Source of the DNA: Chthoniobacterales bacterium | GTDB lineage: Bacteria > Verrucomicrobiota > Verrucomicrobiia > Chthoniobacterales > UBA10450 | DNA: 64,000 nt | Assembly (NCBI GenBank): GCA_035941675.1 | Contig: DASZDT010000004.1 | Span: 1,837-65,836, forward strand | Direction of reading: 5' to 3' | Shown here: positions 1 to 64,000 of the stretch, piece by piece | Layout of the letters: each line of letters opens with the position of its first letter | Position numbering within the stretch: the first letter of the stretch is position 1 | Translations under genes and position numbers: made by a program | The notes under the pieces: generated by a model | What the model saw: the letters and a program-made list of their open reading frames with translations, nothing else | Told to the model about the DNA's origin: nothing | Databases searched by the model: none

Positions 1-1206
1 ATCTCTATAGCCCAGCACCCGTTCCCAGCCTCCTTCAGGCGAGCCGAGTTGACCGCTCTTGGATGCGATAATCGGTATCGGCCGAAGTCTGAATAAGAGA
101 TCTTTCACGAACTGCTTTGGATCGATAATCGCGCCCGGATCGGCGTGCAGGATTTCTAGCAATTTGCTCCGCAAGGTGTGCACGTCGCGAACTGTGTTCG
201 CGACATCTTCGCCCACCACTTGCTCATTGAACCGGGCCACCCACTCTCGCTCTTTCGCAAAATCCTCCTCGGCCTCTTCCAGGACGGTTCTATCCCACAA
301 TTGCTTTGCGGTAGCATTGATGATCTCCCAAGCCTCAGATAGGCTCAATTCGCCAAAATTTAGTGGCCGTTTACCCAACTCAGAGCACAGCGTAGCAAAT
401 CGCGCGAACGGAAATCCAGAGGTGCCCGACACCGACTGCTTCTGACCGTATTTCCGACACATCAGGCTCGCTACTAATAACGGGCTTAAAACCGTGAAAT
501 CGCGGAAGACTTTTCCGGAACGTGACACGGTAGGTAATAGGCCAAATGTCTGAGCAGCTATCTCCGCCCAGCGATAGCGTAAATTCCTGCGCTGTATCTC
601 GGGTAGATCTTTCTGAACCGCCTCGCTTATCTCAGGCCCAAACACCTCTTGAACGCCAGCCAGTTGGCAGAAGAAGGCAAGGGCTTCCAGTTGTGCCTCT
701 CCGCCAGCCGCCGCCATCCCAAACGGCGTTTGCATCGGGGCGTTGTCCTCGCGCAACCATTCCTTTCGAGAGCGAAGATTCTCGGCGATAAGTTGTATGT
801 TCGCGGACGGTAGTGTAACGCCAAGAACACGTCGCCGAACCGGATCAGCGTAGACGTCCAGTGGACACACCAACGTTTTATCGCCATGAGCTATCTCAGC
901 GAGAATGGGGTCAATGTTTCCATAGATACTTGTGTAAAGTCGTAGGCGAAATGCCCCGTAATTGGTTAGGATCAGGTCTAGAAAATGTCGATGCTCGTGC
1001 CAGACGGAGCTGACTAAGTTGACAGCACGAATTGCCGATCGTTCGTCGCCAATAGTGGAGATAAAATCAATTACTTCAGTCAGATCGCCGAACTGAGCAG
1101 CGTGGACAGCGCGCGCGACCGCCTCTCCCCCCTTCACTCTCGACACCAACTCCGGATCATACCACAAACACAACGTGGCAGGATCGAGCTGGACAACGGG
1201 AATCAT
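1..1206 (-). CDS. hypothetical protein, C-terminus cut by window edge (at least 402 codons), contains an HExxH-like motif (WHEHRHF)
   Basis: Hand translation of the minus strand from ATG at 1206 gives 402 sense codons with no stop down to position 1 (MIPVVQLDPATLCLWYDPELVSRVKGGEAV...NLVSSVWHEHRHFLDLILTNYG...SPEGGWERVLGYRD). It is absent from the ORF track because no stop lies in the window. ATGA overlap with the upstream 120-aa ORF. No family recognised. Confidence 0.6.
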   Translation of the reverse strand, partial: MIPVVQLDPATLCLWYDPELVSRVKGGEAVARAVHAAQFGDLTEVIDFISTIGDERSAIRAVNLVSSVWHEHRHFLDLILTNYGAFRLRLYTSIYGNIDPILAEIAHGDKTLVCPLDVYADPVRRRVLGVTLPSANIQLIAENLRSRKEWLREDNAPMQTPFGMAAAGGEAQLEALAFFCQLAGVQEVFGPEISEAVQKDLPEIQRRNLRYRWAEIAAQTFGLLPTVSRSGKVFRDFTVLSPLLVASLMCRKYGQKQSVSGTSGFPFARFATLCSELGKRPLNFGELSLSEAWEIINATAKQLWDRTVLEEAEEDFAKEREWVARFNEQVVGEDVANTVRDVHTLRSKLLEILHADPGAIIDPKQFVKDLLFRLRPIPIIASKSGQLGSPEGGWERVLGYRD

Positions 1207-1565
1207 CCCTCCACGATTGTCTGAACTTCTGCAGTTGACGTTGTTTGGTCGATCCGTCCCTTTTTGGATCCGGAAAGCGGATCTTTTACGACCAATGATT
1301 CAGTCGGATGCTTCTGCAGAAAAGGCTTAAGCGCGGTAAAGAATGCCACGGCCGCCGCACCGCTCTTAAAAACGAGCGTTGCTAATTCGAGAGCTTGCCT
1401 GATTTCTTCGCCCCCGATTGGGGAGTCAAGCGCATCTGCCGGACTGGTTTTGCTGACGGGCTTAGACGTCTCGATACCGTGTTGCTCGGCAAGCGCGCAG
1501 AGCTCCTTCATCAATCCCGATCCCCCTTCCACCGCTAAAATGGCTTCAGGCATATCCATGGCCAA
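1203..1565 (-). CDS. hypothetical 120-aa protein, translationally coupled to the downstream open-ended ORF
   Basis: ORF-track entry. Its stop overlaps the next ATG (ATGA at 1203-1206). Protein-like composition (MAMDMPEAILAVEGGSGLMKELCALAEQHGIE...). No family recognised. Confidence 0.5.
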   Translation of the reverse strand: MAMDMPEAILAVEGGSGLMKELCALAEQHGIETSKPVSKTSPADALDSPIGGEEIRQALELATLVFKSGAAAVAFFTALKPFLQKHPTESLVVKDPLSGSKKGRIDQTTSTAEVQTIVEG

Positions 1566-1676
1566 CGAATCTACTTACGGATCAAATCTGATCTGCGCAG
1601 CGCCGGCAAGCAAAAACGTGGTTGTTAATGGGAGCCAGTCCTAGCGAACGCACAAGGCGAACTGGTGAAGATGTTC

Positions 1677-1943
1677 CTACGGGTGGGGCCGGCGCGTCTC
1701 GGCAAAAAGGGTTCCGGCGGCATGTGCGAGCGCGGGCGGTTTGATGCCTTCGCCAGCGGCGACTTTCAGCGCCCCTTCAAGTGCAAGCTGAATCTGGCGC
1801 GCGGCTTCTTCGCGGGTCTCGCCATGAGCCATAATGCCGGGCCACTCGACAACCTGGGCGACGTAGCATTCGTCGCCTTTTTCGGCAGAATACCAAATGC
1901 GGATTTCGTAATCGCGAGCGTCGGGCCGCATCGGTGCTTTCAT
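1677..1943 (-). CDS. HicB-like (UPF0150) antitoxin-fold protein
   Basis: DYEIRIWYSAEKGDECYVAQVVEWPGIMAHGETREEAARQIQLALEGAL matches the HicB N-terminal pattern (..Y.a.vpe.pG....GeT.eEA......a). No recognisable HicA next to it. Confidence 0.6.
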   Translation of the reverse strand: MKAPMRPDARDYEIRIWYSAEKGDECYVAQVVEWPGIMAHGETREEAARQIQLALEGALKVAAGEGIKPPALAHAAGTLFAETRRPHP

Positions 1944-2220
1944 GATGGTTTCAGATTCGATCTTTGCAACTCCTGGCGGACTTGTCGGACCTGATACGCC
2001 TTAGCTTTACCGCCGAGGAGACTGGGGTCAGAGCTTACTTTCGGCACTGGTTTCCTCTGCCTGGGCGCGCTATTTGAAGAGTGAGAACGGCTGCTCAAAG
2101 CAGCGGCTCGCGACGCGTTGCTTTTCGGTGGGCAGTTCCCGGATGATCGACCACGTCTTCCGCGGCATCGCGGTAATTTCGTGGCGGCGTCGCGCGTGCG
2201 CCCGATCACTGGCGGCTTCG

Positions 2221-2931
2221 TCATGGATACGACGCTCCTGCCGCGACGAGTTCCGATTCGTGGGCCGGGTTCGCGATGGCTACGACGCGATCCACGAAGA
2301 TGCCGGGCGTGACGATCGACTCGGGGTCCAGCTGGCCCGGCTCAACGATCTCGGCGACTTGGACGATCGTGACCTTGCCCGCCATCGCCATCGGCGGGCC
2401 GAAGTTTCGCGCCGTTTTGTTGTAGAGGATGTTGCCGTGGGTGTCGGCGACCCGCCCCTTGATGAGCGAGAAGTCGGCGCGGAGGCCGTGCTCAAGCAGG
2501 TACTTTCTGCCGCCGAATTCCCGAGATTCCTTGCCTTCCGCCAGCGGCGTTCCCACGGCGGACGGGGTGTAGAACGCCGGGATTCCGGCTCCGCCGGCGC
2601 GGATGCGCTCCGCGAGCGTTCCCTGGGGAACCAATTCCAATTTCGTGCGCCCGCTTCGGTAGAGTTCGGGGAAGACGGTCGAGTTGGCGGTGCGCGGAAA
2701 CGAACAGACGACCTTGGAAACGCGGCCCGCCTTAAGCAGCGCTGCGAGGCCGACCTCGCCGCTGCCGCAGTTGTTGCTGATCATCGTCAGATTCGTGGCG
2801 CCCTGGTCGATCAGCGCGTGGATGAGCTCGACTGGACTGCCCGCTTCGCCGAAACCACCGAACATGATGGTGGCGCCGTCGAAAATGTCCGAGACAGCCT
2901 CGGCCGCACTCGCGACCCGCTTGTCGATCAT
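2221..2931 (-). CDS. 3-oxoacid CoA-transferase, subunit A (ScoA/AtoD type)
   Basis: [43 protein letters not shown] and KGRVADTHGNILYNKTARNF are typical family I CoA-transferase alpha motifs. ATGA overlap with the upstream KamA-like gene. Confidence 0.9.
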   Translation of the reverse strand: MIDKRVASAAEAVSDIFDGATIMFGGFGEAGSPVELIHALIDQGATNLTMISNNCGSGEVGLAALLKAGRVSKVVCSFPRTANSTVFPELYRSGRTKLELVPQGTLAERIRAGGAGIPAFYTPSAVGTPLAEGKESREFGGRKYLLEHGLRADFSLIKGRVADTHGNILYNKTARNFGPPMAMAGKVTIVQVAEIVEPGQLDPESIVTPGIFVDRVVAIANPAHESELVAAGASYP

Positions 2932-4421
2932 GACGCGCCTGCAAGAGCGGCTTGAAGAGCGCCGATACTGGGCGCCTGTCCGGCAGCCGTGGCGTGACCC
3001 GGCGCCTGTCCGGGTTTCGAGACACGTGCGTAGTCATACAAACCGGCCTCGTCGAACAGAACGCGGTCCTCGTAGTCGTCGAACCAAAGCGCCTCGGGGT
3101 TGCGGCCGACGATGCAGACCTTGCCACGGTCGGGGGCGCTGCCGGCGTTCCGAAGAATCTTGAAGATCAAGACGCCATTCTCGCTGCCCGCGAGTCCCGG
3201 TATTCCCTCGTTGGTGACCGCCGCCACTTCGGTCTTGCCTTTGTAATGGGTGATGGAAAGGCGCGCGTGGGTCTCGACGCCCGACAATCCCTTTTGCGAG
3301 GTGTTGAGAATATTCCACGCGCTCTCGATCGGAACGTTGAACTGCTTGTAGGCGATGATGTCGCGCCCGCAGAAGAAGTAGTGGTTATGGCCGCCGGCCC
3401 GCACGAACTCGCGCTGCAGAATGCGGAGAGCGTCCGGGTCATCGTTGATGCCCCTGATGATCGGCGCCTGGTTCTCCACGGTGAGCCAGCCGCGCGAGGC
3501 AAGCCCGCGCATTCCCTCATTCGTCGCGGGGACCCATTGCTTGAAGCCCTGCGCGTCCTCGATGTAGTTTCCTTCCGGATCCTTGGCGAGGAACTCGTCA
3601 GGGTGCTCGAAGTGCAGCATCATATGCAGGCCGACCTGCGGGTAGGTCTCGTGGAACCGATCGAGCATCGACAGGAAGGTGCGGTCGAAGCGCTGGGGAT
3701 AGAATGCCATTTCCTTGGTGCCGATGCGGATCGACTCGACGCCCGCTTCGGCCAGCGCGCCGAGCCAGGCCGCGATCTTCGAATTGTTCAGCACCATCGG
3801 GTCGCCGCCCGACATCAGTATCTCGCGCAGCTTCTCGCGTCCGCTTTCAGGGTGCACGCCGCCGTTCGCCGCCACCTCGGCGTTGTGCTGCTTAATGTAC
3901 GGGATGATCTCGGGGATCAGCGCGAGACCCTTCTTCGCGATGGTGCCATCCTTTCGCCTGATCTCTTTGCGGGCGATCAATTCTTCGCGGTAGCAGAAAC
4001 GGCAATGGGCCGAGCAGGTCGCCACGACATACATGAGTCCCATCTCGTACTTGTGGAGCAGGCCCTCGACGGGGCTGTAGTCCATCTGGTTGCCAGGATC
4101 TTCCGAGCCCGCAAGATCCAGGGTCTCGGCGGGGTCGGCCTTAACGATGCGCTGAATCGCGGCGCTGGTCCTGGCCAGCTCGTAGTAATGGCGCGTGATC
4201 TTCACCGGCATCCGGCTTTCCACGTCACGCTCGGTGCCCTTGAGGACTTGCAGGCGTGTCACCTCGTCCTTGGAGTAGAAGTTGAGCATGTCCTCCGGGG
4301 CCTTCTCGTGGAAGAAGGGGCCGAGCCCACTGATAATTTCCCGCTCATAGCGGGCGTCTTCGACGCTCTCGAGAAACTTCTGCTCGCGTGCGGTGGGGAC
4401 GTAAGGTTGTAGCTGTGTCAT
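2928..4421 (-). CDS. KamA-family radical SAM aminomutase-like protein (lysine 2,3-aminomutase family) with C-terminal extension
   Basis: Radical SAM cluster motif CSAHCRFCYR preceded by GLLHKYEMGLMYVVATCS, then MSGGDPMVL and the IRIGTKE-type region. 497 aa. Confidence 0.85.
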   Translation of the reverse strand: MTQLQPYVPTAREQKFLESVEDARYEREIISGLGPFFHEKAPEDMLNFYSKDEVTRLQVLKGTERDVESRMPVKITRHYYELARTSAAIQRIVKADPAETLDLAGSEDPGNQMDYSPVEGLLHKYEMGLMYVVATCSAHCRFCYREELIARKEIRRKDGTIAKKGLALIPEIIPYIKQHNAEVAANGGVHPESGREKLREILMSGGDPMVLNNSKIAAWLGALAEAGVESIRIGTKEMAFYPQRFDRTFLSMLDRFHETYPQVGLHMMLHFEHPDEFLAKDPEGNYIEDAQGFKQWVPATNEGMRGLASRGWLTVENQAPIIRGINDDPDALRILQREFVRAGGHNHYFFCGRDIIAYKQFNVPIESAWNILNTSQKGLSGVETHARLSITHYKGKTEVAAVTNEGIPGLAGSENGVLIFKILRNAGSAPDRGKVCIVGRNPEALWFDDYEDRVLFDEAGLYDYARVSKPGQAPGHATAAGQAPSIGALQAALAGAS

Positions 4422-4658
4422 CGTTCGGGCTCCATTGCGGGGAAAGAATTAATGTCTATCGATCCGTTCCGCAATTTTACGCCCGGATCCCCATCCTACA
4501 AAAGCATTTTTGGCGAAGGTCGATCGTGCGTCATTTGGAGAATTTGCAGCGCAAAGGCGGCTTCAAAGGATTCATCAACACGCGGTCAGCATCGTCATCG
4601 CGGAGACCGATCCGCGCAAGCAGAAGGCGTAAGCCGCAGTGGTCCGATCAGATTCGCC

Positions 4659-7088
4659 TTATTTGCCTGGGGGCGCCGCGGTGATGGATGAGGCCGCGCC
4701 GCCTGGGGCGGAGTTCGCGCCGAGCTGGCTAAAGAGATTGCCGCCGGTGCCAGCTCCGGCCGCCCAGATAAACATGGTGACGTATTGAGTAAACGATCCA
4801 AAGGTGGAGTCGTATTGAGCGCCCATGGCCGTGATCATGGCAAAGAGCGCCGCGAGAGCGATGGCCGCGTATTCCGTCCATTCCATGATAAACATCCCGC
4901 GTTTGCGGTACTCGGGGTTTGGGACGACGTCCAATCTCACGGGATTTTCGATCGAAATCTCGTCCCCTTTCCAGCGCAGGCTCGCTTTGACCTCGACCGG
5001 GCCCTCTGATGGGAAGTATTGCACTAACGTGAGCCCGTCGGTTTCCGGCGTGCGGACGTCTCCGCCCTTGGGCTGGACACGCCAGCCGACGCGCAACGGG
5101 TGATAGCGGAGGCGGTCGCTTTCCAGATTGGTAGATTCCAGATCGATTTCGACCACATGGTAGGTCTGCGGGTTTTCCTGACTGGCCGGTCTTAGCTCGA
5201 ACTTTTTGTCCGTGGCTTCCTTCTTCAAGAAGTTCCAGACAAGCCTGTCGACCTCGTTAAAAAGATCCTGGGGTGCTGTCTTGCCGCTCGCGTAAGCGGC
5301 CGCGAGATCCTCTGCCCAAGGCCGGTTGCGCTCGCGCCAGAGCAAAATGATTCGCGCCATCGCCTCATCAGAAGTCTTGAGATCGGCCAGCTGGGTCTGG
5401 CCCTTGATCTGGTCTTCCCTGGGCAACGCGTCGTAGAGCGCAGTCAGTTGGGTGCGTAGCGTGGTCCCTCCAGCGAACGCATCGATATCGGGCTTATTCG
5501 GACATTCGCTACCGAGCCGGCGATCGAGCACGGCCTTTTGGTAGGTTTCGTTCATCTTGGAGGGATCGGCCCACGCCTCAGCTTGTTCCAAGAGTTTGGT
5601 CAGGGCAGCCTTTTCCAGCTCGCCGAAGCTTGGGCGTTCGAGGAGATCGGTGGCTTGGCGCAGGGTGCGGCCGATGGCCAATTGCGCCGCGGGCCTGGCG
5701 TCCGCGAACGGCTGAACCTTCAAGCGCACTTCCTGCAACGATTCGAGCGCCCCCAAGCGCAGCTCGGCCCGCTGCCGTTGGTCCTCAATTTCCTTCTCGT
5801 CGAGAATGACGACCATCGTCGACCCGGCCATTCTGGCGAGCCGATTTAAGGCAACCCCGAGCCGCGCAAACCCCAAAGACCCGCCTTCGCTGGGGAATTC
5901 CCATTTCGCTCGAGACACGGATCTACGGGCGAGGTAATCCGCCCGGGCGCGAAGTTCGGCAATTTGCCGCGACAGCTCGCGCGCTCTCCGCGCGCCCACG
6001 ACGTATTTCGAGGTGAACCATCCAAAGATCGACCCGATCAGGATCAGCCCGACTGGGAGACTCCAGTGGTGGCGCACTTGGATCAACAACGGCAGTTTGG
6101 CTTCGGCCGCGTCGTCGGACGCTTCATCCGCGGTGAAACGCAAAGTGCCTGAATATTCGCCGGGCGTGAGCGGCCCGATGCGCGCGGTGAAGGTGCGCCC
6201 CTTGTCCAACGTTACGGCCGTGCCCGGGTCCCGCCGCTCGAGATCGACCCGCTTGTTGTCGTTATCCCAGAAAGAAAGCGCATCGAGCGTGAAGTTAGAC
6301 GAGAGCGCTTTTGTATTCGCCGCCGCCGAAGGCTCGAAGCGAATCCCCAGATGATGATACGGGCCGCTCTCCGATTTGTCGCGGAGCGTCAAAGAGAACG
6401 ACCCGGTAGTATCGGTGCCCGGAATAAAGGGCAATGGCAGCCGAACAAACTTCAACGTTCCCACGGGCTCGACGGCGATGGTGCCGCGACCTCCCGTCGT
6501 GAAAGTGAGGTCCCAATGATGGTGCAAACCGTCCGAAGTGAGGAAGAGCTGCCCTTTGTAAGTCTTGCCGGAGCGGAGCCGGTCGAACTCCAGGGAGAAC
6601 GCGATTTCACCCTTTTTGTCCAACTGGACGGTCGCAGTCTCACTGGCCGCGGATGAGGTCTTTGGGTCGCTTTCACCGGTTCGAATCTTTGCGGCGGCAA
6701 CACCGGGGGGCTGTTCCCCCTGCGACGAAAAAAGGGAAACCCGCAGCTCCCCGCGGTCGTGTCCTCCTGGCGGCACTTCCTTGACCAGAAGGATGAGCGG
6801 CAATGGAGCCCCGAGCGGGGCCGAGGTCGACAGAGCATCATTGTTATCGTTCGCGCCGAGCAGCGTGATCGACGCTAGATCCTGCTTCGGTGGAGTTGCC
6901 TTTGGAGTTGGCGAAGCCGTGGCGGATGGCGCTGGCGTCGAGGTGGCGGATGGCGTTGGCGTTGGCTTCGCCGTCGCCGCGGGCGTGGGCGTGTTGTCCG
7001 CCGGCGGAGTTTGCGACGATACCGGATTTGCCGTGGCGAGGACAGCCAGGCATAAGACAGCCAGATGACGTTTAGGGTTTGGCAACAT
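4659..7088 (-). CDS. large membrane-anchored protein with signal peptide and Pro/Thr-rich linker, function unknown
   Basis: N-terminal signal (LAVLCLAVLATANPVSSQ), PT-rich stretch (TPTPAATAKPTPTPSATSTPAPSATASPTPKATPP), internal TM (WSLPVGLILIGSIFGWFTSKYVV), C-terminal hydrophobic helices. Confidence 0.7.
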   Translation of the reverse strand: MLPNPKRHLAVLCLAVLATANPVSSQTPPADNTPTPAATAKPTPTPSATSTPAPSATASPTPKATPPKQDLASITLLGANDNNDALSTSAPLGAPLPLILLVKEVPPGGHDRGELRVSLFSSQGEQPPGVAAAKIRTGESDPKTSSAASETATVQLDKKGEIAFSLEFDRLRSGKTYKGQLFLTSDGLHHHWDLTFTTGGRGTIAVEPVGTLKFVRLPLPFIPGTDTTGSFSLTLRDKSESGPYHHLGIRFEPSAAANTKALSSNFTLDALSFWDNDNKRVDLERRDPGTAVTLDKGRTFTARIGPLTPGEYSGTLRFTADEASDDAAEAKLPLLIQVRHHWSLPVGLILIGSIFGWFTSKYVVGARRARELSRQIAELRARADYLARRSVSRAKWEFPSEGGSLGFARLGVALNRLARMAGSTMVVILDEKEIEDQRQRAELRLGALESLQEVRLKVQPFADARPAAQLAIGRTLRQATDLLERPSFGELEKAALTKLLEQAEAWADPSKMNETYQKAVLDRRLGSECPNKPDIDAFAGGTTLRTQLTALYDALPREDQIKGQTQLADLKTSDEAMARIILLWRERNRPWAEDLAAAYASGKTAPQDLFNEVDRLVWNFLKKEATDKKFELRPASQENPQTYHVVEIDLESTNLESDRLRYHPLRVGWRVQPKGGDVRTPETDGLTLVQYFPSEGPVEVKASLRWKGDEISIENPVRLDVVPNPEYRKRGMFIMEWTEYAAIALAALFAMITAMGAQYDSTFGSFTQYVTMFIWAAGAGTGGNLFSQLGANSAPGGAASSITAAPPGK

Positions 7089-7249
7089 CAGGGGTTAGAC
7101 CGCTCATCGTAGAGAAAAGGGAAGGACTCGGTCAACCAGGATGCGCCGGCCTGCGCAGCTTCCCATTAGCGTAGCCCAACCCATTAAATTGGGGACGCAG
7201 TTGAACGTCGCGGCAGTGCGGGTGATTGTCAGGCTCTGCGAGGAATTTT

Positions 7250-8488
7250 ATGAACGAACCTGTTTACATCCTCGGCGGCGGCCGAACGGACTTTAAGCGC
7301 AACCTGAAAAAGGAAGGGAAAACCATCCGCGACCTGATCACGGAGTCGGGCCGGAAGGCACTCGACGACGCGAAGATCGACCCGGCGGAAATCGAGGCGG
7401 CGGCGGTGGGCAATTTCAACGCCGGGGGCTTCACCAAGCAACTGCATCTCGGCGCGTTCGTCCCGGAGATCGATCCGAAATTGCACGGCATTCCGACCAT
7501 GCACACGGAAGCGGCCTGCGCTTCCGGTTCGCTCTCGGTCCTGCTCGGCGCGCAATGGATTACCGGCGGCCTGCATGACGTCGTGCTGGTCGTTGGCGCG
7601 GAGCAACAGAAGACAATGTCGTCGCTCGAGGGCGGCGATGTTCTGGGCGCGGCGGCCGATTATCACATCGAGAAACCGGAGTACGGCGACTTCATGTTCC
7701 CGAAACTGTTCGGACGGATCGCCCAGATTTACATCGAAAAATATGGCGCCAGCGCGGACGACCTCGCGGCGGTGGCCTACAAAAATTATGCGCACGCCCG
7801 GCTCAACCCGCTGGCCCAGATGCGCGACGCGAACCTGACTTACGACTACGCTTCCCAGGTCTCGGACAAAAATCCGAGCGTCGCTCCGCCGTTGCGCGTG
7901 ACCGATTGCTCCCAGATCACCGATGGTGGCGCGGCGATCGTGCTCGTCTCAGGCAAATACCTGGACCGCATCGGCCGGGACAAATCGAAGCTGCCGCGGC
8001 TCCTCGGGTTCGGCAGCACGACGGATTATCTGGCGCTGGAAAAGAAAGACGCGCCCACGTTCTCCACCGCGCGGAAAGCCGCGGAGAAAGCGTTCGGGAT
8101 GGCGAACCTGAAGCCGCGCGATATGCACGGCGTGGAAGTTCACGATTGTTTTTCGATCACCGAGATCGTGGCTTACGAAATTCTCGGGCTGGCGGAGCCA
8201 GGCAAAGGCGCGGAGTTGGCCAAGAGCGGCGCGACGGCGTTGCCGCAGGTGCGAGGAGAACACGTGAGCGGCAAGATCGGCTGGGAAATTCCGGTGAACG
8301 TCGGCGGCGGCCTGATCGGCGATGGCCACCCGGTGGGCGCGACCGGTGTGCGCCAGGTTTACGAAGCCCACCAGCAATTGACCGAGCAGGCGGACCAACG
8401 GCAGGTTCCCGGAGCCAAAAAATATCTGACCTTCAACATGGGCGGCAGCCTGACGACGAGCGTCGCCATGATTTGGGGAACGGGCTAG
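7250..8488 (+). CDS. thiolase-family protein (SCP-x / lipid-transfer-type thiolase)
   Basis: VYILGGGRTDF, active-site-like TEAACASGS, C-terminal NVGGGLIGDGHPVGATG. ATG at 7250 preferred over TTG 7226 because GAGGA lies 6 nt upstream. Confidence 0.85.
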   Translation: MNEPVYILGGGRTDFKRNLKKEGKTIRDLITESGRKALDDAKIDPAEIEAAAVGNFNAGGFTKQLHLGAFVPEIDPKLHGIPTMHTEAACASGSLSVLLGAQWITGGLHDVVLVVGAEQQKTMSSLEGGDVLGAAADYHIEKPEYGDFMFPKLFGRIAQIYIEKYGASADDLAAVAYKNYAHARLNPLAQMRDANLTYDYASQVSDKNPSVAPPLRVTDCSQITDGGAAIVLVSGKYLDRIGRDKSKLPRLLGFGSTTDYLALEKKDAPTFSTARKAAEKAFGMANLKPRDMHGVEVHDCFSITEIVAYEILGLAEPGKGAELAKSGATALPQVRGEHVSGKIGWEIPVNVGGGLIGDGHPVGATGVRQVYEAHQQLTEQADQRQVPGAKKYLTFNMGGSLTTSVAMIWGTG

Positions 8489-8530
8489 TCGGCGCGGCTG
8501 TTGAAGCGCGTCGCTCCAACGCGCTAACGA

Positions 8531-8911
8531 CTACGCCGCGTGCGCGCGATCGCGGGCCAGCGCATCCAGATGCGCATGAAGCAGGGAAAGCCGAACCTTC
8601 ACCGCTTCGCAACGCTGGCGTTCCCGAGTGGCATCGCCGTCGGGCAGGTGCTGGCTTTCGTAGGGTCGGCGCGCGGGCTTGAGCGCGTTCTCGACGAACT
8701 CGTTCGCGATCCGGGCGCGCTCCAGGTTCAGCGAGTTCGTCAGTTTCTCGGCCTCGGCGAGGGCGATATCACGGATCGTGGCGTAGGCGCGGATTTCGTC
8801 GGCGATGTAGGTCGACATCGCGTGGCGAGTGGACGACCAGGTCTCTGAAGATTTTGTCCGTTTGAACGTCGGCCGGACAATCGAGCTGCGGGATTTGTGG
8901 GTTGGTTGCAT
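8531..8911 (-). CDS. hypothetical small coiled-coil protein (weak call, start uncertain)
   Basis: ORF-track entry 8531..8962. Only the C-terminal ~95 aa (MSTYIADEIRAYATIRDIALAEAEKLTNSLNLERARIANEF...) look protein-like. No homology recognised. Confidence 0.3.
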   Translation of the reverse strand: MQPTHKSRSSIVRPTFKRTKSSETWSSTRHAMSTYIADEIRAYATIRDIALAEAEKLTNSLNLERARIANEFVENALKPARRPYESQHLPDGDATRERQRCEAVKVRLSLLHAHLDALARDRAHAA

Positions 8912-9031
8912 GGGGGTGAGAAAAAGCAGCTCCTGTACCGGCAATGCCGCCCCGAACGACACGGGATCAGGACTTTAGCGGGTTCGGCGCGTGCCTTGCC
9001 ATTGCGTTCTCTCCCGCTACCATCAGCCTCT

Positions 9032-9835
9032 ATGAGTGCGCCTGATTCCGTGTCCACCATGGCGGTGTTCCTCGACCTGGAAAACATCGCGATCGGGGCG
9101 CATGAGGCCCAATTCCCGGCCTTCGATGTTCGCAAGCTCATCGAGCGCCTCCTGCTCAAGGGCCACATCGTGGTGAAGAAAGCCTACTGCGATTTCGACC
9201 GTTACAAGGCCTTCAAGCGCGGGCTCCACGAAGCCGCCTTCGAGTTGATCGAGATCCCGCATGTCCGGCAGTCGGGCAAGAACTCGGCCGACATTCGGAT
9301 GGTCGTCGACGCGCTGGACCTTTGTTACACGAAGAGCCACGTCGACACCTTTGTCATCATCAGTGGCGACTCGGACTTTTCCCCGCTGGTCAGCAAATTG
9401 CGCGAGAACGCCAAGACCGTTATCGGCGTCGGCGTTAAGAAATCGACGTCCGATCTCTTCATTAATAACTGCGACGAGTTCATCTATTACGACGACCTCG
9501 TGCGCGGCGAACGTCCGAAGAAAAGCCGGAGCGCCCAGCCGAACAGGGCGGCGTCGAAGGTCGGGGTCGAGAAAGAGAGCAGTCTGTCGACCGATCGCGC
9601 GCTCGACCTGGTCACGAACACGGTCGACGCGTTACGGGCCGAGCGCGGCGAAGATTACACCATTCGCGGGTCGCTCGTGAAACAAGCCATCAAACGACGA
9701 AACCCGGGATTCAACGAGCGCGCCCATGGTTTCCGTGCGTTCAACGAACTGCTGCTCGAAGCGCAGAAGCAGGGGCTGGTGAGGCTCGAGGACGACAAAC
9801 AGGCCGGCACCTACATCGTTCACCCGGTCGAGTAG
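9032..9835 (+). CDS. NYN-domain (LabA/DUF88-like) protein with C-terminal OST-HTH/LOTUS-like region
   Basis: MAVFLDLENIAIG...KAYCDF...SGKNSADIRMVVDALDL...DTFVIISGDSDFSPLVSKLRENAKTVIGVG is the NYN/LabA acidic-residue pattern. ATG at 9032 chosen; the upstream part of the track ORF is Arg-rich junk. Confidence 0.85.
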   Translation: MSAPDSVSTMAVFLDLENIAIGAHEAQFPAFDVRKLIERLLLKGHIVVKKAYCDFDRYKAFKRGLHEAAFELIEIPHVRQSGKNSADIRMVVDALDLCYTKSHVDTFVIISGDSDFSPLVSKLRENAKTVIGVGVKKSTSDLFINNCDEFIYYDDLVRGERPKKSRSAQPNRAASKVGVEKESSLSTDRALDLVTNTVDALRAERGEDYTIRGSLVKQAIKRRNPGFNERAHGFRAFNELLLEAQKQGLVRLEDDKQAGTYIVHPVE

Positions 9836-9843
9836 CCGGCGTT

Positions 9844-11148
9844 CTATTTACGCCGATATTTTTCCCGGTACTTGTCGCGCAAACGCGTTTGCCGATTCGA
9901 AAGATCGATCTTGCGGCCGTCGACGAAGGCCGCTTCGACCTGCGTCGGAAAATCGAGCGGATCGCCGTTGGTCACGATCAAGGTCGCGGCTTTTCCAGGC
10001 TCCAGCGAACCAAGGCGGTCCGCGATCCCAAGGATTTGAGCGGGGTAAAGCGTGACCGCTTTCAATGCCTCCTCTTTCGGCAAGCCATAGCCGGCGGCGA
10101 GCCCCGCTTCGTGGCCGACATTGCGTTCGTTCGTCTCCGCGCCCCGGCCGTTTGAAGCGATGCAAAACCGGACGCCGGCTTGCTGCAACTTGGCGGCGCT
10201 GCTCCAGCCGCTGTCGTAATCATCGTCACGTCGCGGCGGCAAACTCGTCGCCGGCCCCAGCATCACGGGGACGTCGCTCTCCTTTAACTGCGCCGCGACG
10301 CGCCAGGCGTCATCAGCGTCGACGAGCACGATCTTGAGTTGCATTTCCTTCGCCCAGGCGAGCGCCGCCTGGATTTGCGCGAGGCTGCTCGCGTGGACGA
10401 AGAGCGGCAGCTTCCCATCGAACACCGGCATCAACGCTTCCCAGCGCAGGTCCGTCTTGAAATCGGGTCCCGGATTTTTCCGGCTTTGCCAATAGGCGCG
10501 GGCGACCTGAAACGCGTCGCGGATTTGTTTCTGCGCCTTGTCGATTTCCTTTTGCTGATCTTTCACCGATTTCCGCGCGCGCGGCCGCCGGTCGATGGTC
10601 AGGTTCGGCCACCGCAAATGCATTGCGGCCGGCGAAAGGACGGTCATCTCCTCAGGTGTCCAACCTTCGAGCCGCAGGACCGCCGATTGCCCGGAAATGA
10701 TTCCGCCTTCCGGAACCGAAAGCGCGGTCAACACCCCGGCAGCGCGCGCAACCGGGATCAATTCGCTGTCCGGATTCACGCTCGTGATGCTGCGGACGTT
10801 CGGGTTGAGCGCGCCCGCTTCCTCGACGTCGACCGTCGCGCGGACCGCGCCGATCTCGACGAGGCCGAGAACGGTGTTGGCGTTGATCAAGCCCGGGTAG
10901 ACATGCTTCCCATTCGCCTCGACCACTTCGGCGCCGGATGGAATCGCCGCGTCCGCGCCAATGGCGGTGATCTTTCCGTTCTCGAAAACAATCGTGCCGT
11001 TTGGAATGTCGGGGCCGCTCACCGGATGGATCGTCGCGCCCTTGATCGCGACCGGTTTAGTTTGAGGCGGCGCCGGGATTGTGTCGGATGCGCGCGCTGT
11101 AACCAATAGCGCGAGGATGCCAACGACGACCGGGAAAGGTTTCCTCAT
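9844..11148 (-). CDS. secreted amidohydrolase-family protein (434 aa)
   Basis: Signal peptide MRKPFPVVVGILALLVTARA, then IKGATIHPVSGPDIPNGTIVFENGKITAIG...GKHVYPGLINANT. ATGA overlap (11145-11148) with the upstream amidohydrolase. The 833-aa track ORF is an artefactual N-terminal extension. Confidence 0.85.
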   Translation of the reverse strand: MRKPFPVVVGILALLVTARASDTIPAPPQTKPVAIKGATIHPVSGPDIPNGTIVFENGKITAIGADAAIPSGAEVVEANGKHVYPGLINANTVLGLVEIGAVRATVDVEEAGALNPNVRSITSVNPDSELIPVARAAGVLTALSVPEGGIISGQSAVLRLEGWTPEEMTVLSPAAMHLRWPNLTIDRRPRARKSVKDQQKEIDKAQKQIRDAFQVARAYWQSRKNPGPDFKTDLRWEALMPVFDGKLPLFVHASSLAQIQAALAWAKEMQLKIVLVDADDAWRVAAQLKESDVPVMLGPATSLPPRRDDDYDSGWSSAAKLQQAGVRFCIASNGRGAETNERNVGHEAGLAAGYGLPKEEALKAVTLYPAQILGIADRLGSLEPGKAATLIVTNGDPLDFPTQVEAAFVDGRKIDLSNRQTRLRDKYREKYRRK

Positions 11149-14100
11149 TCGGACGCGTCTCCCATGCAGGTGTGCTTGTCGTGCCCGTCGCCGTAGATCG
11201 GCTCCAATTCCTTTGCGCGGTGCAGATCGTGCCCGGAAATCTTCGGCGGCTCCTTGTCGTCCTTCTTCTCGCCGTCGCCGTCCTTGCCACCTCCGATTTC
11301 CTTCAGCCGTTCCACCAGCGCCTTCTGGACGAGCGCCTCGCGCTGCGCCGCAAAACTTTTCCGCGCCTCCGCATCCTCGGCGCGATCGAAATACTTCCGG
11401 CCATCGATCCACGTCTGCTGGACGCGCGCGTAATTCGAGAGCGGGTTGCCGGTCCAGATCACGAAGTCCCCGTCCTTCCCGTTTTCCAGCGAACCGGTCT
11501 TCGCCTCGATCCGCAATTGTTTGGCGGGATTGATCGTCACCAGCTTGAGCGCGTCTTCCGGCGAGAGCCCGCCATACTTCATCGATTTCGCCGCTTCCGT
11601 GTTCAAACGCCGCGCGAGATCGGCGCTGTCGGAGTTCACCGAGGTCACCACGTTCTGCCCGTTCATCATGGCGGCGTTGTCCGGGATCGCATCGATCACT
11701 TCGAACTTGTAGCCCCACCAATCGGCAAACGTGGAACCGCCCACGCCGTCTTTCGCCATCACGTCGGCCACCTTGTAGCCCTCCAAAATATGCTGGAGCG
11801 TGCCGACCCGGATCTTGAATTCCCGCGCCACGCCCAGGAACGCCAGGATCTCGTCCTGCCGGTAGGAGTGGCAATGGATCAGCCGCTTGCCGCTCAAAAT
11901 TTCCGAGATCGCTTCCAGCTGAAGATCGCGGCGCACCGGCAAGCCGCCTTTCTTCTTCAGGGCCGCGTCGTATTCCTGCGCGGCCCGGAACCGGTCGCGC
12001 ATGATTTGTTCGACACCCATCCGCGTCTGCGGATAACGCGTTCTGAATTTGTCGCCCCAGTTCGCTTGCTTGACGTTTTCGCCGAGCGCGAACTTCACTC
12101 CCGGCATCGCGTCGGCGAACTTGAGCTCCTCCGCGGACGCGCCCCAGCGAAATTTGATGACCTGATTCTGGCCGCCCATCGGATTGGCGGAACCATGGAG
12201 CACGTTCGCGGTCGTGACGCCGCCGGCCAGCTCCCGATAGAGACCGATATCCGTGGGATCGATCACGTCGCCGATCCGCACTTCGCAGGTCACGGCGTGG
12301 CTCGACTCGTTCACGCCGCGGCTGATTGCGGTGTGCGAGTGGCAATCGATGATGCCCGGCGTGACATGCATTCCCTTGCCGTCGACCACCGTCGCGCCGC
12401 CGGGCGCTTTCAATCCCGGGCCGACCGCCGAGATTTTGCCGCCGGTCACGAGGACGTCAGCGTTCTGGAGCGTGCCTTGCGGTCCGGAAGTCCAAACCGT
12501 CGCGCCTTGAATCAGGACCGCTTTCGGCTGATCGGGTGGCGCCGCGCGACCGAAGGCGCCCGCCGGGTAGGTCTCCGGGAAATCCAGCGGCTTATCGAGC
12601 GGCGATGGTTTGTCGTCCGGCTTTTTCGCGGGCGTGAAAGCAGCCGTGCGTTTCGCGTTCCATCGCACGTTCGTTAGGCCGGGGGCGTCGCCCGTTCCCG
12701 AAATCGTCTCACCGAAAATTACACCGGTTAGCCGGAGCGACCCTTCGCCTTTCTCGAAGAGCTTCGCCGGCGCGATCACGAGGATCGAGTCGTCCTTCAC
12801 CGAGACGGTCGCTTTTTCGCCGCCGACCTTGGCATCGAGTTTCTCGACCTTGCCCTCGATCGTCAGCGGCAAGGTCTTTCCGTCCGCCACCAGTTCCCAC
12901 GTCCCGCGCACGTCACGCTCGCGCGCCTGGTCGGTATCGTAATAGCGGCCGTCGACCCAGGTCGTCAGCACCTTGGCGTCGTCGCCAAAAAGATCGCCGC
13001 TGGCCACGACCAGGTTCGCCATCCGGCCGGCCGCGATCGAGCCGAGCCGGTCAGCGACGCCGAACATTTCCGCCGGCGTAGTGGTGAGAGCCGCGAGCGC
13101 CGCGTCCTTGCTCAAGCCGCGTCGAACGGCCAGGCGCAGCCGGGACCAAAAATCCTTTTCCGGTTTCTCCAGCTTCTCCGTCGTCAACGCGAACGGAATA
13201 CCCGCTTCCGCCAGCCGGGCGGGATTGCTGGGCGCGCGGTCCCAATGCTGAAGCTCGTCGAGCTCAACTTCGATCGCGTTCTCGGGCCGCTCGATTTCCG
13301 GCGGCTTCGGAAAATCGAGCGGCAAAATGATCGCCGGCTTTTTCTCCGCCAACGCCTTGCGGACCCGATATTCGTAACCGTTCCCGAACAGGATCGGTTT
13401 CAATTTGAATTCGTCCGCTATCCGCAGGGCGCGGAGCAGATCGAGTTCGTCTTCCGCCTCGAACACGGCCGGATTCCGCTGCATCTGCTCAGCGAGCGTG
13501 GCCAGGCTCGCGTTCGTTTCCGGGCGCTCGGTCGTCGCGGGATTTTTCCGGTAGGCGTCCTGGGCCGCCTGATACCATGACGCGTCGAGGAAACTCTGCC
13601 GAATCAGCGCGATGCTTCCCATCAACGAATTCGGATAACCCCGGTCGCCGTCGCGCCCGTCGCGATCGAAGTCGAACCCGATGTGTTGCGCGACGACCGG
13701 CGAAACGACCATCGTGTCGACATTCGTTTCCTGCAGGTTGATGAGCGCGCTCGATCCGTGGAAAACGCCGCGAGCCGGAACGACCAGCGCGCTCGCGAAC
13801 CCGAGATCGCGCAGGAGCTTCGTCGCTTTCTTGTCGACGTTAAGATAATCGGCGGCCCGCCGCTCCGGCGTCACGCGCGGGTTCCAGGAGCGCGTACCCT
13901 TGGCGCTTTCGCGCGGCACTTCCTTGGGCTTCGCATTTGGATCGTCCGGATCGATATCGGTCCGCGCCGACTCCGGTTTCAATGTCTCCGGCAAATCCAG
14001 CCGGCTGTAGCCATCGATGAAGCCCGCATAAATCGTTTTGCCGGTGAGATCCCAAACCCGCGCTTCCTCCGGTACCTTCACCTCCGGCCCCACGTCGACG

Positions 14101-14297
14101 ATGATTCCGTCGCGGATCAGCACCGTCCCTTTCTCGATCGTTTTGCCCGGCGCCGCGACGATGCGCGCGTTGGTCAAAGCATGAACCCGCGGATCGTTCT
14201 CGCGAATTCCCTCCTTCGGGGCCGTCGTGACCTGGGCCGAACTGGAGACCGCCAGGATCAGCAAACCCGCGAACGACGAACGCCACGACCGTTTCAT
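11145..14297 (-). CDS. large secreted amidohydrolase-family protein (1050 aa)
   Basis: Signal peptide, two amidohydrolase-like modules, metal-binding HVTPGIIDCHSHTAISRGVNE and LHGSANPMGG. Confidence 0.85.
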   Translation of the reverse strand: MKRSWRSSFAGLLILAVSSSAQVTTAPKEGIRENDPRVHALTNARIVAAPGKTIEKGTVLIRDGIIVDVGPEVKVPEEARVWDLTGKTIYAGFIDGYSRLDLPETLKPESARTDIDPDDPNAKPKEVPRESAKGTRSWNPRVTPERRAADYLNVDKKATKLLRDLGFASALVVPARGVFHGSSALINLQETNVDTMVVSPVVAQHIGFDFDRDGRDGDRGYPNSLMGSIALIRQSFLDASWYQAAQDAYRKNPATTERPETNASLATLAEQMQRNPAVFEAEDELDLLRALRIADEFKLKPILFGNGYEYRVRKALAEKKPAIILPLDFPKPPEIERPENAIEVELDELQHWDRAPSNPARLAEAGIPFALTTEKLEKPEKDFWSRLRLAVRRGLSKDAALAALTTTPAEMFGVADRLGSIAAGRMANLVVASGDLFGDDAKVLTTWVDGRYYDTDQARERDVRGTWELVADGKTLPLTIEGKVEKLDAKVGGEKATVSVKDDSILVIAPAKLFEKGEGSLRLTGVIFGETISGTGDAPGLTNVRWNAKRTAAFTPAKKPDDKPSPLDKPLDFPETYPAGAFGRAAPPDQPKAVLIQGATVWTSGPQGTLQNADVLVTGGKISAVGPGLKAPGGATVVDGKGMHVTPGIIDCHSHTAISRGVNESSHAVTCEVRIGDVIDPTDIGLYRELAGGVTTANVLHGSANPMGGQNQVIKFRWGASAEELKFADAMPGVKFALGENVKQANWGDKFRTRYPQTRMGVEQIMRDRFRAAQEYDAALKKKGGLPVRRDLQLEAISEILSGKRLIHCHSYRQDEILAFLGVAREFKIRVGTLQHILEGYKVADVMAKDGVGGSTFADWWGYKFEVIDAIPDNAAMMNGQNVVTSVNSDSADLARRLNTEAAKSMKYGGLSPEDALKLVTINPAKQLRIEAKTGSLENGKDGDFVIWTGNPLSNYARVQQTWIDGRKYFDRAEDAEARKSFAAQREALVQKALVERLKEIGGGKDGDGEKKDDKEPPKISGHDLHRAKELEPIYGDGHDKHTCMGDASE

Positions 14298-14413
14298 GAC
14301 AGAAGTTGCAGGCTAGCGTTCCGCCCGCGTGAGACAAGCCCGCGTTTTTCGTTCACCGGAAACCACCGGTGGACGCATTGGAAGAGCGTAAGTCCGGTCG
14401 AGATACCGGACGG

Positions 14414-15217
14414 TTACCGTGGCATCGGGATAGCGTCGTCGGCCCGCTCGATTTTCAGAACCGGATGAATCTCCCACGCGGTCGCTCGCCAGGGGTTGTG
14501 ATAGCGGTTGCGCGCGATGGAGTGAATCGTGACGCCGACATCCTTCGTTTTGTCGTTGTGCTCGTCGTCCCAAAGAAGATAGCCGGTCAGGCGGACCTTC
14601 TGCGCTTTGTGCCCGGTCGATTCGTAAGTGGCATCGCGACGCCGGAAAAAAGCCGCCAGCTCCTGGATTCGAATGCCGTCATGGTAGATGGCGTTTTGCG
14701 TTCGCGGCGTGATTTCGCAAATGATCGGCGTCGGGTCGCCCGGCTGCGGCGGATGATCGAGCGGCTGTTCAAACATCTCGAGATGCCAGTCATGGAAGTC
14801 GAGGCTGCCGCAGATGGTCGACTCCCCCGGGCCTGGATACGCGAGCACAAGATAACCAGTTAACGAAACAAGCGGCGCTTGGAGAATCTCGAGCCGTCGC
14901 TTTTGGGCGGGACTCAGATCTTTTCGGTGTTTGCTTTTGGTTTCTGCATCGAACCGAGCGACGTGTTTCAACAGGCTCTTCATGTCGAACGGTGTCACCG
15001 CAAGTTTGGAAACATCGGCGGCCGACCGGTTCTTCAATCGATTAAGCTCACCATTGTCCGGACTCTTCGCGCTTTTTTCCCCTCGCGTGTCGCAATTCCA
15101 CGTTGTCAGATCGATCTTTTTTAGTTCGCGATCATCGGATATTTGCTCGGCGGCGTTGGCGCAGCGGAACGCGATCAGCGCGAGAGCAACCAGACTTCGG
15201 CGGAGGAAGCGGGTCAT
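14414..15217 (-). CDS. secreted hypothetical protein
   Basis: ATG at 15217 gives the signal peptide MTRFLRRSLVALALIAFRCANA. The rest is protein-like but no family is recognised. Confidence 0.6.
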   Translation of the reverse strand: MTRFLRRSLVALALIAFRCANAAEQISDDRELKKIDLTTWNCDTRGEKSAKSPDNGELNRLKNRSAADVSKLAVTPFDMKSLLKHVARFDAETKSKHRKDLSPAQKRRLEILQAPLVSLTGYLVLAYPGPGESTICGSLDFHDWHLEMFEQPLDHPPQPGDPTPIICEITPRTQNAIYHDGIRIQELAAFFRRRDATYESTGHKAQKVRLTGYLLWDDEHNDKTKDVGVTIHSIARNRYHNPWRATAWEIHPVLKIERADDAIPMPR

Positions 15218-15230
15218 CGGGGCGCCATTC

Positions 15231-15304
15231 GTCACCCCATGTAGTAACCGCCGTTCACATTCAAAACGTGGCCGGTGATGAAGCTCGCCATGTATGTGCG
15301 AGGA
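15231..15304 (-). pseudogene. orphan 3'-terminal fragment of a FabG-like SDR gene (duplicate of 18569-18643)
   Basis: 15231-15291 matches 18569-18629 at 57/61 nt by hand alignment. It encodes ...MASFITGHVLNVNGGYYMG* versus ...MASYITGHVLNVNGGYYMG* of the intact gene. Similarity continues with a 1-nt indel (gcgaggaa) and is then lost. Confidence 0.75.
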
Positions 15305-15340
15305 AAATACCTCAAACAACGTGGATTGGGATAGTCACCG

Positions 15341-15865
15341 TCACCAGTATTCGATCCTCAAGTCGACTGGCGCACCGCGGGCCCTCAGTTCTTTCCCCGC
15401 TTGATCTATGAAACGCATTCCGGCATTTCGATCGCGAGTTACTAAGATCAATCCGTTCTCGGCTGCAATGCTGGCTATTAAAAGGTCACGCTCGTCAATT
15501 CCCAACTCCCGGCCACTGACACGGTCCATTAATTCCTCGGGCAACTTTTCGCGGTGCCCTCTGGTCTGTTTGGTTGCGTGCATTCGCCACAGCTGCGCGC
15601 GCAGATGTGAATAAGGTTCCACTGTATTTGGACCGATTCCTAATGGTTGGGGGAAGCTTTCAAAGCACTTCCGAATTCCACTGCGCTGAAATTCATCTGC
15701 CAGTTCGGATTTAGCCATTCCAAACTCAATTTCGGCGATCGCAATTACCGGCAGCCAAACATGGTCTAGCGCGCGAACGCGTTTTTCGATCTCATCGTGA
15801 TCCGCATGGCGACTGTTTGCCAACACCGAAATCACATTGGTGTCGAGTAGATAACCGTCGCTCAC
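15341..15865 (-). CDS. PIN-domain ribonuclease (VapC-like toxin), 174 aa
   Basis: LLDTNVIS (first Asp), AIAEIEFG (Glu), ERDLLIASIAAENGLILVTRDRN (third and fourth acidic residues). GTG start overlaps the stop of the upstream methyltransferase (GTGA at 15862-15865). Confidence 0.85.
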   Translation of the reverse strand: MSDGYLLDTNVISVLANSRHADHDEIEKRVRALDHVWLPVIAIAEIEFGMAKSELADEFQRSGIRKCFESFPQPLGIGPNTVEPYSHLRAQLWRMHATKQTRGHREKLPEELMDRVSGRELGIDERDLLIASIAAENGLILVTRDRNAGMRFIDQAGKELRARGAPVDLRIEYW

Positions 15866-18414
15866 GCCACATCCTCAAGCACTGCAGCGATGCTCGGCTC
15901 AATGCGATCAGGCAGCGAGTCGACCAGATATGAACCCCTGCATCGCTCGAAATCTGTTGCGATGAATCTCCACAGCGGGATAGTTGGTTTAAAGCTCTCA
16001 GGAAAGTATCCATCGAAGGAGAAGGGAACTCGTCGCGGCGTTCTCGCGTCGTTAAAATAGTCTAAAAGGCGACGTTCTAATCGCGGCGGAAGATTGTAAG
16101 CCCGCAGGATCACGGCATCAATTTGCAGGAGTAAATTTCGCGCAATATCGTTGCCGGCGCGTGCGCCCCACAATTCCAAATCGTTGTGTGGAAGGGATCG
16201 AAGAGACTGCAAGTAGGCATCAATTAACCTGTGAAGAAGGGCATGATCCTCTCTGGACACCTCCGGCACCGGCATTTGGCGCAACGTTGAAACACGTATG
16301 TGCATCCTGCCTTCATGCGTCGCGACATACGCGGCTGCGATCGGGCTATTCAGGAGCGCAACGATCGTAGTTGCGGGATAGCCTAATCGCGGCCACACCG
16401 CGTGAAAATTCTGGGATACGACGAGACCGCTCGGATCAAAAAAGGCCGCTAGACGCCACGGCCCCCGCGACAAACGCACAGCATTTACGATTACCTTTGG
16501 GTGCTCCCAAGACAACCGCCAAGCATTACCGCGTTGGAAAGACTGCTTGCCGCATAAGAAAGTGGTCTCGGGTGTCTCGAATGATCGAAAATCACGCTCT
16601 ACAGAATTAAGGCCACGACGGAAATGATCATTCGGAGATCCGGATAGGTACAGGTGTCGACGGAATGGTTGCTTCCATTCTACGCCGCGGTGGATCCGAG
16701 CAATCTTTTGCAATTGGGCATGTGTGTTAAGCCGATCCCACACTTCGCTCAATTCGGGTATGTTCCATGAGCGAGCGACTTCCGATATTGACCTTTCCGA
16801 TATGTCAGTTCGACTTGCATGATGTTGCTGAACAAAGCGGTGCCTGTCTTCCTCGCGGACCTCTGAAAATTGTAACGAAACCAATTTGGAGCCCCGTCTG
16901 ACCGACTTCGCAATCAAGAGACATGTTTCTAAGTCGACGCCCTGGAAGATGCGATCCGGAAGAGATACGACTTCAATTTCGGAATAGCGTTTCGCCAGTC
17001 GCTCGCGGGCTTCACGGTAACTTAGGCCCGAAACTGCCTGCCTCGGTAAAACGAAACCGACCAACCCCGCAGGAGAGAGGGCGGAAAGGACCTTGCTCAG
17101 GACAGCGACGGGCTTTTTGAGGAGCCCTTGTCTTCGAGCGGCATGCGATGGGCCGAAATCCTGAAAGGGGGGGTTGCAAAGGACGATCTGGGCACTCTGG
17201 AGACTTTTGTCGAAATCGGGCGATCTAAAAATGTCTGCACAATGTAACTTCCAGCCGCTGTGGTTAGGAAAGTCGGCGAGCGTTACGCATAATCGACTCA
17301 CTTCGAGTGCGAATGCATCAATTTCGAACCCGCGCAACATTTTCACAAAATACTTATGCCGCTCCTGTCCCGACATGTTTGGAGATAACAAATCGCGAAG
17401 CCTTTTTAGTGCAGCGACGAGGAAAACGCCGTGCCCGGAGCAGGGTTCGACTACGCGCCTGTCGGCCTCCGGAATATCCTCGAACGGCAACTTGTTGACA
17501 ATATATCTAGCAATGTTTCGAGGCGTGCTGTGAATGCCTAGTTCCGCACGAGCGCCGGCGTCGACGAGCGTGTTCTCGTAGATGTAAGACAGGATATCGA
17601 CAGATAGATTCTGAAAGCTGAATCCATCCCACAGCCGATCAAAGACTGCTTGTTGCGACGCTCTGTCATGTAGTACTGGCGAGTCTTCGCCATAATAATC
17701 AGCAACTCTTTCAAGAATAACGGCAGGCGTTGCGCTATCTAGCGACCGAAAGCCTTGGACTGAGCGGTCATGTAATACTCGTGCGGCCAACATCCTGAAT
17801 ACGAGGCGAAATAAACGCCTCGGATCCGGGGGCAAACCGGTACGGGTCTGATGTGCATTCGTCACATCAACAATTGCCGCAGTTAGTACTTCGTGAAGTT
17901 TTTGGCTAACGATTTGTTCGAGCGCCGGGACTAAATTGAGATCGAGGAACTCTAATTGCGCGGCAGTCGTCGCCCCGGGAATGTTTTTCGCCCGTAAGAT
18001 TGATTGCGGTTTCCAGTCTAGCGCGCTATCGCGAAAAAGTGCGTCGATACGCTCATGGGGAATCTCTTCTCGCACGTGACATGTAGTGCTGGCATCCCTA
18101 CCAATCCGCCAAGGGAGAATGCCATTTGGCTGTACCTCTAGCCCGATCGGTGCACCTAATGCGCGGTATTGGGCGACGCGATCTGCCGTGGCTGGCGTTT
18201 TAGTAGGAAATACCGCAAAACATGCCGAGTCGTACGAGAACGGTGTTTGGCCGAACACCGCGCAGACTCTGCGCTTTGGTGCAAGCGAATCAAACCAGTC
18301 TACAAATTCATAGTCTTCGTCGCGAAGGCCGGCTGAATAGCCAATGTGGTTCAGTCCTCCGAGGACGGCACGGTAACCCTTTTCATGACGGTCGTTAACG
18401 AACGTTGGGATCAT
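15862..18414 (-). CDS. gamma-class N6-adenine DNA methyltransferase (Eco57I/type IIG-like MTase core plus TaqI-like C-terminal specificity region) with unrecognised ~280-aa N-terminal domain
   Basis: Motif order IYENTL...GIHSTPRNIARYIV, VVEPCSGHGVFLVAAL (motif I), IVLCNPPF (motif IV), then a long C-terminal region (NFHAVWP...LLNSPIAAAYV). 850 aa. Confidence 0.85.
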   Translation of the reverse strand: MIPTFVNDRHEKGYRAVLGGLNHIGYSAGLRDEDYEFVDWFDSLAPKRRVCAVFGQTPFSYDSACFAVFPTKTPATADRVAQYRALGAPIGLEVQPNGILPWRIGRDASTTCHVREEIPHERIDALFRDSALDWKPQSILRAKNIPGATTAAQLEFLDLNLVPALEQIVSQKLHEVLTAAIVDVTNAHQTRTGLPPDPRRLFRLVFRMLAARVLHDRSVQGFRSLDSATPAVILERVADYYGEDSPVLHDRASQQAVFDRLWDGFSFQNLSVDILSYIYENTLVDAGARAELGIHSTPRNIARYIVNKLPFEDIPEADRRVVEPCSGHGVFLVAALKRLRDLLSPNMSGQERHKYFVKMLRGFEIDAFALEVSRLCVTLADFPNHSGWKLHCADIFRSPDFDKSLQSAQIVLCNPPFQDFGPSHAARRQGLLKKPVAVLSKVLSALSPAGLVGFVLPRQAVSGLSYREARERLAKRYSEIEVVSLPDRIFQGVDLETCLLIAKSVRRGSKLVSLQFSEVREEDRHRFVQQHHASRTDISERSISEVARSWNIPELSEVWDRLNTHAQLQKIARIHRGVEWKQPFRRHLYLSGSPNDHFRRGLNSVERDFRSFETPETTFLCGKQSFQRGNAWRLSWEHPKVIVNAVRLSRGPWRLAAFFDPSGLVVSQNFHAVWPRLGYPATTIVALLNSPIAAAYVATHEGRMHIRVSTLRQMPVPEVSREDHALLHRLIDAYLQSLRSLPHNDLELWGARAGNDIARNLLLQIDAVILRAYNLPPRLERRLLDYFNDARTPRRVPFSFDGYFPESFKPTIPLWRFIATDFERCRGSYLVDSLPDRIEPSIAAVLEDVA

Positions 18415-18481
18415 TTCGACGTTGTCATGAATGTTCGGATGGTGAGTGGCTGCAATCGCATGACAATTAGCATACGGGGTG

Positions 18482-18496
18482 GGACAAATATTGTCC
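18482..18496. promoter_or_regulatory. perfect 6-3-6 palindrome GGACAA-ATA-TTGTCC about 70 nt upstream of the methyltransferase start (candidate operator)
   Basis: Read directly: gggacaaatattgtcc. A second small palindrome TGCAC-AGGA-GTGCA lies at 18535-18548. Confidence 0.25.
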
Positions 18497-18568
18497 TATC
18501 CCGAAAAAAATTCAGAACCGTCGCATTTTGGCGCTGCACAGGAGTGCAACAATCTAAATAAATCGGCT

Positions 18569-19324
18569 TCACCCCATGTAATAACCACCGTTCACGTTCA
18601 AAACGTGGCCGGTGATGTAGCTCGCCATGGGCGAAGCGAGGAAGAGCGCGGCGTTCACGATTTCATGCACGTCGCCGAGGCGGCCGAGCGGGATCTGCTT
18701 TTTGAAGTTTTCCGTCACTTCGTCGGGCATCCCTTTGCTCATGCCGACGTCGATGAATCCGGGCGCGATCGCGTTCACGGTAATGTTTTGCCGGGCCAGC
18801 TCCCGCGCCGAGACTTTGGTCAGCGCGATGATGGCCGCTTTGCTCGACGAATAATTCGCCTGGCCGAACAATCCCATCTGGCCGCTGACCGACGACAGAT
18901 TGATGACCCGCCCGTCGTTGCGCAGGATCGTTGCCGCCGCCTTGGTGACGTTGAAGGTCCCGGTGACGTTGACGCGGAGGACGCTTTCGAATTCCTCGAC
19001 CGCCATTTTTTTCATCGTCCGGTCGCGGATGATTCCCGAATTGTTGACCAGGACGTCGAGCCCGCCGTGGCGCTCCTGGATCTGCTTCATCATGGCCTCG
19101 ACCTGCGCCGGGTTCGTCACGTCGCACTCAATTACGAGCGGCTCGCGTAACTCCGCCGCAACCTTGGCTGCATCCGTCTTGTTCGTTCCATCCGGATCGG
19201 CCACATAATTCACCACGCACTTCGCCCCGCGCGCTCCAAACGCCTTGATCATTTCCGCCCCGATCCCGCGCGAACTGCCGGTCACGAGAATGATCTTGCC
19301 GCCGAAATCCAAAGGATCACTCAT
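18569..19324 (-). CDS. SDR-family oxidoreductase, 3-oxoacyl-ACP reductase (FabG)-like
   Basis: TGSSRGIG cofactor motif, NNSGI, catalytic YSSSK, C-terminal GHVLNVNGGYYMG. Confidence 0.9.
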   Translation of the reverse strand: MSDPLDFGGKIILVTGSSRGIGAEMIKAFGARGAKCVVNYVADPDGTNKTDAAKVAAELREPLVIECDVTNPAQVEAMMKQIQERHGGLDVLVNNSGIIRDRTMKKMAVEEFESVLRVNVTGTFNVTKAAATILRNDGRVINLSSVSGQMGLFGQANYSSSKAAIIALTKVSARELARQNITVNAIAPGFIDVGMSKGMPDEVTENFKKQIPLGRLGDVHEIVNAALFLASPMASYITGHVLNVNGGYYMG

Positions 19325-19340
19325 GGCAACGAGATACCAT

Positions 19341-19796
19341 TCACGCGGCGGTCGCGCCAGAGAGCCGGCGGATAAGGAGTGAAGTCGGTAACCCGATTAC
19401 GAACATGTGAATCCCGACCTGGATCAGATCGCCGGTCAACGAATGCCGCGGCTTCGCGGCCGACAACGGCAGGACGATCAGGTTCATTACCCCGAAGACA
19501 ATCAACCCATAGACCAACCCCGAGATCACCGCCTGCCGTCGCAGGACGGCGAGCTGGCGACTCGCAGCGTAGAAAATCGCGACCAGACTGAACGCGATCA
19601 AGAAATGCAATCCGAGACCGAGCGCGGCCGTTGCGGTGCCGCCTTGAAACGCCTTCGGCCCGATGAGACCGCTGGCGACGAACTGGAGAAGCCGCGTCAC
19701 AGTCGCTCCGCGCGAAACCGCCTGGATACATGCCGCAGTAATGTCCATCGCGCCGACGATCACTCCTGTGATCGCGATAGTTCGAGCGGCGCGCAT
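19341..19796 (-). CDS. small integral membrane protein (about 4 TM), function unknown
   Basis: Hydrophobic helices (ITGVIVGAMDITAACI, ALGLGLHFLIAFSLVAIFY, ISGLVYGLIVFGVMNLIVL, IQVGIHMFVIGL). Confidence 0.6.
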   Translation of the reverse strand: MRAARTIAITGVIVGAMDITAACIQAVSRGATVTRLLQFVASGLIGPKAFQGGTATAALGLGLHFLIAFSLVAIFYAASRQLAVLRRQAVISGLVYGLIVFGVMNLIVLPLSAAKPRHSLTGDLIQVGIHMFVIGLPTSLLIRRLSGATAA

Positions 19797-19858
19797 CCGG
19801 CGACGTTAGGCTGGAAACGCTTTGCCTGACAAGGGATTGCCGTTAAGTTTTGCGCCTC

Positions 19859-21016
19859 ATGTCCGCACCGATTCGCGTTCTCACCGCCGTTCCGATTTGC
19901 GATGGGCACGACAGCGCGATCAACACGATCAACCTCGAGTTCATCCGGCACGGGATCGAAGTCGTTTATCTCGGGTTCCATCGTTACGTCAGCGATATCG
20001 TCCGCGCCGCGATCCAGGAGGACGTCGCCGCGGTCGGCATCTCCAGTTACAACGGGGGGCACATCGAGTTCTTTGCGGAAGTCGTGAAGCAATTGAAGAA
20101 GCGCGGCGCCGACGACATCAGGGTTTTCGGCGGCGGCGGGGGCACGATCACGCATGATGACCAGCGCATCATGCAGAAGCGCGGCGTGGATAAGATCTTC
20201 TTCGCCGGAACATCGCTGACCGACATGGCGGACTTCGTCCACGACCGGTACGGCAAACGGCCGAAGCGGCGGGCGACGAAAGATTCGGAGATGAATCTCG
20301 CGCGAAAGCTGACCGCGATCGAAGACAGCTACGCGGGGAAAAGTAGAAAGGCTAAAATAGAAAGTAGAAATTCGAAGACCGGTAAGACGCGCGTGATCGG
20401 ATTTACCGGGCCGGGTGGAGCGGGCAAGACAACGCTGATCGACGAGCTGGTGCTGCGGCTGCTGAAGCGCGATCCGAAATCGCGGATCGCGATTCTGTCG
20501 CACGATCCGAGTGTGGTGGGCGCAGGCGCGCTGCTCGGCGATCGCGCCACCATGATCAACTCGCAGGACGACCGGGTTTTCATGCGGAGCATGGCCACGC
20601 GCGGACAGGCCGGCGGATTGTCGCCCGCGACGGAAGATTGCCTGCGGCTCCTCGCGCAGGAAGGATTCGATTACGTCATTATCGAGACGGTCGGCACCGG
20701 CCAGGAAGCGATGCCGTTCCAAAACAAGCTGGTCGATCAAACCGTGCTGGTGATGAACCCGGACTACGGCGCGCGCCTCCAGTTGCAAAAGATCGTGATG
20801 CTCGACCTGGCCGACATTGTGGTGGTGAACAAGAGCGATCAGGAGCGGGCGCGAACCGCGATGAGCGAGATCGAGCGGCGGCTCGAGCTGAACAAACGGG
20901 ACCAGCAACTCGTCGCGACCGTTGCGAAACGGCACCGCGACGCCGGCGTCGATGCGTTGTGTGATTTGCTGACCAAGCCGGGCAGCCCGGCCTCGAAGAA
21001 AGGAAAGAGAAAATGA
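19859..21016 (+). CDS. B12-binding domain fused to MeaB/ArgK-type G-protein chaperone (N-terminal two-thirds of an IcmF-like mutase)
   Basis: VLTAVPICDGHDSAINT (DxH B12-binding motif), then P-loop GFTGPGGAGKTTLIDEL and VVVNKSDQ (NKxD). ATG 19859 preferred over TTG 19850. Confidence 0.85.
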   Translation: MSAPIRVLTAVPICDGHDSAINTINLEFIRHGIEVVYLGFHRYVSDIVRAAIQEDVAAVGISSYNGGHIEFFAEVVKQLKKRGADDIRVFGGGGGTITHDDQRIMQKRGVDKIFFAGTSLTDMADFVHDRYGKRPKRRATKDSEMNLARKLTAIEDSYAGKSRKAKIESRNSKTGKTRVIGFTGPGGAGKTTLIDELVLRLLKRDPKSRIAILSHDPSVVGAGALLGDRATMINSQDDRVFMRSMATRGQAGGLSPATEDCLRLLAQEGFDYVIIETVGTGQEAMPFQNKLVDQTVLVMNPDYGARLQLQKIVMLDLADIVVVNKSDQERARTAMSEIERRLELNKRDQQLVATVAKRHRDAGVDALCDLLTKPGSPASKKGKRK

Positions 21017-22866
21017 GCAAGCTAGGACGAGTGGTGGAAGCGGTCGAGAACTACAACGCGTTCGTCGAGGACGAAGTAAAGCGCGCGCGGACCGACAAAA
21101 AGTTTGGCGACCAGATGGTGAAGCGCTGGAACGAGATCAAGGCCGGCATTCCCGTCGGCACGGCGCCGACCGGTTTGAAATTGCCGCGGCTCGCTTTGCC
21201 GGAGATCGACGAAGCGGGCGACATCACCCGCTACTTGTTAGGTGACGGATTGCCAGGCGAATTCCCGTTCCTCAACGGCGCGTATCGCGAAATGTATCTG
21301 GAGCCGCTCCACAACCCCGCGATCGAGACCGGCACTTACGAGAAGAACGGGCACGGCGCGAAATCGAAGCTCAACGGAAGCAAGAACGGCGCGCGCAACG
21401 GCGCCGTCGCCAAGCCGCAGCAAGCCGAAGAGCCGACTCGTTTGTTCTCCGGCCTGATGCTGGCCGAAGACACCAACGAACGTTTCCATTTTCTCGGACG
21501 CCACCAGCGTTCGAAACGGCTCAGCACCGCGTTTGACGGTCCCACCCTTTACGGGATCGATTCCGACGCGCCCGGGATTCTCGGCAAAATCGGCGAGGGC
21601 GGGGTCGCGGTCGACACCGTCGAGGACATGGTCCGGCTTTACGATGGATTCGATCTTGGGTCGCCGGATTTCTCGGCGTCGATGACGATCAGCGGCCCGG
21701 CCCCGATCATCATGGCGATGTACATCGCGGCGGCGAAACGGCGGTTCGGTCCGGGCGTTGTCCCGAAACTTCGCGGCACCATCCAGGCCGACATTTTCAA
21801 GGAAGTCCAGGCGCAGAACGAGACGATCTTCCCGGTGGAAGCGTCGTTGCGGTTCCTGACGGACATGATGGAATTCACGACGCGCGAGATGCCGCGCTGG
21901 TACCCGGTTTCAATCAGCGGCTATCACATCGGCGAAGCGGGTTCGACGCCGGTCCAGCAGGCGGCTTACACGCTCTCGAACGGTTTCGCGTATGCGGAGA
22001 TGATGGCGGCGCGCGGCATTCCCGTGGATGAGTTCGGCCCCCGGCTCTCGTTCTTTCTCGATTGCGGACTCGATGTCGAATACATCGCGCTGACTCGCGT
22101 CTCGCGTCGCATCTGGGCGATCGGAATGCGGGACGCATTCGGCGCCGGCCACAAGGCGCAAATGTTCAAGGTGCACACCCAGACGAGCGGCCGTTCCCTC
22201 GTCGCGGCGGAATTCAAGAACAACCTCACCCGCACGGCCGCCGAGCTGATGCTTTCCTACATGAACGGGACCAACTCGTGCCACTCGAACAGCGCCGACG
22301 AGCCGTTCACCACGCCGAGCGAAGAATGGATCCGTCTCGCGGCGCATGGCCAGGCGATCCTGCTCGACGAGTCCGGCATCTTCAAACACACGATGAACAT
22401 GCTGAGCGGATCGCCCGGGATGAAGGCGGTCGAGCGGGCCGTGGAAGCCGCGATCCTGGAAGAATTCCGCGAGATCGAGCGCCTCGGCGGAGTGATGGGG
22501 TCGGTCGAGAATCGTTATCAACGCAGCCAGATCCAGGCGGCGGCGCATCGTTACGAACAGCAGATCTACAGCGGCGTCCGGCCCATCATTGCCCTGAACA
22601 AGTACCGCAACGACAGCGAGGAGATGCCGGAGTTCGAGCTCGCCCGGACCCCGCGCGCCCGGCAGCAGTTGCAGGTCGATCGCCTGAAGAAGTTCAAGCA
22701 AAAGAACGCGGCCAAGGCCGGGAAGGCGCTCGAGAAACTGGCCGCCGTGGTGGAGACCGATGAGAACTGCTTCCCGGCCCTGCTCGAAGCCGCCGAGGTC
22801 TGCTCGTTAGGCCAGATCTGCGAACGCCTGCAGGAAGTCGTGGGGCGGTTCCGGCCAATGGTGTAG
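21013..22866 (+). CDS. methylmalonyl-CoA mutase-family substrate-binding (TIM barrel) subunit, IcmF C-terminal-like
   Basis: RLSTAFDGPTLYGIDSD, GEGGVAVDTVEDMVRLYDGFDL, SASMTISGPAPIIMAMYIAAA, GTIQADIFKE. ATGA overlap with the preceding B12/MeaB gene. Confidence 0.9.
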   Translation: MSKLGRVVEAVENYNAFVEDEVKRARTDKKFGDQMVKRWNEIKAGIPVGTAPTGLKLPRLALPEIDEAGDITRYLLGDGLPGEFPFLNGAYREMYLEPLHNPAIETGTYEKNGHGAKSKLNGSKNGARNGAVAKPQQAEEPTRLFSGLMLAEDTNERFHFLGRHQRSKRLSTAFDGPTLYGIDSDAPGILGKIGEGGVAVDTVEDMVRLYDGFDLGSPDFSASMTISGPAPIIMAMYIAAAKRRFGPGVVPKLRGTIQADIFKEVQAQNETIFPVEASLRFLTDMMEFTTREMPRWYPVSISGYHIGEAGSTPVQQAAYTLSNGFAYAEMMAARGIPVDEFGPRLSFFLDCGLDVEYIALTRVSRRIWAIGMRDAFGAGHKAQMFKVHTQTSGRSLVAAEFKNNLTRTAAELMLSYMNGTNSCHSNSADEPFTTPSEEWIRLAAHGQAILLDESGIFKHTMNMLSGSPGMKAVERAVEAAILEEFREIERLGGVMGSVENRYQRSQIQAAAHRYEQQIYSGVRPIIALNKYRNDSEEMPEFELARTPRARQQLQVDRLKKFKQKNAAKAGKALEKLAAVVETDENCFPALLEAAEVCSLGQICERLQEVVGRFRPMV

Positions 22867-22872
22867 GCGCCG

Positions 22873-23301
22873 CTACTTTTTTGCGACCCGCGTCAGCCGG
22901 ATGTTCTTGCCGTAGAAGGCCAGGCAGCGCGGCTCGACGACGTGGGTGGCGTTGATCGACACGATAATGTCGCGGCCGGCACGCGTGATCGTGCCCGTTC
23001 CCGAATTCTCGAAACTGTCCTGGAACCGGAACGTAAGCGTGTTTCCGGAAACCATCGCGGGTCCTTCCGCTTCCGGCGCGGCGCCGTGACCATCGGCCCA
23101 GGCTGCATCAAAGGCGACCTGGGTTCTGGCTCCCGATTCTTCGATCGTCAGTTGAAACACCGCGCGGCCGCCGAGAAATTTCTTGTCCGTGTACTGACCG
23201 GCCCAGCCTGATGAGTCAGTCGCGCGAGCGGAGAGACTGAAGAGACCGAGAAGCACAACGGTCGTGGCAAGCTGCCGGAAGAAAGAGAGCCGCGTATTCA
23301 T
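22873..23301 (-). CDS. small secreted hypothetical protein (142 aa)
   Basis: ATG at 23301 gives the signal-like MNTRLSFFRQLATTVVLLGLFSLSARA. The upstream part of the track ORF is implausible. Confidence 0.5.
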   Translation of the reverse strand: MNTRLSFFRQLATTVVLLGLFSLSARATDSSGWAGQYTDKKFLGGRAVFQLTIEESGARTQVAFDAAWADGHGAAPEAEGPAMVSGNTLTFRFQDSFENSGTGTITRAGRDIIVSINATHVVEPRCLAFYGKNIRLTRVAKK

Positions 23302-23370
23302 TCGCGGAGTATCGAACCGGTTTGCGGTTTGCGCCATCGAATCAGATTTGTCCGCATCGCAGCGGTCGTT

Positions 23371-24669
23371 ATGCTGGCCATCGTCATGGCTAACGGCGGA
23401 CTGGATGCGGGGACGACGGCGCGCGGGAAAATCGCGTGGCGGCTGCTGCCGTTCCTTTTCCTGCTCTACGTCGCGAACTATCTCGATCGCACCAACATCG
23501 CCTACGCCACCCTGGGAATGAAAGGCGATCTCCGGCTGAACGATTCCGTCTTCGGCACCGCGAGCGGCATCTTTTTCATCGGCTATTTCGCGTTGCAAAT
23601 CCCGGGCGCGGTTTTGGTGGAACGCTGGAGCGCCCGCCGTTTGCTCGCGATTACCCTGATCGCGTGGGGCGCGCTCACGACGTTGACCGGGTTTGTCCGG
23701 ACGCCCACGGAACTTTACGGCGCCCGTTTTTTGTTAGGCGCGGCCGAGGCCGGATTTTTCCCGGGCGTGATCGTGTATCTGTCGCACTGGTTCGTCTACG
23801 AGGACCGCGCCAAAGCCGTCGCGCGATTCATGTCCGCCATCCCGATCGCTTACATTCTCGGCGGACCACTGGCGGGCGCGATCCTCGGAATGAACTGGCT
23901 GGGCACAGCGGGATGGCGATGGTTATTCCTGCTGGAAGGCGTGCCGGCTGTCGTGCTCGGCGTCGTGACTTTCTTCGTGCTGCCGGATCGGCCTAACGAG
24001 GCCAGCTGGCTCACGCCTGGCGAGCGCGAGTGGATGAGCTCACGCCTCGGCGAAGAGCGCCGGGCCAAGGCCAACACCGGGCAGATGTCGATCTGGCAGG
24101 CGCTGCGACATCCGGCCGTGATCATCCTCACGATCGGATTGTTCTTCTGCTACAGCGGCGGCTACATTTTCTGGTTCTGGATGCCGACGCTGCTCAAGCG
24201 CATGACCGGATGGAGCGACGCCGAGGTCGGCTGGATGGGGGCGATACCTTTCATGGGCGGTCTCATCGGCATGCTCCTCGTCGGCTGGAGCTCCGACCGC
24301 ACCCGGGAACGGCGGTGGCACTTCGCGCTGCCCCAGCTCACCGCGGCGGCCGGGCTCGCCGCCTGGTTCGTCCTGCCGCATTCGAACGCCGCGCTGCTGG
24401 CCGTGTTCACGCTCATCGGCTTCGGCACCGTCGCATATCTTCCGGCGTTCTGGGCTTTGCCCTCTGCATTTCTCTCCAGCGCCGCGGCCGCGGCCGCCGT
24501 TGGCTTCATTAATTGCATGGCCAGCATCGGCGGCTTCGCCGGCCCCAAAATCTTCGGCGACCTCAGCCAGCGAACCGGTTCGTTCAACACTGGTTTTGCC
24601 GTGATGATCGCGTGCTGGGTGATCGCGTCGGTCCTGGTTCTCGTTTGTCCACGAGAACCAGCCAGATAG
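23371..24669 (+). CDS. MFS transporter (anion:cation symporter-like)
   Basis: WRLLPFLFLLYVANYLDRTNIAYA, 12-TM-like hydrophobicity. Start uncertain (TTG 23329, ATG 23371 or ATG 23386). Confidence 0.85.
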   Translation: MLAIVMANGGLDAGTTARGKIAWRLLPFLFLLYVANYLDRTNIAYATLGMKGDLRLNDSVFGTASGIFFIGYFALQIPGAVLVERWSARRLLAITLIAWGALTTLTGFVRTPTELYGARFLLGAAEAGFFPGVIVYLSHWFVYEDRAKAVARFMSAIPIAYILGGPLAGAILGMNWLGTAGWRWLFLLEGVPAVVLGVVTFFVLPDRPNEASWLTPGEREWMSSRLGEERRAKANTGQMSIWQALRHPAVIILTIGLFFCYSGGYIFWFWMPTLLKRMTGWSDAEVGWMGAIPFMGGLIGMLLVGWSSDRTRERRWHFALPQLTAAAGLAAWFVLPHSNAALLAVFTLIGFGTVAYLPAFWALPSAFLSSAAAAAAVGFINCMASIGGFAGPKIFGDLSQRTGSFNTGFAVMIACWVIASVLVLVCPREPAR

Positions 24670-24671
24670 CG

Positions 24672-26027
24672 TCAGCTCTTCAGGGCAACCTCAAACGGCG
24701 CGCCGGTCTTGGCGCGGACGTCATCGACCGTGGCGCCGGGTTGCAGCTCTATCAGGACAAGCCCGCCGCCTGGTTTCACCTCGAAGACAGCGAGATCGGT
24801 GATGATGAGATTGACGACGCCGAGACCGGTGATCGGCAGGGTGCATTCCTTCAAAATCTTCGGGCTGCCGTCCTTCGACGTGTGCTCCATCACGGCGACG
24901 ACTCGCTTCACGCCCGCCACCAGGTCCATCGCGCCGCCCGGCCCTTTCACCATCTTGCCCGGGATCATCCAATTCGCGATGTCGCCCTTGTCGGTCACTT
25001 CAAACGCGCCGAGAATCGCGAGGTCGATATGCCCGCCGCGAATTTGGGCGAAGGAATCCGCGCTCGAGAAAAAGGCCGAGCCGGGCATGGTCGTGATCGT
25101 CTGTTTGCCGGCGTTGATCAGGTCGGGGTCCTCTTTGCCGGGTTGCGGAAACGGGCCGATGCCTAACAACCCGTTCTCCGATTGCAGCGTCACATTCATT
25201 CCTTCGGGAATGTAATTCGCGACCAGCGTCGGAATGCCGATACCCAGATTGACGTAATACCCTTCGCGTAATTCCTGCGCGGCGCGTTTCGCGAGCAGAT
25301 CGCGGATCGAGGAACCGGCCTTCGCGACCGCGGCGCCCTGGACCGTGCGGAACTCAATCCGCTTCTCGTAGTTCGCTCCCTGAATGATCCGATCGACGTA
25401 AATCCCCGGCGTGTGAACCTGATCCGGATCGAGCTCGCCCACTTCAACCAGCTCTTCGACTTCCGCGACGCAAACCTTCCCGCAGGTCGCGATCATCGGA
25501 TTGAAGTTCCGCGACGTCATTCGGTAGATGAGGTTCCCGGATTTATCGCCCTTCCACGCTTTCACGAGCGAGACTTCGGCTTTGATGCCCGGCTCGAGGA
25601 CGTATTCCTTGCCGTCGAAAGTTTTCGTCTCCTTGCCCTCGGTCAGTTTGGTGGCGAACCCCGTCCGCGTGTAGAACCCGGGAATGCCGGCGCCTCCCGC
25701 GCGCAATCGCTCGGCGAGCGTCCCCTGCGGGATCAGTTCCAGCTCGAGCTCGCCGCTCAACACCTGGCGCTCGAATTCCTTGTTCTCGCCGACATACGAC
25801 GCCATAACCTTCTTCACCTGTCGGGTCGTAAGAAGAACGCCCATGCCGAACCCATCGACTCCCGCGTTGTTGCCGACGATCGTGAGGCCCTTCACGCCAC
25901 TCTCGTGCAACGCCGCGATCAAATTCTCCGGAATCCCGCAAAGCCCGAAGCCGCCCGCGGCAATCGTCATGTTGTCGTGGAGCAGACCAGCCAGCGCTGC
26001 CTTGGCGTCAGGGTAAACTTTGCTCAT
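24672..26027 (-). CDS. fused 3-oxoacid CoA-transferase (A and B subunits in one 451-aa chain)
   Basis: A-part [40 protein letters not shown]-part [31 protein letters not shown] (catalytic Glu motif SENG), GGAMDLV. Confidence 0.9.
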
Positions 26028-26077
26028 GTGGACCGAAATCTAAGCACGGATTCCAGGGATCGGCACGGATGAATTCC
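25992..26077. repeat. direct repeat copy A: 5' end (12 codons) plus 50-nt leader of the fused CoA-transferase gene
   Basis: Aligns without indels to 27756-27841 (offset 1764 nt). 41/44 identical in the leader part (26034-26077), roughly 72/86 overall by hand. Confidence 0.8.
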
Positions 26078-26229
26078 TAGGCGATCCCGGGACCCACTCG
26101 TCGCGTGGGGCCCTTGGACACACCCTCGCTGTCGTCAACAGGCAACTCGATATCCCGGGCCTATCCTCGCCGCGCTCGGTTCTGGTTCGGTTAGCGCGTC
26201 AGCGTGGACTCGCTCCAAGAAAAAAACGC

Positions 26230-26258
26230 TTGAAAGACCTTAACGATATGAGCATATA
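26230..26258 (+). promoter_or_regulatory. possible sigma70-like promoter for the DUF4062-like/ACT gene (TTGAAA-17 nt-CATATA)
   Basis: Read by eye about 75 nt upstream of ATG 26331. Weak -10. No experimental or statistical support. Confidence 0.2.
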
Positions 26259-26330
26259 GGGACAGCATTCCCCGGAATAAAAGCTCTGGCATTTTAGCCA
26301 AGCACAACCCTCTCTGAATCCCCTCTCGCC

Positions 26331-27704
26331 ATGCCTACCCCTGATAAAGTAGAGCCACGTACCGTTCTCATTAGCAGCCGCATTGACGAGCTCGGTTCCT
26401 CGCGCCGAGCGGCTTTTCGTGCGGTTCACGATGAGGGTTGGATCCCGCTCCTCTATGAAACTGAACCGCTTGCATGGTTAGCCGCCCAGCGACACGCACG
26501 GCGGAAAGGGCAACAGCCTGTTCAACACGTAATGCAGGATAATGAGATCGAACGGTTGACGATGAACAGCCTTCTCAATACTGCCGACCATTTCATTGGC
26601 ATCTACGGGACTTCCCTGGGTGAGCCAAGTCCCCAGCTGAGTGGCCTCCGTCCAATTGAATACGAATTCGTACGCTTTCTGGTGGGCCATGTGTTGGGGA
26701 ACGAGAACGCGAACGAAGAGCGGCTGGCCGATATGTTTCGTTCGAACCCTTCTCCTGCAGGTTTTCGGGCTGCACGGGATAAATTACGACGGGCCGTCAG
26801 AAGCATTTATGACGAGTCAAGCGACTATCACAAAGTGTTCCGTAAGCGGATGGCGTTATACCTTAAGAAGCCGCCGAGCGATGTTTCTCCCCCCTCTTCC
26901 ATGTACGCGATCATCAACAAGTTGCGCCGGGCTGTTCCGGGCGAGCAGATCTGCTTCTTTACGTCTGAATTCGAGCAGGTTGCAAGTGGGGCCGTCGTGT
27001 ATTGCAGACCAAGTTCTCACCTTTATGTGAAGATCCGTTTGCAGATTCAGCAATGGCGTCTTAACGGCGACCTTCCAAACACATCGAGGCCGCAGGGCGG
27101 CGAGTTTTCGTTCGAGGTTGTGTCGCGCGAGCACGTGGGCGCGGTTCTCCACGTCGTGAGATCCATTTTTTACGAGGGCTATAACGTGCGAAAGCTGAGC
27201 TTGGGCATGAACGAACAAGCGGAGCGGGTCATGCACGTCACGGTGAAGCCCTATTTGCACGCTCGAGGTGATCTCCGTGAGCAGCTAAATACACATTACG
27301 GTTGTGAGGTGCGCGACTGCCCAAATCCGCACGCCGTAAAACCCCTTTCGGGCGATGTTGCGATACGGCAACTAGAGATGATCGTCGCCGATCGTCCCGG
27401 GATGTTGGCGCGCGCCTTAGCCGCTCTCGCGCTTCTGGATATGCAAGTGCTCGAAATACGAATGGAAGATGCCGAGCATAGTGGAGGACCGGGCCGTGGG
27501 CCACGTAACCACGTTTGGGTGACCTTCGAGGAATCGCGAGGCTCGGAGGTGAAGAAGGACAAGAGTATGCTTCACGATTTTCAGTTGCCTGACGATCGGC
27601 AATTCAAACTTGACTTCATCGCGGCCGACTTGGCCTCACAACCGGGGTTTTACTCCGTGATTCTTACTAATATGGCGAGCAACGCCTCTCGTGCTCAGAG
27701 TTAA
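26331..27704 (+). CDS. DUF4062-like (TIR/nucleoside-deoxyribosyltransferase-like) N-terminal domain fused to two ACT-like domains, 457 aa
   Basis: N-terminus VLISSRIDELGSSRRAAFRAVHDEGWIPLLYE ... ADHFIGIYGTSLGE ... LRPIEYEF follows my recollection of the DUF4062 consensus (vFiSS..DL..eR......l...G..pv..E ... cDvyvgilG.rYG ... S.TelEy). C-terminus FSFEVVSREHVGAVLHVVRSIFYEGYNVRKLSL and LEMIVADRPGMLARALAALALLDMQVLEIRME are ACT-like. Confidence 0.75.
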   Translation: MPTPDKVEPRTVLISSRIDELGSSRRAAFRAVHDEGWIPLLYETEPLAWLAAQRHARRKGQQPVQHVMQDNEIERLTMNSLLNTADHFIGIYGTSLGEPSPQLSGLRPIEYEFVRFLVGHVLGNENANEERLADMFRSNPSPAGFRAARDKLRRAVRSIYDESSDYHKVFRKRMALYLKKPPSDVSPPSSMYAIINKLRRAVPGEQICFFTSEFEQVASGAVVYCRPSSHLYVKIRLQIQQWRLNGDLPNTSRPQGGEFSFEVVSREHVGAVLHVVRSIFYEGYNVRKLSLGMNEQAERVMHVTVKPYLHARGDLREQLNTHYGCEVRDCPNPHAVKPLSGDVAIRQLEMIVADRPGMLARALAALALLDMQVLEIRMEDAEHSGGPGRGPRNHVWVTFEESRGSEVKKDKSMLHDFQLPDDRQFKLDFIAADLASQPGFYSVILTNMASNASRAQS

Positions 27705-27734
27705 GTACCAATTGATCCGTTCGAGACCTTCATG

Positions 27735-27791
27735 TCAGCAATGGCGCACTGCCTCAAGCGCAGTCTTGGCGTCGGAATAAACCTTGTTCAT
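27735..27791 (-). pseudogene. 18-codon relic of a CoA-transferase 5' end (MNKVYSDAKTALEAVRHC*)
   Basis: Compare the intact gene [16 protein letters not shown]. Part of direct repeat copy B. Confidence 0.65.
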
Positions 27792-27841
27792 GCGAAGCGA
27801 AATCTAACCACGGATTCCGCGGATCGGCACGGATGAATTCC
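27756..27841. repeat. direct repeat copy B (see 25992-26077)
   Basis: cgaaatctaaCcacggattccGCggatcggcacggatgaattcc versus cgaaatctaaGcacggattccAGggatcggcacggatgaattcc, plus the diverged ATG-proximal codons. Confidence 0.8.
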
Positions 27842-27923
27842 GATCCCAAACGTGAGAGCGCGACGTCAGTTAATGCCTGAAGAGGCGATTGTCTCCCATT
27901 GCCCAAAATGATAATCTCTCTTC

Positions 27924-28145
27924 GTGAGCAGAGTATCTGTCGCTGATGTGCTCGAGCTGAGCGTAAGTGAACGCATCCAGCTTGTGGAGGAAATATGGGA
28001 TAGCATCGCGGCCGTTCCGCAGGCGACTCCGTTAACGCCGGCTCAACGGGAAGAGCTTGGGCGACGACTTGAGGATTATCGGCTGCATCCGGACGAAGGC
28101 TCGCCCTGGGACGAAGTGAGGAGCCGCCTTCTCGCCAGTAAGTAA
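27924..28145 (+). CDS. putative addiction-module antitoxin component (partner type of RelE/ParE toxins)
   Basis: LSVSERIQLVEEIWDSIA...LTPAQREELGRRLEDY...SPWDEV matches the 'putative addiction module component' family pattern (L...eR..L...lwdSl.......l.........el.rR...). Confidence 0.65.
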   Translation: MSRVSVADVLELSVSERIQLVEEIWDSIAAVPQATPLTPAQREELGRRLEDYRLHPDEGSPWDEVRSRLLASK

Positions 28146-28297
28146 TGACCGGCCAGGTCATCTTCAGATCTCGCTGGTGTTCCGGTTCGGCATCGCGAAA
28201 AAAAACTGCGTTTTCACAATTCAAACGTGTCCCTCGGATCGGGGCGATGAGACACAGCCTGGGCGGCAAGGCAGCTACGGAAAACGCCCCGCGTTAG
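28145..28297 (+). pseudogene. possible degraded RelE/ParE-type toxin remnant
   Basis: ATG overlaps the antitoxin stop (TAATG). It starts MTGQVIFRS like ParE/RelE N-termini and then loses similarity. An alternative frame reads FRFGIAKKNCVFTIQTCPSDRG, reminiscent of a toxin C-terminus. Suggests an internal deletion or frameshift. Confidence 0.25.
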
Positions 28298-30729
28298 GGA
28301 AGCGCGGCCACAACCAACGGATCGCCATCCAGGCGACCGTCCAAATCGCGATCGATTCCCATCCGCACGCCGGAGCCAAGCGGAACTCCGGTGATGCTAA
28401 GAATGTCTCCCGCGGCAATCTTTGCTTGCAGCTCCGCCTGCGAGAATGGGCCCACGCCCGTCTTGTCCGACAAATAACTGTTGTTTACTGGATCGTAGAC
28501 GAGCCCGCGCTGCGCACCGTCGACAGTTCCTTTCGCGATCAGGTCGATGTTCGAGGCCGCAGCCTGGCTTTGCAGTACCGTCCAATCGTTCGTCACCGCC
28601 GGGTCAGCGACGTTCGTGGCGGTCACGGTGCGGGTGAATCCCACGGCGGGCGCGGTGCCGGTGTCGAGGCAGAGCAGGAACGCGCTGATGTTCGTCTTTC
28701 GGACTGTGTCGTTCGTAAAGTTGGTGAAGACGGGTCGACTAATGAACGCGAACAGGCCCGGATCGGTGCCATCGTGAGTGAGGCCAAAGCCGTCGAGCGA
28801 CACTGCGCCCGACGCGGTGTTGAAGAATTTCTTCTGATATAAGGTGCGCAGTTGCGGGACCTTCATGGTCTGCGGTTGCTGCATGACGGGACCTGAGGTG
28901 AACGTCTTGTCTGTCCCGGGGCCCGGATCCACCTTGTGGCACATGTTGCACGAGATGGTCGTCGTGTACGGCTCCGTCCGGAACGTGTTCATTCCCGCGG
29001 CGGGGTTGCCGCCGGCATGCGTGGGCGGCAGGGTGCGATCGAGCTGTTGATTTGGATTCGGCGGCAGGTTCATGGTCTCGACGAATTGCGCGAAGGCGTC
29101 CATATCCGCCGGGGTCAGCTGCGAGCCGCCGAGCAGGGAGGCAAAGGCCGGGCTGAAGGAGGTGAACCCGGCGCGGTCACCGCGCCAATGCAGCGGCGCC
29201 AGATTCTTCAATCCTTTCAGGGTCTGCGTTGTCATGGGCCCTTTCATGGGATGCATCGGGAACGTCGTCGTCGCGCCGGTAAGCGAGGCCGGTCCGACGA
29301 CGTTCTGCATCTGGCCGTTTGGATCGCCGAGATCCCACGCGAGCCGATCGTTGGTGCCGTCCAGGTGACACGAAGCACAGGAGACAGTGCCGTTGCCGGA
29401 GAGGCGCGCGTCATACAGGAACCCACGCCCATTCTTAATCACCACCGGAGTCGGATCGAATCCGCCGACCGGGACTTCCGATACGACCGCGTTGGCCGCT
29501 GTGTCCACGACGCTGATCGTGTTCGAGATACGGTTGAGAGAATAAAGTTTTCCACTCCCTGCGTTTAAGGCGAGCCCGCGCGGGCCGCGTTTGTTCCGCG
29601 GATTGACGGCCGCGCCGGCCAAATCAATGCGGGAAGCGACGGTGCCGTCCGCGTTCATCTTCGCGATGCGATCGCTGCCGAAGGCCGCCACGTACGCGAA
29701 GGTCCCTTGGGGCGCGAAGACGATCGCCGTGGGTTGCCCCAGGGCTGTCGCCTGCGCCGATGGATTCGGGAGCACGGAATAATTGACGCCCGGGTTCAGA
29801 TCGGAGATGCGAAGGGCGCCGCCGGCGTTGGAAATGCGGGTAACGCGATTATCGACAAAGTGGGCGCGCAGGTTGGGCTCGAAATGCACGAGGTTCCGGG
29901 CGTCGGTATTGGTGACGAAGATGTCGCCGGTCGTGGGTTGCACGGCCAGGCCGAGATTGCTCGTGCCGACGCGTGGGAAATAGCGCGTAACTGCCAGCGT
30001 GCTCGTGTCGATTTCCGCCACGTCGTTATCCGGCATTGTGTATTTGATGACCTTCCGCCACGTCGTGTCGGTCGCGTCGACAATCAGGCCGACCTTCGGT
30101 GGCTGGGGCAGGCTCCGGTTCGTCGGCTTCGGTTGTGAAGGGGCTTTGTCCGCGGGGATCAACGTCGTGCGGTTTCCCGATTCAGCGAACGCGACATAAA
30201 TTCTCGTCCCGTTGGGGCTCACGGCAAGGGCGCGCGGTTGCTGGCCGTTCAGCGGAATCGTCTTCACCAAGGCGTGCGTCGAGGTGCTGTAGACGCGCAC
30301 TTCGTTGTTGCCTGCGACGCTCACGAAGGCGAACGCCCCCGCAAACACGACATCAGCCGGCTCATCTTTCACGTTGATCGTATCGGTCACGATTCCACGT
30401 GAGAGCGAGACGATGCTCACGCTGTCGGAGAGTTCGTTCACCACCCAGACTTCGTCGTTCGTCAGCGGGTTCACCGAAACGGGCTCGATTCCGACCGGGA
30501 TTTCGTAGGTCAAAACCGGGGGGGTCTGGGTCGCGTCGAAGACTGAGAGCCGCGCATCGGCGCTATTGACCGCGCACAACCAGCGGCCGTCGGGCGAGAG
30601 CCGAAGGGGATTTGTCTGCCGCGCCTCGAAGTTAACGAAGGCAGACGACGGAACCTGCGCCTGGCTCTGCTCTAAAAAAACAGCGAGGGCGCCGGCGAAA
30701 AGGAGGGAGTGGAGCAAGGGGTGGCGCAT
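28294..30729 (-). CDS. secreted YVTN-type beta-propeller fused to a di-haem cytochrome c peroxidase-like domain
   Basis: Signal peptide. Repeated propeller strands (LSPDGRWLCAVNSADARLSVFD, LAVSPNGTRIYVAF). Two haem c motifs: CASCH (SCASCHLDGTNDRLAWDLGD) and CNMCH. Confidence 0.8.
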   Translation of the reverse strand: MRHPLLHSLLFAGALAVFLEQSQAQVPSSAFVNFEARQTNPLRLSPDGRWLCAVNSADARLSVFDATQTPPVLTYEIPVGIEPVSVNPLTNDEVWVVNELSDSVSIVSLSRGIVTDTINVKDEPADVVFAGAFAFVSVAGNNEVRVYSTSTHALVKTIPLNGQQPRALAVSPNGTRIYVAFAESGNRTTLIPADKAPSQPKPTNRSLPQPPKVGLIVDATDTTWRKVIKYTMPDNDVAEIDTSTLAVTRYFPRVGTSNLGLAVQPTTGDIFVTNTDARNLVHFEPNLRAHFVDNRVTRISNAGGALRISDLNPGVNYSVLPNPSAQATALGQPTAIVFAPQGTFAYVAAFGSDRIAKMNADGTVASRIDLAGAAVNPRNKRGPRGLALNAGSGKLYSLNRISNTISVVDTAANAVVSEVPVGGFDPTPVVIKNGRGFLYDARLSGNGTVSCASCHLDGTNDRLAWDLGDPNGQMQNVVGPASLTGATTTFPMHPMKGPMTTQTLKGLKNLAPLHWRGDRAGFTSFSPAFASLLGGSQLTPADMDAFAQFVETMNLPPNPNQQLDRTLPPTHAGGNPAAGMNTFRTEPYTTTISCNMCHKVDPGPGTDKTFTSGPVMQQPQTMKVPQLRTLYQKKFFNTASGAVSLDGFGLTHDGTDPGLFAFISRPVFTNFTNDTVRKTNISAFLLCLDTGTAPAVGFTRTVTATNVADPAVTNDWTVLQSQAAASNIDLIAKGTVDGAQRGLVYDPVNNSYLSDKTGVGPFSQAELQAKIAAGDILSITGVPLGSGVRMGIDRDLDGRLDGDPLVVAALP

Positions 30730-30816
30730 AAAGGCGGCGATTCAACTCCAATCGCGGACAAATAGGAAGTGCTAACTTCGGGGCGCATGCTGTCCCCCTA
30801 ATTGCGGCTGCCTACT

Positions 30817-31302
30817 CTAGCGATCAGTATAACGCTGGGTCAGCGTCAGAATAATATGCGATTTGCCCGCAGCCCCGGGTTCCTGATCGGGTAAGCTTTT
30901 AGACAAGCTGAATCCGCATTTTTGCAGAACGCGCAGCGACGCGGTGTTGTGCGGGGCTACACCGGCGCAGAGTGGCCGCCGTTGTTCGAGGCGGAGAAAC
31001 AAAGAGAGCGCTTCGGTGGCAATGCCGCGTCCCCAAAGCGCGCGGTCGATCCAATAGCCGATCTCGCGCTCCCCGTCGCGCAGGAAACTGGCGATGCTTC
31101 CCGCTACCTGGCCGTCGGCTACGATGGTTTTCGTGAAACAGTTCTCGTCGGCCAGGATCTTGGCCCAGTGCACATCGAACTCAGCCCTGTCCCGCGAACG
31201 GAAGGCAACCATCGCGACCGCGACGGGATCTCGCTGGTGTTCGAAGAAGTGGGGCAGGTCGCCCGGTTCGACATCGCGGAGAACGACGTTTGGTGATTTC
31301 AC
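30817..31302 (-). CDS. GNAT-family N-acetyltransferase (161 aa, GTG start)
   Basis: IGYWIDRALWGRGIATEAL (acetyl-CoA-binding R/Q-x-x-G-x-G/A motif), ASLRVLQKCGF. GTG at 31302 overlaps the POT stop (GTGA). The 570-aa track ORF is an artefactual extension. Confidence 0.75.
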   Translation of the reverse strand: MKSPNVVLRDVEPGDLPHFFEHQRDPVAVAMVAFRSRDRAEFDVHWAKILADENCFTKTIVADGQVAGSIASFLRDGEREIGYWIDRALWGRGIATEALSLFLRLEQRRPLCAGVAPHNTASLRVLQKCGFSLSKSLPDQEPGAAGKSHIILTLTQRYTDR

Positions 31303-32807
31303 ACGACGGCGGCAGCAGGACCGGCGGGGGTGGCCGCTTCGACGGGAGTGGTCTCGGCCCGGTCGGTGATCAGTTTGCGCAGGAACGGATTGAGCACGGC
31401 GAGTGCGATCCCGACCACGAGGCTGCCGATGCCGAGCTTGGCGAACAGCATCGCGTACTCGGGATTCGTGGCGGCGGCGCCGGTGCCGGTCGGCTCGGGA
31501 ACCATGCCGGAGAAGTCGCCGGCAAACAGGGAGGCGAGGCCGGTCACCAGCATCCAGCTTCCCATCATCACGCCCTGGTATTGTTTCGGCGCGAGTTTGC
31601 CGATCATGGCGTATCCGATCGGCATGATGAGCAGTTCCCCGATACTTTGCAGGACGTAGCTCGCGAACAGCCACGCGAACGCGCTCTTGCCGTCGCCGGC
31701 CAGCTTGATGCCCAGCGGCAGAATGAGAAACGCCACCGCCATGAGAAGAAGCGAGGCCGCGAATTGCCTCGGGATATCGATTCTCCACCCGCGCGCGCGC
31801 ATCCGGATAAAGAACGACGCCAGCAACGGCCCGCCGATCACGATGCAAACCGTGTTGATGTTCTGGATCCACTGCGGCTGGATCTGCACGGGCCCCATCA
31901 TCAGGTCCACGTTGTTGACCGCGAACAGCATGAGGCCGCTCGGCGCCATTTGATAGAGAGACCAAAACATCAGCGAACCGATCGCCAGGATCAGGAACGC
32001 CGTCATGTTGCGGCGCTCGCGCCGATCGGGGTGGCGAACCGTAAGATAGATGAGCGTGGCCGCGACCGCGCCGCTGATCGCCTTCAGGATTATGCCGGTG
32101 CTCCCGGGCCGCTGGAGCATGAACCACACGACCGGGACGAGGCCAATGAGAATGGCGAGGCCGGCGACCACCCGGAGCCGGAACTGTTTTGGCGCGACTT
32201 CGAGCAACGGAGTGTTGCGATCGGCCAGCGTCTTCCACCAGAGCAGGGCGAGGACGATGGCGGCGAAGTTGCCGAGCGTGGCGAAGATGAAAAGGCTCGA
32301 ATAACTCTCGGTCGCCTGATAATAACCGGCGGCCGTGAACCCGACGAAGAAGCCGACATTCATCCCGGCGTAATTCCAGAGGAAGGCGCCTTCGCGACGC
32401 GGGTCTTCCGGGGCGAAGCGCTGGGTCAGCATCATGTTGATGCAGGTGACGTTGAGGCCGCTGCCGGTAAGGAAAAGGGCGAGACCGACGTAGAAAAGCG
32501 CGAGCGTGCCGCTGGCGATGCAGGCGCACCCGATCACCTGGAGGCCCATGCTGCCGACAAAAAGGTTGCGGTTCGAGAGGAAGCGGCCGCCGAGGTAACC
32601 GCCGAAAAGGTGCAGGCCGTAATTGAACGCGCCGAATACGCCCATCAGCATCGTCGCCGCTTTCACGGAGAGCTGCAGATGCTTCGTGGCGTAGAGGACG
32701 AGGGTCGAATAGAGGACCGCGAAGCCGAGCGTCGAGAAGATCTGAATGAAGAAGAGCGCGGCGGTTCCCTCCGGCGCCCCGGCGAAACGGCGTTTGAGTG
32801 ATTGCAT
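31299..32807 (-). CDS. POT/PTR2-family proton-dependent oligopeptide transporter
   Basis: FSTLGFAVLYSTLVLY, GAFNYGLHLFGGYLGGRFL (PTR2 signature-like), about 14 TM. ATG 32807 chosen. Confidence 0.85.
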   Translation of the reverse strand: MQSLKRRFAGAPEGTAALFFIQIFSTLGFAVLYSTLVLYATKHLQLSVKAATMLMGVFGAFNYGLHLFGGYLGGRFLSNRNLFVGSMGLQVIGCACIASGTLALFYVGLALFLTGSGLNVTCINMMLTQRFAPEDPRREGAFLWNYAGMNVGFFVGFTAAGYYQATESYSSLFIFATLGNFAAIVLALLWWKTLADRNTPLLEVAPKQFRLRVVAGLAILIGLVPVVWFMLQRPGSTGIILKAISGAVAATLIYLTVRHPDRRERRNMTAFLILAIGSLMFWSLYQMAPSGLMLFAVNNVDLMMGPVQIQPQWIQNINTVCIVIGGPLLASFFIRMRARGWRIDIPRQFAASLLLMAVAFLILPLGIKLAGDGKSAFAWLFASYVLQSIGELLIMPIGYAMIGKLAPKQYQGVMMGSWMLVTGLASLFAGDFSGMVPEPTGTGAAATNPEYAMLFAKLGIGSLVVGIALAVLNPFLRKLITDRAETTPVEAATPAGPAAAVV

Positions 32808-32868
32808 CCGGCGCTGGTTGTGACTCGCTGAGCCGGACGATGTCAAGCCGCGTCCTCGATGCAGCCGA

Positions 32869-33642
32869 TCAGCTTTTCGTCGCCGGCTCCTCATTTCGCG
32901 TCACTCGCGCTGCTTCCTCGTCGTCGGTCCGTTTCCAGAACGCAGCGAAGTTAGCGTCCTTCCCTTTCTTGCCCGGCACTCGATCCATCACCGACGAAAG
33001 CCAGCGCGGCGGCGTCTTGGGCTGGTATTGCGGAACAGCGAGGCTGAAGTTGAGCATCGTCTTCAGGAAGATGAAGACAGCGAAGAAATTCCGGTTCGCT
33101 CCGGTGAACATCATCGCCATCATTCCTCCGACGATCGTCAGATGAATCACGAGCACGCGACTAAGGCTCAGGTTGCCGAGCCGTTCGATCCAGGCAAACG
33201 GTTGGGTTCGCAGCCAAACGAGATCAAACCCGAAATCCGCGACCTGAAAAAACGCGATCGCGGTCAACCCGGCGAGAAGCGAGTGGACGTCGATCCGCGC
33301 TTCCGGGCTGTGATGCTTTGAAATCATGATCAGGCCGAGCGCGCCGAGAAAGACGCCATGAGCAACGGTGAAGGCCAGGGCCGGCACCAAAAACGCCGAC
33401 AGATAAGTCGACCGATCGTTGGATTGCCCTTCCTTACCCTGGGGCGCCTTGTAATCCCAGTGCCCTTTGCTGGGCCGGACACGGCGATGAACAACAATGC
33501 GGATCGCGACGAGCAACGTGCCGACCAATGTCTCCAGCCAATAAAGCAGCAACGTTGTCCCAGCCGACCATTCCCCCACGAACCAGCCCAGCGCCGGCAC
33601 AGCATTCAGCCCGAGAGCAAGGAGAAGAGCCCGGCCGCGCAT
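32869..33642 (-). CDS. multi-pass membrane protein, function unknown
   Basis: Several hydrophobic helices (ALLLALGLNAVPALGWFV, LLLYWLETLVGTLLVAIRIVV, LVPALAFTVAHGVFLGALGLIMI...). Confidence 0.6.
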   Translation of the reverse strand: MRGRALLLALGLNAVPALGWFVGEWSAGTTLLLYWLETLVGTLLVAIRIVVHRRVRPSKGHWDYKAPQGKEGQSNDRSTYLSAFLVPALAFTVAHGVFLGALGLIMISKHHSPEARIDVHSLLAGLTAIAFFQVADFGFDLVWLRTQPFAWIERLGNLSLSRVLVIHLTIVGGMMAMMFTGANRNFFAVFIFLKTMLNFSLAVPQYQPKTPPRWLSSVMDRVPGKKGKDANFAAFWKRTDDEEAARVTRNEEPATKS

Positions 33643-33707
33643 CGAGCCGGCAACGTTACTGACGACGGCGCGCGCTCACCAGTGCTAACTCAAGTCTCAA
33701 GACCGGG

Positions 33708-34796
33708 ATGAGGATTACGCTGGAAGATTTGCGGCGGTTTGCGGTGGGGCGGTCGCTCTTCGCGCCGACGACGTTGCCGCGGGCGCTGGACCGGATGGGA
33801 TTTGTGCAGGCCGATCCGATTCGAGCGCCGGCCAGGGCGCAGGATCTGATTCTGCGGCATCGAGTGAAGGGCTATCGGGCCGGCGACTTGGAACGGCGGT
33901 ATGAGGCGCTCGGGGTCGAGGAGGATTTCTTTATCAATTATGGGTTCGTGACCCGCGCGGTGCAGAGGTTGATGCATCCGCGCGCGGAAGAGCGTGTGCC
34001 GGCGGCGGAGCGGAGGAAGGAAAAGCTGCTGCTGGATTTTGTGACGGAGCGCGGCGCGGTGCATCCGCGTGAGGTGGAAGAACATTTTGCGCATGGAACG
34101 GTGCGGAATTACTGGGGCGGCTCGTCCCATGCGACGACCCAAATGCTCGACGCGCTCCATTACCGCGGAATGCTCCGCGTGGCGCGGCGTGAGAAGGGCA
34201 TTCGGCTTTACCGCCGTCACCGGCATGAACCGGCGCAGCTGGACGAAGCAGGCCGGCGGGCGCGGACCGATGCGCTGGTCGATGTGGTGGTGAACATTTA
34301 CGCGCCGCTCCCGGCGGTGAGTCTTTCGTATTATGTGCGCCGGTGGCGTTTCGCCGCGCCGCAATGGGAGAAGGAGATCACCGGGGCGTTGCAGCGCGCT
34401 CGGGAACGGCTGGCGCAGGCCAGGGTGGACGGCCTCGATTGGTACTGGCCTAACGAGGCGAATCCGGGAAAGGCAAGAGAACCAGAAGGCCTCTGGTTCC
34501 TGGCGCCGTTCGACCCGGTGGTGCACGACCGAAAACGTTTCGAGCTGTTGTGGGGCTGGAATTATCGCTTCGAAGCCTATACGCCGGCGCCGAAACGGAA
34601 GCTCGGGTACTACGCGCTGCCGTTGCTCTGGCGCGATCGCGTGATCGGTTGGGCGAATCTCGCGGTGAAGAACGGGAAGCTGGACAGCGAGTTTGGATAC
34701 GCGGCCGGGCGGCCGCCGCGCGATCGTGATTTCAAGCGCGAGCTCGACGCGGAGCTGGAGCGGATGCGGGCGTTTCTCGGAGCGAATGGTCTGTAG
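33708..34796 (+). CDS. YcaQ/AlkZ-like winged-helix protein (DUF1006, crosslink-repair DNA glycosylase family)
   Basis: LDRMGFVQADPIRAPARAQDLILRHRV contains the Q-hydrophobic-D motif of the YcaQ branch. Also WGWNYRFEAYTPAPKRKLGYYALPLLWRDRVIGWANL. Confidence 0.8.
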   Translation: MRITLEDLRRFAVGRSLFAPTTLPRALDRMGFVQADPIRAPARAQDLILRHRVKGYRAGDLERRYEALGVEEDFFINYGFVTRAVQRLMHPRAEERVPAAERRKEKLLLDFVTERGAVHPREVEEHFAHGTVRNYWGGSSHATTQMLDALHYRGMLRVARREKGIRLYRRHRHEPAQLDEAGRRARTDALVDVVVNIYAPLPAVSLSYYVRRWRFAAPQWEKEITGALQRARERLAQARVDGLDWYWPNEANPGKAREPEGLWFLAPFDPVVHDRKRFELLWGWNYRFEAYTPAPKRKLGYYALPLLWRDRVIGWANLAVKNGKLDSEFGYAAGRPPRDRDFKRELDAELERMRAFLGANGL

Positions 34797-34873
34797 CGAC
34801 AACGCTCTGTCGCCGTAAACCGTTGCTTTTGACATGATCCATCTGATTGACAGCGGTTGTGTGCCGAAAAAAT

Positions 34874-37800
34874 TTAGTATTCTGCTTCAAACGAGGGATG
34901 AACCCACAGGAACTCCTGCCGTTTATTCTGCACCCGCACAAGCCCGCCAAAAGTCGGATCCTCTTCCTTTAACCACGCATGCAACTGTCGCAAAACGCCA
35001 CCTTCTGCCCGAATCGTTGTCCCCGCTTGGAGATCTATGCCGTCGTCCTTCGTCAGCCACTCACCGACCTCTCCTCCACCTTTGAGAAGCGATTCTGCCG
35101 TGGCTTTGCCCAGCGCTAGCTGCGCTTCGATTCCCTTATAACTCGTTTCCGGTAGCGCTACCTTTGCCGTCGCGGCGACGACTGGCAGGAGCAACCCGAG
35201 GGTGCTCGATAACACTTTTAGGAAAGGCGCAGCCTTCACTAGCCACTCACGGGGCAAGTCGATCGTGTACGCACCGGCATCCTTGTCGTCCGAGTAAAAC
35301 CAGAGCGGGCGACGGGAATGTTCGCACCAAAGCGTCAGCCGAAACTTCGCGCTTATCCACTTCGGTCGATCGAAGAATCCCGGCTCCGCCGGTTCGAAGC
35401 TAAAGAGCCGTGGCCCTTCCTTTGCCTCGTCCACCACAGTTCGCATCAACGCAGTATAGGCGTCTTCCACCTTGCTGACGATTTCACGTCCTGTCGCATC
35501 GACTCGATCGAAACGGCCGATCACCTGCACTTCGTGCGCCGCCAATTGCACTCGAATATCATCTAAGCGCTGCATCATCTTGTCCTGATGCGTGAGTAAC
35601 TCTTCTATAGGATTCGCTCGCGCGGCCGGGGCATTGTCGAGTAGTTGATCGATATTCTGCCACTCATTGCAAATCGGGCATGGTTGCTCGGGCCTTCCGC
35701 GCTTTTTGTTTTCGAGCAGCTTGCCAACCTCGAACAATCCTTTGCACACATCTCCGTTTGGTAATGGAACGAGACAGGGTACCGTAACGTCGCAGCGAAG
35801 GCCGCCCCAAAAGCTCTCGACCAGCCATTTCACTTCGTAGGTGAGCGCGGAGAGGAAACGCGGCGGATAGGGCGAACGCACCGTGATGCGTACATCGTTG
35901 CCGATGTGCTCCAGAAAGGCGCGTGCTCCTGTGTCGTCCTCCACCACCAGTCCCCGTTGCCAGTGGACGCTGTCTCTGAAGTTCGCGCGGCCCAGGGAGA
36001 ATTTATGCAGGCGCACAATGAGCTGATAGAAAAGCCCCTCGGCAGTGGCGGATTGATTGTTCGCTGTCTCCACAATTCGGCAGATTTGCAATTGTTGCTC
36101 GTCGCCTTGTGCGAGGTCTTCCGGCCAGACACCCTTGAGGTCCGTCTCTGGACGAACGTCGGGCACTAATTGAGCGATCAAGCTCGTGCCGTCTGTATCG
36201 TTTCCGCCGCCCTCCGCAATTCGATAGGACAGATCGAAGCGCTCCATCAGCCGCAAAAAGATCGAGTGTAGCGGAGCCGGGTACCGAAACTCTGGCGCGC
36301 GAGTGCGATGGTTCCACAATTGGCCTAGTCTGCGAAACGTCACGAGGCCGTGGTTATGGCGAGTGTTCTCATCATCTAACACGAAACTTACTGCAGTCGC
36401 CAGCCAGTCGGGTTTAAGCACCACGATGTTCCTCAGCACCGGGTCGTGTTCATAGTGGATTAGATCACCGACGCGGTGGCAGATGCGGATCAGCAGGCTG
36501 GCATCCTCCTCGTCCACCTTGTGCCTCTTGCAGATTGCGTAAACACGATCCAGTGGCAGATACGCCTCCTTGCTCGTCCGCAATGCTTCCCGCGCCTCCT
36601 GCCAGTGTTTCGGGACGCTTCGCCCTACTTCCGGAAGCGACGCTGCTACCTTGGCGATAGCGTTCTTTAAATCCTCGATGCCTTTGCAAGCGCCGGTCCT
36701 CGCTCCGTTTTTTTCGTTCGGCTCTGGGGGTCGACAATCGACGTGAAAGAAATCAATGACCGTGTTTTCGCCAAAAAGATCCCATATTTCCTGTCGGTCG
36801 ATGTCGGGCTGGCGTGCCTCCGGCCCGCCGTGAGTGGCAACGACGAGGATTTTGGCCTCGGGCTCACGATGCTTGACCAACTTGATCCACTCCTTCACGA
36901 AGCCCTGCTGCGGACCTTCGCGTGGCTTCCACACCACCAGGTAAACGGCCGGGGCGCTGAAGAATAATTGGTGCGTTGGGCGATACACCCGCTGCCCGCC
37001 GAAATCCCAGCCATTTAGGGTGATCTCCGTCGCTGTAGCCGGGTCAATTACTTTTACGGGTTTGATCTCGATGCCGTGAGTCGTGGGACGGCCTTCCTGC
37101 CAAGGATCACCTCGCAACGCGCCAAGCAGGGAGCTCTTCCCCACCTCTCCCTCGCCGACTAGAATGAGCTTTGCCTCATTCAGCACAACCTTTGCGGCCG
37201 CCTTAGCGCGCAGATAGCGTTTGATGGCGTCGAGGCCCATCTTGTAGGCGGCGGCGAGTTCAGGGTTCAACGGATTATCGTCGAGGTCGAGGTTGGTTAG
37301 GTGTTCGAGTTGGGCTAATGAAGGGGGCAGGTCCGTCAGACGATTCCCTCCGAAAGTAGTTCCGAGCCCCAGATCGGTAAGTCCTCGCAGTTGACCGATT
37401 TCATCGGGAATCTGACTGATTTCATTGTCATCCAAGTCGAGCCGTTCCAGTGCATGGAGTTCAACTATCCAAGTTGGGACGATTTCGAGATGATTGCTGA
37501 AAAGGGAGAGCAAAGTCAGTTGCGACAAACTCCGTAGCACCTCCGGGAATTCTTTGAGATTGTTTTTTGGCACCCAAAGTTCCCTCAACCGTGTGAGTTC
37601 GCCCAGCGTGTCCGGCAACGCCGCCAGTTGGTTGTCGTAAAGGCTTATCGATTGCAAACGCGTAAGTTGGCCCACCCACTTCGGCAATATCGTCAGTTGA
37701 TTGCTGGAAAGGTCCAACGACTGCAACTGCACGAGCTGGCGCACGCACTCCGGCAGAATCGTCAATTCGTTATGAGAGAGATCCAGCGACCGCAACTGCA

Positions 37801-38290
37801 CGAGCTGGCCCAGCCACTCCGGCGCCACCTTCAGTCGGGTGCTCGAGAGATTGAGCGTCTGCAATTTTGTGAGCTGGCCCAGCGACTCCGGCAGCACGGT
37901 AAGTTGATTGTTGGATAGGTCCAGCGTCTGCAATTGTGTGAGTTCGCCCAGCGATTTCGGCACTATCGTCAGTTGATTGCGGGAGAGGTCCAACGACTGC
38001 AACTGTGTGAGTTCGCTCAGCGATTTCGGCAGCGCCGTCAGTTGATTGCTGGAGAGGTTCAGCGACTGCAACTGTGTGAGCTGGCTCAGTGACTCCGGCA
38101 GCGCTGTCAATTTGTTGCCGGAGAGATCCAATGACTGTAACTGCGTCAGTTGGCCGAGTGACTCCGGCAACTCGGAAAGTTTTGGTCTACTTGCGCCGTG
38201 TTCGCTGCTGAGATCGAGTTTCTTCGCCTTTGAACGCCGCGCTTCATCGATCTTCCTCTCGGCCTCCTGATAAGTCGCGTCTTTACTCAT
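34874..38290 (-). CDS. ROCO protein: 13 LRRs, Roc GTPase, COR, plus an uncharacterised ~340-aa C-terminal module
   Basis: 13 tandem 23-aa LRRs (LTALPESLSQLTQLQSLNLSSNQ type). Roc G1 LILVGEGEVGKSSLL and G3 WDFGGQ. COR-like region (ICHRVGDLIHYEHDPVLRNIVVLKPDWL). C-terminal Cys cluster (CDVTVPC...CKG...CPIC), a coiled coil and a hydrophobic helix (FLKVLSSTLGLLLPVVAATAKVAL). Confidence 0.85.
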   Translation of the reverse strand: MSKDATYQEAERKIDEARRSKAKKLDLSSEHGASRPKLSELPESLGQLTQLQSLDLSGNKLTALPESLSQLTQLQSLNLSSNQLTALPKSLSELTQLQSLDLSRNQLTIVPKSLGELTQLQTLDLSNNQLTVLPESLGQLTKLQTLNLSSTRLKVAPEWLGQLVQLRSLDLSHNELTILPECVRQLVQLQSLDLSSNQLTILPKWVGQLTRLQSISLYDNQLAALPDTLGELTRLRELWVPKNNLKEFPEVLRSLSQLTLLSLFSNHLEIVPTWIVELHALERLDLDDNEISQIPDEIGQLRGLTDLGLGTTFGGNRLTDLPPSLAQLEHLTNLDLDDNPLNPELAAAYKMGLDAIKRYLRAKAAAKVVLNEAKLILVGEGEVGKSSLLGALRGDPWQEGRPTTHGIEIKPVKVIDPATATEITLNGWDFGGQRVYRPTHQLFFSAPAVYLVVWKPREGPQQGFVKEWIKLVKHREPEAKILVVATHGGPEARQPDIDRQEIWDLFGENTVIDFFHVDCRPPEPNEKNGARTGACKGIEDLKNAIAKVAASLPEVGRSVPKHWQEAREALRTSKEAYLPLDRVYAICKRHKVDEEDASLLIRICHRVGDLIHYEHDPVLRNIVVLKPDWLATAVSFVLDDENTRHNHGLVTFRRLGQLWNHRTRAPEFRYPAPLHSIFLRLMERFDLSYRIAEGGGNDTDGTSLIAQLVPDVRPETDLKGVWPEDLAQGDEQQLQICRIVETANNQSATAEGLFYQLIVRLHKFSLGRANFRDSVHWQRGLVVEDDTGARAFLEHIGNDVRITVRSPYPPRFLSALTYEVKWLVESFWGGLRCDVTVPCLVPLPNGDVCKGLFEVGKLLENKKRGRPEQPCPICNEWQNIDQLLDNAPAARANPIEELLTHQDKMMQRLDDIRVQLAAHEVQVIGRFDRVDATGREIVSKVEDAYTALMRTVVDEAKEGPRLFSFEPAEPGFFDRPKWISAKFRLTLWCEHSRRPLWFYSDDKDAGAYTIDLPREWLVKAAPFLKVLSSTLGLLLPVVAATAKVALPETSYKGIEAQLALGKATAESLLKGGGEVGEWLTKDDGIDLQAGTTIRAEGGVLRQLHAWLKEEDPTFGGLVRVQNKRQEFLWVHPSFEAEY
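37268..38179. repeat. tandem 69-bp coding repeats (LRR units) within the ROCO gene
   Basis: Nucleotide-level recurrence of ...gtccaacgactgcaactgtgtgagttcgc.cagcgatttcggca... blocks every 69 nt. Confidence 0.7.
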
Positions 38291-38549
38291 GGATGTTGGG
38301 AGTCAATTCATTGTCCAATTGCTTTGCGGAGAGAGGTCGGCTTCAGCGCGCAGCTACATTGTGACTGACAGATACTCGAAACAGAAAGCGCGCTCCAGAC
38401 GAAACACGACGATGGTGCCGTTGCAAGTCCCTGAGTGTAAACGACGGTGAAAAGTTCGCTCGGCAGAATGTCTCGCCAGCAAGCTGCAAGCGTGCGCTTC
38501 CTGGAACTTGCCGCGATGCGTTTCATCGGCAGATTGCCCCTTCACTTCT

Positions 38550-39953
38550 ATGGCTCAACCGACTCTCGCGCACCAGCTCGCCTCCTTCGCCTGCTCCCTG
38601 AATTTCGAAGATCTCTCGAAGAACGTCGTCCACGAGGTGAAACGGCGGCTGATCGATTCACTGGGGTGCGCGCTCGGAGCGTGGAACGAAGAGCCGTGCA
38701 CGATCGCGCGCGAGGTCGTCTCGGATTTTTCGGCCAGGAACGGCGCGACGGTTTTCGGCACGTCGCACAAGGCGCCGCCGGATTGGGCGGCGTTCGCGAA
38801 CGGCTGCCAGATTCGCTATTTCGATTACAACGACACCTATCTCTCGAAAGAGCCGGCGCATCCGAGCGACAATTTTGCAGCGGTGCTCGCGGTGGGCGAG
38901 AGCGTTGGCGCGACCGGCAAGGAAATGATCCTGGCGACGGCGATCGCGTATGAAGTGCAATGCCGCCTCTGCGATGCCGCCAGCATTCGGGCTCGCGGCT
39001 GGGATCATCCGACCTATGGCGCGTTCTCGACCGCGCTGGCCTGCGCGAAATTGATGCAGCTCGATCCGGAACGGACCCGGCACGCCATCAATATCGCGGG
39101 CGTGCATTGCGCGGCTTTCCGGCAGGCGCGGGTGGGGGAACTTTCGCATTGGAAGGGTGTAGCATTCGCGAACGCGGCGCGGCTCGGCGCTTACGCGGCG
39201 TTATTGGCCCGCGCCGGCATGACCGGCCCGGCGCCGATTTTCGAAGGCACCATGGGATTCGAAAAAGAACTGGGCGTGTCGTTAGGCAACGTGCGCGAGG
39301 TGTTCGACAAGACAAAGGAAGCGATGCCCGGCGAAGGACCGGCGTCGATGATTTTGAAGACGAGCATCAAGTATTGGCCCGCGGAATATCACAGCCAGAG
39401 CGCGATCGAAGCCGCGCTCTTTTTGCGCAACCAGATCCAGGACTTGTCGCAGGTAAAAACGATGGTGATCGAGAGTCACGACGCGTCGGTCGATATTATC
39501 GGGAGCGAACCGGAGAAATGGCATCCGCAAAGCCGCGAGACCGCCGATCACAGTTTGCCTTACATCACGGCGGTGGCGTTGATCGACGGCGAAGTGACCG
39601 ACAAGCAGTTCGCGCCCGAGCGGTTCACGGAGACCGGGATTGTTTCATTTCTCCAGGGCGTGAAGGTGGAGCGCAACGATGAGTTGAGCGCTCTCTACGC
39701 GGAAGCGGTCGCGAACATTGTTCACGTCAATCTCGCGGACGGACGGACGCTAACGAAGCGGGTCGATTACCCATTGGGGAACGCGAAGAACCGGTTGAAA
39801 GATTCCGAGCTCGAAGGAAAATTCGTGAACCTCGCCGCTCCGAAAATCGGTAAAGAGGCGGCTGATCGCGTCCTGGAACTGGGCTGGAAGTTCGATGAGG
39901 CGGGTAACGTTTCAGAACTGATGAAGTCGCTCGAAATGCCGGCCCGCTCATGA
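38550..39953 (+). CDS. prpD: 2-methylcitrate dehydratase
   Basis: MmgE/PrpD-family motifs (DSLGCALGA, YFDYNDTYL, HPSDNFAAVLAVGE, DHSLPYITAVALIDG). ATG 38550 chosen. Operon with prpB and prpC. Confidence 0.9.
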   Translation: MAQPTLAHQLASFACSLNFEDLSKNVVHEVKRRLIDSLGCALGAWNEEPCTIAREVVSDFSARNGATVFGTSHKAPPDWAAFANGCQIRYFDYNDTYLSKEPAHPSDNFAAVLAVGESVGATGKEMILATAIAYEVQCRLCDAASIRARGWDHPTYGAFSTALACAKLMQLDPERTRHAINIAGVHCAAFRQARVGELSHWKGVAFANAARLGAYAALLARAGMTGPAPIFEGTMGFEKELGVSLGNVREVFDKTKEAMPGEGPASMILKTSIKYWPAEYHSQSAIEAALFLRNQIQDLSQVKTMVIESHDASVDIIGSEPEKWHPQSRETADHSLPYITAVALIDGEVTDKQFAPERFTETGIVSFLQGVKVERNDELSALYAEAVANIVHVNLADGRTLTKRVDYPLGNAKNRLKDSELEGKFVNLAAPKIGKEAADRVLELGWKFDEAGNVSELMKSLEMPARS

Positions 39954-40789
39954 CTTCACCCGCCGCCCGCTTACGCGAATTGATTCGCGACGGCTGCGTC
40001 GCGATGCCGGGCGTGTTCAACGCCGGGATGGGCCGGCTGGTCGAACGCGCGGGCTTTGACGCCCTCTACATTAGTGGCGCCGGGTTGTGCAACGCGACCG
40101 CAGGGGTGCCGGATATCGGGCTGCTGACGCTGACGGAAGTGGCGCAGCTCGCCGGCTACGTCGCGCACGCCGTGAAAATTCCGTGCATTGTCGATGCCGA
40201 TACCGGTTTTGGGGGGCCCGAAAACGCGGCGCGAACGATTCGAAATTTTGAGCGCGCCGGACTGGCCGGTTGCCATATCGAGGACCAGGAATTCCCAAAA
40301 CGCTGCGGCCATCTCGCCGGCAAGTCGCTGGTCGCGGTTGAAGACATGAATGAGAAGATTGCGGCGGCCGCGGCGGCGAAACGGGACAAGGATTTCCTGC
40401 TCATTGCTCGGACGGACGCGCGCGCGGTCGAGAGTTTCGCGAAAGCCGTCGAGCGGGCGCAGGCCTACCTGGCCGCGGGCGCTGACGCCATTTTTCCCGA
40501 AGCCCTCCAGAACGAGGAGGAGTTCCGGGAGTTCGCCCGCGAAGTGAAAGCGCCGCTCCTGGCGAACATGACGGAATTCGGGAAGAGCCCGCTCCTCTCG
40601 TTAGGCCGGCTGGCGGACCTGGGATATCGGATGGTGATTTATCCGCAGACGGCCTTTCGCGTTTCCATGTTTGCCGCCGGGCAAATGTTGCGCGATTTGA
40701 AAAAGAGCGGAACGCAGGCCGGCTGGTTGGAGCGGATGCAAACGCGCCAGGAACTTTACGACTTGTTGGGATACGATCCGACGAAATGA
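39950..40789 (+). CDS. prpB: methylisocitrate lyase
   Basis: MPGVFNAG, IVDADTGFGG, AGCHIEDQEFPKRCGHLAGK (K[KR]CGH motif). ATGA overlap with prpD. Confidence 0.9.
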   Translation: MTSPAARLRELIRDGCVAMPGVFNAGMGRLVERAGFDALYISGAGLCNATAGVPDIGLLTLTEVAQLAGYVAHAVKIPCIVDADTGFGGPENAARTIRNFERAGLAGCHIEDQEFPKRCGHLAGKSLVAVEDMNEKIAAAAAAKRDKDFLLIARTDARAVESFAKAVERAQAYLAAGADAIFPEALQNEEEFREFAREVKAPLLANMTEFGKSPLLSLGRLADLGYRMVIYPQTAFRVSMFAAGQMLRDLKKSGTQAGWLERMQTRQELYDLLGYDPTK

Positions 40790-40796
40790 CAACGCT

Positions 40797-41942
40797 ATGA
40801 GCACAGACACGAAACCATCCTACAGCCCCGGCCTCGCCGGGGTGGTGGCGGGCGAAACCGAAATCTGCTGGGTCGATCCGAATGCCGGCCTGATGTACCG
40901 CGGCTACGACATCCACGAGATGGCGGAGAAAGCGAACTTCGAGGAAGTCGCCTATTTGCTCCTCAACGGCGAGCTCCCGAACCAGGAGCAGCTCGTCGAA
41001 TTCAGCCGGCAAATCGCGCAGGATCGCGCTGTCCCCAAGGAAGTGCTCGATGCCCTTCGGCTCATGCCGAAAAACACGCACCCGATGGACATGCTGCGCA
41101 CGGGTGTTTCGATCCTCGCCCCGTTCGACCCCGAGCTGAACGACCATTCGCACGAAGCCAATGTTCGCAAAGCCATCCGGTTGATCGCGAAGGTCTCGAC
41201 CCTGATCACCGACGGCTTCCGGATCCAGAAGGACGAAGACATTATCCAGGACAAACCCGATCTCTCCATGGCCGGGAATTTTTTCTACAAGCTCACCGGC
41301 GCCGTTCCGGAGGATTGGCAAATCCGGATGATGGACACGATTTTCATCCTTTACGCGGACCACGAATACAACGCCTCGACTTTCGCGGCGCGGGTCACGG
41401 CGTCGACGCTCGCCGATATGTATGCGGCGGTCACGAGCGCCTGCGGGACGTTGAAGGGCCCGTTGCACGGCGGCGCGAACGAGGAATCGATCTACATGCT
41501 GAACGCCATCGCGACTCCGGACCGAGCGGAGGCGTGGCTGACGGATGCCCTGGCGAAAAAGGCGAAGATCATGGGCTTCGGCCATCGCGTCTATAAGAGC
41601 GGTGATTCGAGAGTGCCGATCATGCGCGAGATCGCGCGCGATCTCGGGAAACGCGTGGGCAAGGAAAACTGGGTGCCGATTTGCGAGAAGCTCGAGCAAA
41701 CGATGGAGCGCGAGAAAGGTCTCTGCGCGAACGTCGATCTCTACGCGGCCCCGGTCTTCACCATGTTCGGTTTCGATCCGGCCTTGAACACCCCGATCTT
41801 CGCCGCGTCGCGCATCGCCGGCTGGTGCGCCCACGTGATCGAGCAGCATGACCACAACCGGCTGATCCGTCCGCGCTCGCTTTACACCGGGCCGGAATTG
41901 CGGCCGTATCCGGGATCCGTCGCGGGCAACGGAGCAAAGTGA
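40797..41942 (+). CDS. prpC: 2-methylcitrate synthase / citrate synthase family
   Basis: GLAGVVAGETEI, YRGYDI, ILYADHEYNASTFAARV, GPLHGGANE, GFGHRVYK. Confidence 0.9.
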   Translation: MSTDTKPSYSPGLAGVVAGETEICWVDPNAGLMYRGYDIHEMAEKANFEEVAYLLLNGELPNQEQLVEFSRQIAQDRAVPKEVLDALRLMPKNTHPMDMLRTGVSILAPFDPELNDHSHEANVRKAIRLIAKVSTLITDGFRIQKDEDIIQDKPDLSMAGNFFYKLTGAVPEDWQIRMMDTIFILYADHEYNASTFAARVTASTLADMYAAVTSACGTLKGPLHGGANEESIYMLNAIATPDRAEAWLTDALAKKAKIMGFGHRVYKSGDSRVPIMREIARDLGKRVGKENWVPICEKLEQTMEREKGLCANVDLYAAPVFTMFGFDPALNTPIFAASRIAGWCAHVIEQHDHNRLIRPRSLYTGPELRPYPGSVAGNGAK

Positions 41943-42406
41943 GCGAAGAGAAATCGCTCCAGGAATTTTACGCGCCGGCCAACGCCTGCTTCGGCTGCGG
42001 GCCGTCGAACCCGGACGGCCTCCACATTCGCAGCTTCGTCCGCGGCGATGAAATCGTGGCGGAATGGAAACCCGAGCCGCGTTACGAAGCGTTTCCCGGA
42101 GTTCTGAACGGCGGCATCATCGGGGCGTTGCTGGATTGCCACTGCAACTGGACTGCGGCCTGGCACCTGATGAAATCCGCGGGCGAAGATCGGCCGCCGT
42201 GCACGGTGACGGCGGATTACGCGATCAAGCTTTTGCGGCCGACGCCGACCGACGGCCCGGTGTTCCTCTCCGCCAAGGTCGTCGAATCGGCCGGGAACAA
42301 AGCGACTGTCGACGGCACTTTGAGCGCGGGCGGGAAAGTTTGCGCGACCTGTCGCGGGACGTTTGTCGCGGTGAAGGAAGGCCACCCGGCCTTTCACCGC
42401 TGGTAA
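41939..42406 (+). CDS. PaaI-family hotdog-fold thioesterase
   Basis: CFGCGPSNPDGLHI, GVLNGGIIGALLDCH. GTGA overlap with prpC. Confidence 0.75.
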   Translation: MSEEKSLQEFYAPANACFGCGPSNPDGLHIRSFVRGDEIVAEWKPEPRYEAFPGVLNGGIIGALLDCHCNWTAAWHLMKSAGEDRPPCTVTADYAIKLLRPTPTDGPVFLSAKVVESAGNKATVDGTLSAGGKVCATCRGTFVAVKEGHPAFHRW

Positions 42407-42407
42407 G

Positions 42408-43343
42408 TTAGCGTCGCTCCTGCGCGGTCGATTGTTCGGCCAGCAGAATTTTTTCCGCGGGAACGCGCCGCAGCTTTTTCGTCAGTCCGACCTTGGACAA
42501 GGACCAGATAATCCACTTCGTCGGATCGAAGTTCCATGGCTTTACGCCGTTGCGGTAATCGTGTTGAAACTCGTGGTGATAGTTGTGATAGCCCTCGCCC
42601 ATCGTGAAAATCGCGAGGAGCCATGAATCTCGCGCCGAACATTTGGTCGAGTAGGGCTGCGTTCCCATCACGTGGCAGGCGCTGTTGATCAAAAACGTGC
42701 AGTGTTGCAGGACGACGACGCGCGCGACCCCGGCGATCAGGAACCCGCCCAGGGCGCCCGGCCAGCCGTCCCAGAAGAAACCGGCGATCGAAGGAAGGAC
42801 GAAGCTCACGATCACCGCGATGACCTGAACGTAGCGGTGCTGCCACTGGACCAGCCTGTCTTTCATCAAATCCGGCACGTTGTCGTAGGAGGGATCGCCG
42901 TGGAGCTTGAAGAGGAGCCAGCCAATGTGCGCGTAGAAAAATCCCTTCGAGATGCTGTAAGGATCGTCGTCGTGATCGACATGCTTATGGTGGAGGCGAT
43001 GTTCGCTCGCCCACATCAGCGCGGAGTTCTCGAACGCGGCCGCCCCGAAAATGAGGGTGAGAAGGCGGATCGGCCACGCCGCCTGGAAAGCCATGTGCGA
43101 AAACAACCGGTGATAGCCGATCGAAATGCTGAACCCGCAGGCCAGCAGCATGCAAAAGAAAAGCGCGACGTGGAACCAGTCGATCCCGAAATAATAAAGA
43201 TAAACCGGAACGGCCGTTAGCGTCAGGACGAGAGTTCCGATGAGGAACGAACTCGTGATCCAGTTGATGCGTTCGAAGGGGAACTGGCGGACGAAACGAA
43301 TCGGCCACGCCACCGCCTCAGCTTCTGTAATCGTTGAGTCCAT
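42408..43343 (-). CDS. acyl-CoA (delta-9-type) fatty acid desaturase
   Basis: Three His boxes: GYHRLFSH, EHRLHHKHVDHDDDP, GEGYHNYHHEF. ATG 43343 (MDSTITEAE) chosen. Confidence 0.85.
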   Translation of the reverse strand: MDSTITEAEAVAWPIRFVRQFPFERINWITSSFLIGTLVLTLTAVPVYLYYFGIDWFHVALFFCMLLACGFSISIGYHRLFSHMAFQAAWPIRLLTLIFGAAAFENSALMWASEHRLHHKHVDHDDDPYSISKGFFYAHIGWLLFKLHGDPSYDNVPDLMKDRLVQWQHRYVQVIAVIVSFVLPSIAGFFWDGWPGALGGFLIAGVARVVVLQHCTFLINSACHVMGTQPYSTKCSARDSWLLAIFTMGEGYHNYHHEFQHDYRNGVKPWNFDPTKWIIWSLSKVGLTKKLRRVPAEKILLAEQSTAQERR

Positions 43344-43449
43344 CTGCGGAACGAAGTGATAATAATGCCGCCGTTTTTCGCGTCTGCCACCGGATTTTTC
43401 TGGCGTGGCGCGGTATTGAGTCGGACGTTTCGGCGAAACGTTCCAGCTT

Positions 43450-45858
43450 GTGCCAGACGAACCGCATAGCGACACGGTCGCGCAAAAACCTGATGAGGTG
43501 GGACGCGGCGCGCCGCCCAGTCCGCCGGTGCCCGACGCCGATCGCGACCAGGAAAATCCGACCCGCGGCGCGCAGGCTCCATCCAAAACGAGCGCTGAAA
43601 TTGCCGAGCCTTCTTCGGTTGCCGCCGGGTTGCCCGCGATGTATCAAACCGCGCGGTTCGCCGTGCGCGAGATGGGAATCGCGCGCGGCTTCAAGACGCT
43701 GCTCAACGTAAATAAGAAAGACGGGTTCGATTGCCAAAGCTGCGCCTGGCCCAGTCCCGACGGCGATCGGCAAGTAGCGGAGTTTTGCGAGAACGGCGCG
43801 AAAGCGATCGCCGACGAAGCCACCACAAAAAAGATCGCGGCAGAATTTTTCCGCGAACATTCCCTCGATGATTTGCGGGGCCGGAGCGATTTCTGGCTGG
43901 GACAACAAGGCCGCCTGACGGAGCCGATGGTGAAACGTGCCGGCGCCACCCATTACGAACCGATTTCGTGGGACGCCGCCTTCGAACTCGTCGCGACGGA
44001 ACTGAACGCGTTGCCTTCGCCGGACGCGGCGGCGTTCTACACCAGCGGGCGAACCAGCAACGAAGCGGCTTTTCTGTACCAGCTTTTCGCTCGCCAGTTC
44101 GGCACGAACAACCTGCCGGATTGTTCGAACATGTGCCACGAATCCAGCGGCGCCGCGATGAACGAGACCCTCGGCATCGGCAAAGGTTGCGTGAAGCTGG
44201 AGGACTTCGATCACGCCGACGCGATTTTTATCATCGGCCAAAATCCGGGCACGAATCACCCGCGGATGCTGTCCAGCCTCGAGCGCGCGAAACTGCGCGG
44301 GGCGAAGATCGTTTCGATCAACCCGCTCCCGGAGGTGGGCAACTTCCGATTCAAGAATCCGCAGGACCTGAAGAACCCGCTCCGCGCCCCTGCCGTGTTT
44401 TTCGGCGGCGGAACGAAGCTGAGCGATCTCTGGTTGCCGCTGCGGATCAACGGCGACGTGGCTGTCCTTAAAGGCATCATGAAAGAGATGCTGGCCGAGG
44501 AAGACGCGCGGCCGGGCTCGGTCTTCGATCGCGAGTTCATCCGCGATTCCACCGCCGGTTACGCCGAATTCGTCGCCGACCTGCGCGCCACGGATTGGGA
44601 CGATGTCCTCGTGAGCAGCGGCCTTACGCGCGACAAAATCCGCGCGGCCGCTGAGATCGCGATGGAATCAAAACGCATCATCTGTTGCTGGGCGATGGGA
44701 TTGACCCAGCACAAGAACGCCGTCGCCACCATCCAGGAGATCGTCAATTTTCTGCTGCTCGGCGGAAACATCGGGCGCAGAGGCGCCGGGCCGTGCCCCG
44801 TCCGCGGGCATTCCAACGTCCAGGGCGATCGCACCATGGGAATCTGGGAACGGATGAACGACAACTTCCTCGATAAACTCGGCGCCGAATTTGGATTCGC
44901 TCCGCCGCGGGAGCATGGCGCCGATACCGTCGAGACGATCAAGCAAATGCACGAAGGCCGGATCCGCGTCTTTTTCGCGATGGGCGGCAATTTTCTGTCG
45001 GCAACCCCGGACACGGAATTCACGGCGAAAGCGTTGCAGCGGTGCCGGCTGACCGCCCACGTCTCGATCAAGCTCAACCGCTCGCACCTGATCACCGGCG
45101 ACACTGCGCTCATCCTGCCCTGTCTCGGCCGCACCGAGGTCGACCGGCAGGCGGGCGCCGAACAATTCGTGACGGTGGAGGATTCGATGGGGATCATCAA
45201 CCCGTCGCGCGGCGTCCTCGAACCGGCGAGCGAACAATTGCGCAGCGAACCGGCGATCGTCGCCGGTCTGGCGCGCGCCACTCTGGGAGAGCGATCGGGC
45301 GTCGATTGGGAAGGGCTCGTCGCCGATTACAATCGGATCCGCGATCGGATCGAAAACGTCATTCCCGGTTTCGAGCAGTTCAACGAACGGATCGCGCGCG
45401 ACATTTTCTATCTGCCGAATGCGGCACGCGACGAACGCAAGTTCGCCACGGACGTCGGCAGGGCGAAATTCACCGTTCATCCCATTCCGCGGAACGAGCT
45501 GGCGCCCGGCCGCTACATCATGATGACGATCCGGTCGCACGACCAGTTCAACACTCACCTTTACGGATTGGACGATCGTTACCGCGGCGTGTTCAACGGC
45601 CGTCGTGTCGTCTTCATGAACCTGGACGACGTCGCCGCCGCCGGCTTGAAGCGCGGGCAGCTCGTCGACCTAACGAGTCATCACGAAGACGAAGAGCGGA
45701 CCGCGGCCGGTTTCCAGGTCGTGCCCTACGATATCCCGCGCGGCTGCACGGCCACTTATTTCCCCGAGGGCAATGCGCTCGTTTCCATCAACAGCGTCGC
45801 GGAGCGGTCGAACACGCCGGCAAGCAAGTTCGTGATCATCTCGATCACGGCGCACTGA
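43450..45858 (+). CDS. FdhF/YdeP-family molybdopterin oxidoreductase
   Basis: DGFDCQSCAWP, NLPDCSNMCHESSG, GQNPGTNHPRML, typical YdeP-family blocks. Start uncertain (GTG 43450; no ATG before the conserved region). Confidence 0.85.
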   Translation: MPDEPHSDTVAQKPDEVGRGAPPSPPVPDADRDQENPTRGAQAPSKTSAEIAEPSSVAAGLPAMYQTARFAVREMGIARGFKTLLNVNKKDGFDCQSCAWPSPDGDRQVAEFCENGAKAIADEATTKKIAAEFFREHSLDDLRGRSDFWLGQQGRLTEPMVKRAGATHYEPISWDAAFELVATELNALPSPDAAAFYTSGRTSNEAAFLYQLFARQFGTNNLPDCSNMCHESSGAAMNETLGIGKGCVKLEDFDHADAIFIIGQNPGTNHPRMLSSLERAKLRGAKIVSINPLPEVGNFRFKNPQDLKNPLRAPAVFFGGGTKLSDLWLPLRINGDVAVLKGIMKEMLAEEDARPGSVFDREFIRDSTAGYAEFVADLRATDWDDVLVSSGLTRDKIRAAAEIAMESKRIICCWAMGLTQHKNAVATIQEIVNFLLLGGNIGRRGAGPCPVRGHSNVQGDRTMGIWERMNDNFLDKLGAEFGFAPPREHGADTVETIKQMHEGRIRVFFAMGGNFLSATPDTEFTAKALQRCRLTAHVSIKLNRSHLITGDTALILPCLGRTEVDRQAGAEQFVTVEDSMGIINPSRGVLEPASEQLRSEPAIVAGLARATLGERSGVDWEGLVADYNRIRDRIENVIPGFEQFNERIARDIFYLPNAARDERKFATDVGRAKFTVHPIPRNELAPGRYIMMTIRSHDQFNTHLYGLDDRYRGVFNGRRVVFMNLDDVAAAGLKRGQLVDLTSHHEDEERTAAGFQVVPYDIPRGCTATYFPEGNALVSINSVAERSNTPASKFVIISITAH

Positions 45859-46654
45859 AAACGATCCGTTCGATGTGCGAATAAACGTTGAAGGTCGGCG
45901 GCCGCAGAAATCCAACCAGGGTCTGGCCACATTCCCGCGCGAAGTTCACCGCCAGCGAAGACGGCGCCGAGACAGCCGCTATGAACGGGATGCGGGCCGC
46001 GAGCGCTTTTTGGACGATCTCGAGCGAAGAACGTCCGCTGACCATCAAGACCGCTGCGTTCAGCGGCAACAACCCGTCGAGCAACGCGCGGCCGATCGCT
46101 TTATCCACGGCGTTGTGACGCCCGATGTCTTCGCGCGCGACGATGGGCTCGCCCTGCGCGCCGAAAATTCCCGCGGCGTGGATGCCGCCAGTCCGCGCAA
46201 AATTTCCCTGCGCCCGGCGAAGTTTGTCCGGCAAATCCAGCAGGGTCGTTTCCGCGATCCGCATTCCGTCCGTGACAAAATCGATCGCGGGAAAATTCTG
46301 GCGGATCGCGTCGATGCTGGTCTTGCCGCAAAGCCCGCAACTGCTCGTGATGGTCCCGAAGCGCTGCGAGGCGCCGGGCGTGAATTTCACGGTCGCCGCC
46401 AGTTCGACTTCGACGATGTTTTCGGCGGGCCGCGACGTCGCGCGAATCTCTTCGCGGTTGCGGATGATTCCTTCCGAGAGAAGAAATCCGGCGGCCAGCT
46501 CTTCGTCGTGGCCCGGGGTGCGCATCGTCGTCGCGATGGTGGCGGCGCCGATCCGGATTTCGAGCGGCTCTTCGATCGCGACCTCATCGGTCACGCATTC
46601 GTGGTCGCCCTTCCCTTTCCGGCGAATGATGCTGCCGACGCCGATCCCCTGCAT
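45845..46654 (-). CDS. fdhD: formate dehydrogenase accessory sulfurtransferase
   Basis: MRTPGHDEELAAGFLLSEGII, SSCGLCGKTSIDAI, GGIHAAG, DIGRHNAVDK. Confidence 0.85.
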   Translation of the reverse strand: MQGIGVGSIIRRKGKGDHECVTDEVAIEEPLEIRIGAATIATTMRTPGHDEELAAGFLLSEGIIRNREEIRATSRPAENIVEVELAATVKFTPGASQRFGTITSSCGLCGKTSIDAIRQNFPAIDFVTDGMRIAETTLLDLPDKLRRAQGNFARTGGIHAAGIFGAQGEPIVAREDIGRHNAVDKAIGRALLDGLLPLNAAVLMVSGRSSLEIVQKALAARIPFIAAVSAPSSLAVNFARECGQTLVGFLRPPTFNVYSHIERIVFSAP

Positions 46655-46691
46655 TCAAGATGATCGCACGAAAAATGACCGGAAGAAGCGA

Positions 46692-47267
46692 ATGACATTC
46701 AGCGCTCTTCTTCTCGCGGGAGGCGAATCGCGCCGGATGGGGCGCGACAAGGCGATGGTAGAATTCGAAGGCGCACCATTGTGGCGGCGGCAGTTGACTC
46801 TGCTGCGCACCCTGGCGGTGGAGGAGATTATTGTTTCCGCGCGGCGGATACCGGACTGGCTTCCGGACAACGTCGAACTGCTGCTCGACGATTCGCCGTC
46901 GCGCGGTCCGCTCAGCGGCCTGGCGAAAGCATTGGCGGCAATGCGAACGACCCACCTGCTCGCGCTCGCCGTCGATATGCCCTTCATGGTCGCCGAAGAG
47001 CTGCGCGAGTTATTCCGCTTGGCAGAACCCGGACGCGGCGTTGTGCCAACGATAGCCGGCCGGGCCGAACCGCTGGCTGCAATCTATCCGGTCGAGGCCG
47101 CGGCCGAATTCCAGGCGGCGCTGGCCGGCTCGGATTTTTCGCTCCAATCTCTTGTCCGAACTTTGACGGTCACGGGCAAGGTCAAGCTAATGCCGGTCGC
47201 GCGGTCCGCCGCGTTCCATTACCGAAACGCAAACAGCGTGGAAGACTTTCCGGAATTCAACGCCTGA
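46692..47267 (+). CDS. mobA: molybdenum cofactor guanylyltransferase
   Basis: LLLAGGESRRMGRDKA, GPLSGL, AVDMPF. ATG 46692 chosen; the 380-aa track ORF is an antisense-shadow extension over fdhD. Confidence 0.8.
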   Translation: MTFSALLLAGGESRRMGRDKAMVEFEGAPLWRRQLTLLRTLAVEEIIVSARRIPDWLPDNVELLLDDSPSRGPLSGLAKALAAMRTTHLLALAVDMPFMVAEELRELFRLAEPGRGVVPTIAGRAEPLAAIYPVEAAAEFQAALAGSDFSLQSLVRTLTVTGKVKLMPVARSAAFHYRNANSVEDFPEFNA

Positions 47268-47311
47268 ATTCCGTCGATGCGCGGCCCGTCGTGGTCGGCG
47301 TAGCGTTCGTC

Positions 47312-48439
47312 ATGAAAACATCGAGCTTTTCGATCGAGCCGCTCCCGCCGATAATTGCCAACGGAAATTCGAACGTCATGAAGGTCCCGGAATTACTACC
47401 GCCGCCAGACACGATGTATCGCGCGCTGGTGGATCGCGACTCGACCTTCGAGGGAATTTTCTACGTCGGCGTGCGGACGACCGGAATTTTCTGCCGGCCA
47501 ACCTGTTCGGCGAAAAAGCCGGCCCGGCAGAACGTCGATTTTTTCGCGACCCCGAGCGAAGCGCTTCACGGCGGTTATCGCCCCTGTTTGCGTTGTCACC
47601 CGATGGACCCAGACAAACGTCCGCCGGAATTGATCGAAAGGCTGCGGGCCGAAGTCGAGCGCGCCCCGGGCGGCCGTCTCACCGACAAGGAACTGGCCGC
47701 TTTGTCGATCGATCCCTCGACGGCGCGGAGGCAGTTCAAACGGCATTACGGGATGACGTTCCAGGCGTATCACCGGGCGCGGCGGATGGGTCTGGCGTTG
47801 CGCGAAGTCCGCAAAGGCGGGCGCGTCGACGAAATTCAGAATGGAAGCGGCTTTGGATCGGCGAGCGGCTTCCGCGATGCGTTCTCGCGGATTTTTGGGG
47901 ACGTTCCTACCGCGGCGAAGAACCAGGGCGGCTTGTTTGCGGAGCGAATTGAGACGCCACTCGGCGCGATGCTCGCGATTGCCGACGACGAAGGTTTGCG
48001 CCTGCTCGAGTTTGTCGATCGCCGCGCCATGGAACGCGAAATGTCGATCCTGCGGAGCCGGCTTCAGACAAACATCGTTCCAGGCGAACACGCGCACCTG
48101 GCGGCGATTCGGCGGCAGCTCGCCGATTATTTTTCGGGAAAAAATCTCGAGTTCAGCGTTCCGCTCGCGCCGGTTGGTTCTCCCTTTCAAATGAGGACAT
48201 GGGAATTGCTGAGAAAAATTCCGCTCGGCGAAACCCGTTCTTATTCGTGGATGGCGGAACGGCTGGGCGACGTGGGGATGCGCCGCGCGGTCGGGCGCGC
48301 CAACGGCGACAACATGCTCTGCCTCATCATTCCCTGTCACCGCGTCATTCGCGCCGACGGCTCGCTCTGCGGTTACGGTGGCGGCCTGTGGCGGAAGAAA
48401 TGGCTGCTCGATCACGAGCGGCGTTTCGCGGCCGGTTAA
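47312..48439 (+). CDS. ada: bifunctional Ada-like protein: Zn methylphosphotriester-repair domain, AraC HTH, O6-alkylguanine-DNA methyltransferase
   Basis: FYVGVRTTGIFCRPTCSAKKP...YRPCLRCHP (Ada Zn Cys4), AraC-type HTH, C-terminal IIPCHRVI (PCHR active site). Start 47312 or 47378. Confidence 0.85.
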   Translation: MKTSSFSIEPLPPIIANGNSNVMKVPELLPPPDTMYRALVDRDSTFEGIFYVGVRTTGIFCRPTCSAKKPARQNVDFFATPSEALHGGYRPCLRCHPMDPDKRPPELIERLRAEVERAPGGRLTDKELAALSIDPSTARRQFKRHYGMTFQAYHRARRMGLALREVRKGGRVDEIQNGSGFGSASGFRDAFSRIFGDVPTAAKNQGGLFAERIETPLGAMLAIADDEGLRLLEFVDRRAMEREMSILRSRLQTNIVPGEHAHLAAIRRQLADYFSGKNLEFSVPLAPVGSPFQMRTWELLRKIPLGETRSYSWMAERLGDVGMRRAVGRANGDNMLCLIIPCHRVIRADGSLCGYGGGLWRKKWLLDHERRFAAG

Positions 48440-48447
48440 TCGAAGAG

Positions 48448-48521
48448 CGCGCCCAGGAGGACTCGAACCTCCGACCGTCGGATTAGAAATCCGATGCTCT
48501 ATCCGGCTGAGCTATGAGCGC
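48448..48521 (-). tRNA. tRNA-Arg (anticodon TCT)
   Basis: The reverse complement folds as a cloverleaf: GCGCTCA-TA-GCTC-AGCCGGATA-GAGC-A-TCGGA-TTTCTAA-TCCGA-CGGTC-GGAGG-TTCGAGT-CCTCC-TGGGCGC. No encoded CCA. Confidence 0.9.
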
Positions 48522-48557
48522 AGAAACGGGACGAGAATAGTCGAAACGCAGCCGCAT

Positions 48558-48717
48558 GTCATCCCGAGGTCGGCGAAGCACGGCGGGACCTGGCAGTTGG
48601 AACAAGCGTTTTCGCGAAGCGCGTGATGGTCCGATGACGTAGAAAGCCCCTCGTTACGCGGAAGCGATTTGACCGCGTGAGAGGTCCCTCGGCGTGCTGC
48701 GCCAGCCTCGGGATGAC
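48558..48717. repeat. imperfect ~33-35-nt inverted repeat pair separated by ~92 nt (MITE/REP-like palindromic element) next to the tRNA
   Basis: Arm 1 is 48558-48590 GTCATCCCGAGGTCGGCGAAGCACGGCGGGACC. The reverse complement of arm 2 (48683-48717) is GTCATCCCGAGGCTGGCGCAGCACGCCGAGGGACC. Confidence 0.5.
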
Positions 48718-49017
48718 GATTCGCGTCGCGAGCGGTCTAGTCGCTGATGCGATGCTTGAGCTCCCAAACGCGGAGCGCGGCGAGAAGAAGGCTCTTCGTG
48801 CGGGTCAAGGTGCCAACGGCCGGCAGTTCTCTCTCAACGACTTGAGCGCTGCTGTTCTTCCGGGGGCGGCCGCGCTTCGCCTTGGCTTTGCCAGCACGGC
48901 GCGCGGTTTCACTGATCGGGAGGTGGCCGGCATTATTCATGGCGACGGAAAAAGCAGCTTCCAAGCCATGGTTTTCCCTCTTGTGCGCGGCTCTGTTCTC
49001 CACCACTTTGCCCGGTC

Positions 49018-50025
49018 ATGCCGGCTGATCGGAAACTGGGTTGCCTGAGCGTTTTTCTCGCAGTCGCGCTCTGCGCCAGCGTGGTGATCAACCTGGTCCT
49101 GGCCGCGGCGGCGTTGCGGAGTTTTGGCGGCACAACGCGGCTGGAAGAGCCGGCTCCTTCCTTTCGCGAAGTCATCGTCCAGCGCGGCGCGCGAGGCAGT
49201 AACGACAAGATCGCCGTGATCATGATGCGCGGGCTCATCAGCTCGAGCCTTCCCGGCAGCGTCGGCGATACCATGGTCGACGATATGCGGCTCGCGCTCC
49301 AGCAGGCGCGCGACGACGAACACGTGCGGGCGATCGTTTTGGAAATCGATTCGCCTGGCGGCGAAGTGACCGCTTCGGATGCGATCTACAACTGGGTCGT
49401 CAAGGCGCGCGCCCGCAAACCGGTCGTCGTTTACATGGATTCCCTCGCGGCCTCGGGCGGCTACTACGTCGCGTGCGGCGGACAATATTTGATGGCGAAT
49501 GAGACCACCATCACCGGCAGCATTGGCGTGATCATTCAGACCCTGAACTACGAACAACTCTTCAACAAGGTCGGGCTCGCCTCGGTCGTCTTCAAAAGCG
49601 GGAAGTTCAAGGACATGCTCAACGGCGCGCGCCAGGTGACGCCGGAAGAACGCGAATTGATCCAGGGCTTCGTCATGAAAACCTACGACAAATTCCTGGG
49701 CATCGTGGCGACCGAGCGCAAGCTGCCGGCCGAGGGGCTTCGGAATTCGGTGGCCGACGGCCGGATTCTTTCCGGCAAAGACGCGCTCGAAAACAAATTG
49801 ATCGACGGCACGGGGCAGATCGAGGACGCGTTCGCGAAGGCGAAGCAATTGGGGCGGGCCTCCGGCGCAACCGTGGTGAAGTACGGTCCGCCCTTTACCC
49901 TCGGCCGATTTTTCCGCGCGCTCGGCACCTCGAACAACAAGATCGAGCTGACGCTGCCGAGCCAACTCGTGCCGCAATTGGAAACCGGGCGCGCCTATTT
50001 TCTGCCGGGTTTTTACGCTCCGTAA
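49018..50025 (+). CDS. sppA: signal peptide peptidase SppA (36K type)
   Basis: N-terminal TM, LEIDSPGGEV, MDSLAASGGYYVA (catalytic Ser), GSIGVI, FKSGKFKD (Lys). Confidence 0.85.
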   Translation: MPADRKLGCLSVFLAVALCASVVINLVLAAAALRSFGGTTRLEEPAPSFREVIVQRGARGSNDKIAVIMMRGLISSSLPGSVGDTMVDDMRLALQQARDDEHVRAIVLEIDSPGGEVTASDAIYNWVVKARARKPVVVYMDSLAASGGYYVACGGQYLMANETTITGSIGVIIQTLNYEQLFNKVGLASVVFKSGKFKDMLNGARQVTPEERELIQGFVMKTYDKFLGIVATERKLPAEGLRNSVADGRILSGKDALENKLIDGTGQIEDAFAKAKQLGRASGATVVKYGPPFTLGRFFRALGTSNNKIELTLPSQLVPQLETGRAYFLPGFYAP

Positions 50026-50040
50026 AGCGCGCGGCGCCGC

Positions 50041-50853
50041 ATGACCGTCGACGGCTTACTTCCAGCGGTCAGCGCTGCGCTCAACGCCTTGTTCCTCGTT
50101 GCCGGCGTCTACATTTACGTTTCGATCCTGCGCCAGATCGCGGCCCGCGTCCCGAACTCTGAAGCGCCGCCTCTTCGGACTTTCGGCTGGCCCGAGGCGG
50201 TCATCGCTGTGCTGCTGACCGCGTTTTTTCTGCTGAGCCTCTCGGGCGCCGCCACCCACAACGTCTCGCGGCTTCGGACCCGCGATCTCATCGCCAGCGC
50301 CATCCTGACAATCGGATTGCTTTTAGCGGTCGCGGGATTTCTCAGGCTCCGCCGGTTCGACCTGAATTCGTTGGCTGGATTTTCCCGGATCGGCTTTTTC
50401 CGAATGCTCATCACGGGCGCCGTCCTGATTCTGGCCGCGTATCCGCTGATTTTCCTCGCGGACGTGGTCACGCAACGCGTCATGCGGAGCGCCCCGCAAC
50501 GGCAGGCGATCGTCGAAATGTTCAGCGAGTCGAGCACGCTCGATCAGCGAATCCTCATCATCGTGCTCGCGGTGACGCTCGCGCCGGTAGCGGAGGAATT
50601 CATCTTCCGCTTTTTCATCTACGGAGTGGCCCGGCGTTATTTCGGCAAGGCGATCGGTGTCCTGGTGAGCGCCCTCCTTTTCGCGGCGGTCCACGCGCAT
50701 TTGCCGTCGTTCGCGCCGCTCTTTGTCCTCGGCGCCTGTTTCGCCATCGCCTATGAATGGAGCGGGTCGATCCTCGTTGCCATGACGATGCATGCGCTTT
50801 TCAACGCGATCACTTTGACCGCGCTCGCGTTTCCCGAACTGGTGCAACGATGA
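50041..50853 (+). CDS. CPBP-family intramembrane glutamic endopeptidase (CAAX protease-like)
   Basis: APVAEEFIFRFFIYG (EExxxR), FAAVHAH, HALFNAI. Multi-TM. Confidence 0.8.
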   Translation: MTVDGLLPAVSAALNALFLVAGVYIYVSILRQIAARVPNSEAPPLRTFGWPEAVIAVLLTAFFLLSLSGAATHNVSRLRTRDLIASAILTIGLLLAVAGFLRLRRFDLNSLAGFSRIGFFRMLITGAVLILAAYPLIFLADVVTQRVMRSAPQRQAIVEMFSESSTLDQRILIIVLAVTLAPVAEEFIFRFFIYGVARRYFGKAIGVLVSALLFAAVHAHLPSFAPLFVLGACFAIAYEWSGSILVAMTMHALFNAITLTALAFPELVQR

Positions 50854-51740
50854 AACTGCGAGAGGTCGGCGAAGACCGGCTGCTCGAACAACTCCTCTCC
50901 AAACTCCGATCCGGCCGCGGCGTCGTCCTCGGGGCCGGCGATGATTGCGCGCTCGTCGACTCGGGCCAGCGCGGGATGCTCCACGTTCTGAAGACCGATT
51001 GCCTCGTCGAAGAAATTCATTTCGCGAAAAGCGCGCGACCGGAACGGGTGGGATGGAAAGCGATGGCGCGTCCCTTGAGCGATTTCGCGGCGATGTCTGC
51101 CCTGCCGCAGTTTGCGCTGGTCACCTTGATCGTGCCGCGAGAGCGAGAGGTGCGATGGGTGAAACGGCTCTATCACGGCATCGAGAAAGCGGGCCGCGCC
51201 TTCGACGTTTCCATCGTCGGGGGCGAAACGAGCGCCACCCGGGGCCCGGTTGTGATCTCAGTTAGCGTCACCGGCGTTGTCGAAAAGGACCGCTGGGTTG
51301 GCCGGGGTGGGGGCAAGGCAGGCGACGAAGTTTTCGTCACGGGAAAACTTGGGGGTTCCCTGCGCGGGCGGCATTTCACGTTTGTCCCGCGTATCGCCGA
51401 ATCGCGCTGGCTGACCGAAAATTTCCCGATCCACGCGATGATGGATTTGAGTGACGGACTCGGAGCCGATTTGCCGCGGCTCGCGCGGGCGAGCGGCCTC
51501 AGTTTCGAGATCGACGAAAGCGCGCTTCCCCGGAATCGTGGCTGCTCCGTGGCGGACGCAATCTCCGACGGTGAGGATTACGAATTATTGTTCGCGATCG
51601 CGGCCGCAGATTCGGCATCGCTCGTCAGGCGCTGGCGAAAAAAATTCCCAAACGTCGCTCTGACCCGCATTGGCCTGCTCAATCGAAAATCGAAAATCGG
51701 AAATCGAAAATTCCCCCGCGGCTACTTACATTTCCGATAA
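50850..51740 (+). CDS. thiL: thiamine-monophosphate kinase
   Basis: GAGDDCALV, KTDCLVEEIHF, LSDFAAM, IVGGETS, DLSDGLGADL, GEDYELLF. ATGA overlap with the CPBP gene. Confidence 0.85.
   Translation: MKLREVGEDRLLEQLLSKLRSGRGVVLGAGDDCALVDSGQRGMLHVLKTDCLVEEIHFAKSARPERVGWKAMARPLSDFAAMSALPQFALVTLIVPREREVRWVKRLYHGIEKAGRAFDVSIVGGETSATRGPVVISVSVTGVVEKDRWVGRGGGKAGDEVFVTGKLGGSLRGRHFTFVPRIAESRWLTENFPIHAMMDLSDGLGADLPRLARASGLSFEIDESALPRNRGCSVADAISDGEDYELLFAIAAADSASLVRRWRKKFPNVALTRIGLLNRKSKIGNRKFPRGYLHFR
51681..51712. repeat. tandem heptamer (AAATCGA-like, about 4.5 copies) inside the 3' end of thiL
   Basis: aatcga-aaatcga-aaatcgg-aaatcga-aaatt read directly. Translates to NRKSKIGNRKF. Confidence 0.6.
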
Positions 51741-51766
51741 TCCGGGCGCAATTTTTTCGTCGCAAG

Positions 51767-52447
51767 CTAGCTCGGTTTCTTGCCGAGCACGTACTCGTCG
51801 AAATCCGGCAATGGCTTGACGAGGGGAAGGAGTAACTCCGAGGCACGAGCCGCAGTCAGCACCTCGGCCGGCTGGAGCTTGATGATTTCAGCCGTGGTCC
51901 GATCTGGTTCGAGGATGTCTTCCCGCATGAGCCGGCCGCGGTCGTCATAGGGCCAGAACCATTGCTCGAGGGTCTTGTAGAGGTACATGGAATTCAGATC
52001 GGCCGAAATGCCCTTGAACTTGAGCAGCTTGATGAACAGCTTTCCGGCTAATCCTTTCGGCAGAATGCGAAGCACTTTGGCGGCGGTGAAAGTTCCACCC
52101 CAGATCTGTTGGTAGACGGTCAGCCGCGACGTTACGAAGTTGTCGGCGACCGCAACCTGTTCATCTTCGAGGAAGAAGACGCACTGGTTCGTTTCGGCCC
52201 AGTTTTTGTACAACGCCCGCACTTCATCCTTCCCGTTTATCCCGATGTCCATGCCGAGGGCGCGGATCGTGTAATTGGGATGATCCGCCATCATATGGTC
52301 GTTGAGGACCTCCTCGTAGTTTCCCGAGAATTCCAGATGGCGATGCCGTGCATAGCTCATGAGGATGTAGCGATGCCGGGGGTTCGTGGTGACCTCCAGG
52401 AGGCGATCGATGGCAACGTTGCATTTCGTGATGTCCAGATTTCGCAT
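51767..52447 (-). CDS. hypothetical cytoplasmic protein (last gene of the peroxidase operon)
   Basis: Track ORF with protein-like composition, 18 nt downstream of the membrane-protein gene. No family recognised with confidence. Confidence 0.6.
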   Translation of the reverse strand: MRNLDITKCNVAIDRLLEVTTNPRHRYILMSYARHRHLEFSGNYEEVLNDHMMADHPNYTIRALGMDIGINGKDEVRALYKNWAETNQCVFFLEDEQVAVADNFVTSRLTVYQQIWGGTFTAAKVLRILPKGLAGKLFIKLLKFKGISADLNSMYLYKTLEQWFWPYDDRGRLMREDILEPDRTTAEIIKLQPAEVLTAARASELLLPLVKPLPDFDEYVLGKKPS

Positions 52448-52465
52448 CGGATCGCCCGGGTTAAA

Positions 52466-53275
52466 TCATTTCAGGTAACCACCAGCCGAGGCTCCGGCCG
52501 CCTGCGCTTCTGCGGGAGGGAGGAGAGCTGCGCCGGGACCCGGCCCCGTGTATTTTCGAGTCAGGGCCCAACCGAGCATCGCAATCGCCACGTTGAGCAG
52601 GATGACGATGACCCACTCGAACGTTTGCGCGACATGCACTGGCGTGGCGTCACTGGGCGGCGCCGCATAGATCACTTTCTGGTGGTAGATGGCGAGCGCG
52701 GCGAAAACGTAAATAGAGACAATGACCACCCAATTGAGGGTGGGCGCCCATGGACGAGCCGCCAGTTTTTCGGGCGTGTTATAGAACGTCTGGAAAAGCC
52801 GGCGCGGTCCGACATCGAGATAGCGATACGCCACCAGCCAGTAGAGCAGCCCATAGTAGTAAAACCAGTTGAGGGCGATGGCGGCGACTAGGACGTGGAG
52901 CGAGATCTCGAAGACGTTACGAAAGCGGACCCAGGCTCCGATGAGCTTGCCGAAAGACTGGGGATTGCGGTTGAAGTAAAAGGCGAGCGGGAACGAACAC
53001 GAGAGTAGGGCGATGCGCCCGCCCCAGTACCACAACCGGCTCTTGTAGTGCAGAGCGAGCGGCCCGCAGACGAACAGATCCAGCGAGACGATAATCAGGT
53101 GATAGGTGAAGATCGTGATCGCCGCCCTGTTGCCGAAGAGCGGGTTCAACAGTTGCTGCGGCCGGCGGAATCCCTGGTAGACCTGGCGCACGCCGACCCA
53201 CACGCCCCAGAACAGCAGGACGGTGTAGACGATGGTGATGACGATCGAGTCGGGAGTGACGGGGGATAAGTCCAT
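52466..53275 (-). CDS. multi-pass membrane protein, function unknown
   Basis: About 7 hydrophobic helices. 30 nt downstream of the peroxidase gene. Confidence 0.6.
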   Translation of the reverse strand: MDLSPVTPDSIVITIVYTVLLFWGVWVGVRQVYQGFRRPQQLLNPLFGNRAAITIFTYHLIIVSLDLFVCGPLALHYKSRLWYWGGRIALLSCSFPLAFYFNRNPQSFGKLIGAWVRFRNVFEISLHVLVAAIALNWFYYYGLLYWLVAYRYLDVGPRRLFQTFYNTPEKLAARPWAPTLNWVVIVSIYVFAALAIYHQKVIYAAPPSDATPVHVAQTFEWVIVILLNVAIAMLGWALTRKYTGPGPGAALLPPAEAQAAGASAGGYLK

Positions 53276-53305
53276 GGGATGCCGTCAGAACCTAAGGCGA
53301 AACTC

Positions 53306-55693
53306 TCACCGGTAACTGTCCCCCAGCCAGGGATCCGATTTGAGTTCGACGTCGTACTCCCGCAATGGATGCCGATCAGGATCTAGTCTTTCACCTGTGT
53401 CCCAGGGTTCGAAGGCGTTTGCCACGTTGGCCAATCCCGTCTGGCCGAGCTCCGGGAAGTTGCGCAGCAGGACGGTCTTCAGATTCGAACTGTCGATCCA
53501 ATCCAATCCTTCCCGCGTGTAGGTATCCTCGTTGTAACTGTCGGTGTAAAACCGGTCCGCTTGCAGCCGCCGGGTTGCGTTAAGGATGAAGATTTGGAAC
53601 ATCGTCTCGCCGAAGCCAAATTTAGTCGGCCTTTGCTGGGTTCCTTCAGAGAGGGTGCCGATGAGGAGGTCGAGTTTCTCAACGTCCTCCGGCTTATCGC
53701 CATAAACCTCCTTGATTTTTTCCACCTGTTCTTTGTCATCCGTCAGGTCGTCAAAGGACTGGATCGGGTTCATCCCCAACTGCCGCCGGAACTCATTGTA
53801 TCTGGGCACACCACGCTCCCGCGCCCGCAGGATATCGACCGCCCCCATGTCGAAGAGCGGGTTGCCTGGGATGCTCAACTCCTGCATGAAACGCGGATAG
53901 TTATTCAGGACGAGGGCTCCCGGATGCTGCGTGCCAAAGGAATAGAGGATGTTGGCGAGGCCGAATTTACCGGTCAATTTTTTGGAGCCCGCCTGGCGCG
54001 ACGCGACAAACGGGATCTCGGCGATTGCTTCTGCTCCGTTTCCAAGGGTGCGAATTTGAAGCGACTCAGGCAGGAGCGAATGGAGGCGGTAGACTTCGGT
54101 GAACTCTTCGGTGAGTCCATACGGCTGGCCGTGTTTGTCGATGGGATTGCCCACCACGCCGCCCAGCTCCGGGTTGCTGACTTTGACGTCCGCGAGAGTT
54201 TTGCGGTCCTTTCCGCGTTCCAGGAGATTGGTAAGAATGCCATACCAGTTTGCATTCAGAGCCGCGTTAAGGCCGGGATTGGGGAGGATGGCCGGCGTCC
54301 ATTCGACGGTATGGATTTTGGCCATGACGGCCGCGTTGATCAGACGCGCCACATTGAAAAGGCGATTGTCGTTCCATTGCGGGTAAGAAACCTTTAGCCG
54401 GTCGCAGATCGCATTGTGCTCATGCACGAAGAGCGTGTGGAGGATCGTCATTCCAACCCACCAATTCCGGCGAAATCCGGTATCCTCGACCCCGTTCGTG
54501 CCGAGTGGCAACGTGCCGTCCTCGTTGAGCTTCATCTTCCCATCGACGTTGCTGCGCAGGCGGTTTTGCGTCTCCTGATCGCTGCCGTAAATCTGCGATC
54601 CATCCCACCAATGCGTGACTTCGTTGATAAAGGTGATGGGCGTTTCTTCCTGGCCCGCTGTAAAAGTCGGGTCCGGCTGGGTTTTGCCCACGAAGATATG
54701 GCTCTGCCGATAATTGCGCCGCGCCGGATCGTCTTCGGCCAGGGGAACCTCGTGCACGTCGCGATAGAGTATTTCTCCGTGATTGATCCAATCTCCGTTT
54801 TGAAATTGGATCCAGGAACCGGCCAACATATTGAGGAAGGGGACCTCCTTGATTTTCTCTCCCCGGGTTAACAGTTTTCGGCTGATTTCCCGGGGATTTG
54901 GCGTCAACAGGGTCCGGCCTGTCTCCGGCCGGATTGCGTCGACGTGGACATTTCGAAGGAAGCGCGTGCCGGCGGCGCCCTCCTTGGGGTTGTCCAGATT
55001 ATTCCAGGTGCCATCCGCGGTCCGGTAACTGGTTGCGCTGGGAGGCGGCTGCTGGCCCGGCTTTTGGAACCCGATTAGAGTTCCTCCAGGATAAGTATTC
55101 TTGAGATTGCCCTTGTTAAGCTGCTCCCGCATGTAGGCGAGGGTAAGAATGCCGAGGGTGAGGGAACGCCGGTACCAATTCGTCCATACCCTGTCCCTGT
55201 AGCCAGCGACTGAGCCCCACAGGTGGGTCGCGCCGTTCATGGTGGCGGTGGCCACTTTTCCTAACACCCCTCCTATTTTCCGGCGCGCCCGCTCCCCCCA
55301 GATCTGCTGCCGGGGCTTTGGAACGGTCAATGACGGATCCATCGCCGGGTTCGCCGGCTCAAGCAGCTTGGAGCGATCGAAATAATAGATCTCCGGGACG
55401 TGCACATTCACCTCGGCGATTGCGTTCGCCTGCGCTTTACCAAGCATGTCACGCCAGTCGGTCTGGTTCGGGGCCAGTTTCAAGGCAGCTTCGTAGTAGT
55501 GTGCCGCCTGTTCATGCTCCTGCCGTTGGAAGTAGGCGAGCCCCATCAAAGCCTGGCTCTCGCCGGTCGTGTCGCTCAGGGCGGGTCCTTGCAAGGCTCT
55601 AAGGGCTCCGTCGTAGTCCCTTTGCTCAAGGCAGCGTGAAGCCTCGTCACGCGCTCCGTTCAAATCTGGATTCTGTTGTGCAAAGGGGTCCAT
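53306..55693 (-). CDS. animal-haem-peroxidase/dioxygenase-superfamily protein with N-terminal TPR-like region
   Basis: YRTADGTWNNLDNPKEGAAGTRFLRNV, HTLFVHEHNAICDRL (distal His region), ARLINAAVMAKIHTVEWTPAIL (proximal His region). Confidence 0.8.
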   Translation of the reverse strand: MDPFAQQNPDLNGARDEASRCLEQRDYDGALRALQGPALSDTTGESQALMGLAYFQRQEHEQAAHYYEAALKLAPNQTDWRDMLGKAQANAIAEVNVHVPEIYYFDRSKLLEPANPAMDPSLTVPKPRQQIWGERARRKIGGVLGKVATATMNGATHLWGSVAGYRDRVWTNWYRRSLTLGILTLAYMREQLNKGNLKNTYPGGTLIGFQKPGQQPPPSATSYRTADGTWNNLDNPKEGAAGTRFLRNVHVDAIRPETGRTLLTPNPREISRKLLTRGEKIKEVPFLNMLAGSWIQFQNGDWINHGEILYRDVHEVPLAEDDPARRNYRQSHIFVGKTQPDPTFTAGQEETPITFINEVTHWWDGSQIYGSDQETQNRLRSNVDGKMKLNEDGTLPLGTNGVEDTGFRRNWWVGMTILHTLFVHEHNAICDRLKVSYPQWNDNRLFNVARLINAAVMAKIHTVEWTPAILPNPGLNAALNANWYGILTNLLERGKDRKTLADVKVSNPELGGVVGNPIDKHGQPYGLTEEFTEVYRLHSLLPESLQIRTLGNGAEAIAEIPFVASRQAGSKKLTGKFGLANILYSFGTQHPGALVLNNYPRFMQELSIPGNPLFDMGAVDILRARERGVPRYNEFRRQLGMNPIQSFDDLTDDKEQVEKIKEVYGDKPEDVEKLDLLIGTLSEGTQQRPTKFGFGETMFQIFILNATRRLQADRFYTDSYNEDTYTREGLDWIDSSNLKTVLLRNFPELGQTGLANVANAFEPWDTGERLDPDRHPLREYDVELKSDPWLGDSYR

Positions 55694-55851
55694 AGCGTCT
55701 GGTTGGGGTTGAATTTTTGCGTGGGGATCAATGACCGGCTAACGGGCCGATCTTGAATAGGGGAACGTCCAACGTCAAGCGTCGTCTCTTTCTCCAACGG
55801 CGCGTTCTCGACAACGCCATCTCCGACGGCGAAGACTACCCGGGCAGGGTT

Positions 55852-56259
55852 ATGATTGCTTCGAATAGCGTTGCACAAACGATCGCGCTCGGGCGCACAT
55901 ACGGCGAGCAGGCGCGCCGGGGCGATGTGTTCGCGCTCCGCGGGGACCTGGGTGCGGGGAAGACGCAATTCGTGAAGGGGTTCATCGCCGGCCTTGGCAG
56001 CAAGGCCGACGCGACGAGTCCCACCTTCGTCCTCGTCCACGAATACGGCGACGGACGCCTGCCGGCTTATCATTTCGATTTCTGCCGGCTCGAGAGTCCC
56101 GAAGCGCTCTCGCGAATGGGCTTCGACGATTACATCTTTGGCGATGGGGTCTCCCTGATCGAGTGGGCGGACAAATTCGCCGAACTGATTCCTCCGGGGG
56201 CACGCTGGATTTCGTTCGAAGCGAAATCCGAAACCGAGCGGCTGATTACCGTCTCGTGA
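55852..56259 (+). CDS. tsaE: tRNA t6A37 biosynthesis ATPase TsaE
   Basis: LRGDLGAGKTQFVKG (P-loop), SPTFVLVHEY, HFDFCRL. Confidence 0.8.
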   Translation: MIASNSVAQTIALGRTYGEQARRGDVFALRGDLGAGKTQFVKGFIAGLGSKADATSPTFVLVHEYGDGRLPAYHFDFCRLESPEALSRMGFDDYIFGDGVSLIEWADKFAELIPPGARWISFEAKSETERLITVS

Positions 56260-56861
56260 AAATTCTGGCGCTAGAACTTTCCAGCGCGCGCGGCAGCCTG
56301 GCGTGGCGGGACGGCGACCTCGATCTGACGCGGGAATGGGAGAACAACCGGAAGAACTCCGGCGAGTTCTTTCGGAACCTCGCGGAAGTGCGCCGGGAAT
56401 TTGGCGCCCCGCATCGGATTGTCGTCGGCCTCGGTCCGGGCTCCTATGCCGGAACCCGGATCGGGATCTCCGCGGCGCTCGGCCTGCATGTCGCCTTGAA
56501 AGCCGAGCTGGTCGGATTGTCGTCGCTCTGTGCGATGGAGAGCGAGGCGGCAGCGTACGCCGTTGTCGGGGACGCGCGACGACAGTCATTTTTTCTGGGA
56601 CAGGTGCGCGACAACACCCTGGTCGCTCCACCGTCGTTGCACTCCGAGCCCCAGCTCCGGGAAGCGCTCGCGGCGATCGCAGCGCGGATGCCGGTCTTCG
56701 CGGTGGAAGAGCTGCCGCAATTTTCCGGTCTAAAGGTCGGCTATCCGTCCGCCCGAATCCTCGGCCAGCTTGCCGCGGAGGCGAATCGCACGTTTGTTTT
56801 GCCGCCACTCGAGCCGATGTATTTGCGCGAACCGCACATCACGACGCCGAAACAGAAATGA
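56256..56861 (+). CDS. tsaB: tRNA t6A37 biosynthesis protein TsaB
   Basis: ILALELSSARGSLA, VGLGPGSYAGTRIGIS. GTG start overlapping the tsaE stop (GTGA). Confidence 0.75.
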   Translation: MKILALELSSARGSLAWRDGDLDLTREWENNRKNSGEFFRNLAEVRREFGAPHRIVVGLGPGSYAGTRIGISAALGLHVALKAELVGLSSLCAMESEAAAYAVVGDARRQSFFLGQVRDNTLVAPPSLHSEPQLREALAAIAARMPVFAVEELPQFSGLKVGYPSARILGQLAAEANRTFVLPPLEPMYLREPHITTPKQK

Positions 56862-57949
56862 GCGAAACGCATAGATGCTGGGTTGAGATTGATCGCAGCG
56901 CGCTGCTGCACAACGCCGGCGTGGTCCGCGAAAGGATCGGGAACGCCGAACTGCTCGCGGTGGTCAAAGCAAACGCCTACGGCCATGGCCTGGTCGGCGT
57001 GGCGAAAACGCTGGCGAGCAACGCGCAACTGTTCGGGGTGGCGAATCTCGAGGAAGCGCTCGCGCTTCGCGACGCCGGCCTGGCGCACCCCGTGATTGTT
57101 CTGGGCCCGGCGCTGGCCAGCGAGCGGGCGCCGATCGTGGAGCGCGGATTCATTCCGACCGTCTCCAGTCTGGAAGAGGCGGAAGCGTTCGATCGAATCG
57201 GATCCGTCGCGATCAACTTCAAGGTGGACACCGGCATGGGCCGGATGGGCGTGCCGGAAAGCGAGAGCCTCGCGGCCTTCAAAAAAGTGTCGGCGTTACG
57301 GAATGTCCGGGTGCACAGCGTTTCGACGCACATGCCGGTGTCGAATGAGGACGCCGATTTTACTCGCGACCAGCTGACGCGGTTCCAGAAAGTCGTGGAA
57401 CGGTTTCGCGCGGAAGTTCCGGGGGCCTATAAAGCGCACGTTCTTCAAAGCACGGGCACGCTCGCCTTCAACGAGACACCTCACGAAATTGTGCGCGCCG
57501 GTATCATGCTTTACGGCATTTCTCCGCTGCCGGAATGCCAGGATCTGCTCAAGCCAGTCATGACGTGGAAGACGCGGATCGGGTTGATTCGCGATATGCC
57601 GGCCGGACACGGGATCAGCTATGGCCGCACTTTCATTACGCCAGGCCCGATGCGCGTCGCCACCTTGACGGCCGGTTATGCCGACGGTTATCAGCGTCAG
57701 ATATCGAACCGCGACGCCGCCATGATCGTGCGGGGAAAACGCTGCCCGCTGCTCGGGCGGGTGACGATGGATCTCATGGTCATCGATGTGTCCGATTTGC
57801 CGGAGGCGAGCGCCGGCGACGAAGTCGTGTTGATGGGCCGGCAGGGGGAGGCGGAAATCAGCGCCGCGGAATTGGCGGAGCGCGCGGGGACGATCCACTG
57901 GGATATCGTTACGCGCATTGGCAGCCGGGTGCGGCGTGTGTATGTGTGA
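56858..57949 (+). CDS. alr: alanine racemase
   Basis: AVVKANAYGHG (PLP Lys), KVDTGMGRMG, GYADGY, RVTMDLMVIDV. ATGA overlap with tsaB. Confidence 0.9.
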   Translation: MSETHRCWVEIDRSALLHNAGVVRERIGNAELLAVVKANAYGHGLVGVAKTLASNAQLFGVANLEEALALRDAGLAHPVIVLGPALASERAPIVERGFIPTVSSLEEAEAFDRIGSVAINFKVDTGMGRMGVPESESLAAFKKVSALRNVRVHSVSTHMPVSNEDADFTRDQLTRFQKVVERFRAEVPGAYKAHVLQSTGTLAFNETPHEIVRAGIMLYGISPLPECQDLLKPVMTWKTRIGLIRDMPAGHGISYGRTFITPGPMRVATLTAGYADGYQRQISNRDAAMIVRGKRCPLLGRVTMDLMVIDVSDLPEASAGDEVVLMGRQGEAEISAAELAERAGTIHWDIVTRIGSRVRRVYV

Positions 57950-57955
57950 GGAGAG

Positions 57956-58321
57956 ATGTTCCAGATCATCTTCAACGAGCTGAGCGCGGCGGAAATGGCC
58001 GCGCTGCCGAAGTCGTTGCAGCTCGATCTGCTGGCGGAATTCCAGATCCTTCCGGAAGACTTGGATAACCTCGACGCGAGCCGCTTCGGCGTGATCGAGC
58101 GCGAAGGCAAGAAGCTCCACCGCTACCGCGCGAAAGAGTACCGGATTTATTTTGAGCGCCGGCCGGAAGGCATCACCGTCCACCGCGTCCTGCACAAGAA
58201 CACGTTCCGGGATTTTCTTTTCCGCAGTAAATTGCCGATGGCGGAAGACGACCAGCTCGGGAAGAACCACGAGTTCTGGAAGTTGATCGAACAGGGCGAG
58301 CGAACGCAGAAAGCATCGTGA
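57956..58321 (+). CDS. RelE/ParE-fold-like small protein with a ~30-aa C-terminal extension, no adjacent antitoxin
   Basis: MFQIIFNELSAAEMAALPKSLQLDLLAEFQIL...LHRYRAKEYRIYFERRPEGITVHRVLHK follows the RelE/ParE pattern (i.f...a..el..lpk.....i...i..l...........yR.r.gdyRiiy.......i.i..v.hR). Confidence 0.55.
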   Translation: MFQIIFNELSAAEMAALPKSLQLDLLAEFQILPEDLDNLDASRFGVIEREGKKLHRYRAKEYRIYFERRPEGITVHRVLHKNTFRDFLFRSKLPMAEDDQLGKNHEFWKLIEQGERTQKAS

Positions 58322-59481
58322 TCGCCGAGCTGGCCGCCGACGAAGCTCTTCGCCAGCGCGAGTTTCCAATCTGTGCCCGCAAGATTTACTGCGCGCACGC
58401 GGCGGACGCGCCGTTGCCGCGACGGGTCGCTGAGGCAATGAAGGAGTCGGTCGAGCGCGCCTGCGCCGATTCGCGGAATTACGATCACGAGCTGGAACGG
58501 ATCGCGGAGACACGGCGGATTGTGGCGCAGTTGCTGGCGTGCGAGACCGAAGAGATTTCGTTCACCGGTCCGACGGCGAGTGGATTGAACACCGTCGCCA
58601 GCGGCCTCGACTGGAACCCGGGCGACGAGGTCGTCTGCTACCTCGATGATTATCCCGCGAACGTGTATCCGTGGCTCGCCCTCGCACGCCGCGGCGTGAA
58701 GCCGGTTTTCCTTGAGACGGCGAGCCTCGGGGGAATTACGCCGGAGATCGTCGAGCGCGCGCTCACGAAACGGACGAGACTCGTCGCGCTGGCGAGCGCG
58801 CATAACATCAGCGGTTATCGGATCGATCTGGATACGATCGGCGCGCTCTGCGCCGAGCGCGGCATTCTCTTCTCGGTCGACGCCATCCAGACGCTCGGCG
58901 CGTTTCCGGTTCCGTTGCGGCACGTCGACTTCGCCAGCTCCGGATCGCAGAAGTGGATGCTGGGTCCTTCCGGGGCCGGGATTCTTTACGTAAAGAAAAC
59001 CCGCCACGAATTGTTGCGCCCTGCGCTGATCGGCGGGTGGAACGTGGTCTCACCGGATTTCATCACGCAGCGCGAGATACGTTTCGAAAGCGGCGGCCGG
59101 AAATTCGAACCCGGCGCCTACACGCACAGCGTCATCGCGGGTCTCAGGGCTGCGGCCGAGCTGCTCCTGGAAGCCGGGCCGAAAGAAGTTTCGAATCAGA
59201 TTCGATCGTTGAACGAATCGCTGCGCGAACAAATTGCGGCGGCCGGCTTCGAGTTCCTGAGTCCCGCCGAAGACGCAAACCGCAGCGGGATCCTGACGTT
59301 TCGGCATCCCAACGCAGGCTCCGATCGGCTGTGGGAAGTGCTCAGGAAGAGCGACATCGTGGTTTCGCTGCGCTTGGACCGCGCGAACCAGAGTTGGTTG
59401 CGTGTTAGCCCCCATTTTTATAACACCGAGCCGGAGATCCACAGCATCATCAATCATCTGCGGCAAGAAGTGCAGACCTAG
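58318..59481 (+). CDS. class V aminotransferase-fold PLP enzyme (cysteine desulfurase/SufS-like family)
   Basis: FSVDAIQTLG, SGSQKWMLGPSGAGILYV (PLP Lys region), RVSPHFYNT. GTGA overlap with the upstream gene. Confidence 0.85.
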   Translation: MIAELAADEALRQREFPICARKIYCAHAADAPLPRRVAEAMKESVERACADSRNYDHELERIAETRRIVAQLLACETEEISFTGPTASGLNTVASGLDWNPGDEVVCYLDDYPANVYPWLALARRGVKPVFLETASLGGITPEIVERALTKRTRLVALASAHNISGYRIDLDTIGALCAERGILFSVDAIQTLGAFPVPLRHVDFASSGSQKWMLGPSGAGILYVKKTRHELLRPALIGGWNVVSPDFITQREIRFESGGRKFEPGAYTHSVIAGLRAAAELLLEAGPKEVSNQIRSLNESLREQIAAAGFEFLSPAEDANRSGILTFRHPNAGSDRLWEVLRKSDIVVSLRLDRANQSWLRVSPHFYNTEPEIHSIINHLRQEVQT

Positions 59482-59520
59482 GATTGTGAGCGGTGCGCCC
59501 CCCGAAGTAAGATCGCGCCG

Positions 59521-62500
59521 GTGAAATACTGGGCCTTCATCAGTTACAGCCATCTCGACAAGGTCTGGGGTGACTGGCTCCACAAAGCGCTCGAAACCTA
59601 CCGGGTGCCGCGCCGGCTAGTAGGGGGTCCATCGCGGGATGGCGAGGTACCGGCTCGCTTGTTTCCCATCTTCCGCGATCGCGAAGAGCTTCCTGTCTCC
59701 GCCGATCTGAGCACGAACATCAACCAGGCCCTACAGGAATCGCGGTATTTGATTGTGATCTGTTCGCCGCACTCGGCTCGCTCGCGGTGGGTCGGAGAAG
59801 AAATCACGACGTTTAAGGCTCTCGGCCGCGAAGATCGGATCCTCGCGCTGATCGTGGACGGGGAGCCAAATGCGGAGGGCAAGCCAGGATTCGCCGCCGC
59901 AGACGAATGTTTCCATCCCAATCTGCGGTATCGATGGGCCGAGGGCGTGGGCATTTCGGATACACCCAGTGAGCCGATCGCGGCCGACGCGCGTGAAGGC
60001 AAAGACGGAAAGCACAACGCGAAGCTGAAACTGCTGGCCGGTTTGCTGGGGGTCAATTACGACGATCTCCGACAGCGCGAGCACGAGCGCCGGCTACGAC
60101 GCGCCCGCAGGATTGGCATGGCGGCTCTGGCTCTGGTCGCGGTTTTTGCCGGGCTTGCAATCTGGGCGGTTCTCGCGGCCCGCGAAGCGTCGCGGCAAAA
60201 ACGACAGACGCAACGGTTGCTGGTCGCGACCGACAGCGCGCGATCGCAGGAATTCTTCGACCGCGGCGATGCGGCTACAGCGGTCGCTTTCCTGGCCCGT
60301 GCTGCTGAACAGGACCCGGACGAACGGAGTGTGGCGGCCGAGCGCCTCTGGTTCGCCTTGACCCAACGGTCGTGGCCAATCCTCGTTGCTCCTTCGATGC
60401 GTCATGCCGGCGCAATCGCGAGCGTTCGTTTTTCTCCCGACGGAGCCAGGGTGCTGACGGCAAGCCGCGATGGAACAGTGCGTTTGTGGGAAACCAGTTC
60501 GGGGAATCCGACCGGCCCTGTCTGGGCCCATCCCAAACCGCTTCGTCGCGCTCTCTTCACCCCGGACGGAGACCGTGTCATCAGTGTGTGCCTTGATGGA
60601 TCCGCGCGGATTCTTGATCCCAAGAAAGATTTTAGCGCGGCGTTAACCCTGAATAATCCGGATTCGATCAACGCTGTCGCCGTGAGTGCAAAAAGCGCGT
60701 GCGTCGCCACCGGCTCGACGGATGGAACTGTCCGTTTGTGGAGCACCGAGACCGGTCGTCTCCTCGGCGAAATCAAGCGGCCGGAAAATGTGCATACCCT
60801 CCTTTTTCATCCGACAGACGAAACCTTACTCCTTGGGGTCAGCGGGACGACGGCTAGTCTCTGGAAAGTCCCGGAAGGCACTGCCGTTTTTGAATTCCAG
60901 CACGACGGAGATATCAACTCCGCGGAATTCGATGGCGATGGCGGCCGAATTCTCACCGCGAGCAAGGATCGCACAGCGCGAATTTGGGACACCCGCAGCG
61001 GGCGGGTCGTAGGAATGGAACTGCTCCACGAGGATGAGGTGGTGGACGCGAAATTCAGTCCCGACAGCCAGGTGATCGCGACCTCCGGGGGTCTAAAAGT
61101 ATCGATTTGGAGCGGCGGAGCGCGCAGAAACGAATTAGTTCACGAGGCCGCGATCACGACGATGAAATTCAGCCGGGACAGTCGTGCGCTTTTCACGGCC
61201 TCGGCCGACGGAAAGGTGCGCCAATGGAATCTTGCCAGCGGCGAAATGATTGGCGAACCGATCACCGAGGCAAGTGCCGTTGTGGCCCTGGAGTTGGATC
61301 CGTCCGGTCGCAAACTTCTTCTTGGGATGGGGAATGGAACAGTTCGCCTGTGGCGCCCCGCGCCGCGATACCCGATTTCCGATCGGCTGGTCCATGCGGC
61401 GACGATCGAAAAATTGGTCCCATCCCCGAACGGCGCGTTGCTCGCCGCAGCGTGCACTGATGGCTCCGCCTTGCTTTGGGATCTGGCCCACAGTGAAAAA
61501 CCGCGTAGCACGCTCGCGCACAAGTCGGCGGTTCTCGCACTGGCGTTCAATCCCGACGGCAGCACGATGTTGACCGGCGGTGCCGATGCTACCGCCCGGC
61601 TTTGGGAAACGCAATCCGGCGCCTCGCTCTGCGCTCCTCTCGCTCACCCGGGCACCGTTTCGCTGGTCACCTTTCGTCCCGACGGAAAGATGTTTGCCAC
61701 CGCGACTGAGAATGGGGTTGCGCAGTTGTGGGATGCTACGACGAAAAAGCGCGTCGGAGAGCCGATGAAGCACCCTGCGCAAATCAGCGCGCTCGAATGC
61801 ACGAGAGATAACAGGCTGCTGATGACCGCCAGTTGGGATGGCAAAATTCGCTTCTGGGATGCTACGACGGCTCAACCCGCCGGCGCGCCCTTCGGAACAG
61901 CGTCGGAGATCACCGCGGCTCGGATTGCGCCGGGCAACGCCACCATTGCTACCGGGCACCGTGATGGAGCGGTCAATGTCTGGTCGTTCTCGGGAAATCT
62001 GCTGCGGGCAATGTCTCACAAAAAATCCGTCAACAGTTTGGAGTTTAATTCTGCCGGCGACTACCTTGTCACCGGTTCGGACGACGGCACCGCCTCTGTC
62101 TGGGAAGTGGCGAGCGGCAAACCGTCCGGTGAGGCCATGCAGCTCGATGCGGCGGCGACGGCGGTGGCCTTCGATCCCGGCGGCAATCGTGTCGCGACCG
62201 GTGCGGACAATGGACGGGTGAGAATTTGGGATGCGCGGACCGGGCAGCCGATCAGTGAGATCCTGCGGCACGAGAAAGCGGTGACCTCTCTGGCGTTCAG
62301 TGCGGATGGGACAAGGCTCTTTTCCGGGTCGCGCGATCACACGGTGCGAATCTGGGCCGGGCCCGGAACGATCAACGCGAGCGACCGGCAGGCGTTGGTG
62401 AAACTGGCGCGGTCGATCACGCCGGTTGCGCTTCAGGCTTCCGGGCGGCCTGCTCTTCGCGCTGAAGAAGAACTGAAAGCGCTGTCCGCGGAGCCCGAGT

Positions 62501-62676
62501 CGTCGGCTCCGGGAGCGATCGTGCGGAAATGGTTTCTAACCGATGTCATGGTCCGGCCCCTGACTCCGTCCGCTTCGATCGATCTGCGCACATTCATTCG
62601 CAATCGAAGATCGGATAATTCTCCTGCCGCCGCCGACGAAGCGCGCTTCTGGGAGGATGGTCAGGCAACCCGCTGA
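59521..62676 (+). CDS. TIR domain - transmembrane helix - WD40 repeat protein (1051 aa)
   Basis: N-terminal TIR_2-like AFISYSHLDKVWGDWLHKAL...YLIVICSPHSARSRWVGEEI. TM IGMAALALVAVFAGLAIWAVLAA (about aa 198-220). About 16 WD40 blade endings (DGTVRLWE, GTVRLWS, RTARIWD, GKVRQWN, ATARLWE, GKIRFWD, GRVRIWD, HTVRIWA...). GTG start. Confidence 0.85.
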   Translation: MKYWAFISYSHLDKVWGDWLHKALETYRVPRRLVGGPSRDGEVPARLFPIFRDREELPVSADLSTNINQALQESRYLIVICSPHSARSRWVGEEITTFKALGREDRILALIVDGEPNAEGKPGFAAADECFHPNLRYRWAEGVGISDTPSEPIAADAREGKDGKHNAKLKLLAGLLGVNYDDLRQREHERRLRRARRIGMAALALVAVFAGLAIWAVLAAREASRQKRQTQRLLVATDSARSQEFFDRGDAATAVAFLARAAEQDPDERSVAAERLWFALTQRSWPILVAPSMRHAGAIASVRFSPDGARVLTASRDGTVRLWETSSGNPTGPVWAHPKPLRRALFTPDGDRVISVCLDGSARILDPKKDFSAALTLNNPDSINAVAVSAKSACVATGSTDGTVRLWSTETGRLLGEIKRPENVHTLLFHPTDETLLLGVSGTTASLWKVPEGTAVFEFQHDGDINSAEFDGDGGRILTASKDRTARIWDTRSGRVVGMELLHEDEVVDAKFSPDSQVIATSGGLKVSIWSGGARRNELVHEAAITTMKFSRDSRALFTASADGKVRQWNLASGEMIGEPITEASAVVALELDPSGRKLLLGMGNGTVRLWRPAPRYPISDRLVHAATIEKLVPSPNGALLAAACTDGSALLWDLAHSEKPRSTLAHKSAVLALAFNPDGSTMLTGGADATARLWETQSGASLCAPLAHPGTVSLVTFRPDGKMFATATENGVAQLWDATTKKRVGEPMKHPAQISALECTRDNRLLMTASWDGKIRFWDATTAQPAGAPFGTASEITAARIAPGNATIATGHRDGAVNVWSFSGNLLRAMSHKKSVNSLEFNSAGDYLVTGSDDGTASVWEVASGKPSGEAMQLDAAATAVAFDPGGNRVATGADNGRVRIWDARTGQPISEILRHEKAVTSLAFSADGTRLFSGSRDHTVRIWAGPGTINASDRQALVKLARSITPVALQASGRPALRAEEELKALSAEPESSAPGAIVRKWFLTDVMVRPLTPSASIDLRTFIRNRRSDNSPAAADEARFWEDGQATR

Positions 62677-63552
62677 TCAAGGGTAGGCCTTGGCCTGGTT
62701 CTCGACGTAGGGCTCAGTCTCGTGGTCGAGCCACTCCGGTTCACGGACAGGAGGGCCGAAAAGGACTTGGGTGACATCGACCTTCGAAACCAGATATCCG
62801 AACGCTTTCCGTTTTCCGCCGAGCGCATCGATAGTGGCGCGAGCAAGCATTTTCGCCTGACGATCGCCGTCCCGGGCTGCATCCCGCAAAGCCGGCAGAC
62901 TTTGATCTCCCAGAAGCAAAAACAACCGGACCGCCCGGGATGCGTTATAGCGGAAGTGGTCTTCACTTAAATTCGCAGCCGCCCGACGCATTACCTCGGG
63001 AGTGAAGAGCGGAGCGTACTCGGCCATGATCCCGCGCTGCTTCGCCAGCCAGGCCGCGGCCCAAAGGACAAAGGGGTTCTCCGAGACGCCGATCGCTTCT
63101 TTTACGTACGGCTCGAAAAGCTCGAAATGATCGTCAATATAGCGCCACGCTTCCCAATGCGATCCACTCCAGGCAAGCTGGTCCGAGGGCACTTTGAAAA
63201 TCGAATCGGATTTAACGTAACGATCGGTTTCTTCCATCCGGGAAAACACGAAGCGAATAAAACGCTCGTCCGGTTGAAATGAATCGGTGTTGAACAGCAC
63301 GTGGAGAATAGCGTCCCGGCCCTGGCGATCGGTGCGATAGAGCTCCGCGAGGAGATCTTCCCTGATGTCCTCTCGATAGTTCAGCAGCCATTCCGTGCCG
63401 CGCGAGCAATTGTGCGGAACTTTGTCGTCCCGAATGTCCGAAAAGGCGCGCCGCAGGTCCTCGGCAGGTGGAGCGGCCCACACCTGGCCGTGGAAAATCG
63501 CGGCGCCCGCGCACAGGCAAAAGAGAAGCTGCCGAGGGGTAACCGTCTCCAC
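62677..63552 (-). CDS. secreted hypothetical protein
   Basis: Signal peptide (LLFCLCAGAAIFHGQVWA). Convergent with, and abutting, the TIR-WD40 gene. HEAT/ARM-like helical composition. No family recognised. Confidence 0.55.
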   Translation of the reverse strand: METVTPRQLLFCLCAGAAIFHGQVWAAPPAEDLRRAFSDIRDDKVPHNCSRGTEWLLNYREDIREDLLAELYRTDRQGRDAILHVLFNTDSFQPDERFIRFVFSRMEETDRYVKSDSIFKVPSDQLAWSGSHWEAWRYIDDHFELFEPYVKEAIGVSENPFVLWAAAWLAKQRGIMAEYAPLFTPEVMRRAAANLSEDHFRYNASRAVRLFLLLGDQSLPALRDAARDGDRQAKMLARATIDALGGKRKAFGYLVSKVDVTQVLFGPPVREPEWLDHETEPYVENQAKAYP

Positions 63553-63667
63553 GGCCCGCTATCTCACGCGAATTCGCGGCGTTCGTCAAGCAGCCTGCTG
63601 CCAGCCTGAGTTCCTGATTGTGCCGGAACTCCCGAGTTGCTTGAATGGCGCCGTGAACCCCCGACGA

Positions 63668-64000
63668 ATGCGGTTCCGTGTTACGGCGCCATTGTTATGG
63701 AACCTGGCGTTTTGCCTCCTTTTTCTTTTCGCTTCCGCTGCCGCCCAGATGACACCCGAGCAGGCGGACCGGGAATTAAACACAAGTTATCGCGAGGCCA
63801 TGAATCGGTTGCCTCCGGCGACGCGCGAAAAGCTGCGCAATGCGCAAAGGGCCTGGCTCGCTTTTGCGGAGAAAAATAACGTTGCCCTTCGGCTCGCTGC
63901 AGGGAGCCTCTCGATTTCCGCACAGGTATGTCAGGCGACCGAACTTGAGGAAGTAGAGAAACGCTCGATAGATTTTGGATACTCGGAGGAGTCAACAGAA
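63668..64000 (+). CDS. secreted DUF1311 (LprI-like) domain protein, C-terminus cut by window edge
   Basis: Hand translation from ATG 63668: MRFRVTAPLLWNLAFCLLFLFASAAAQMTPEQADRELNTSYREAMNRLPPATREKLRNAQRAWLAFAEKN..., 111 codons with no stop, absent from the track. The LN.sY......L......L...QRaWl.f pattern is DUF1311-like. Confidence 0.65.
   Translation, partial: MRFRVTAPLLWNLAFCLLFLFASAAAQMTPEQADRELNTSYREAMNRLPPATREKLRNAQRAWLAFAEKNNVALRLAAGSLSISAQVCQATELEEVEKRSIDFGYSEESTE

Follow-up and report, generated by a model that had tools for sequence, protein, structure and literature searches.

A DUF4062-like domain joined to a tandem ACT pair in a horizontally acquired verrucomicrobial gene suggests a ligand-gated NAD+ hydrolase

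According to the accessible text of the recent literature, the DUF4062 domain was first annotated as a CMP hydrolase and placed in Pfam near the N-ribosyltransferase clan, and only in 2026 was it recognised, under the name NIR, as a widespread NAD+-destroying immune effector that is common to bacteria and human TEP1. Three preprints, as far as their text is accessible, describe a glutamate-dependent hydrolysis of NAD+ to ADPR and nicotinamide by DUF4062 (10.64898/2026.05.01.722283, 10.64898/2026.09.04.749371, 10.64898/2026.06.25.731849): a loss of NAD+ was observed in all three studies, and the two products were identified in two of them. This activity is known for KpSwz, PsAvs2 and human TEP1, and the catalytic glutamate lies at the start of the helix that follows the third strand (Eva01 E87, KpSwz E97, PsAvs2 E108, TEP1 E1008). 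An earlier note on the gene described here had taken DUF4062 for a TIR- or nucleoside deoxyribosyltransferase (NDT)-like effector that processes nucleotides, and the anti-phage NAD+ hydrolase presented in the accessible parts of these preprints agrees well with this view. The same three studies report single-gene abortive infection systems that combine a conserved core with a diversified sensor region. The bacterial DUF4062 proteins tested so far are, by these partial accounts, all anti-phage effectors, and the NIR sensors described recognise phage proteins, with one suspected ligand besides.

In Evangelion (Eva01, S. aureus pMW2) and Swarozyc (KpSwz), a single polypeptide begins with a DUF4062 core and continues into a C-terminal auxiliary region, and this is also the case for the protein studied here. 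As far as the accessible descriptions go, the auxiliary region of Eva01 and KpSwz is needed for activation, and both these proteins and our family have a conserved core and a diversified auxiliary part and are encoded by mobile or accessory genes. However, the auxiliary regions of Eva01 and KpSwz are, in these descriptions, unannotated helical or short segments that respond to phage proteins or to replication processes, the portal being what KpSwz binds, whereas that of our protein is predicted to be a recognisable tandem ACT sensor. Moreover, our protein and its close family have a leucine in place of F11 of Eva01, the family has a long insertion at the BB loop, and some 120 additional residues separate its core from the sensor. 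In Vulcan (NIR with HEAT repeats), Vesta and NIR-Avs2, the accessible text likewise presents NIR as an N-terminal effector module with a sensor attached to it. Conceptually, Vesta is the closest case: VstA, a small protein that shares an operon with the alkaline phosphatase VstB, consists of NIR and a putative ligand-binding C-terminus, and its authors suggest that it senses a small molecule.

The fusion of a ligand-binding domain to an NAD+-depleting domain is also found in ThsA (SLOG-SIR2, Thoeris) and TIR-SAVED (CBASS), in which the ligand drives an oligomeric or conformational switch. MisA of the Metis system, a small-molecule-gated NADase by the accessible account, follows the same logic. 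The sensors of these proteins respond to dedicated nucleotide second messengers or to modified nucleotides that result from a partner enzyme or from phage action; in contrast, our protein has a putative ACT-pair sensor, no partner gene, and NIR instead of SIR2 or a canonical TIR. The tandem ACT arrangement with its conserved glycine loop is shared with ACT-regulated enzymes such as the threonine deaminase IlvA, the AHAS small subunit, aspartate kinase, PGDH, and SerB2. In those enzymes the ACT pair exerts feedback control on biosynthesis within the pathway, whereas here it is joined to an effector-type domain that is predicted to cleave NAD+, in an accessory gene without linkage to a pathway.

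The window, i. e. the whole stretch of 64,000 nucleotides that was analysed, originates from a soil Verrucomicrobiota genome. The listing of its open reading frames contains an ATG-to-stop frame for 457 amino acids, in which all the peptides cited beforehand are present (VLISSRIDELGSSRRAAF..GWIPLLYE, ADHFIGIYGTSLGE, LRPIEYEF and LEMIVADRPGMLARALAALALLDMQVLEI). The gene and its parts are:

26331..27704, plus strand: complete coding sequence with a DUF4062/NIR-like domain, a helical and alpha/beta linker, ACT1 and ACT2 (reading frame listing, homologues, AlphaFold2)
26358..26705, plus strand: DUF4062/NIR-like core, residues 10-125 (relatives above the Pfam threshold, profile match to Eva01)
26460..26582, plus strand: variable helical insertion of low model confidence, residues 44-84, between core strands 2 and 3 (AlphaFold2, alignment)
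26658..26666, plus strand: E110-Y111-E112, predicted active site (HMM alignment with Eva01, conservation)
26706..27065, plus strand: linker with a helical segment (126-173), a strand (174-179) and then a small alpha/beta unit whose last element is a long helix (227-245) (AlphaFold2)
27093..27320, plus strand: ACT1, residues ~255-330, with the conserved G270 in the loop between strand 1 and helix 1 (AlphaFold2, profile match to the AHAS small subunit)
27363..27671, plus strand: ACT2, residues ~345-447; its hallmark loop is A353-D-R-P-G-M358, and residues 403-422 form a disordered insertion (Pfam ACT, AlphaFold2)

The protein has the architecture DUF4062 + ACT + ACT, and its relatives are needed to establish both domain types by profile. 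It shares length and architecture with 17 close homologues, and the full-length AlphaFold2 model has a pLDDT of 78 and a pTM of 0.80. Searches of NCBIfam and of PDB sequences with the single protein gave nothing useful apart from a match of ACT2 to the ACT region of homoserine dehydrogenase. Among 68 wider relatives, Pfam (E ≤ 0.01) detected DUF4062 and ACT families and no further family, and an NTPase or repeat family, STAND and HEAT included, was matched neither in the query nor in these relatives. This distinguishes the family from Vulcan, since no HEAT match is present and the C-terminus is predicted to fold as an ACT pair, as well as from the Avs/STAND NLR-like NIR proteins with their STAND NTPase and C-terminal repeats. 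Thus, two claims of the earlier note are supported: the fusion of DUF4062 to two ACT domains by the Pfam matches of the relatives, the Eva01 profile match and the tandem ACT fold in AlphaFold2 and Foldseek, and the absence of the NTPase by the set of Pfam families in the relatives. Its expectation that Pfam would recognise both domains holds for the relatives but not for the query itself, which stays below both gathering cut-offs. The linker has no Pfam or PDB match; its motif R226-P-S228-S229-x-L231-Y232 consists of columns that are invariant in the close family, and from this motif the wider family keeps only L231 and an aromatic residue at position 232.

On the query, the Pfam profile for DUF4062 (PF13271) reaches an E-value of 0.0044 and 17.6 bits (cut-off 24.7) over residues 12-102, which correspond to profile positions 2-70 of 82. 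Matches are present in 13 of the 17 close homologues (best E among the 17, 2.8e-4) and in 55 of the 68 wider relatives (best 4.2e-11). Six distant relatives score above the gathering threshold, e. g. P0028 with 35.2 bits, and phmmer ties these relatives to the N-terminus of the query (P0022, E = 3.6e-23, query residues 9-136). As a reference we used Eva01, an experimentally validated DUF4062 defence protein: a profile of the first 125 residues of the family scores 35.9 bits against it, and the best of 500 shuffles reached 4.8 bits. The hhalign comparison of the close family alone with Eva01 was weak (E = 0.058, with unchanged register), and we therefore relied on the HMM of the wider family and the shuffle control. 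Judged by these profile matches, the first ~125 residues form a DUF4062 (NIR, TIR-like) domain that has diverged but is homologous to bona fide members. The core elements are a strand at residues 11-15 (VLISS), a helix, a strand at 38-40, the insertion, a strand at 87-92 (HFIGIY) and a helix beginning with the EYE motif. Over residues 10-43, identity within the close family is 82-100%. The insertion has a pLDDT below 50 at residues 44-70 and an identity of 24-54% in the close family, and it is missing or short in P0035, P0028 and P0026. In the accessible text on KpSwz, a regulatory BB loop occupies the matching position (10.64898/2026.05.01.722283), and by analogy residues 44-84 may have a regulatory role as well.

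The AlphaFold2 model of the N-terminal part is of the alpha/beta type (pLDDT 81) with strands at 11-15, 38-40, 87-92 and 174-179. The TIR- or NDT-like fold that had been anticipated for it was not recovered by Foldseek in either PDB or BFVD. In the PDB, the matches were generic flavodoxin-like folds headed by WrbA (probability 0.98, TM about 0.4), with no TIR or NDT protein among the best 50 and no match below E = 1e-3; in BFVD, nucleoside 2-deoxyribosyltransferases made up 8 of the best 50 matches with probabilities of up to 0.97, all of them non-significant. The long insertions probably hurt this search. Profile searches of the PDB with the N-terminal alignment and with P0028 found no DUF4062 structure. 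The deoxyribosyltransferases are the only recurrent named class among the weak BFVD matches, and this would fit a substrate other than NAD+: the protein might be a nucleoside or nucleotide N-glycosidase or transferase, similar to its deoxyribosyltransferase/CMP-hydrolase relatives, or an enzyme that makes a signalling nucleotide, and the ACT pair would then gate the depletion or modification of a nucleotide pool. The first annotation of DUF4062 and its place in Pfam point in the same direction, as does the divergence of the family with L13 for the usual phenylalanine and an RPSSxLY motif of its own. However, these fold matches are non-significant, and distant bacterial and human members of DUF4062 all acted on NAD+ in the studies cited above, as far as these are accessible. 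A different substrate is therefore unlikely in our opinion.

In the HMM alignment, the essential E87-Y88 of Eva01 corresponds to E110-Y111, so that the Glu-Tyr catalytic motifs of the two proteins coincide. The accessible text on Eva01 states that the E87A exchange abolishes defence and that F11 is essential for it (10.64898/2026.06.25.731849). All of 12 full-length close homologues have E110 and E112, and in the alignment of the 68 wider relatives E110 is present in 51, Y111 in 65 and E112 in 66 out of 67 sequences; 16 of the 67 do not have E110. Thus, the check for a conserved catalytic glutamate that the earlier note proposed finds one at the predicted catalytic position. Of the two candidates for the catalytic glutamate, E110 matches E87 of Eva01, yet E112 is better conserved. 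F11 aligns with L13 of the query, and the close family shares this leucine. Among the wider relatives, 60 have a residue at this position, which is phenylalanine in 50 of them. The loss of this aromatic residue, the sub-threshold Pfam scores of the query and the lack of a TIR- or NDT-specific structural match could all be accounted for by a catalytically dead scaffold or adaptor, in which the DUF4062-like domain makes protein contacts and the ACT pair serves for oligomerisation only. This is very unlikely, since E110, Y111 and E112 vary little or not at all in the close family and remain highly conserved beyond it, and since no part of the protein is more strongly constrained than the core.

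The C-terminal half is, according to the structure models, a tandem ACT pair. AlphaFold2 predicts two beta-alpha-beta-beta-alpha-beta units at residues 259-329 and 346-447: ACT1 with strands 259-264, 284-293, 299-307 and 326-329 and helices 269-281 and 315-321, and ACT2 with strands 346-353, 371-380, 392-401 and 440-447 and helices 358-367 and 423-436. With this region, Foldseek matched the regulatory domain of IlvA (9d2s, target-normalised TM 0.63, probability 1.00) and further tandem-ACT proteins, i. e. aspartate kinase, 2nyi, PGDH, SerB2, the AHAS small subunit and the GcvR-like 1u8s, and the C-terminal profile matched only ACT proteins in the PDB (AHAS small subunit, 6e-4; PurU, 2nyi, Rel). 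The best structural or sequence matches for residues 250-457 are IlvA, the AHAS small subunit, aspartate kinase, PGDH and SerB2. The Pfam ACT profile (PF01842) matches residues 347-371 of the query with E = 0.0072 and 16.5 bits (cut-off 27), and ACT_AHAS_ss matches residues 262-298 with E = 0.11. ACT matches were obtained for 13 of the 17 close homologues and 36 of the 68 wider relatives (best 2.3e-9), and a precomputed PF01842 match exists for four close homologues. ACT1 is the most divergent structured part of the protein (27-53% identity in the close family); among the 68 wider relatives, G270 is present in 61 and N285 in 50. In ACT2, P356 is found in all 63 and G357 in 62 of the 63 non-gap sequences, with the consensus (D/N)-x-P-G. 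In ACT domains, the glycine-containing loop between strand 1 and helix 1 forms the ligand site, and the ligands of the nearest ACT relatives are branched-chain amino acids, serine, lysine/threonine or glycine. By analogy, the probable ligand of the pair is a small metabolite, with an amino acid or a similar compound as the most likely candidate, and we infer from ACT domains elsewhere that this or another metabolite may exert allosteric control. A word-indexed search for ACT pairs on other effector types returned the same DUF4062 + ACT family only.

The gene is accessory and was horizontally acquired. Window positions 26076-30838 are absent from the closest relative (L009), the close relatives L009-L012 do not have the gene, and the site between the CoA-transferase gene and prpD is variable. 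The GC content of the gene region is 0.54-0.55 as compared to about 0.61 in the flanks, and its identity to the positional counterpart is 59%, as compared to 91% for the adjoining gene. A direct repeat of 100 nt (80% identity, spacing 1764 bp) encloses the gene, and a 28-mer of this repeat occurs in the window at only these two sites with 0 expected. The unit comprises:

25978..26077, no strand assigned: direct repeat copy 1, which covers the genuine 5' end of the CoA-transferase gene and about 50 nt of leader (repeat search)
26078..26330, plus strand: upstream region of 253 nt within the repeat-bounded unit, between repeat copy 1 and the start codon
27742..27841, no strand assigned: direct repeat copy 2, which resembles the 5' end of a CoA-transferase gene (pseudo-5' end) and forms the right edge of the 1.76-kb acquired unit (repeat search)

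The CoA-transferase gene is located on the minus strand with its start codon at 26027-26025, and repeat copy 1 is 95% identical to L005. Repeat copy 2 begins 38 nt past the stop codon of our gene; its leader half is 93% identical to L009, and its minus strand reads MNKVYSDAKTALEAVRHC*, unlike the real N-terminus of the CoA-transferase. Taken together, the absence from the closest relative, the variable site, the flanking repeat and the lower GC content uphold the horizontal insertion postulated in the earlier note. The upstream region presumably holds the gene's own promoter; a scan for the sigma-70 consensus, which is uninformative for Verrucomicrobiota, gave no promoter on the plus strand. 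The family is rare and patchy: a set of 1.84 billion proteins contains 72 of its clusters at 50% identity. No member was found by a pattern scan of the GTDB species representatives, and viral contigs as well as known plasmids and phages gave no match; among the JGI metagenome contigs, one extra family locus (L089) was detected.

A reading frame for a 73-aa protein of the Unstab_antitox family (27924-28145; PF09720, 68 bits) is located 220 nt downstream on the same strand, and our protein might be the toxin that belongs to it. We rejected this pairing because the repeat-bounded unit does not include the reading frame and the other loci do not have it: the called genes at the seven distinct homologue loci (L001/L002, L003-L008) have no PF09720 match on record. 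Moreover, PF09720 antitoxins normally pair with a small toxin that is encoded immediately after them, and only a 50-aa reading frame is present there. A toxin-antitoxin pair is thus extremely improbable.

The same seven loci, for which flanking DNA was available, have neither a conserved operon partner nor conserved neighbourhoods. In the window and at these loci the neighbours are variable and do not form an amino acid biosynthesis operon, which supports the proposal of a stand-alone gene. Unlike in Vesta, there is no adjacent alkaline phosphatase gene in the window or at the homologue loci; the only gene of the phosphodiesterase/sulfatase family near a family member is about 5 kb away, at L001 alone. 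In the window, the immediate neighbours are metabolic genes and the orphan antitoxin gene, and both here and in L005 the gene resides inside a propionate/methylcitrate-CoA cluster. Defence-like neighbours are present at two of the seven loci, too few for statistics: a TIR protein is encoded nearby in L001/L002, and a PifA/QatA-like KAP NTPase in L006. For NIR genes, the accessible text of the literature gives a proximity to known defence genes of about 20% versus 3.9% expected. PADLOC gave no match for the protein, but this result carries little weight as the library dates from 2023 and is older than the descriptions of DUF4062 systems. The suggested role in defence is weakly supported by the genomic context: the defence-like neighbours at two loci speak in its favour, whereas the PADLOC result and the metabolic genes next to it in the window do not.

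The metabolic surroundings would also be in line with a physiological rather than an immune regulator, i. e. an amino acid-responsive enzyme that consumes NAD(P)+ and causes dormancy or retunes redox or nucleotide metabolism upon collapse or overflow of a particular amino acid pool, without any phage. ACT domains classically report the amino acid status, as in the enzymes that are the closest matches (IlvA, the AHAS small subunit, aspartate kinase, PGDH, SerB), and most homologue loci are devoid of defence neighbours. However, the close relatives L009-L012 do without the gene, its neighbourhoods are not conserved, it diverges far faster than the adjoining gene, its distribution is rare and patchy, and it belongs with bacterial proteins that, in the accessible reports, have so far all turned out to be anti-phage effectors. 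A purely physiological function is therefore somewhat doubtful, even though it is the strongest competitor of the reading that we prefer.

Our preferred reading, to which we assign a probability of roughly 0.5, is that the product of this accessory gene is a ligand-gated NAD+ hydrolase, made of a single polypeptide, that acts in defence or stress arrest. ACT pairs usually work via a changed packing of subunits, and TIR-like and NIR NADases require particular oligomeric arrangements for their activity; thus, a mechanism based on re-packing is likely. First, binding or release of the ligand at the ACT pair would re-pack the protein. Second, the re-packing, perhaps together with a shift of the expanded BB-loop insertion, would free or assemble the active site of NIR. 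Finally, NAD+ would be depleted and the cell would arrest during phage infection or another severe metabolic disturbance. The pattern of constraint is like that of the NIR systems, with the core (residues 10-43, 82-100% identity) set against ACT1 (27-53%). A more specific version, which we put forward only tentatively, is that a single gene provides a switch for immunity or dormancy: the ACT pair would directly read an amino acid-type metabolite that is shifted by phage takeover or acute starvation, resulting in the assembly of the NIR NADase and the collapse of NAD+.

If ligand gating by the ACT pair proves true, this would be, as far as we could find, the first NAD+-depleting effector that is gated by a primary metabolite via ACT domains, in contrast to effectors triggered by phage proteins or dedicated second messengers. 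With NIR wired to ACT, an effector would become triggerable by the state of primary metabolism, and such a protein could reveal how the sensing of a metabolite leads to the depletion of NAD+, and whether metabolic perturbation is a means by which infection is detected. The range of ACT-regulated enzymes would then extend from biosynthesis to effectors of cell suicide or arrest. If the protein is a physiological dormancy switch instead, NIR enzymes would gain non-immune roles, and this would be relevant for the function of TEP1 in vaults. The system would be tractable, with one soluble protein of 457 amino acids, a clear catalytic mutant and a finite ligand screen. The opinion that this is not a described system holds in part: single-gene DUF4062 defence is already known from Swarozyc, Evangelion and Vulcan as far as the accessible reports go, but the ACT-fused form was not found described. 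The accessible text of the three DUF4062 preprints contained no mention of an ACT fusion, and no literature that combines ACT with NADase, TIR, anti-phage defence or abortive infection was found. Judged by titles and abstracts, the mentions of ACT in the literature appear to concern RelA/SpoT-type enzymes.

The protein with an N-terminal DUF4062 domain (PF13271, now also named NIR) and a C-terminal pair of ACT domains is encoded by a complete open reading frame in a region of lower GC content (0.54-0.55 vs ~0.61 on either side), and every peptide quoted in the earlier note is present in it:

26331-27704, plus strand: DUF4062-ACT open reading frame, ATG to stop, 457 amino acids

The domain assignments for this single sequence are only suggestive: In Pfam, DUF4062 was matched with E=0.0044 (17.6 bits vs a cut-off of 24.7), ACT with E=0.0072 (16.5 bits vs 27) and ACT_AHAS_ss at residues 262-298 with E=0.11. 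No useful match was obtained with PADLOC or in sequence searches of NCBIfam and the PDB. A collection of 5.8 billion proteins contained 17 close homologues (37-100% identity), all metagenomic and none with an informative name; the full-length ones have 440-480 amino acids and are all collinear with our protein. In 1.84 billion cluster representatives scanned exhaustively with HMMER, 72 proteins reached E<=1e-3; most have 440-610 amino acids, and many align chiefly via the N-terminal 130 residues. When Pfam was run protein by protein on 68 of them, DUF4062 was detected in 55 (best 4.2e-11) and ACT in 36 (best 2.3e-9), with ACT_4, ACT_AHAS_ss and ACT_6 in others, and six distant relatives exceeded the DUF4062 gathering score (e.g. 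P0028 with 35.2 bits and P0035 with 30.7). No families besides DUF4062 and the ACT types were found in these 68 proteins; thus, the architecture lacks an NTPase, as the earlier note had claimed, and likewise repeats or a second enzyme. From these Pfam matches, the DUF4062-ACT-ACT proteins are a coherent family, rare and environmental, and not an isolated fusion. Ten distant relatives that were looked up are singleton clusters (Logan, JGI, ENA or NCBI) without informative names. Searches of viral contigs, plasmids and phages gave no family member, and neither did a pattern scan of the GTDB species representatives.

The presence of two ACT domains, another claim of the earlier note, is borne out by structure prediction. 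The AlphaFold2 model of the protein (17-sequence alignment, pLDDT 78, pTM 0.80) consists of the following parts:

Residues 11-15, 38-40 and 87-92: strands of the N-terminal alpha/beta domain, with a helix from 108 beginning at the EYE motif (E110-Y111-E112) and a later strand 174-179
Residues 44-84: low-confidence helical insertion
Residues 126-173: helical region
Up to the long helix 227-245: small alpha/beta unit, which ends in this helix
Residues 259-329 and 346-447: two canonical beta-alpha-beta-beta-alpha-beta ACT units

Tandem-ACT regulators dominate the Foldseek PDB matches of the full model: the IlvA regulatory domains 9d2s and 9d2r (target-normalised TM about 0.6, prob 1.00) as well as aspartate kinase, 2nyi, PGDH, SerB2, the AHAS small subunit and the GcvR-like 1u8s. 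The C-terminal profile matched only ACT proteins in the PDB, with the AHAS small subunit at the top (6e-4). Residues 1-250 modelled on their own (pLDDT 81) matched only generic flavodoxin-like folds, none below E=1e-3, with neither TIR nor NDT proteins among the top 50 PDB matches; a BFVD search gave nothing significant, and nucleoside 2-deoxyribosyltransferases made up 8 of the top 50. The modelled N-terminal fold is therefore compatible with the TIR/NDT class proposed in the earlier note but did not match it specifically, and the DUF4062 membership of this domain rests on sequence.

DUF4062 has been redefined in three bioRxiv preprints of 2026. Osinski et al. (10.64898/2026.05.01.722283) showed the domain to be a TIR-like NADase with the products ADP-ribose and nicotinamide, and named the single-gene defence system Swarozyc: KpSwz has the catalytic residue E97, is activated by the phage portal, and is inactive in a particular oligomer in which the BB loops occlude the active site; human TEP1 is active as well (E1008). 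Le Mouellic et al. (10.64898/2026.09.04.749371) renamed the domain NIR and showed that NAD+ is depleted by three systems: an Avs2 (E108), Vulcan (NIR and HEAT, E98) and Vesta (VstA and alkaline phosphatase, E103). For Evangelion, Ibarra-Chavez et al. (10.64898/2026.06.25.731849) found F11, E87 and W162 of Eva01, encoded on S. aureus pMW2, to be essential.

Eva01 is WP_000072390.1 on pMW2 (NC_005011), with F11, E87, Y88, W162 and F212 at exactly the published positions. From 67 sequences of the wider family, an HMM of the first 125 residues was built; its match to Eva01 (residues 4-92) scored 35.9 bits, as compared to 4.8 for the best of 500 shuffles of Eva01, and this alignment pairs F11 with L13, E87 with E110, Y88 with Y111 and N89 with E112. 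Comparison of only the 13 close sequences with Eva01 by hhalign gave a weak match (E=0.058) in the same register. A conserved glutamate at the catalytic position, for which the earlier note had suggested a check, is present as E110, which is aligned with Eva01 E87, invariant in 12 full-length close homologues and present in 51 of 67 diverse relatives.

These 12 homologues share 79 invariant columns. Among those in the N-terminal domain are V12, I14-S15-S16-R17, E20, R25-D34, P39-E43, F88, G90, Y92-G97, L106-R107-P108, E110, E112 and F116; R226, S228, S229, L231, Y232 and R236 lie in the middle region, and V352, A353, R355-P356-G357-M358, P438-G439, Y441 and V443 in ACT2. Across 68 diverse relatives, near-universal positions are E20 (66), R25 (67), P39 (68/68), F88 (62), G97 (67) and, around the EYE motif, Y111 (65), E112 (66) and F116 (66); in the ACT pair, they are G270 (61), P356 (63/63 non-gap), G357 (62/63) and G439 (61). 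Identity to our protein within the close family is 82-100% for residues 10-43 and 56-73% for residues 85-125, as compared to 24-54% in the insertion 44-84, 27-53% in ACT1 and 34-67% in the first part of ACT2. Evangelion and Swarozyc are reported to have the same pattern of a conserved effector with a diversified sensor. A stretch invariant in the close family, R-P-S-S-x-L-Y (RPSSHLY; residues 226-232, window 27006-27026), lies where the long helix 227-245 begins; of this stretch, the wider family keeps only L231 and an aromatic residue at 232. No known domain matched this motif, which might contact a phosphate or a ligand or form an interface.

We consider it secure that this is an accessory gene for a divergent DUF4062/NIR domain that keeps the Glu-Tyr(-Glu) at the catalytic position and is joined, via a ~120-residue linker, to two ACT domains in tandem that keep the ligand-loop glycines. 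By homology, NAD+ hydrolysis would most likely be its activity. ACT pairs operate via ligand-dependent subunit packing. Since they re-pack with ligand and the BB loops of KpSwz occlude its site, the most economical mechanism, by analogy, would be a ligand-controlled re-packing by which the NIR site is exposed or assembled. The variable insertion 44-84 sits at the BB-loop position. The earlier note did not know the protein as a described system: The DUF4062 effector family and single-gene DUF4062 defence proteins are already known from the three preprints, but an ACT-sensor fusion was found neither in their text and one supplement nor by full-text searches. The preprint figures listing auxiliary domains may already depict such a fusion.

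The gene lies between CoA-transferase and prpDBC (methylcitrate) genes, at a site where the cargo varies within Chthoniobacterales: three MAGs (L010-L012) have nothing there, locus L009 has a POT transporter, and locus L005 has a DUF4062-ACT gene with one ORF. In the window, the DUF4062-ACT gene is accompanied by genes for a GNAT protein and a POT transporter and by these features:

25978-26077: direct repeat copy 1, true 5' end and leader of the CoA-transferase gene
27742-27841: direct repeat copy 2, 17-codon CoA-transferase pseudo-5' end with the truncated pseudo-N-terminus MNKVYSDAKTALEAVRHC*
27924-28145, plus strand: orphan PF09720 "Unstab_antitox" antitoxin-family ORF (68 bits)
28145-28297: ORF of 50 amino acids
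28294-30729, minus strand: secreted-looking protein of 811 amino acids, lactonase-type beta-propeller and di-haem cytochrome c peroxidase (CCP_MauG) motif

With 90-93% identity to its counterparts in Chthoniobacterales/Verrucomicrobiota MAGs, the flanking CoA-transferase assigns the host to this lineage. The closest relative, L009 (~84% nucleotide identity), is collinear with window positions 18569-26075 and again from 30839; the segment 26076-30838, including the beta-propeller/CCP_MauG gene, is missing there. The 100-nt repeat flanks the DUF4062-ACT gene with 80% identity and a spacing of 1764 bp; the identity to L005 is 95% for copy 1, and that to L009 is 93% for the leader half of copy 2. 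The two copies and these resemblances fit an acquisition of the 1.76-kb unit by recombination that was, we infer, anchored in the CoA-transferase region, and the repeat looks like the scar of this homology-anchored event. While the CoA-transferases of the window and L005 are 91% identical, the DUF4062-ACT proteins encoded in this position share only 59%. The 300 nt directly past the L005 homologue (9006-9312) match window positions 34501-34816 at 77%, the 5' part of an unannotated 381-amino acid ORF (33690-34835, minus strand) 7 kb downstream, which hints at a rearrangement or deletion between the two lineages. PF09720 antitoxin genes are normally followed by the gene for their toxin partner. 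Since only the 50-amino acid ORF is present at this position, the two ORFs may be a decayed toxin-antitoxin module.

The survey of neighbourhoods proposed in the earlier note revealed homologue loci that are unrelated to each other:

P0012: adjacent TIR_2 protein, HSP70/Cpn10 upstream
P0011: RHS toxin-like gene nearby
P0008: KAP NTPase and Ku nearby
P0015: an HTH_3 gene and small ORFs around it
P0009: lipid and nucleotide housekeeping genes

PADLOC gave a SAVED_TIR/ThsB-like match for the TIR protein and a PifA/QatA-like one for the KAP NTPase, and no others in these loci. The biological role may be phage defence; the accessory status, the fast divergence of the sensor and the results for all bacterial DUF4062 proteins tested so far favour such a conflict role. 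Alternatively, the protein may be a physiological arrest switch, in favour of which are the metabolic genes around it, the missing enrichment in defence islands and the housekeeping character of ACT ligands.

The TIR_2 protein (356 amino acids; L001 8761-9831, L002 4685-5755) is encoded directly upstream of P0012, 170 nt 5' on the same strand, and has weak PADLOC SAVED_TIR/ThsB matches; its gene follows genes for an HSP70-like protein, Cpn10 and an unannotated protein of 549 amino acids. This could be a composite conflict locus. Three further regions of the window were recorded:

14414-18414, minus strand: low-GC patch (0.52-0.53) about 8 kb from the DUF4062-ACT gene, with an N6-adenine methylase/MmeI-like protein (850 amino acids), a PIN-domain protein (174 amino acids) and an unannotated 301-amino acid ORF; possibly a restriction-modification or other defence island
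34874-38290, minus strand: bacterial ROCO protein of 1138 amino acids (LRR, Roc GTPase, COR-A/COR-B), where the GC content is slightly lower
53306-55693, minus strand: protein of 795 amino acids, TPR repeat followed by a full-length animal haem peroxidase domain (E=1e-106)

Follow-up and report, generated by a model that had tools for sequence, protein, structure and literature searches.

The window, the whole stretch of 64,000 nucleotides analyzed here, comes from a soil bacterium and encodes a ROCO protein of 1138 aa (P0001) ending in a real, discrete and autonomous domain, CT, which has no name in any library searched. The chances are about even that P0001 belongs, as a variant, to the ROCO/AP-GTPase conflict proteins predicted by computation and that CT is its output domain; we infer both the immune role and the activity of CT. 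The protein would then be a self-contained, NLR-like conflict or immune switch: its fast-evolving LRRs may detect a trigger, and the Roc-COR nucleotide switch would alter conformation or oligomeric state, as demonstrated for CtRoco and LRRK2. CT would deliver the output from the slot behind COR, which is occupied by a kinase, TIR, caspase or nuclease in other ROCO proteins. Most likely, it would work via an invariant polar cluster (Cys989-Glu990-His991 with Asp954, Arg961, Asp1111 and His1131), either by enzymatic activity or by binding a cellular target that is conserved. The role of the hydrophobic helical hairpin would lie in packing, oligomerization or peripheral membrane contact, not in a classical membrane span.

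The gene is a single uninterrupted ORF filling the whole span 34874-38290 on the minus strand. As the original prediction held, it is monocistronic and situated between a DNA-repair gene and the methylcitrate operon: downstream lies a convergent gene for an AlkZ-like DNA glycosylase (33708-34796, plus strand), and upstream lies prpD-prpB-prpC, divergent from the ROCO gene. It is also AT-richer, as had been noticed, with a GC content of 0.563 compared to 0.61-0.64 in the flanks (AlkZ 0.644, prpDBC 0.613) and 0.602 in the window. A 381-aa minus-strand ORF downstream (33690-34835) was rejected as a gene: it is rich in Arg, Pro and His, has no family assignment and overlaps the AlkZ-like gene in antisense. 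The features of the locus are the following:

34874..38290, minus strand: ROCO gene, monocistronic, 1138 aa (P0001), from the ORF list, the translation and the Pfam domains
34797..38507, no strand: inserted segment relative to a congeneric genome, from the AlkZ and prpD neighbors in G014
37256..38158, minus strand: LRR region, aa 45-345, ~13 repeats of 23 residues, presumed sensor (Pfam LRR_8, 1.2e-41)
36656..37171, minus strand: Roc GTPase domain, aa 374-545 (Pfam Roc, 6.4e-21, match aa 374-487)
36164..36613, minus strand: COR-A, aa 560-709 (Pfam PF16095, 2.5e-35)
35633..36040, minus strand: COR-B, aa 751-886 (Pfam PF25497, 3.3e-21, profile positions 15-145 of 145)
35660..35794, minus strand: Cys cluster inside COR-B, aa 833-877 (C839 ... 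C849 ... C871-x2-C874)
35441..35632, minus strand: helical/coiled-coil linker, aa 887-950 (helices in both AF2 models)
34877..35440, minus strand: CT core, unnamed alpha/beta domain, aa 951-1138, ~190 residues (AF2 model)
35153..35251, minus strand: first hairpin helix, aa 1014-1046, containing FLKVLSSTLGLLLPVVAATAKVAL (AF2 helix 90-121 of the model)
35318..35326, minus strand: codons of C989-E990-H991 (all 88 diverse CT domains have the Cys and the Glu)

The predicted ROCO order LRR-Roc-COR was recovered by Pfam, which found the LRRs, Roc, COR-A and COR-B. The subfamily has one fixed layout, in which variable LRRs precede the Roc GTPase, COR-A and COR-B; a Cys4 knuckle closes COR-B, and the coiled-coil linker leads from there to CT. 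The 13 LRRs counted earlier correspond to 12 regular 23-residue repeats and an irregular one. Seven 69-nt tandem coding units occur within the LRR region and are the product of recent duplication. Variability in the family is highest in the LRRs, whose median identity to the homologues is 46.6% (at 71% coverage), compared to 79% for Roc, 81% for COR-B, 50% for the linker and 63.5% for the CT core. The proposed NLR-type layout is borne out by these values: the conservation pattern looks NLR-like, with the LRRs most variable and the switch and tail conserved.

The two Roc motifs that had been pointed out, GEGEVGKS and DFGGQ, are located at aa 379-386 (G1) and aa 429-433 (G3), with T404 as switch I; GEGEVGKS/T, T404 and DFGGQ are invariant across 77 homologues. 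The G4 motif is atypical. The canonical guanine-specificity motif is (N/T)(K/H)xD, i.e., THxD/NKxD, whereas the subfamily has THGG (77 of 77 members), without the Asp at the fourth position. The invariant D496 and D498 stand 7-9 residues after THGG. ROCO membership is left intact, because the family is defined by the Roc-COR tandem.

The four-Cys cluster originally placed in a novel C-terminal module is present but belongs to COR-B (aa 833-877 within 751-886). Likewise, the final ~340 aa, said to match nothing, are covered by Pfam COR-B up to residue 886, and ~250 aa (887-1138) are indeed unmatched. The cluster comprises C833, C839, C849, C871 and C874. Among 148 homologues, C839, C871 and C874 are kept in every one, and the fourth Cys is at position 849 in 83 sequences and at 843 in 61. 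None of the cluster Cys was found in COR-B of a ROCO-TIR paralogue. The cluster is probably a subfamily-specific zinc-knuckle-like motif, with putative zinc binding.

The coiled-coil segment that had been described is the linker at aa 887-950, helical in both AF2 models and missing from the non-ROCO CT fusions. For CT itself, AF2 gave a poor model from 32 close sequences (pLDDT 53.7) and a good one from 88 diverse sequences (pLDDT 81.5), the latter with a five-stranded sheet and a long helical hairpin. The fold check proposed for the C-terminus hence produced a confident model without a match, and no effector-like fold. Neither CT nor the tail has a family match in Pfam, NCBIfam or the PDB sequences; the tail, compared with both Pfam and the PDB by single sequence and by profile, had no hit under E 0.07, and no PADLOC model matches the whole ROCO protein. 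The best Foldseek hits of the CT model have E 0.44 (PDB) and 0.17 (BFVD), for a query consisting of the whole model, so that a new fold is no more than possible. An Atlas shape search with the model returned only other ROCO proteins, and an ESM Atlas feature search with CT gave nothing usable. Homodimer prediction of CT scored 0.00, which is evidence neither for nor against.

P960, L987, C989 and E990 are invariant in all 88 CT sequences, and many polar residues are nearly so. The strongest conservation is that of polar residues of the beta-sheet, not of the hairpin. The invariant Cys-Glu(-His) and other polar residues point to a putative active or ligand-binding site. The WCEH motif of CT resembles NCEHF of the NlpC/P60-LRAT acyltransferases. 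Such an identity is not supported: 0 of the 88 CT sequences match such a family at E <=1, and the fold is absent from the structural matches. In the papain-like NlpC/P60-LRAT fold, the catalytic Cys is at a helix N-terminus, whereas C989 in the AF2 model is the last residue of a beta-strand, with coil after it.

The CT profile matches 836 protein clusters (50% identity), almost all of them Roc-COR-CT, and each of the 920 matches in ROCO-length proteins is at the extreme C-terminus. Close Roc-COR relatives occur in 278 species genomes. The best 80 of these share 62-86% identity across at least nine phyla, and the identity of CT across phyla is 46-90%. CT is nearly always the fixed C-terminus of one tight ROCO subfamily. 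Domain shuffling, which had been suggested as a check, was seen in rare fusions to TIR, DUF4062 and an unknown domain, but CT with a 252-253-aa tail is the fixed end of 75 of the best 80 relatives, the remaining five being cut or interrupted. Among these 80, CT is never replaced by a known effector on the same chassis, and direct evidence of displacement is therefore lacking. Chlorobaculum limnaeum possesses one CT-type and one TIR-type ROCO; the latter, only 24% identical, was rejected as a displacement of CT, being too distant.

The non-ROCO CT fusions are singletons. TIR-CT (P0299), DUF4062-CT (P0278) and unknown-CT are each encoded directly after hsdS in type I restriction-modification loci, and the last also adjoins Shedu and PIN-TPR genes. 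The TIR and DUF4062 parts of P0299 and P0278 match PADLOC models. Such conflict-type fusions speak for the conflict reading of CT. N-terminal additions also occur on ROCO-CT proteins themselves, among them AAA_35+TIR, nSTAND5 and a Metallophos domain that matches a nuclease effector of the CBASS type. Neither P0243 nor P0260 has a match among the PDB sequences for its N-terminus; for that of P0260, NACHT N-terminal helical domains turned up in the Atlas as a weak lead (0.83).

A conserved partner or neighbor gene of ROCO-CT was looked for without success; a single chain must therefore contain sensor, switch and output. No defense genes were found near full-length ROCO-CT in five long contexts and among 96 immediate neighbors of 75 homologues, all metabolic or housekeeping; these 96 match 117 Pfam families, none typical of defense. 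The defense-island enrichment of homologues envisaged in the original prediction is thus absent for the full-length proteins. Within the window, the other defense-like cassettes are at least 6.5 kb from the ROCO gene.

Only 3 of 61 related genomes contain CT, including 2 of the 36 other species of the genus. In the congener G014, the site is empty, with a 108-bp spacer between AlkZ and prpD, and the flanks align to window positions 34640-34779 and 38507-38655. In G019, the site is occupied by another gene, and a ROCO copy with 70% identity lies elsewhere in its genome. A search for direct repeats around the ROCO insertion, of the kind that flank other cassettes of the source genome, found none. 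The source genome holds one CT copy (the count covers CT-bearing genes). CT was not found in phage genomes, and plasmids contain only distant ROCOs (~24% identity). The ROCO gene is accessory, and its patchiness within the genus, together with its strong conservation across phyla, indicates horizontal acquisition and spread.

The idea of an immune-sensor ROCO with a C-terminal effector, put forward for this gene, is not new: bacterial AP-GTPase (ROCO) proteins as counter-invader systems are a computational prediction by Kaur et al. 2021 (PMC8195603). The NLR-like layout and the accessory character of the gene are in keeping with that idea. In that study, no fewer than 24 kinds of domain stand at the C-terminus of LRR-bearing AP-GTPase/COR proteins and are interpreted as effectors (PMC8195603). 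Like them, P0001 has fast-evolving N-terminal LRRs, an AP-GTPase (Roc), COR and a C-terminal slot, and its subfamily consists of sporadic, horizontally spread genes, many in filamentous or multicellular hosts (Nostoc, Scytonema, Chloroflexota, cable bacteria). The differences are the Cys4 knuckle in COR-B and the single CT copy, as the conflict ROCOs occur as several paralogues with different effectors per genome. Moreover, CT is not among the C-terminal domains of that set (TIR, DrHyd, caspase, trypsin, FGS, GT4, EADs, TM, DUF4404); the slot of P0001 holds a conserved domain without a match to a known effector, adaptor or fold. A 1268-aa Scytonema sp. NIES-4073 protein in the published table, which matches our ORF L072 by organism and length only, is entered as plain 'LRR-repeats+AP-GTPase+COR', and CT is unnamed there (PMC8195603). 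No experimental study on a defense role, or on the bacterial function, of bacterial ROCO proteins was found.

CtRoco of Chlorobaculum (Chlorobium) tepidum (PDB 6hlu, 8r4b) also has the order LRR-Roc-COR, and phmmer aligns it to P0001 aa 337-683 (E 7.6e-39), with no alignment between the two COR-B parts. It likewise has an uncharacterized region after COR-B, the last 150 residues being invisible in cryo-EM (PMC11052575); by single sequence and by profile, this region has no similarity to CT. The GTP-driven dimer-to-monomer cycle is demonstrated for CtRoco and only assumed for P0001. LRRK2, LRRK1 and DAPK1 share the order LRR-Roc-COR-output domain with P0001 (phmmer aligns aa 24-693 to LRRK2, E 2.7e-40). 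There, a protein kinase provides the output (with WD40 in addition in LRRK2), whereas in P0001 an unrelated 190-aa alpha/beta domain would do so.

An output role for CT has observations against it: the full-length genes lie among housekeeping and metabolic genes without a PADLOC match, CT has no recognizable effector fold or family, and the source genome holds one copy, in contrast to the multi-paralogue conflict ROCOs. The bolder version, in which CT is a new immune executioner (a Cys-Glu-His enzyme or a conditionally membrane-inserting hairpin) and LRR-Roc-COR-CT a widespread single-gene, GTPase-switched antiviral system, is a tentative possibility, well short of an even chance.

CT may instead be regulatory, a sensor, ligand-binding or triggered-oligomerization domain controlling the fused TIR, DUF4062 or Roc-COR; in plain ROCO-CT, either the GTPase cycle itself or an unlinked partner in the host would then provide the output. 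We consider this rather unlikely. In TIR-SAVED, TIR-STING and TIR-APAZ, the C-terminal domain is the sensor or regulator. TIR-CT and DUF4062-CT share the two-part layout of these proteins and of the DUF4062 NADases, with an N-terminal NADase-type effector and a C-terminal constant domain, and by the usual logic CT would therefore be a regulator rather than an effector. Some ROCO-CT proteins also bear classical effectors (TIR, Metallophos nuclease) at the N-terminus, and the invariant polar pocket could hold a small ligand. CT is unrelated to SAVED, STING and APAZ by sequence and fold search, and the ROCO gene of the window has neither TIR nor DUF4062. However, more than 95% of the family would be left without an effector, with no conserved neighbor to supply one, and phage-sensing domains usually diverge fast, unlike CT. 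CT comes after the portion of COR-B through which CtRoco dimerizes (PMC11052575), a position that fits regulation, although the post-COR slot is typically an effector or kinase in other ROCO proteins (PMC8195603).

A membrane-active effector, whose activated helix or hairpin would enter the inner membrane and depolarize or permeabilize the cell in abortive infection, is improbable. The strongly hydrophobic helix proposed at the outset to insert into membranes does exist as a stretch at aa 1023-1046, the first helix of a long hairpin, and its hydrophobic character is maintained across the family; the published ROCO catalogue, with ~290 text matches to 'COR+TM', indicates that membrane outputs exist in this slot. 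The Kyte-Doolittle 19-residue mean of the helix, 1.73, and its Hessa-scale sum of ~+4 kcal/mol, a rough value, nevertheless suggest that it falls below transmembrane grade, and the helix is predicted to be only marginal for a membrane span. It contains Lys, Pro, Ser, Thr and Gly; several positions are polar in divergent members, where it is even less hydrophobic; and conservation peaks in the sheet, away from the hairpin.

It is very unlikely that P0001 is an ordinary signaling GTPase outside conflict (development, motility, stress responses) with CT as a structural or dimerization extension of COR: the housekeeping surroundings without adjacent defense genes, the constant and strongly conserved tail, as expected of such an extension, and the missing effector fold would suit it, but the gene is very patchy within the genus yet 62-86% identical across phyla, congeners differ by insertion or absence at the site, the LRRs vary and include recent duplications, restriction-modification loci encode CT joined to TIR and DUF4062, and a scaffold alone would hardly account for the invariant Cys-Glu and the other polar residues.

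Structural work on LRRK2, the kinase of Parkinson's disease, has its models in the bacterial ROCO proteins. The subfamily of P0001, large and with an almost invariant switch and one compact output domain, offers a clean system for asking what Roc-COR controls, with K385, Q433, C989, E990 and H1131 as candidate key residues for mutation. If the conflict switch with CT as its output is indeed immune, it would represent a GTPase-based, NLR-like, single-gene defense with a new effector fold, and such genes could live outside defense islands, beyond the reach of guilt-by-association screens. Defense catalogues would miss LRR-Roc-COR-CT, if antiviral, because it is not located in defense islands. 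Should CT prove to be an executioner, the system would extend to no fewer than 278 species and 836 protein clusters. Even if the immune reading is wrong, CT would still be an unnamed domain family of several hundred clusters, worth a database entry.

The ORF at window positions 34874-38290, on the minus strand, is uninterrupted and encodes a single protein of 1138 aa (P0001), as seen in the ORF list and the translation. Its LRR-Roc-COR (ROCO) architecture, proposed in the original prediction, was confirmed by Pfam, and the 13 LRRs were recounted as 12 regular repeats of 23 residues and one irregular repeat. The protein is organized as follows (minus strand, P0001 residues):

aa 45-345, LRRs (Pfam)
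aa 374-487, Roc (Pfam)
aa 379-386, P-loop motif GEGEVGKS
aa 429-433, DFGGQ
aa 560-709, COR-A (Pfam, E 2.5e-35)
aa 751-886, COR-B (Pfam, E 3.3e-21, profile positions 15-145 of 145)
aa 833, 839, 849, 871 and 874, cysteines
aa 887-1138, region without assignment: helical linker (887-950) and CT core (~951-1138)
aa 1023-1046, hydrophobic stretch

The Cys cluster and the hydrophobic stretch are thus both present as predicted. Residues 887-1138 indeed lack any match, but the Cys cluster, originally counted as part of the unknown tail, falls inside the Pfam alignment span of COR-B.

The C-terminal core, here called CT, is a real, widespread and unnamed domain. A search with the tail matched 920 ROCO-length proteins, and every full-length match (55-86% identity) ends exactly at the protein C-terminus. 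With a CT profile, 836 clusters were retrieved among 1.84 billion representatives, 458 of them with an E-value of 1e-10 or better; among the matches listed of at least 400 residues, all except two are Roc-COR-CT proteins or fragments thereof. No match was found in Pfam, NCBIfam, PADLOC or the PDB sequences, either with the single sequence or with the profile. An AlphaFold model built from an 88-sequence alignment is confident (pLDDT 81.5): from the N-terminus, a helix and three strands lead into a long helical hairpin (model residues 90-121 and 124-147), and after a disordered loop come a further helix, a beta-hairpin and a short helix at the C-terminus. Foldseek against the PDB and viral models gave best E-values of only 0.17-0.44, and the Atlas shape search returned other ROCO proteins only; in these whole-model searches no fold was recognised for the predicted structure, effector-like or otherwise, and a new fold is not claimed. 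Four residues (P960, L987, C989 and E990) are invariant in all 88 diverse CT sequences. At least 90% conservation is reached by D954, G959, R961, L962, F963, P995, G1006, Y1008, W1016, P1022, D1111, L1117, V1120, W1129 and H1131, and 88% by H991. The conserved polar residues on the sheet look like a putative active or ligand-binding site.

CT-bearing ROCO proteins form one fixed chassis. When one genome per species was scanned with the Roc-COR part of P0001, a close relative was found in 278 genomes. The best 80 of these 278 relatives are 62-86% identical over 517 residues and belong to Verrucomicrobiota, Planctomycetota, Acidobacteriota, Chlorobi, Bacteroidota, Chloroflexota, Cyanobacteria, Desulfobacterota and Proteobacteria. 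CT is present in 75 of the 80, with a post-COR tail of mostly 252-253 residues; the remaining five are cut at contig ends or interrupted. The Roc-COR frame is interrupted, or CT truncated, in five of ~77 otherwise complete loci (L027, L081, L056, L059 and L105), which are either pseudogenes or assembly errors of metagenome bins. Over 100 full-length homologues, the median identity is 79% for Roc, 62% for COR-A, 81% and 68% for the N-terminal and Cys parts of COR-B, 50% for the linker and 63.5% for the CT core, against 46.6% for the LRRs, of which only 71% is alignable. The DNA encoding the N-terminal LRRs contains seven tandem 69-nt units (window 37523-38212), 62-71% identical to the reference copy in 276-nt frames. 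The repeat number differs between homologues, whose lengths range over ~800-1450 aa with the tail unchanged. Variation is thus concentrated in the sensor-like repeats, and the switch and tail stay constant.

Two further features mark this subfamily. C839, C871 and C874 are kept in 148 of 148 homologues, and the fourth cysteine is located at position 849 in 83 sequences and at 843 in 61. The resulting C-x(n)-C ... C-x2-C pattern in COR-B is typical of a zinc knuckle, and zinc would be its probable ligand. Judging by the one protein compared, the TIR-type ROCO paralogue of Chlorobaculum limnaeum, whose COR-B lacks the corresponding cysteines, the cluster is special to the CT-bearing subfamily. 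The G4 motif of Roc (window 36824-36835, aa 486-489) reads THGG in all 77 subfamily members checked, followed a few residues later by an invariant RQPDID. The Asp of G4 normally confers guanine specificity; with this residue missing, the nucleotide specificity may be unlike that of other ROCO proteins.

The gene stands alone and is AT-richer than its surroundings, as predicted, with a GC content of 0.563 vs. 0.602 for the window and 0.61-0.64 for its neighbors. It also lies, as described, between a DNA-repair gene and the methylcitrate operon: prpD-prpB-prpC is located upstream and transcribed divergently, and an AlkZ-like DNA glycosylase gene (33708-34796, plus strand) is downstream and convergent. 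A 381-aa ORF (33690-34835, minus strand) that apparently follows the ROCO gene is almost certainly no gene: it is antisense to the AlkZ-like gene, rich in Arg, Pro and His and without a family match, an artefact of AlkZ.

CT was encountered in only three of 61 related genomes; these three include two of the 36 further species examined in the genus. In the congener G014, with a PrpD 92% identical, the AlkZ-prpD spacer measures 108 bp; the same junction spans 3.7 kb in the window (34797-38507), taken up by the ROCO gene together with its own flanking DNA. In a second congener, G019, a MacB/FtsX-type permease gene occupies this site, and a 70% identical ROCO-CT gene lies elsewhere, between glycogen synthase and pyrophosphatase genes. 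In a metagenomic relative, the ROCO-CT gene still adjoins prpD. The AlkZ-prpD junction is therefore a variable site within the genus. The inserted segment lacks flanking direct repeats, and its insertion is marked neither by repeats nor by a recombinase. Homologues elsewhere have housekeeping-gene surroundings, and across 80 loci no neighbor family is conserved beyond within-genus synteny. The 96 immediate neighbors match 117 different Pfam families, none of them defence-typical, so that the association with defence loci raised in the original prediction does not hold for the full-length genes. CT occurs once in the source genome and is absent from the phage genomes and plasmids searched. The ROCO-CT gene is thus accessory, mobile and located outside defence islands.

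In rare cases, CT is found without Roc-COR, fused to TIR (aa 4-123 of P0299), to DUF4062 (P0278), to a 195-aa N-terminus without known family (P0260) or to other such N-termini (P0243 and P0313). These fusions fix the N-terminal boundary of CT at ~aa 936-950. The genes of P0299, P0278 and P0260 are each directly 3' of hsdS, the type I restriction specificity gene, and P0260 is followed by genes for a Shedu-type nuclease and PIN-TPR-GreABC. The TIR part of P0299 and the DUF4062 part of P0278 match PADLOC models. TIR-CT is a singleton, its nearest CT relatives being ROCO fragments (43-45% identity). On its contig (GCA_020051655.1), the large genes in a row 3' of hsdS encode TPR proteins, TIR-CT and an 829-aa unknown protein; directly after most of them comes a 46-aa ORF with 4-nt overlaps on both sides, by appearance either a small partner gene in several copies or a repeat element. 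Some ROCO-CT proteins carry N-terminal additions: an nSTAND5 NTPase, a Metallophos domain matching a PADLOC nuclease-effector model, or AAA_35 and TIR (P0246, AAA_35-TIR-LRR-Roc-COR-CT). In locus L007 (6122-12509), the start of the P0246 gene overlaps the stop of the gene before it, which encodes a PNP_UDP_1 (nucleoside phosphorylase-like)-AAA_35 protein, and the two may form a paired AAA_35 conflict module; a gene for a NACHT/NB-ARC-like HEAT-repeat protein is nearby. The fusions and additions tie CT to conflict-type proteins. A DUF4062-ACT-ACT gene also lies ~7 kb from the ROCO gene (window 26331-27704); its likeness to the DUF4062-CT fusion is probably a coincidence, but the two domains do have a habitat in common. 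The predicted domain shuffling is therefore real but rare, CT being otherwise the constant tail of one ROCO subfamily.

A counter-invader role was already predicted for bacterial AP-GTPase (Roc)-COR proteins whose LRRs evolve rapidly (Kaur, Iyer, Burroughs and Aravind, eLife 2021, PMC8195603), hence the general idea of the original prediction is published, on computational grounds. In their account, the C-terminal slot holds no fewer than 24 different domains, TIR, DrHyd, caspase, trypsin, FGS, GT4 and EADs among them. A 1268-aa protein of Scytonema sp. NIES-4073 is entered in their source table as plain 'LRR-repeats+AP-GTPase+COR'; this appears, from organism and length only, to be the CT-bearing ORF of locus L072, in which case CT was left unnamed. 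The literature searched contained no experimental study of a role in defence for any bacterial ROCO.

In LRRK2, the kinase after COR is the output and is shielded by the LRR. In CtRoco, the ROCO of Chlorobaculum tepidum, GTP binding opens the LRR and converts dimers into monomers (PMC11052575). The layout of P0001 is in keeping with the order of both. The C-terminus of CtRoco, itself uncharacterised, is unrelated to CT by sequence. As the subfamily has no partner gene, sensor, switch and output would lie within one chain. With the LRRs as putative sensor and Roc-COR as putative switch, CT would be the sole remaining candidate for the output or effector, and this is the main argument. An NLR-like switch with CT as output is the best explanation, although as a whole it has only an even chance of being correct. 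That CT is rather a regulator, sensor or oligomeriser is somewhat unlikely; TIR-CT and DUF4062-CT provide the strongest argument for it and against an effector, since a constant C-terminal domain in defence proteins of this kind serves as sensor or regulator. An action mainly on the membrane, in line with the membrane-inserting helix once proposed, is improbable. The hairpin is conserved in character, not in sequence, and its first helix, which includes Lys, Pro, Ser, Thr and Gly, is below transmembrane grade (Kyte-Doolittle 1.73; a rough Hessa-type sum of ~+4 kcal/mol with approximate scale values). A ROCO-CT without any conflict role is more improbable still, as the gene is clearly no housekeeping gene and CT reappears, joined to TIR and DUF4062, within restriction-modification loci.

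Measured against the refuting conditions set in the original prediction, the result is mixed: the constant tail, the location outside defence loci and the lack of a recognised effector fold argue against CT as an effector, and a conflict role is favored by the non-housekeeping nature of the gene, together with the fusions in restriction-modification loci. A putatively zinc-binding knuckle in COR-B and a C-terminal domain that is unnamed and strongly conserved define this ROCO subfamily, which is large and mobile.
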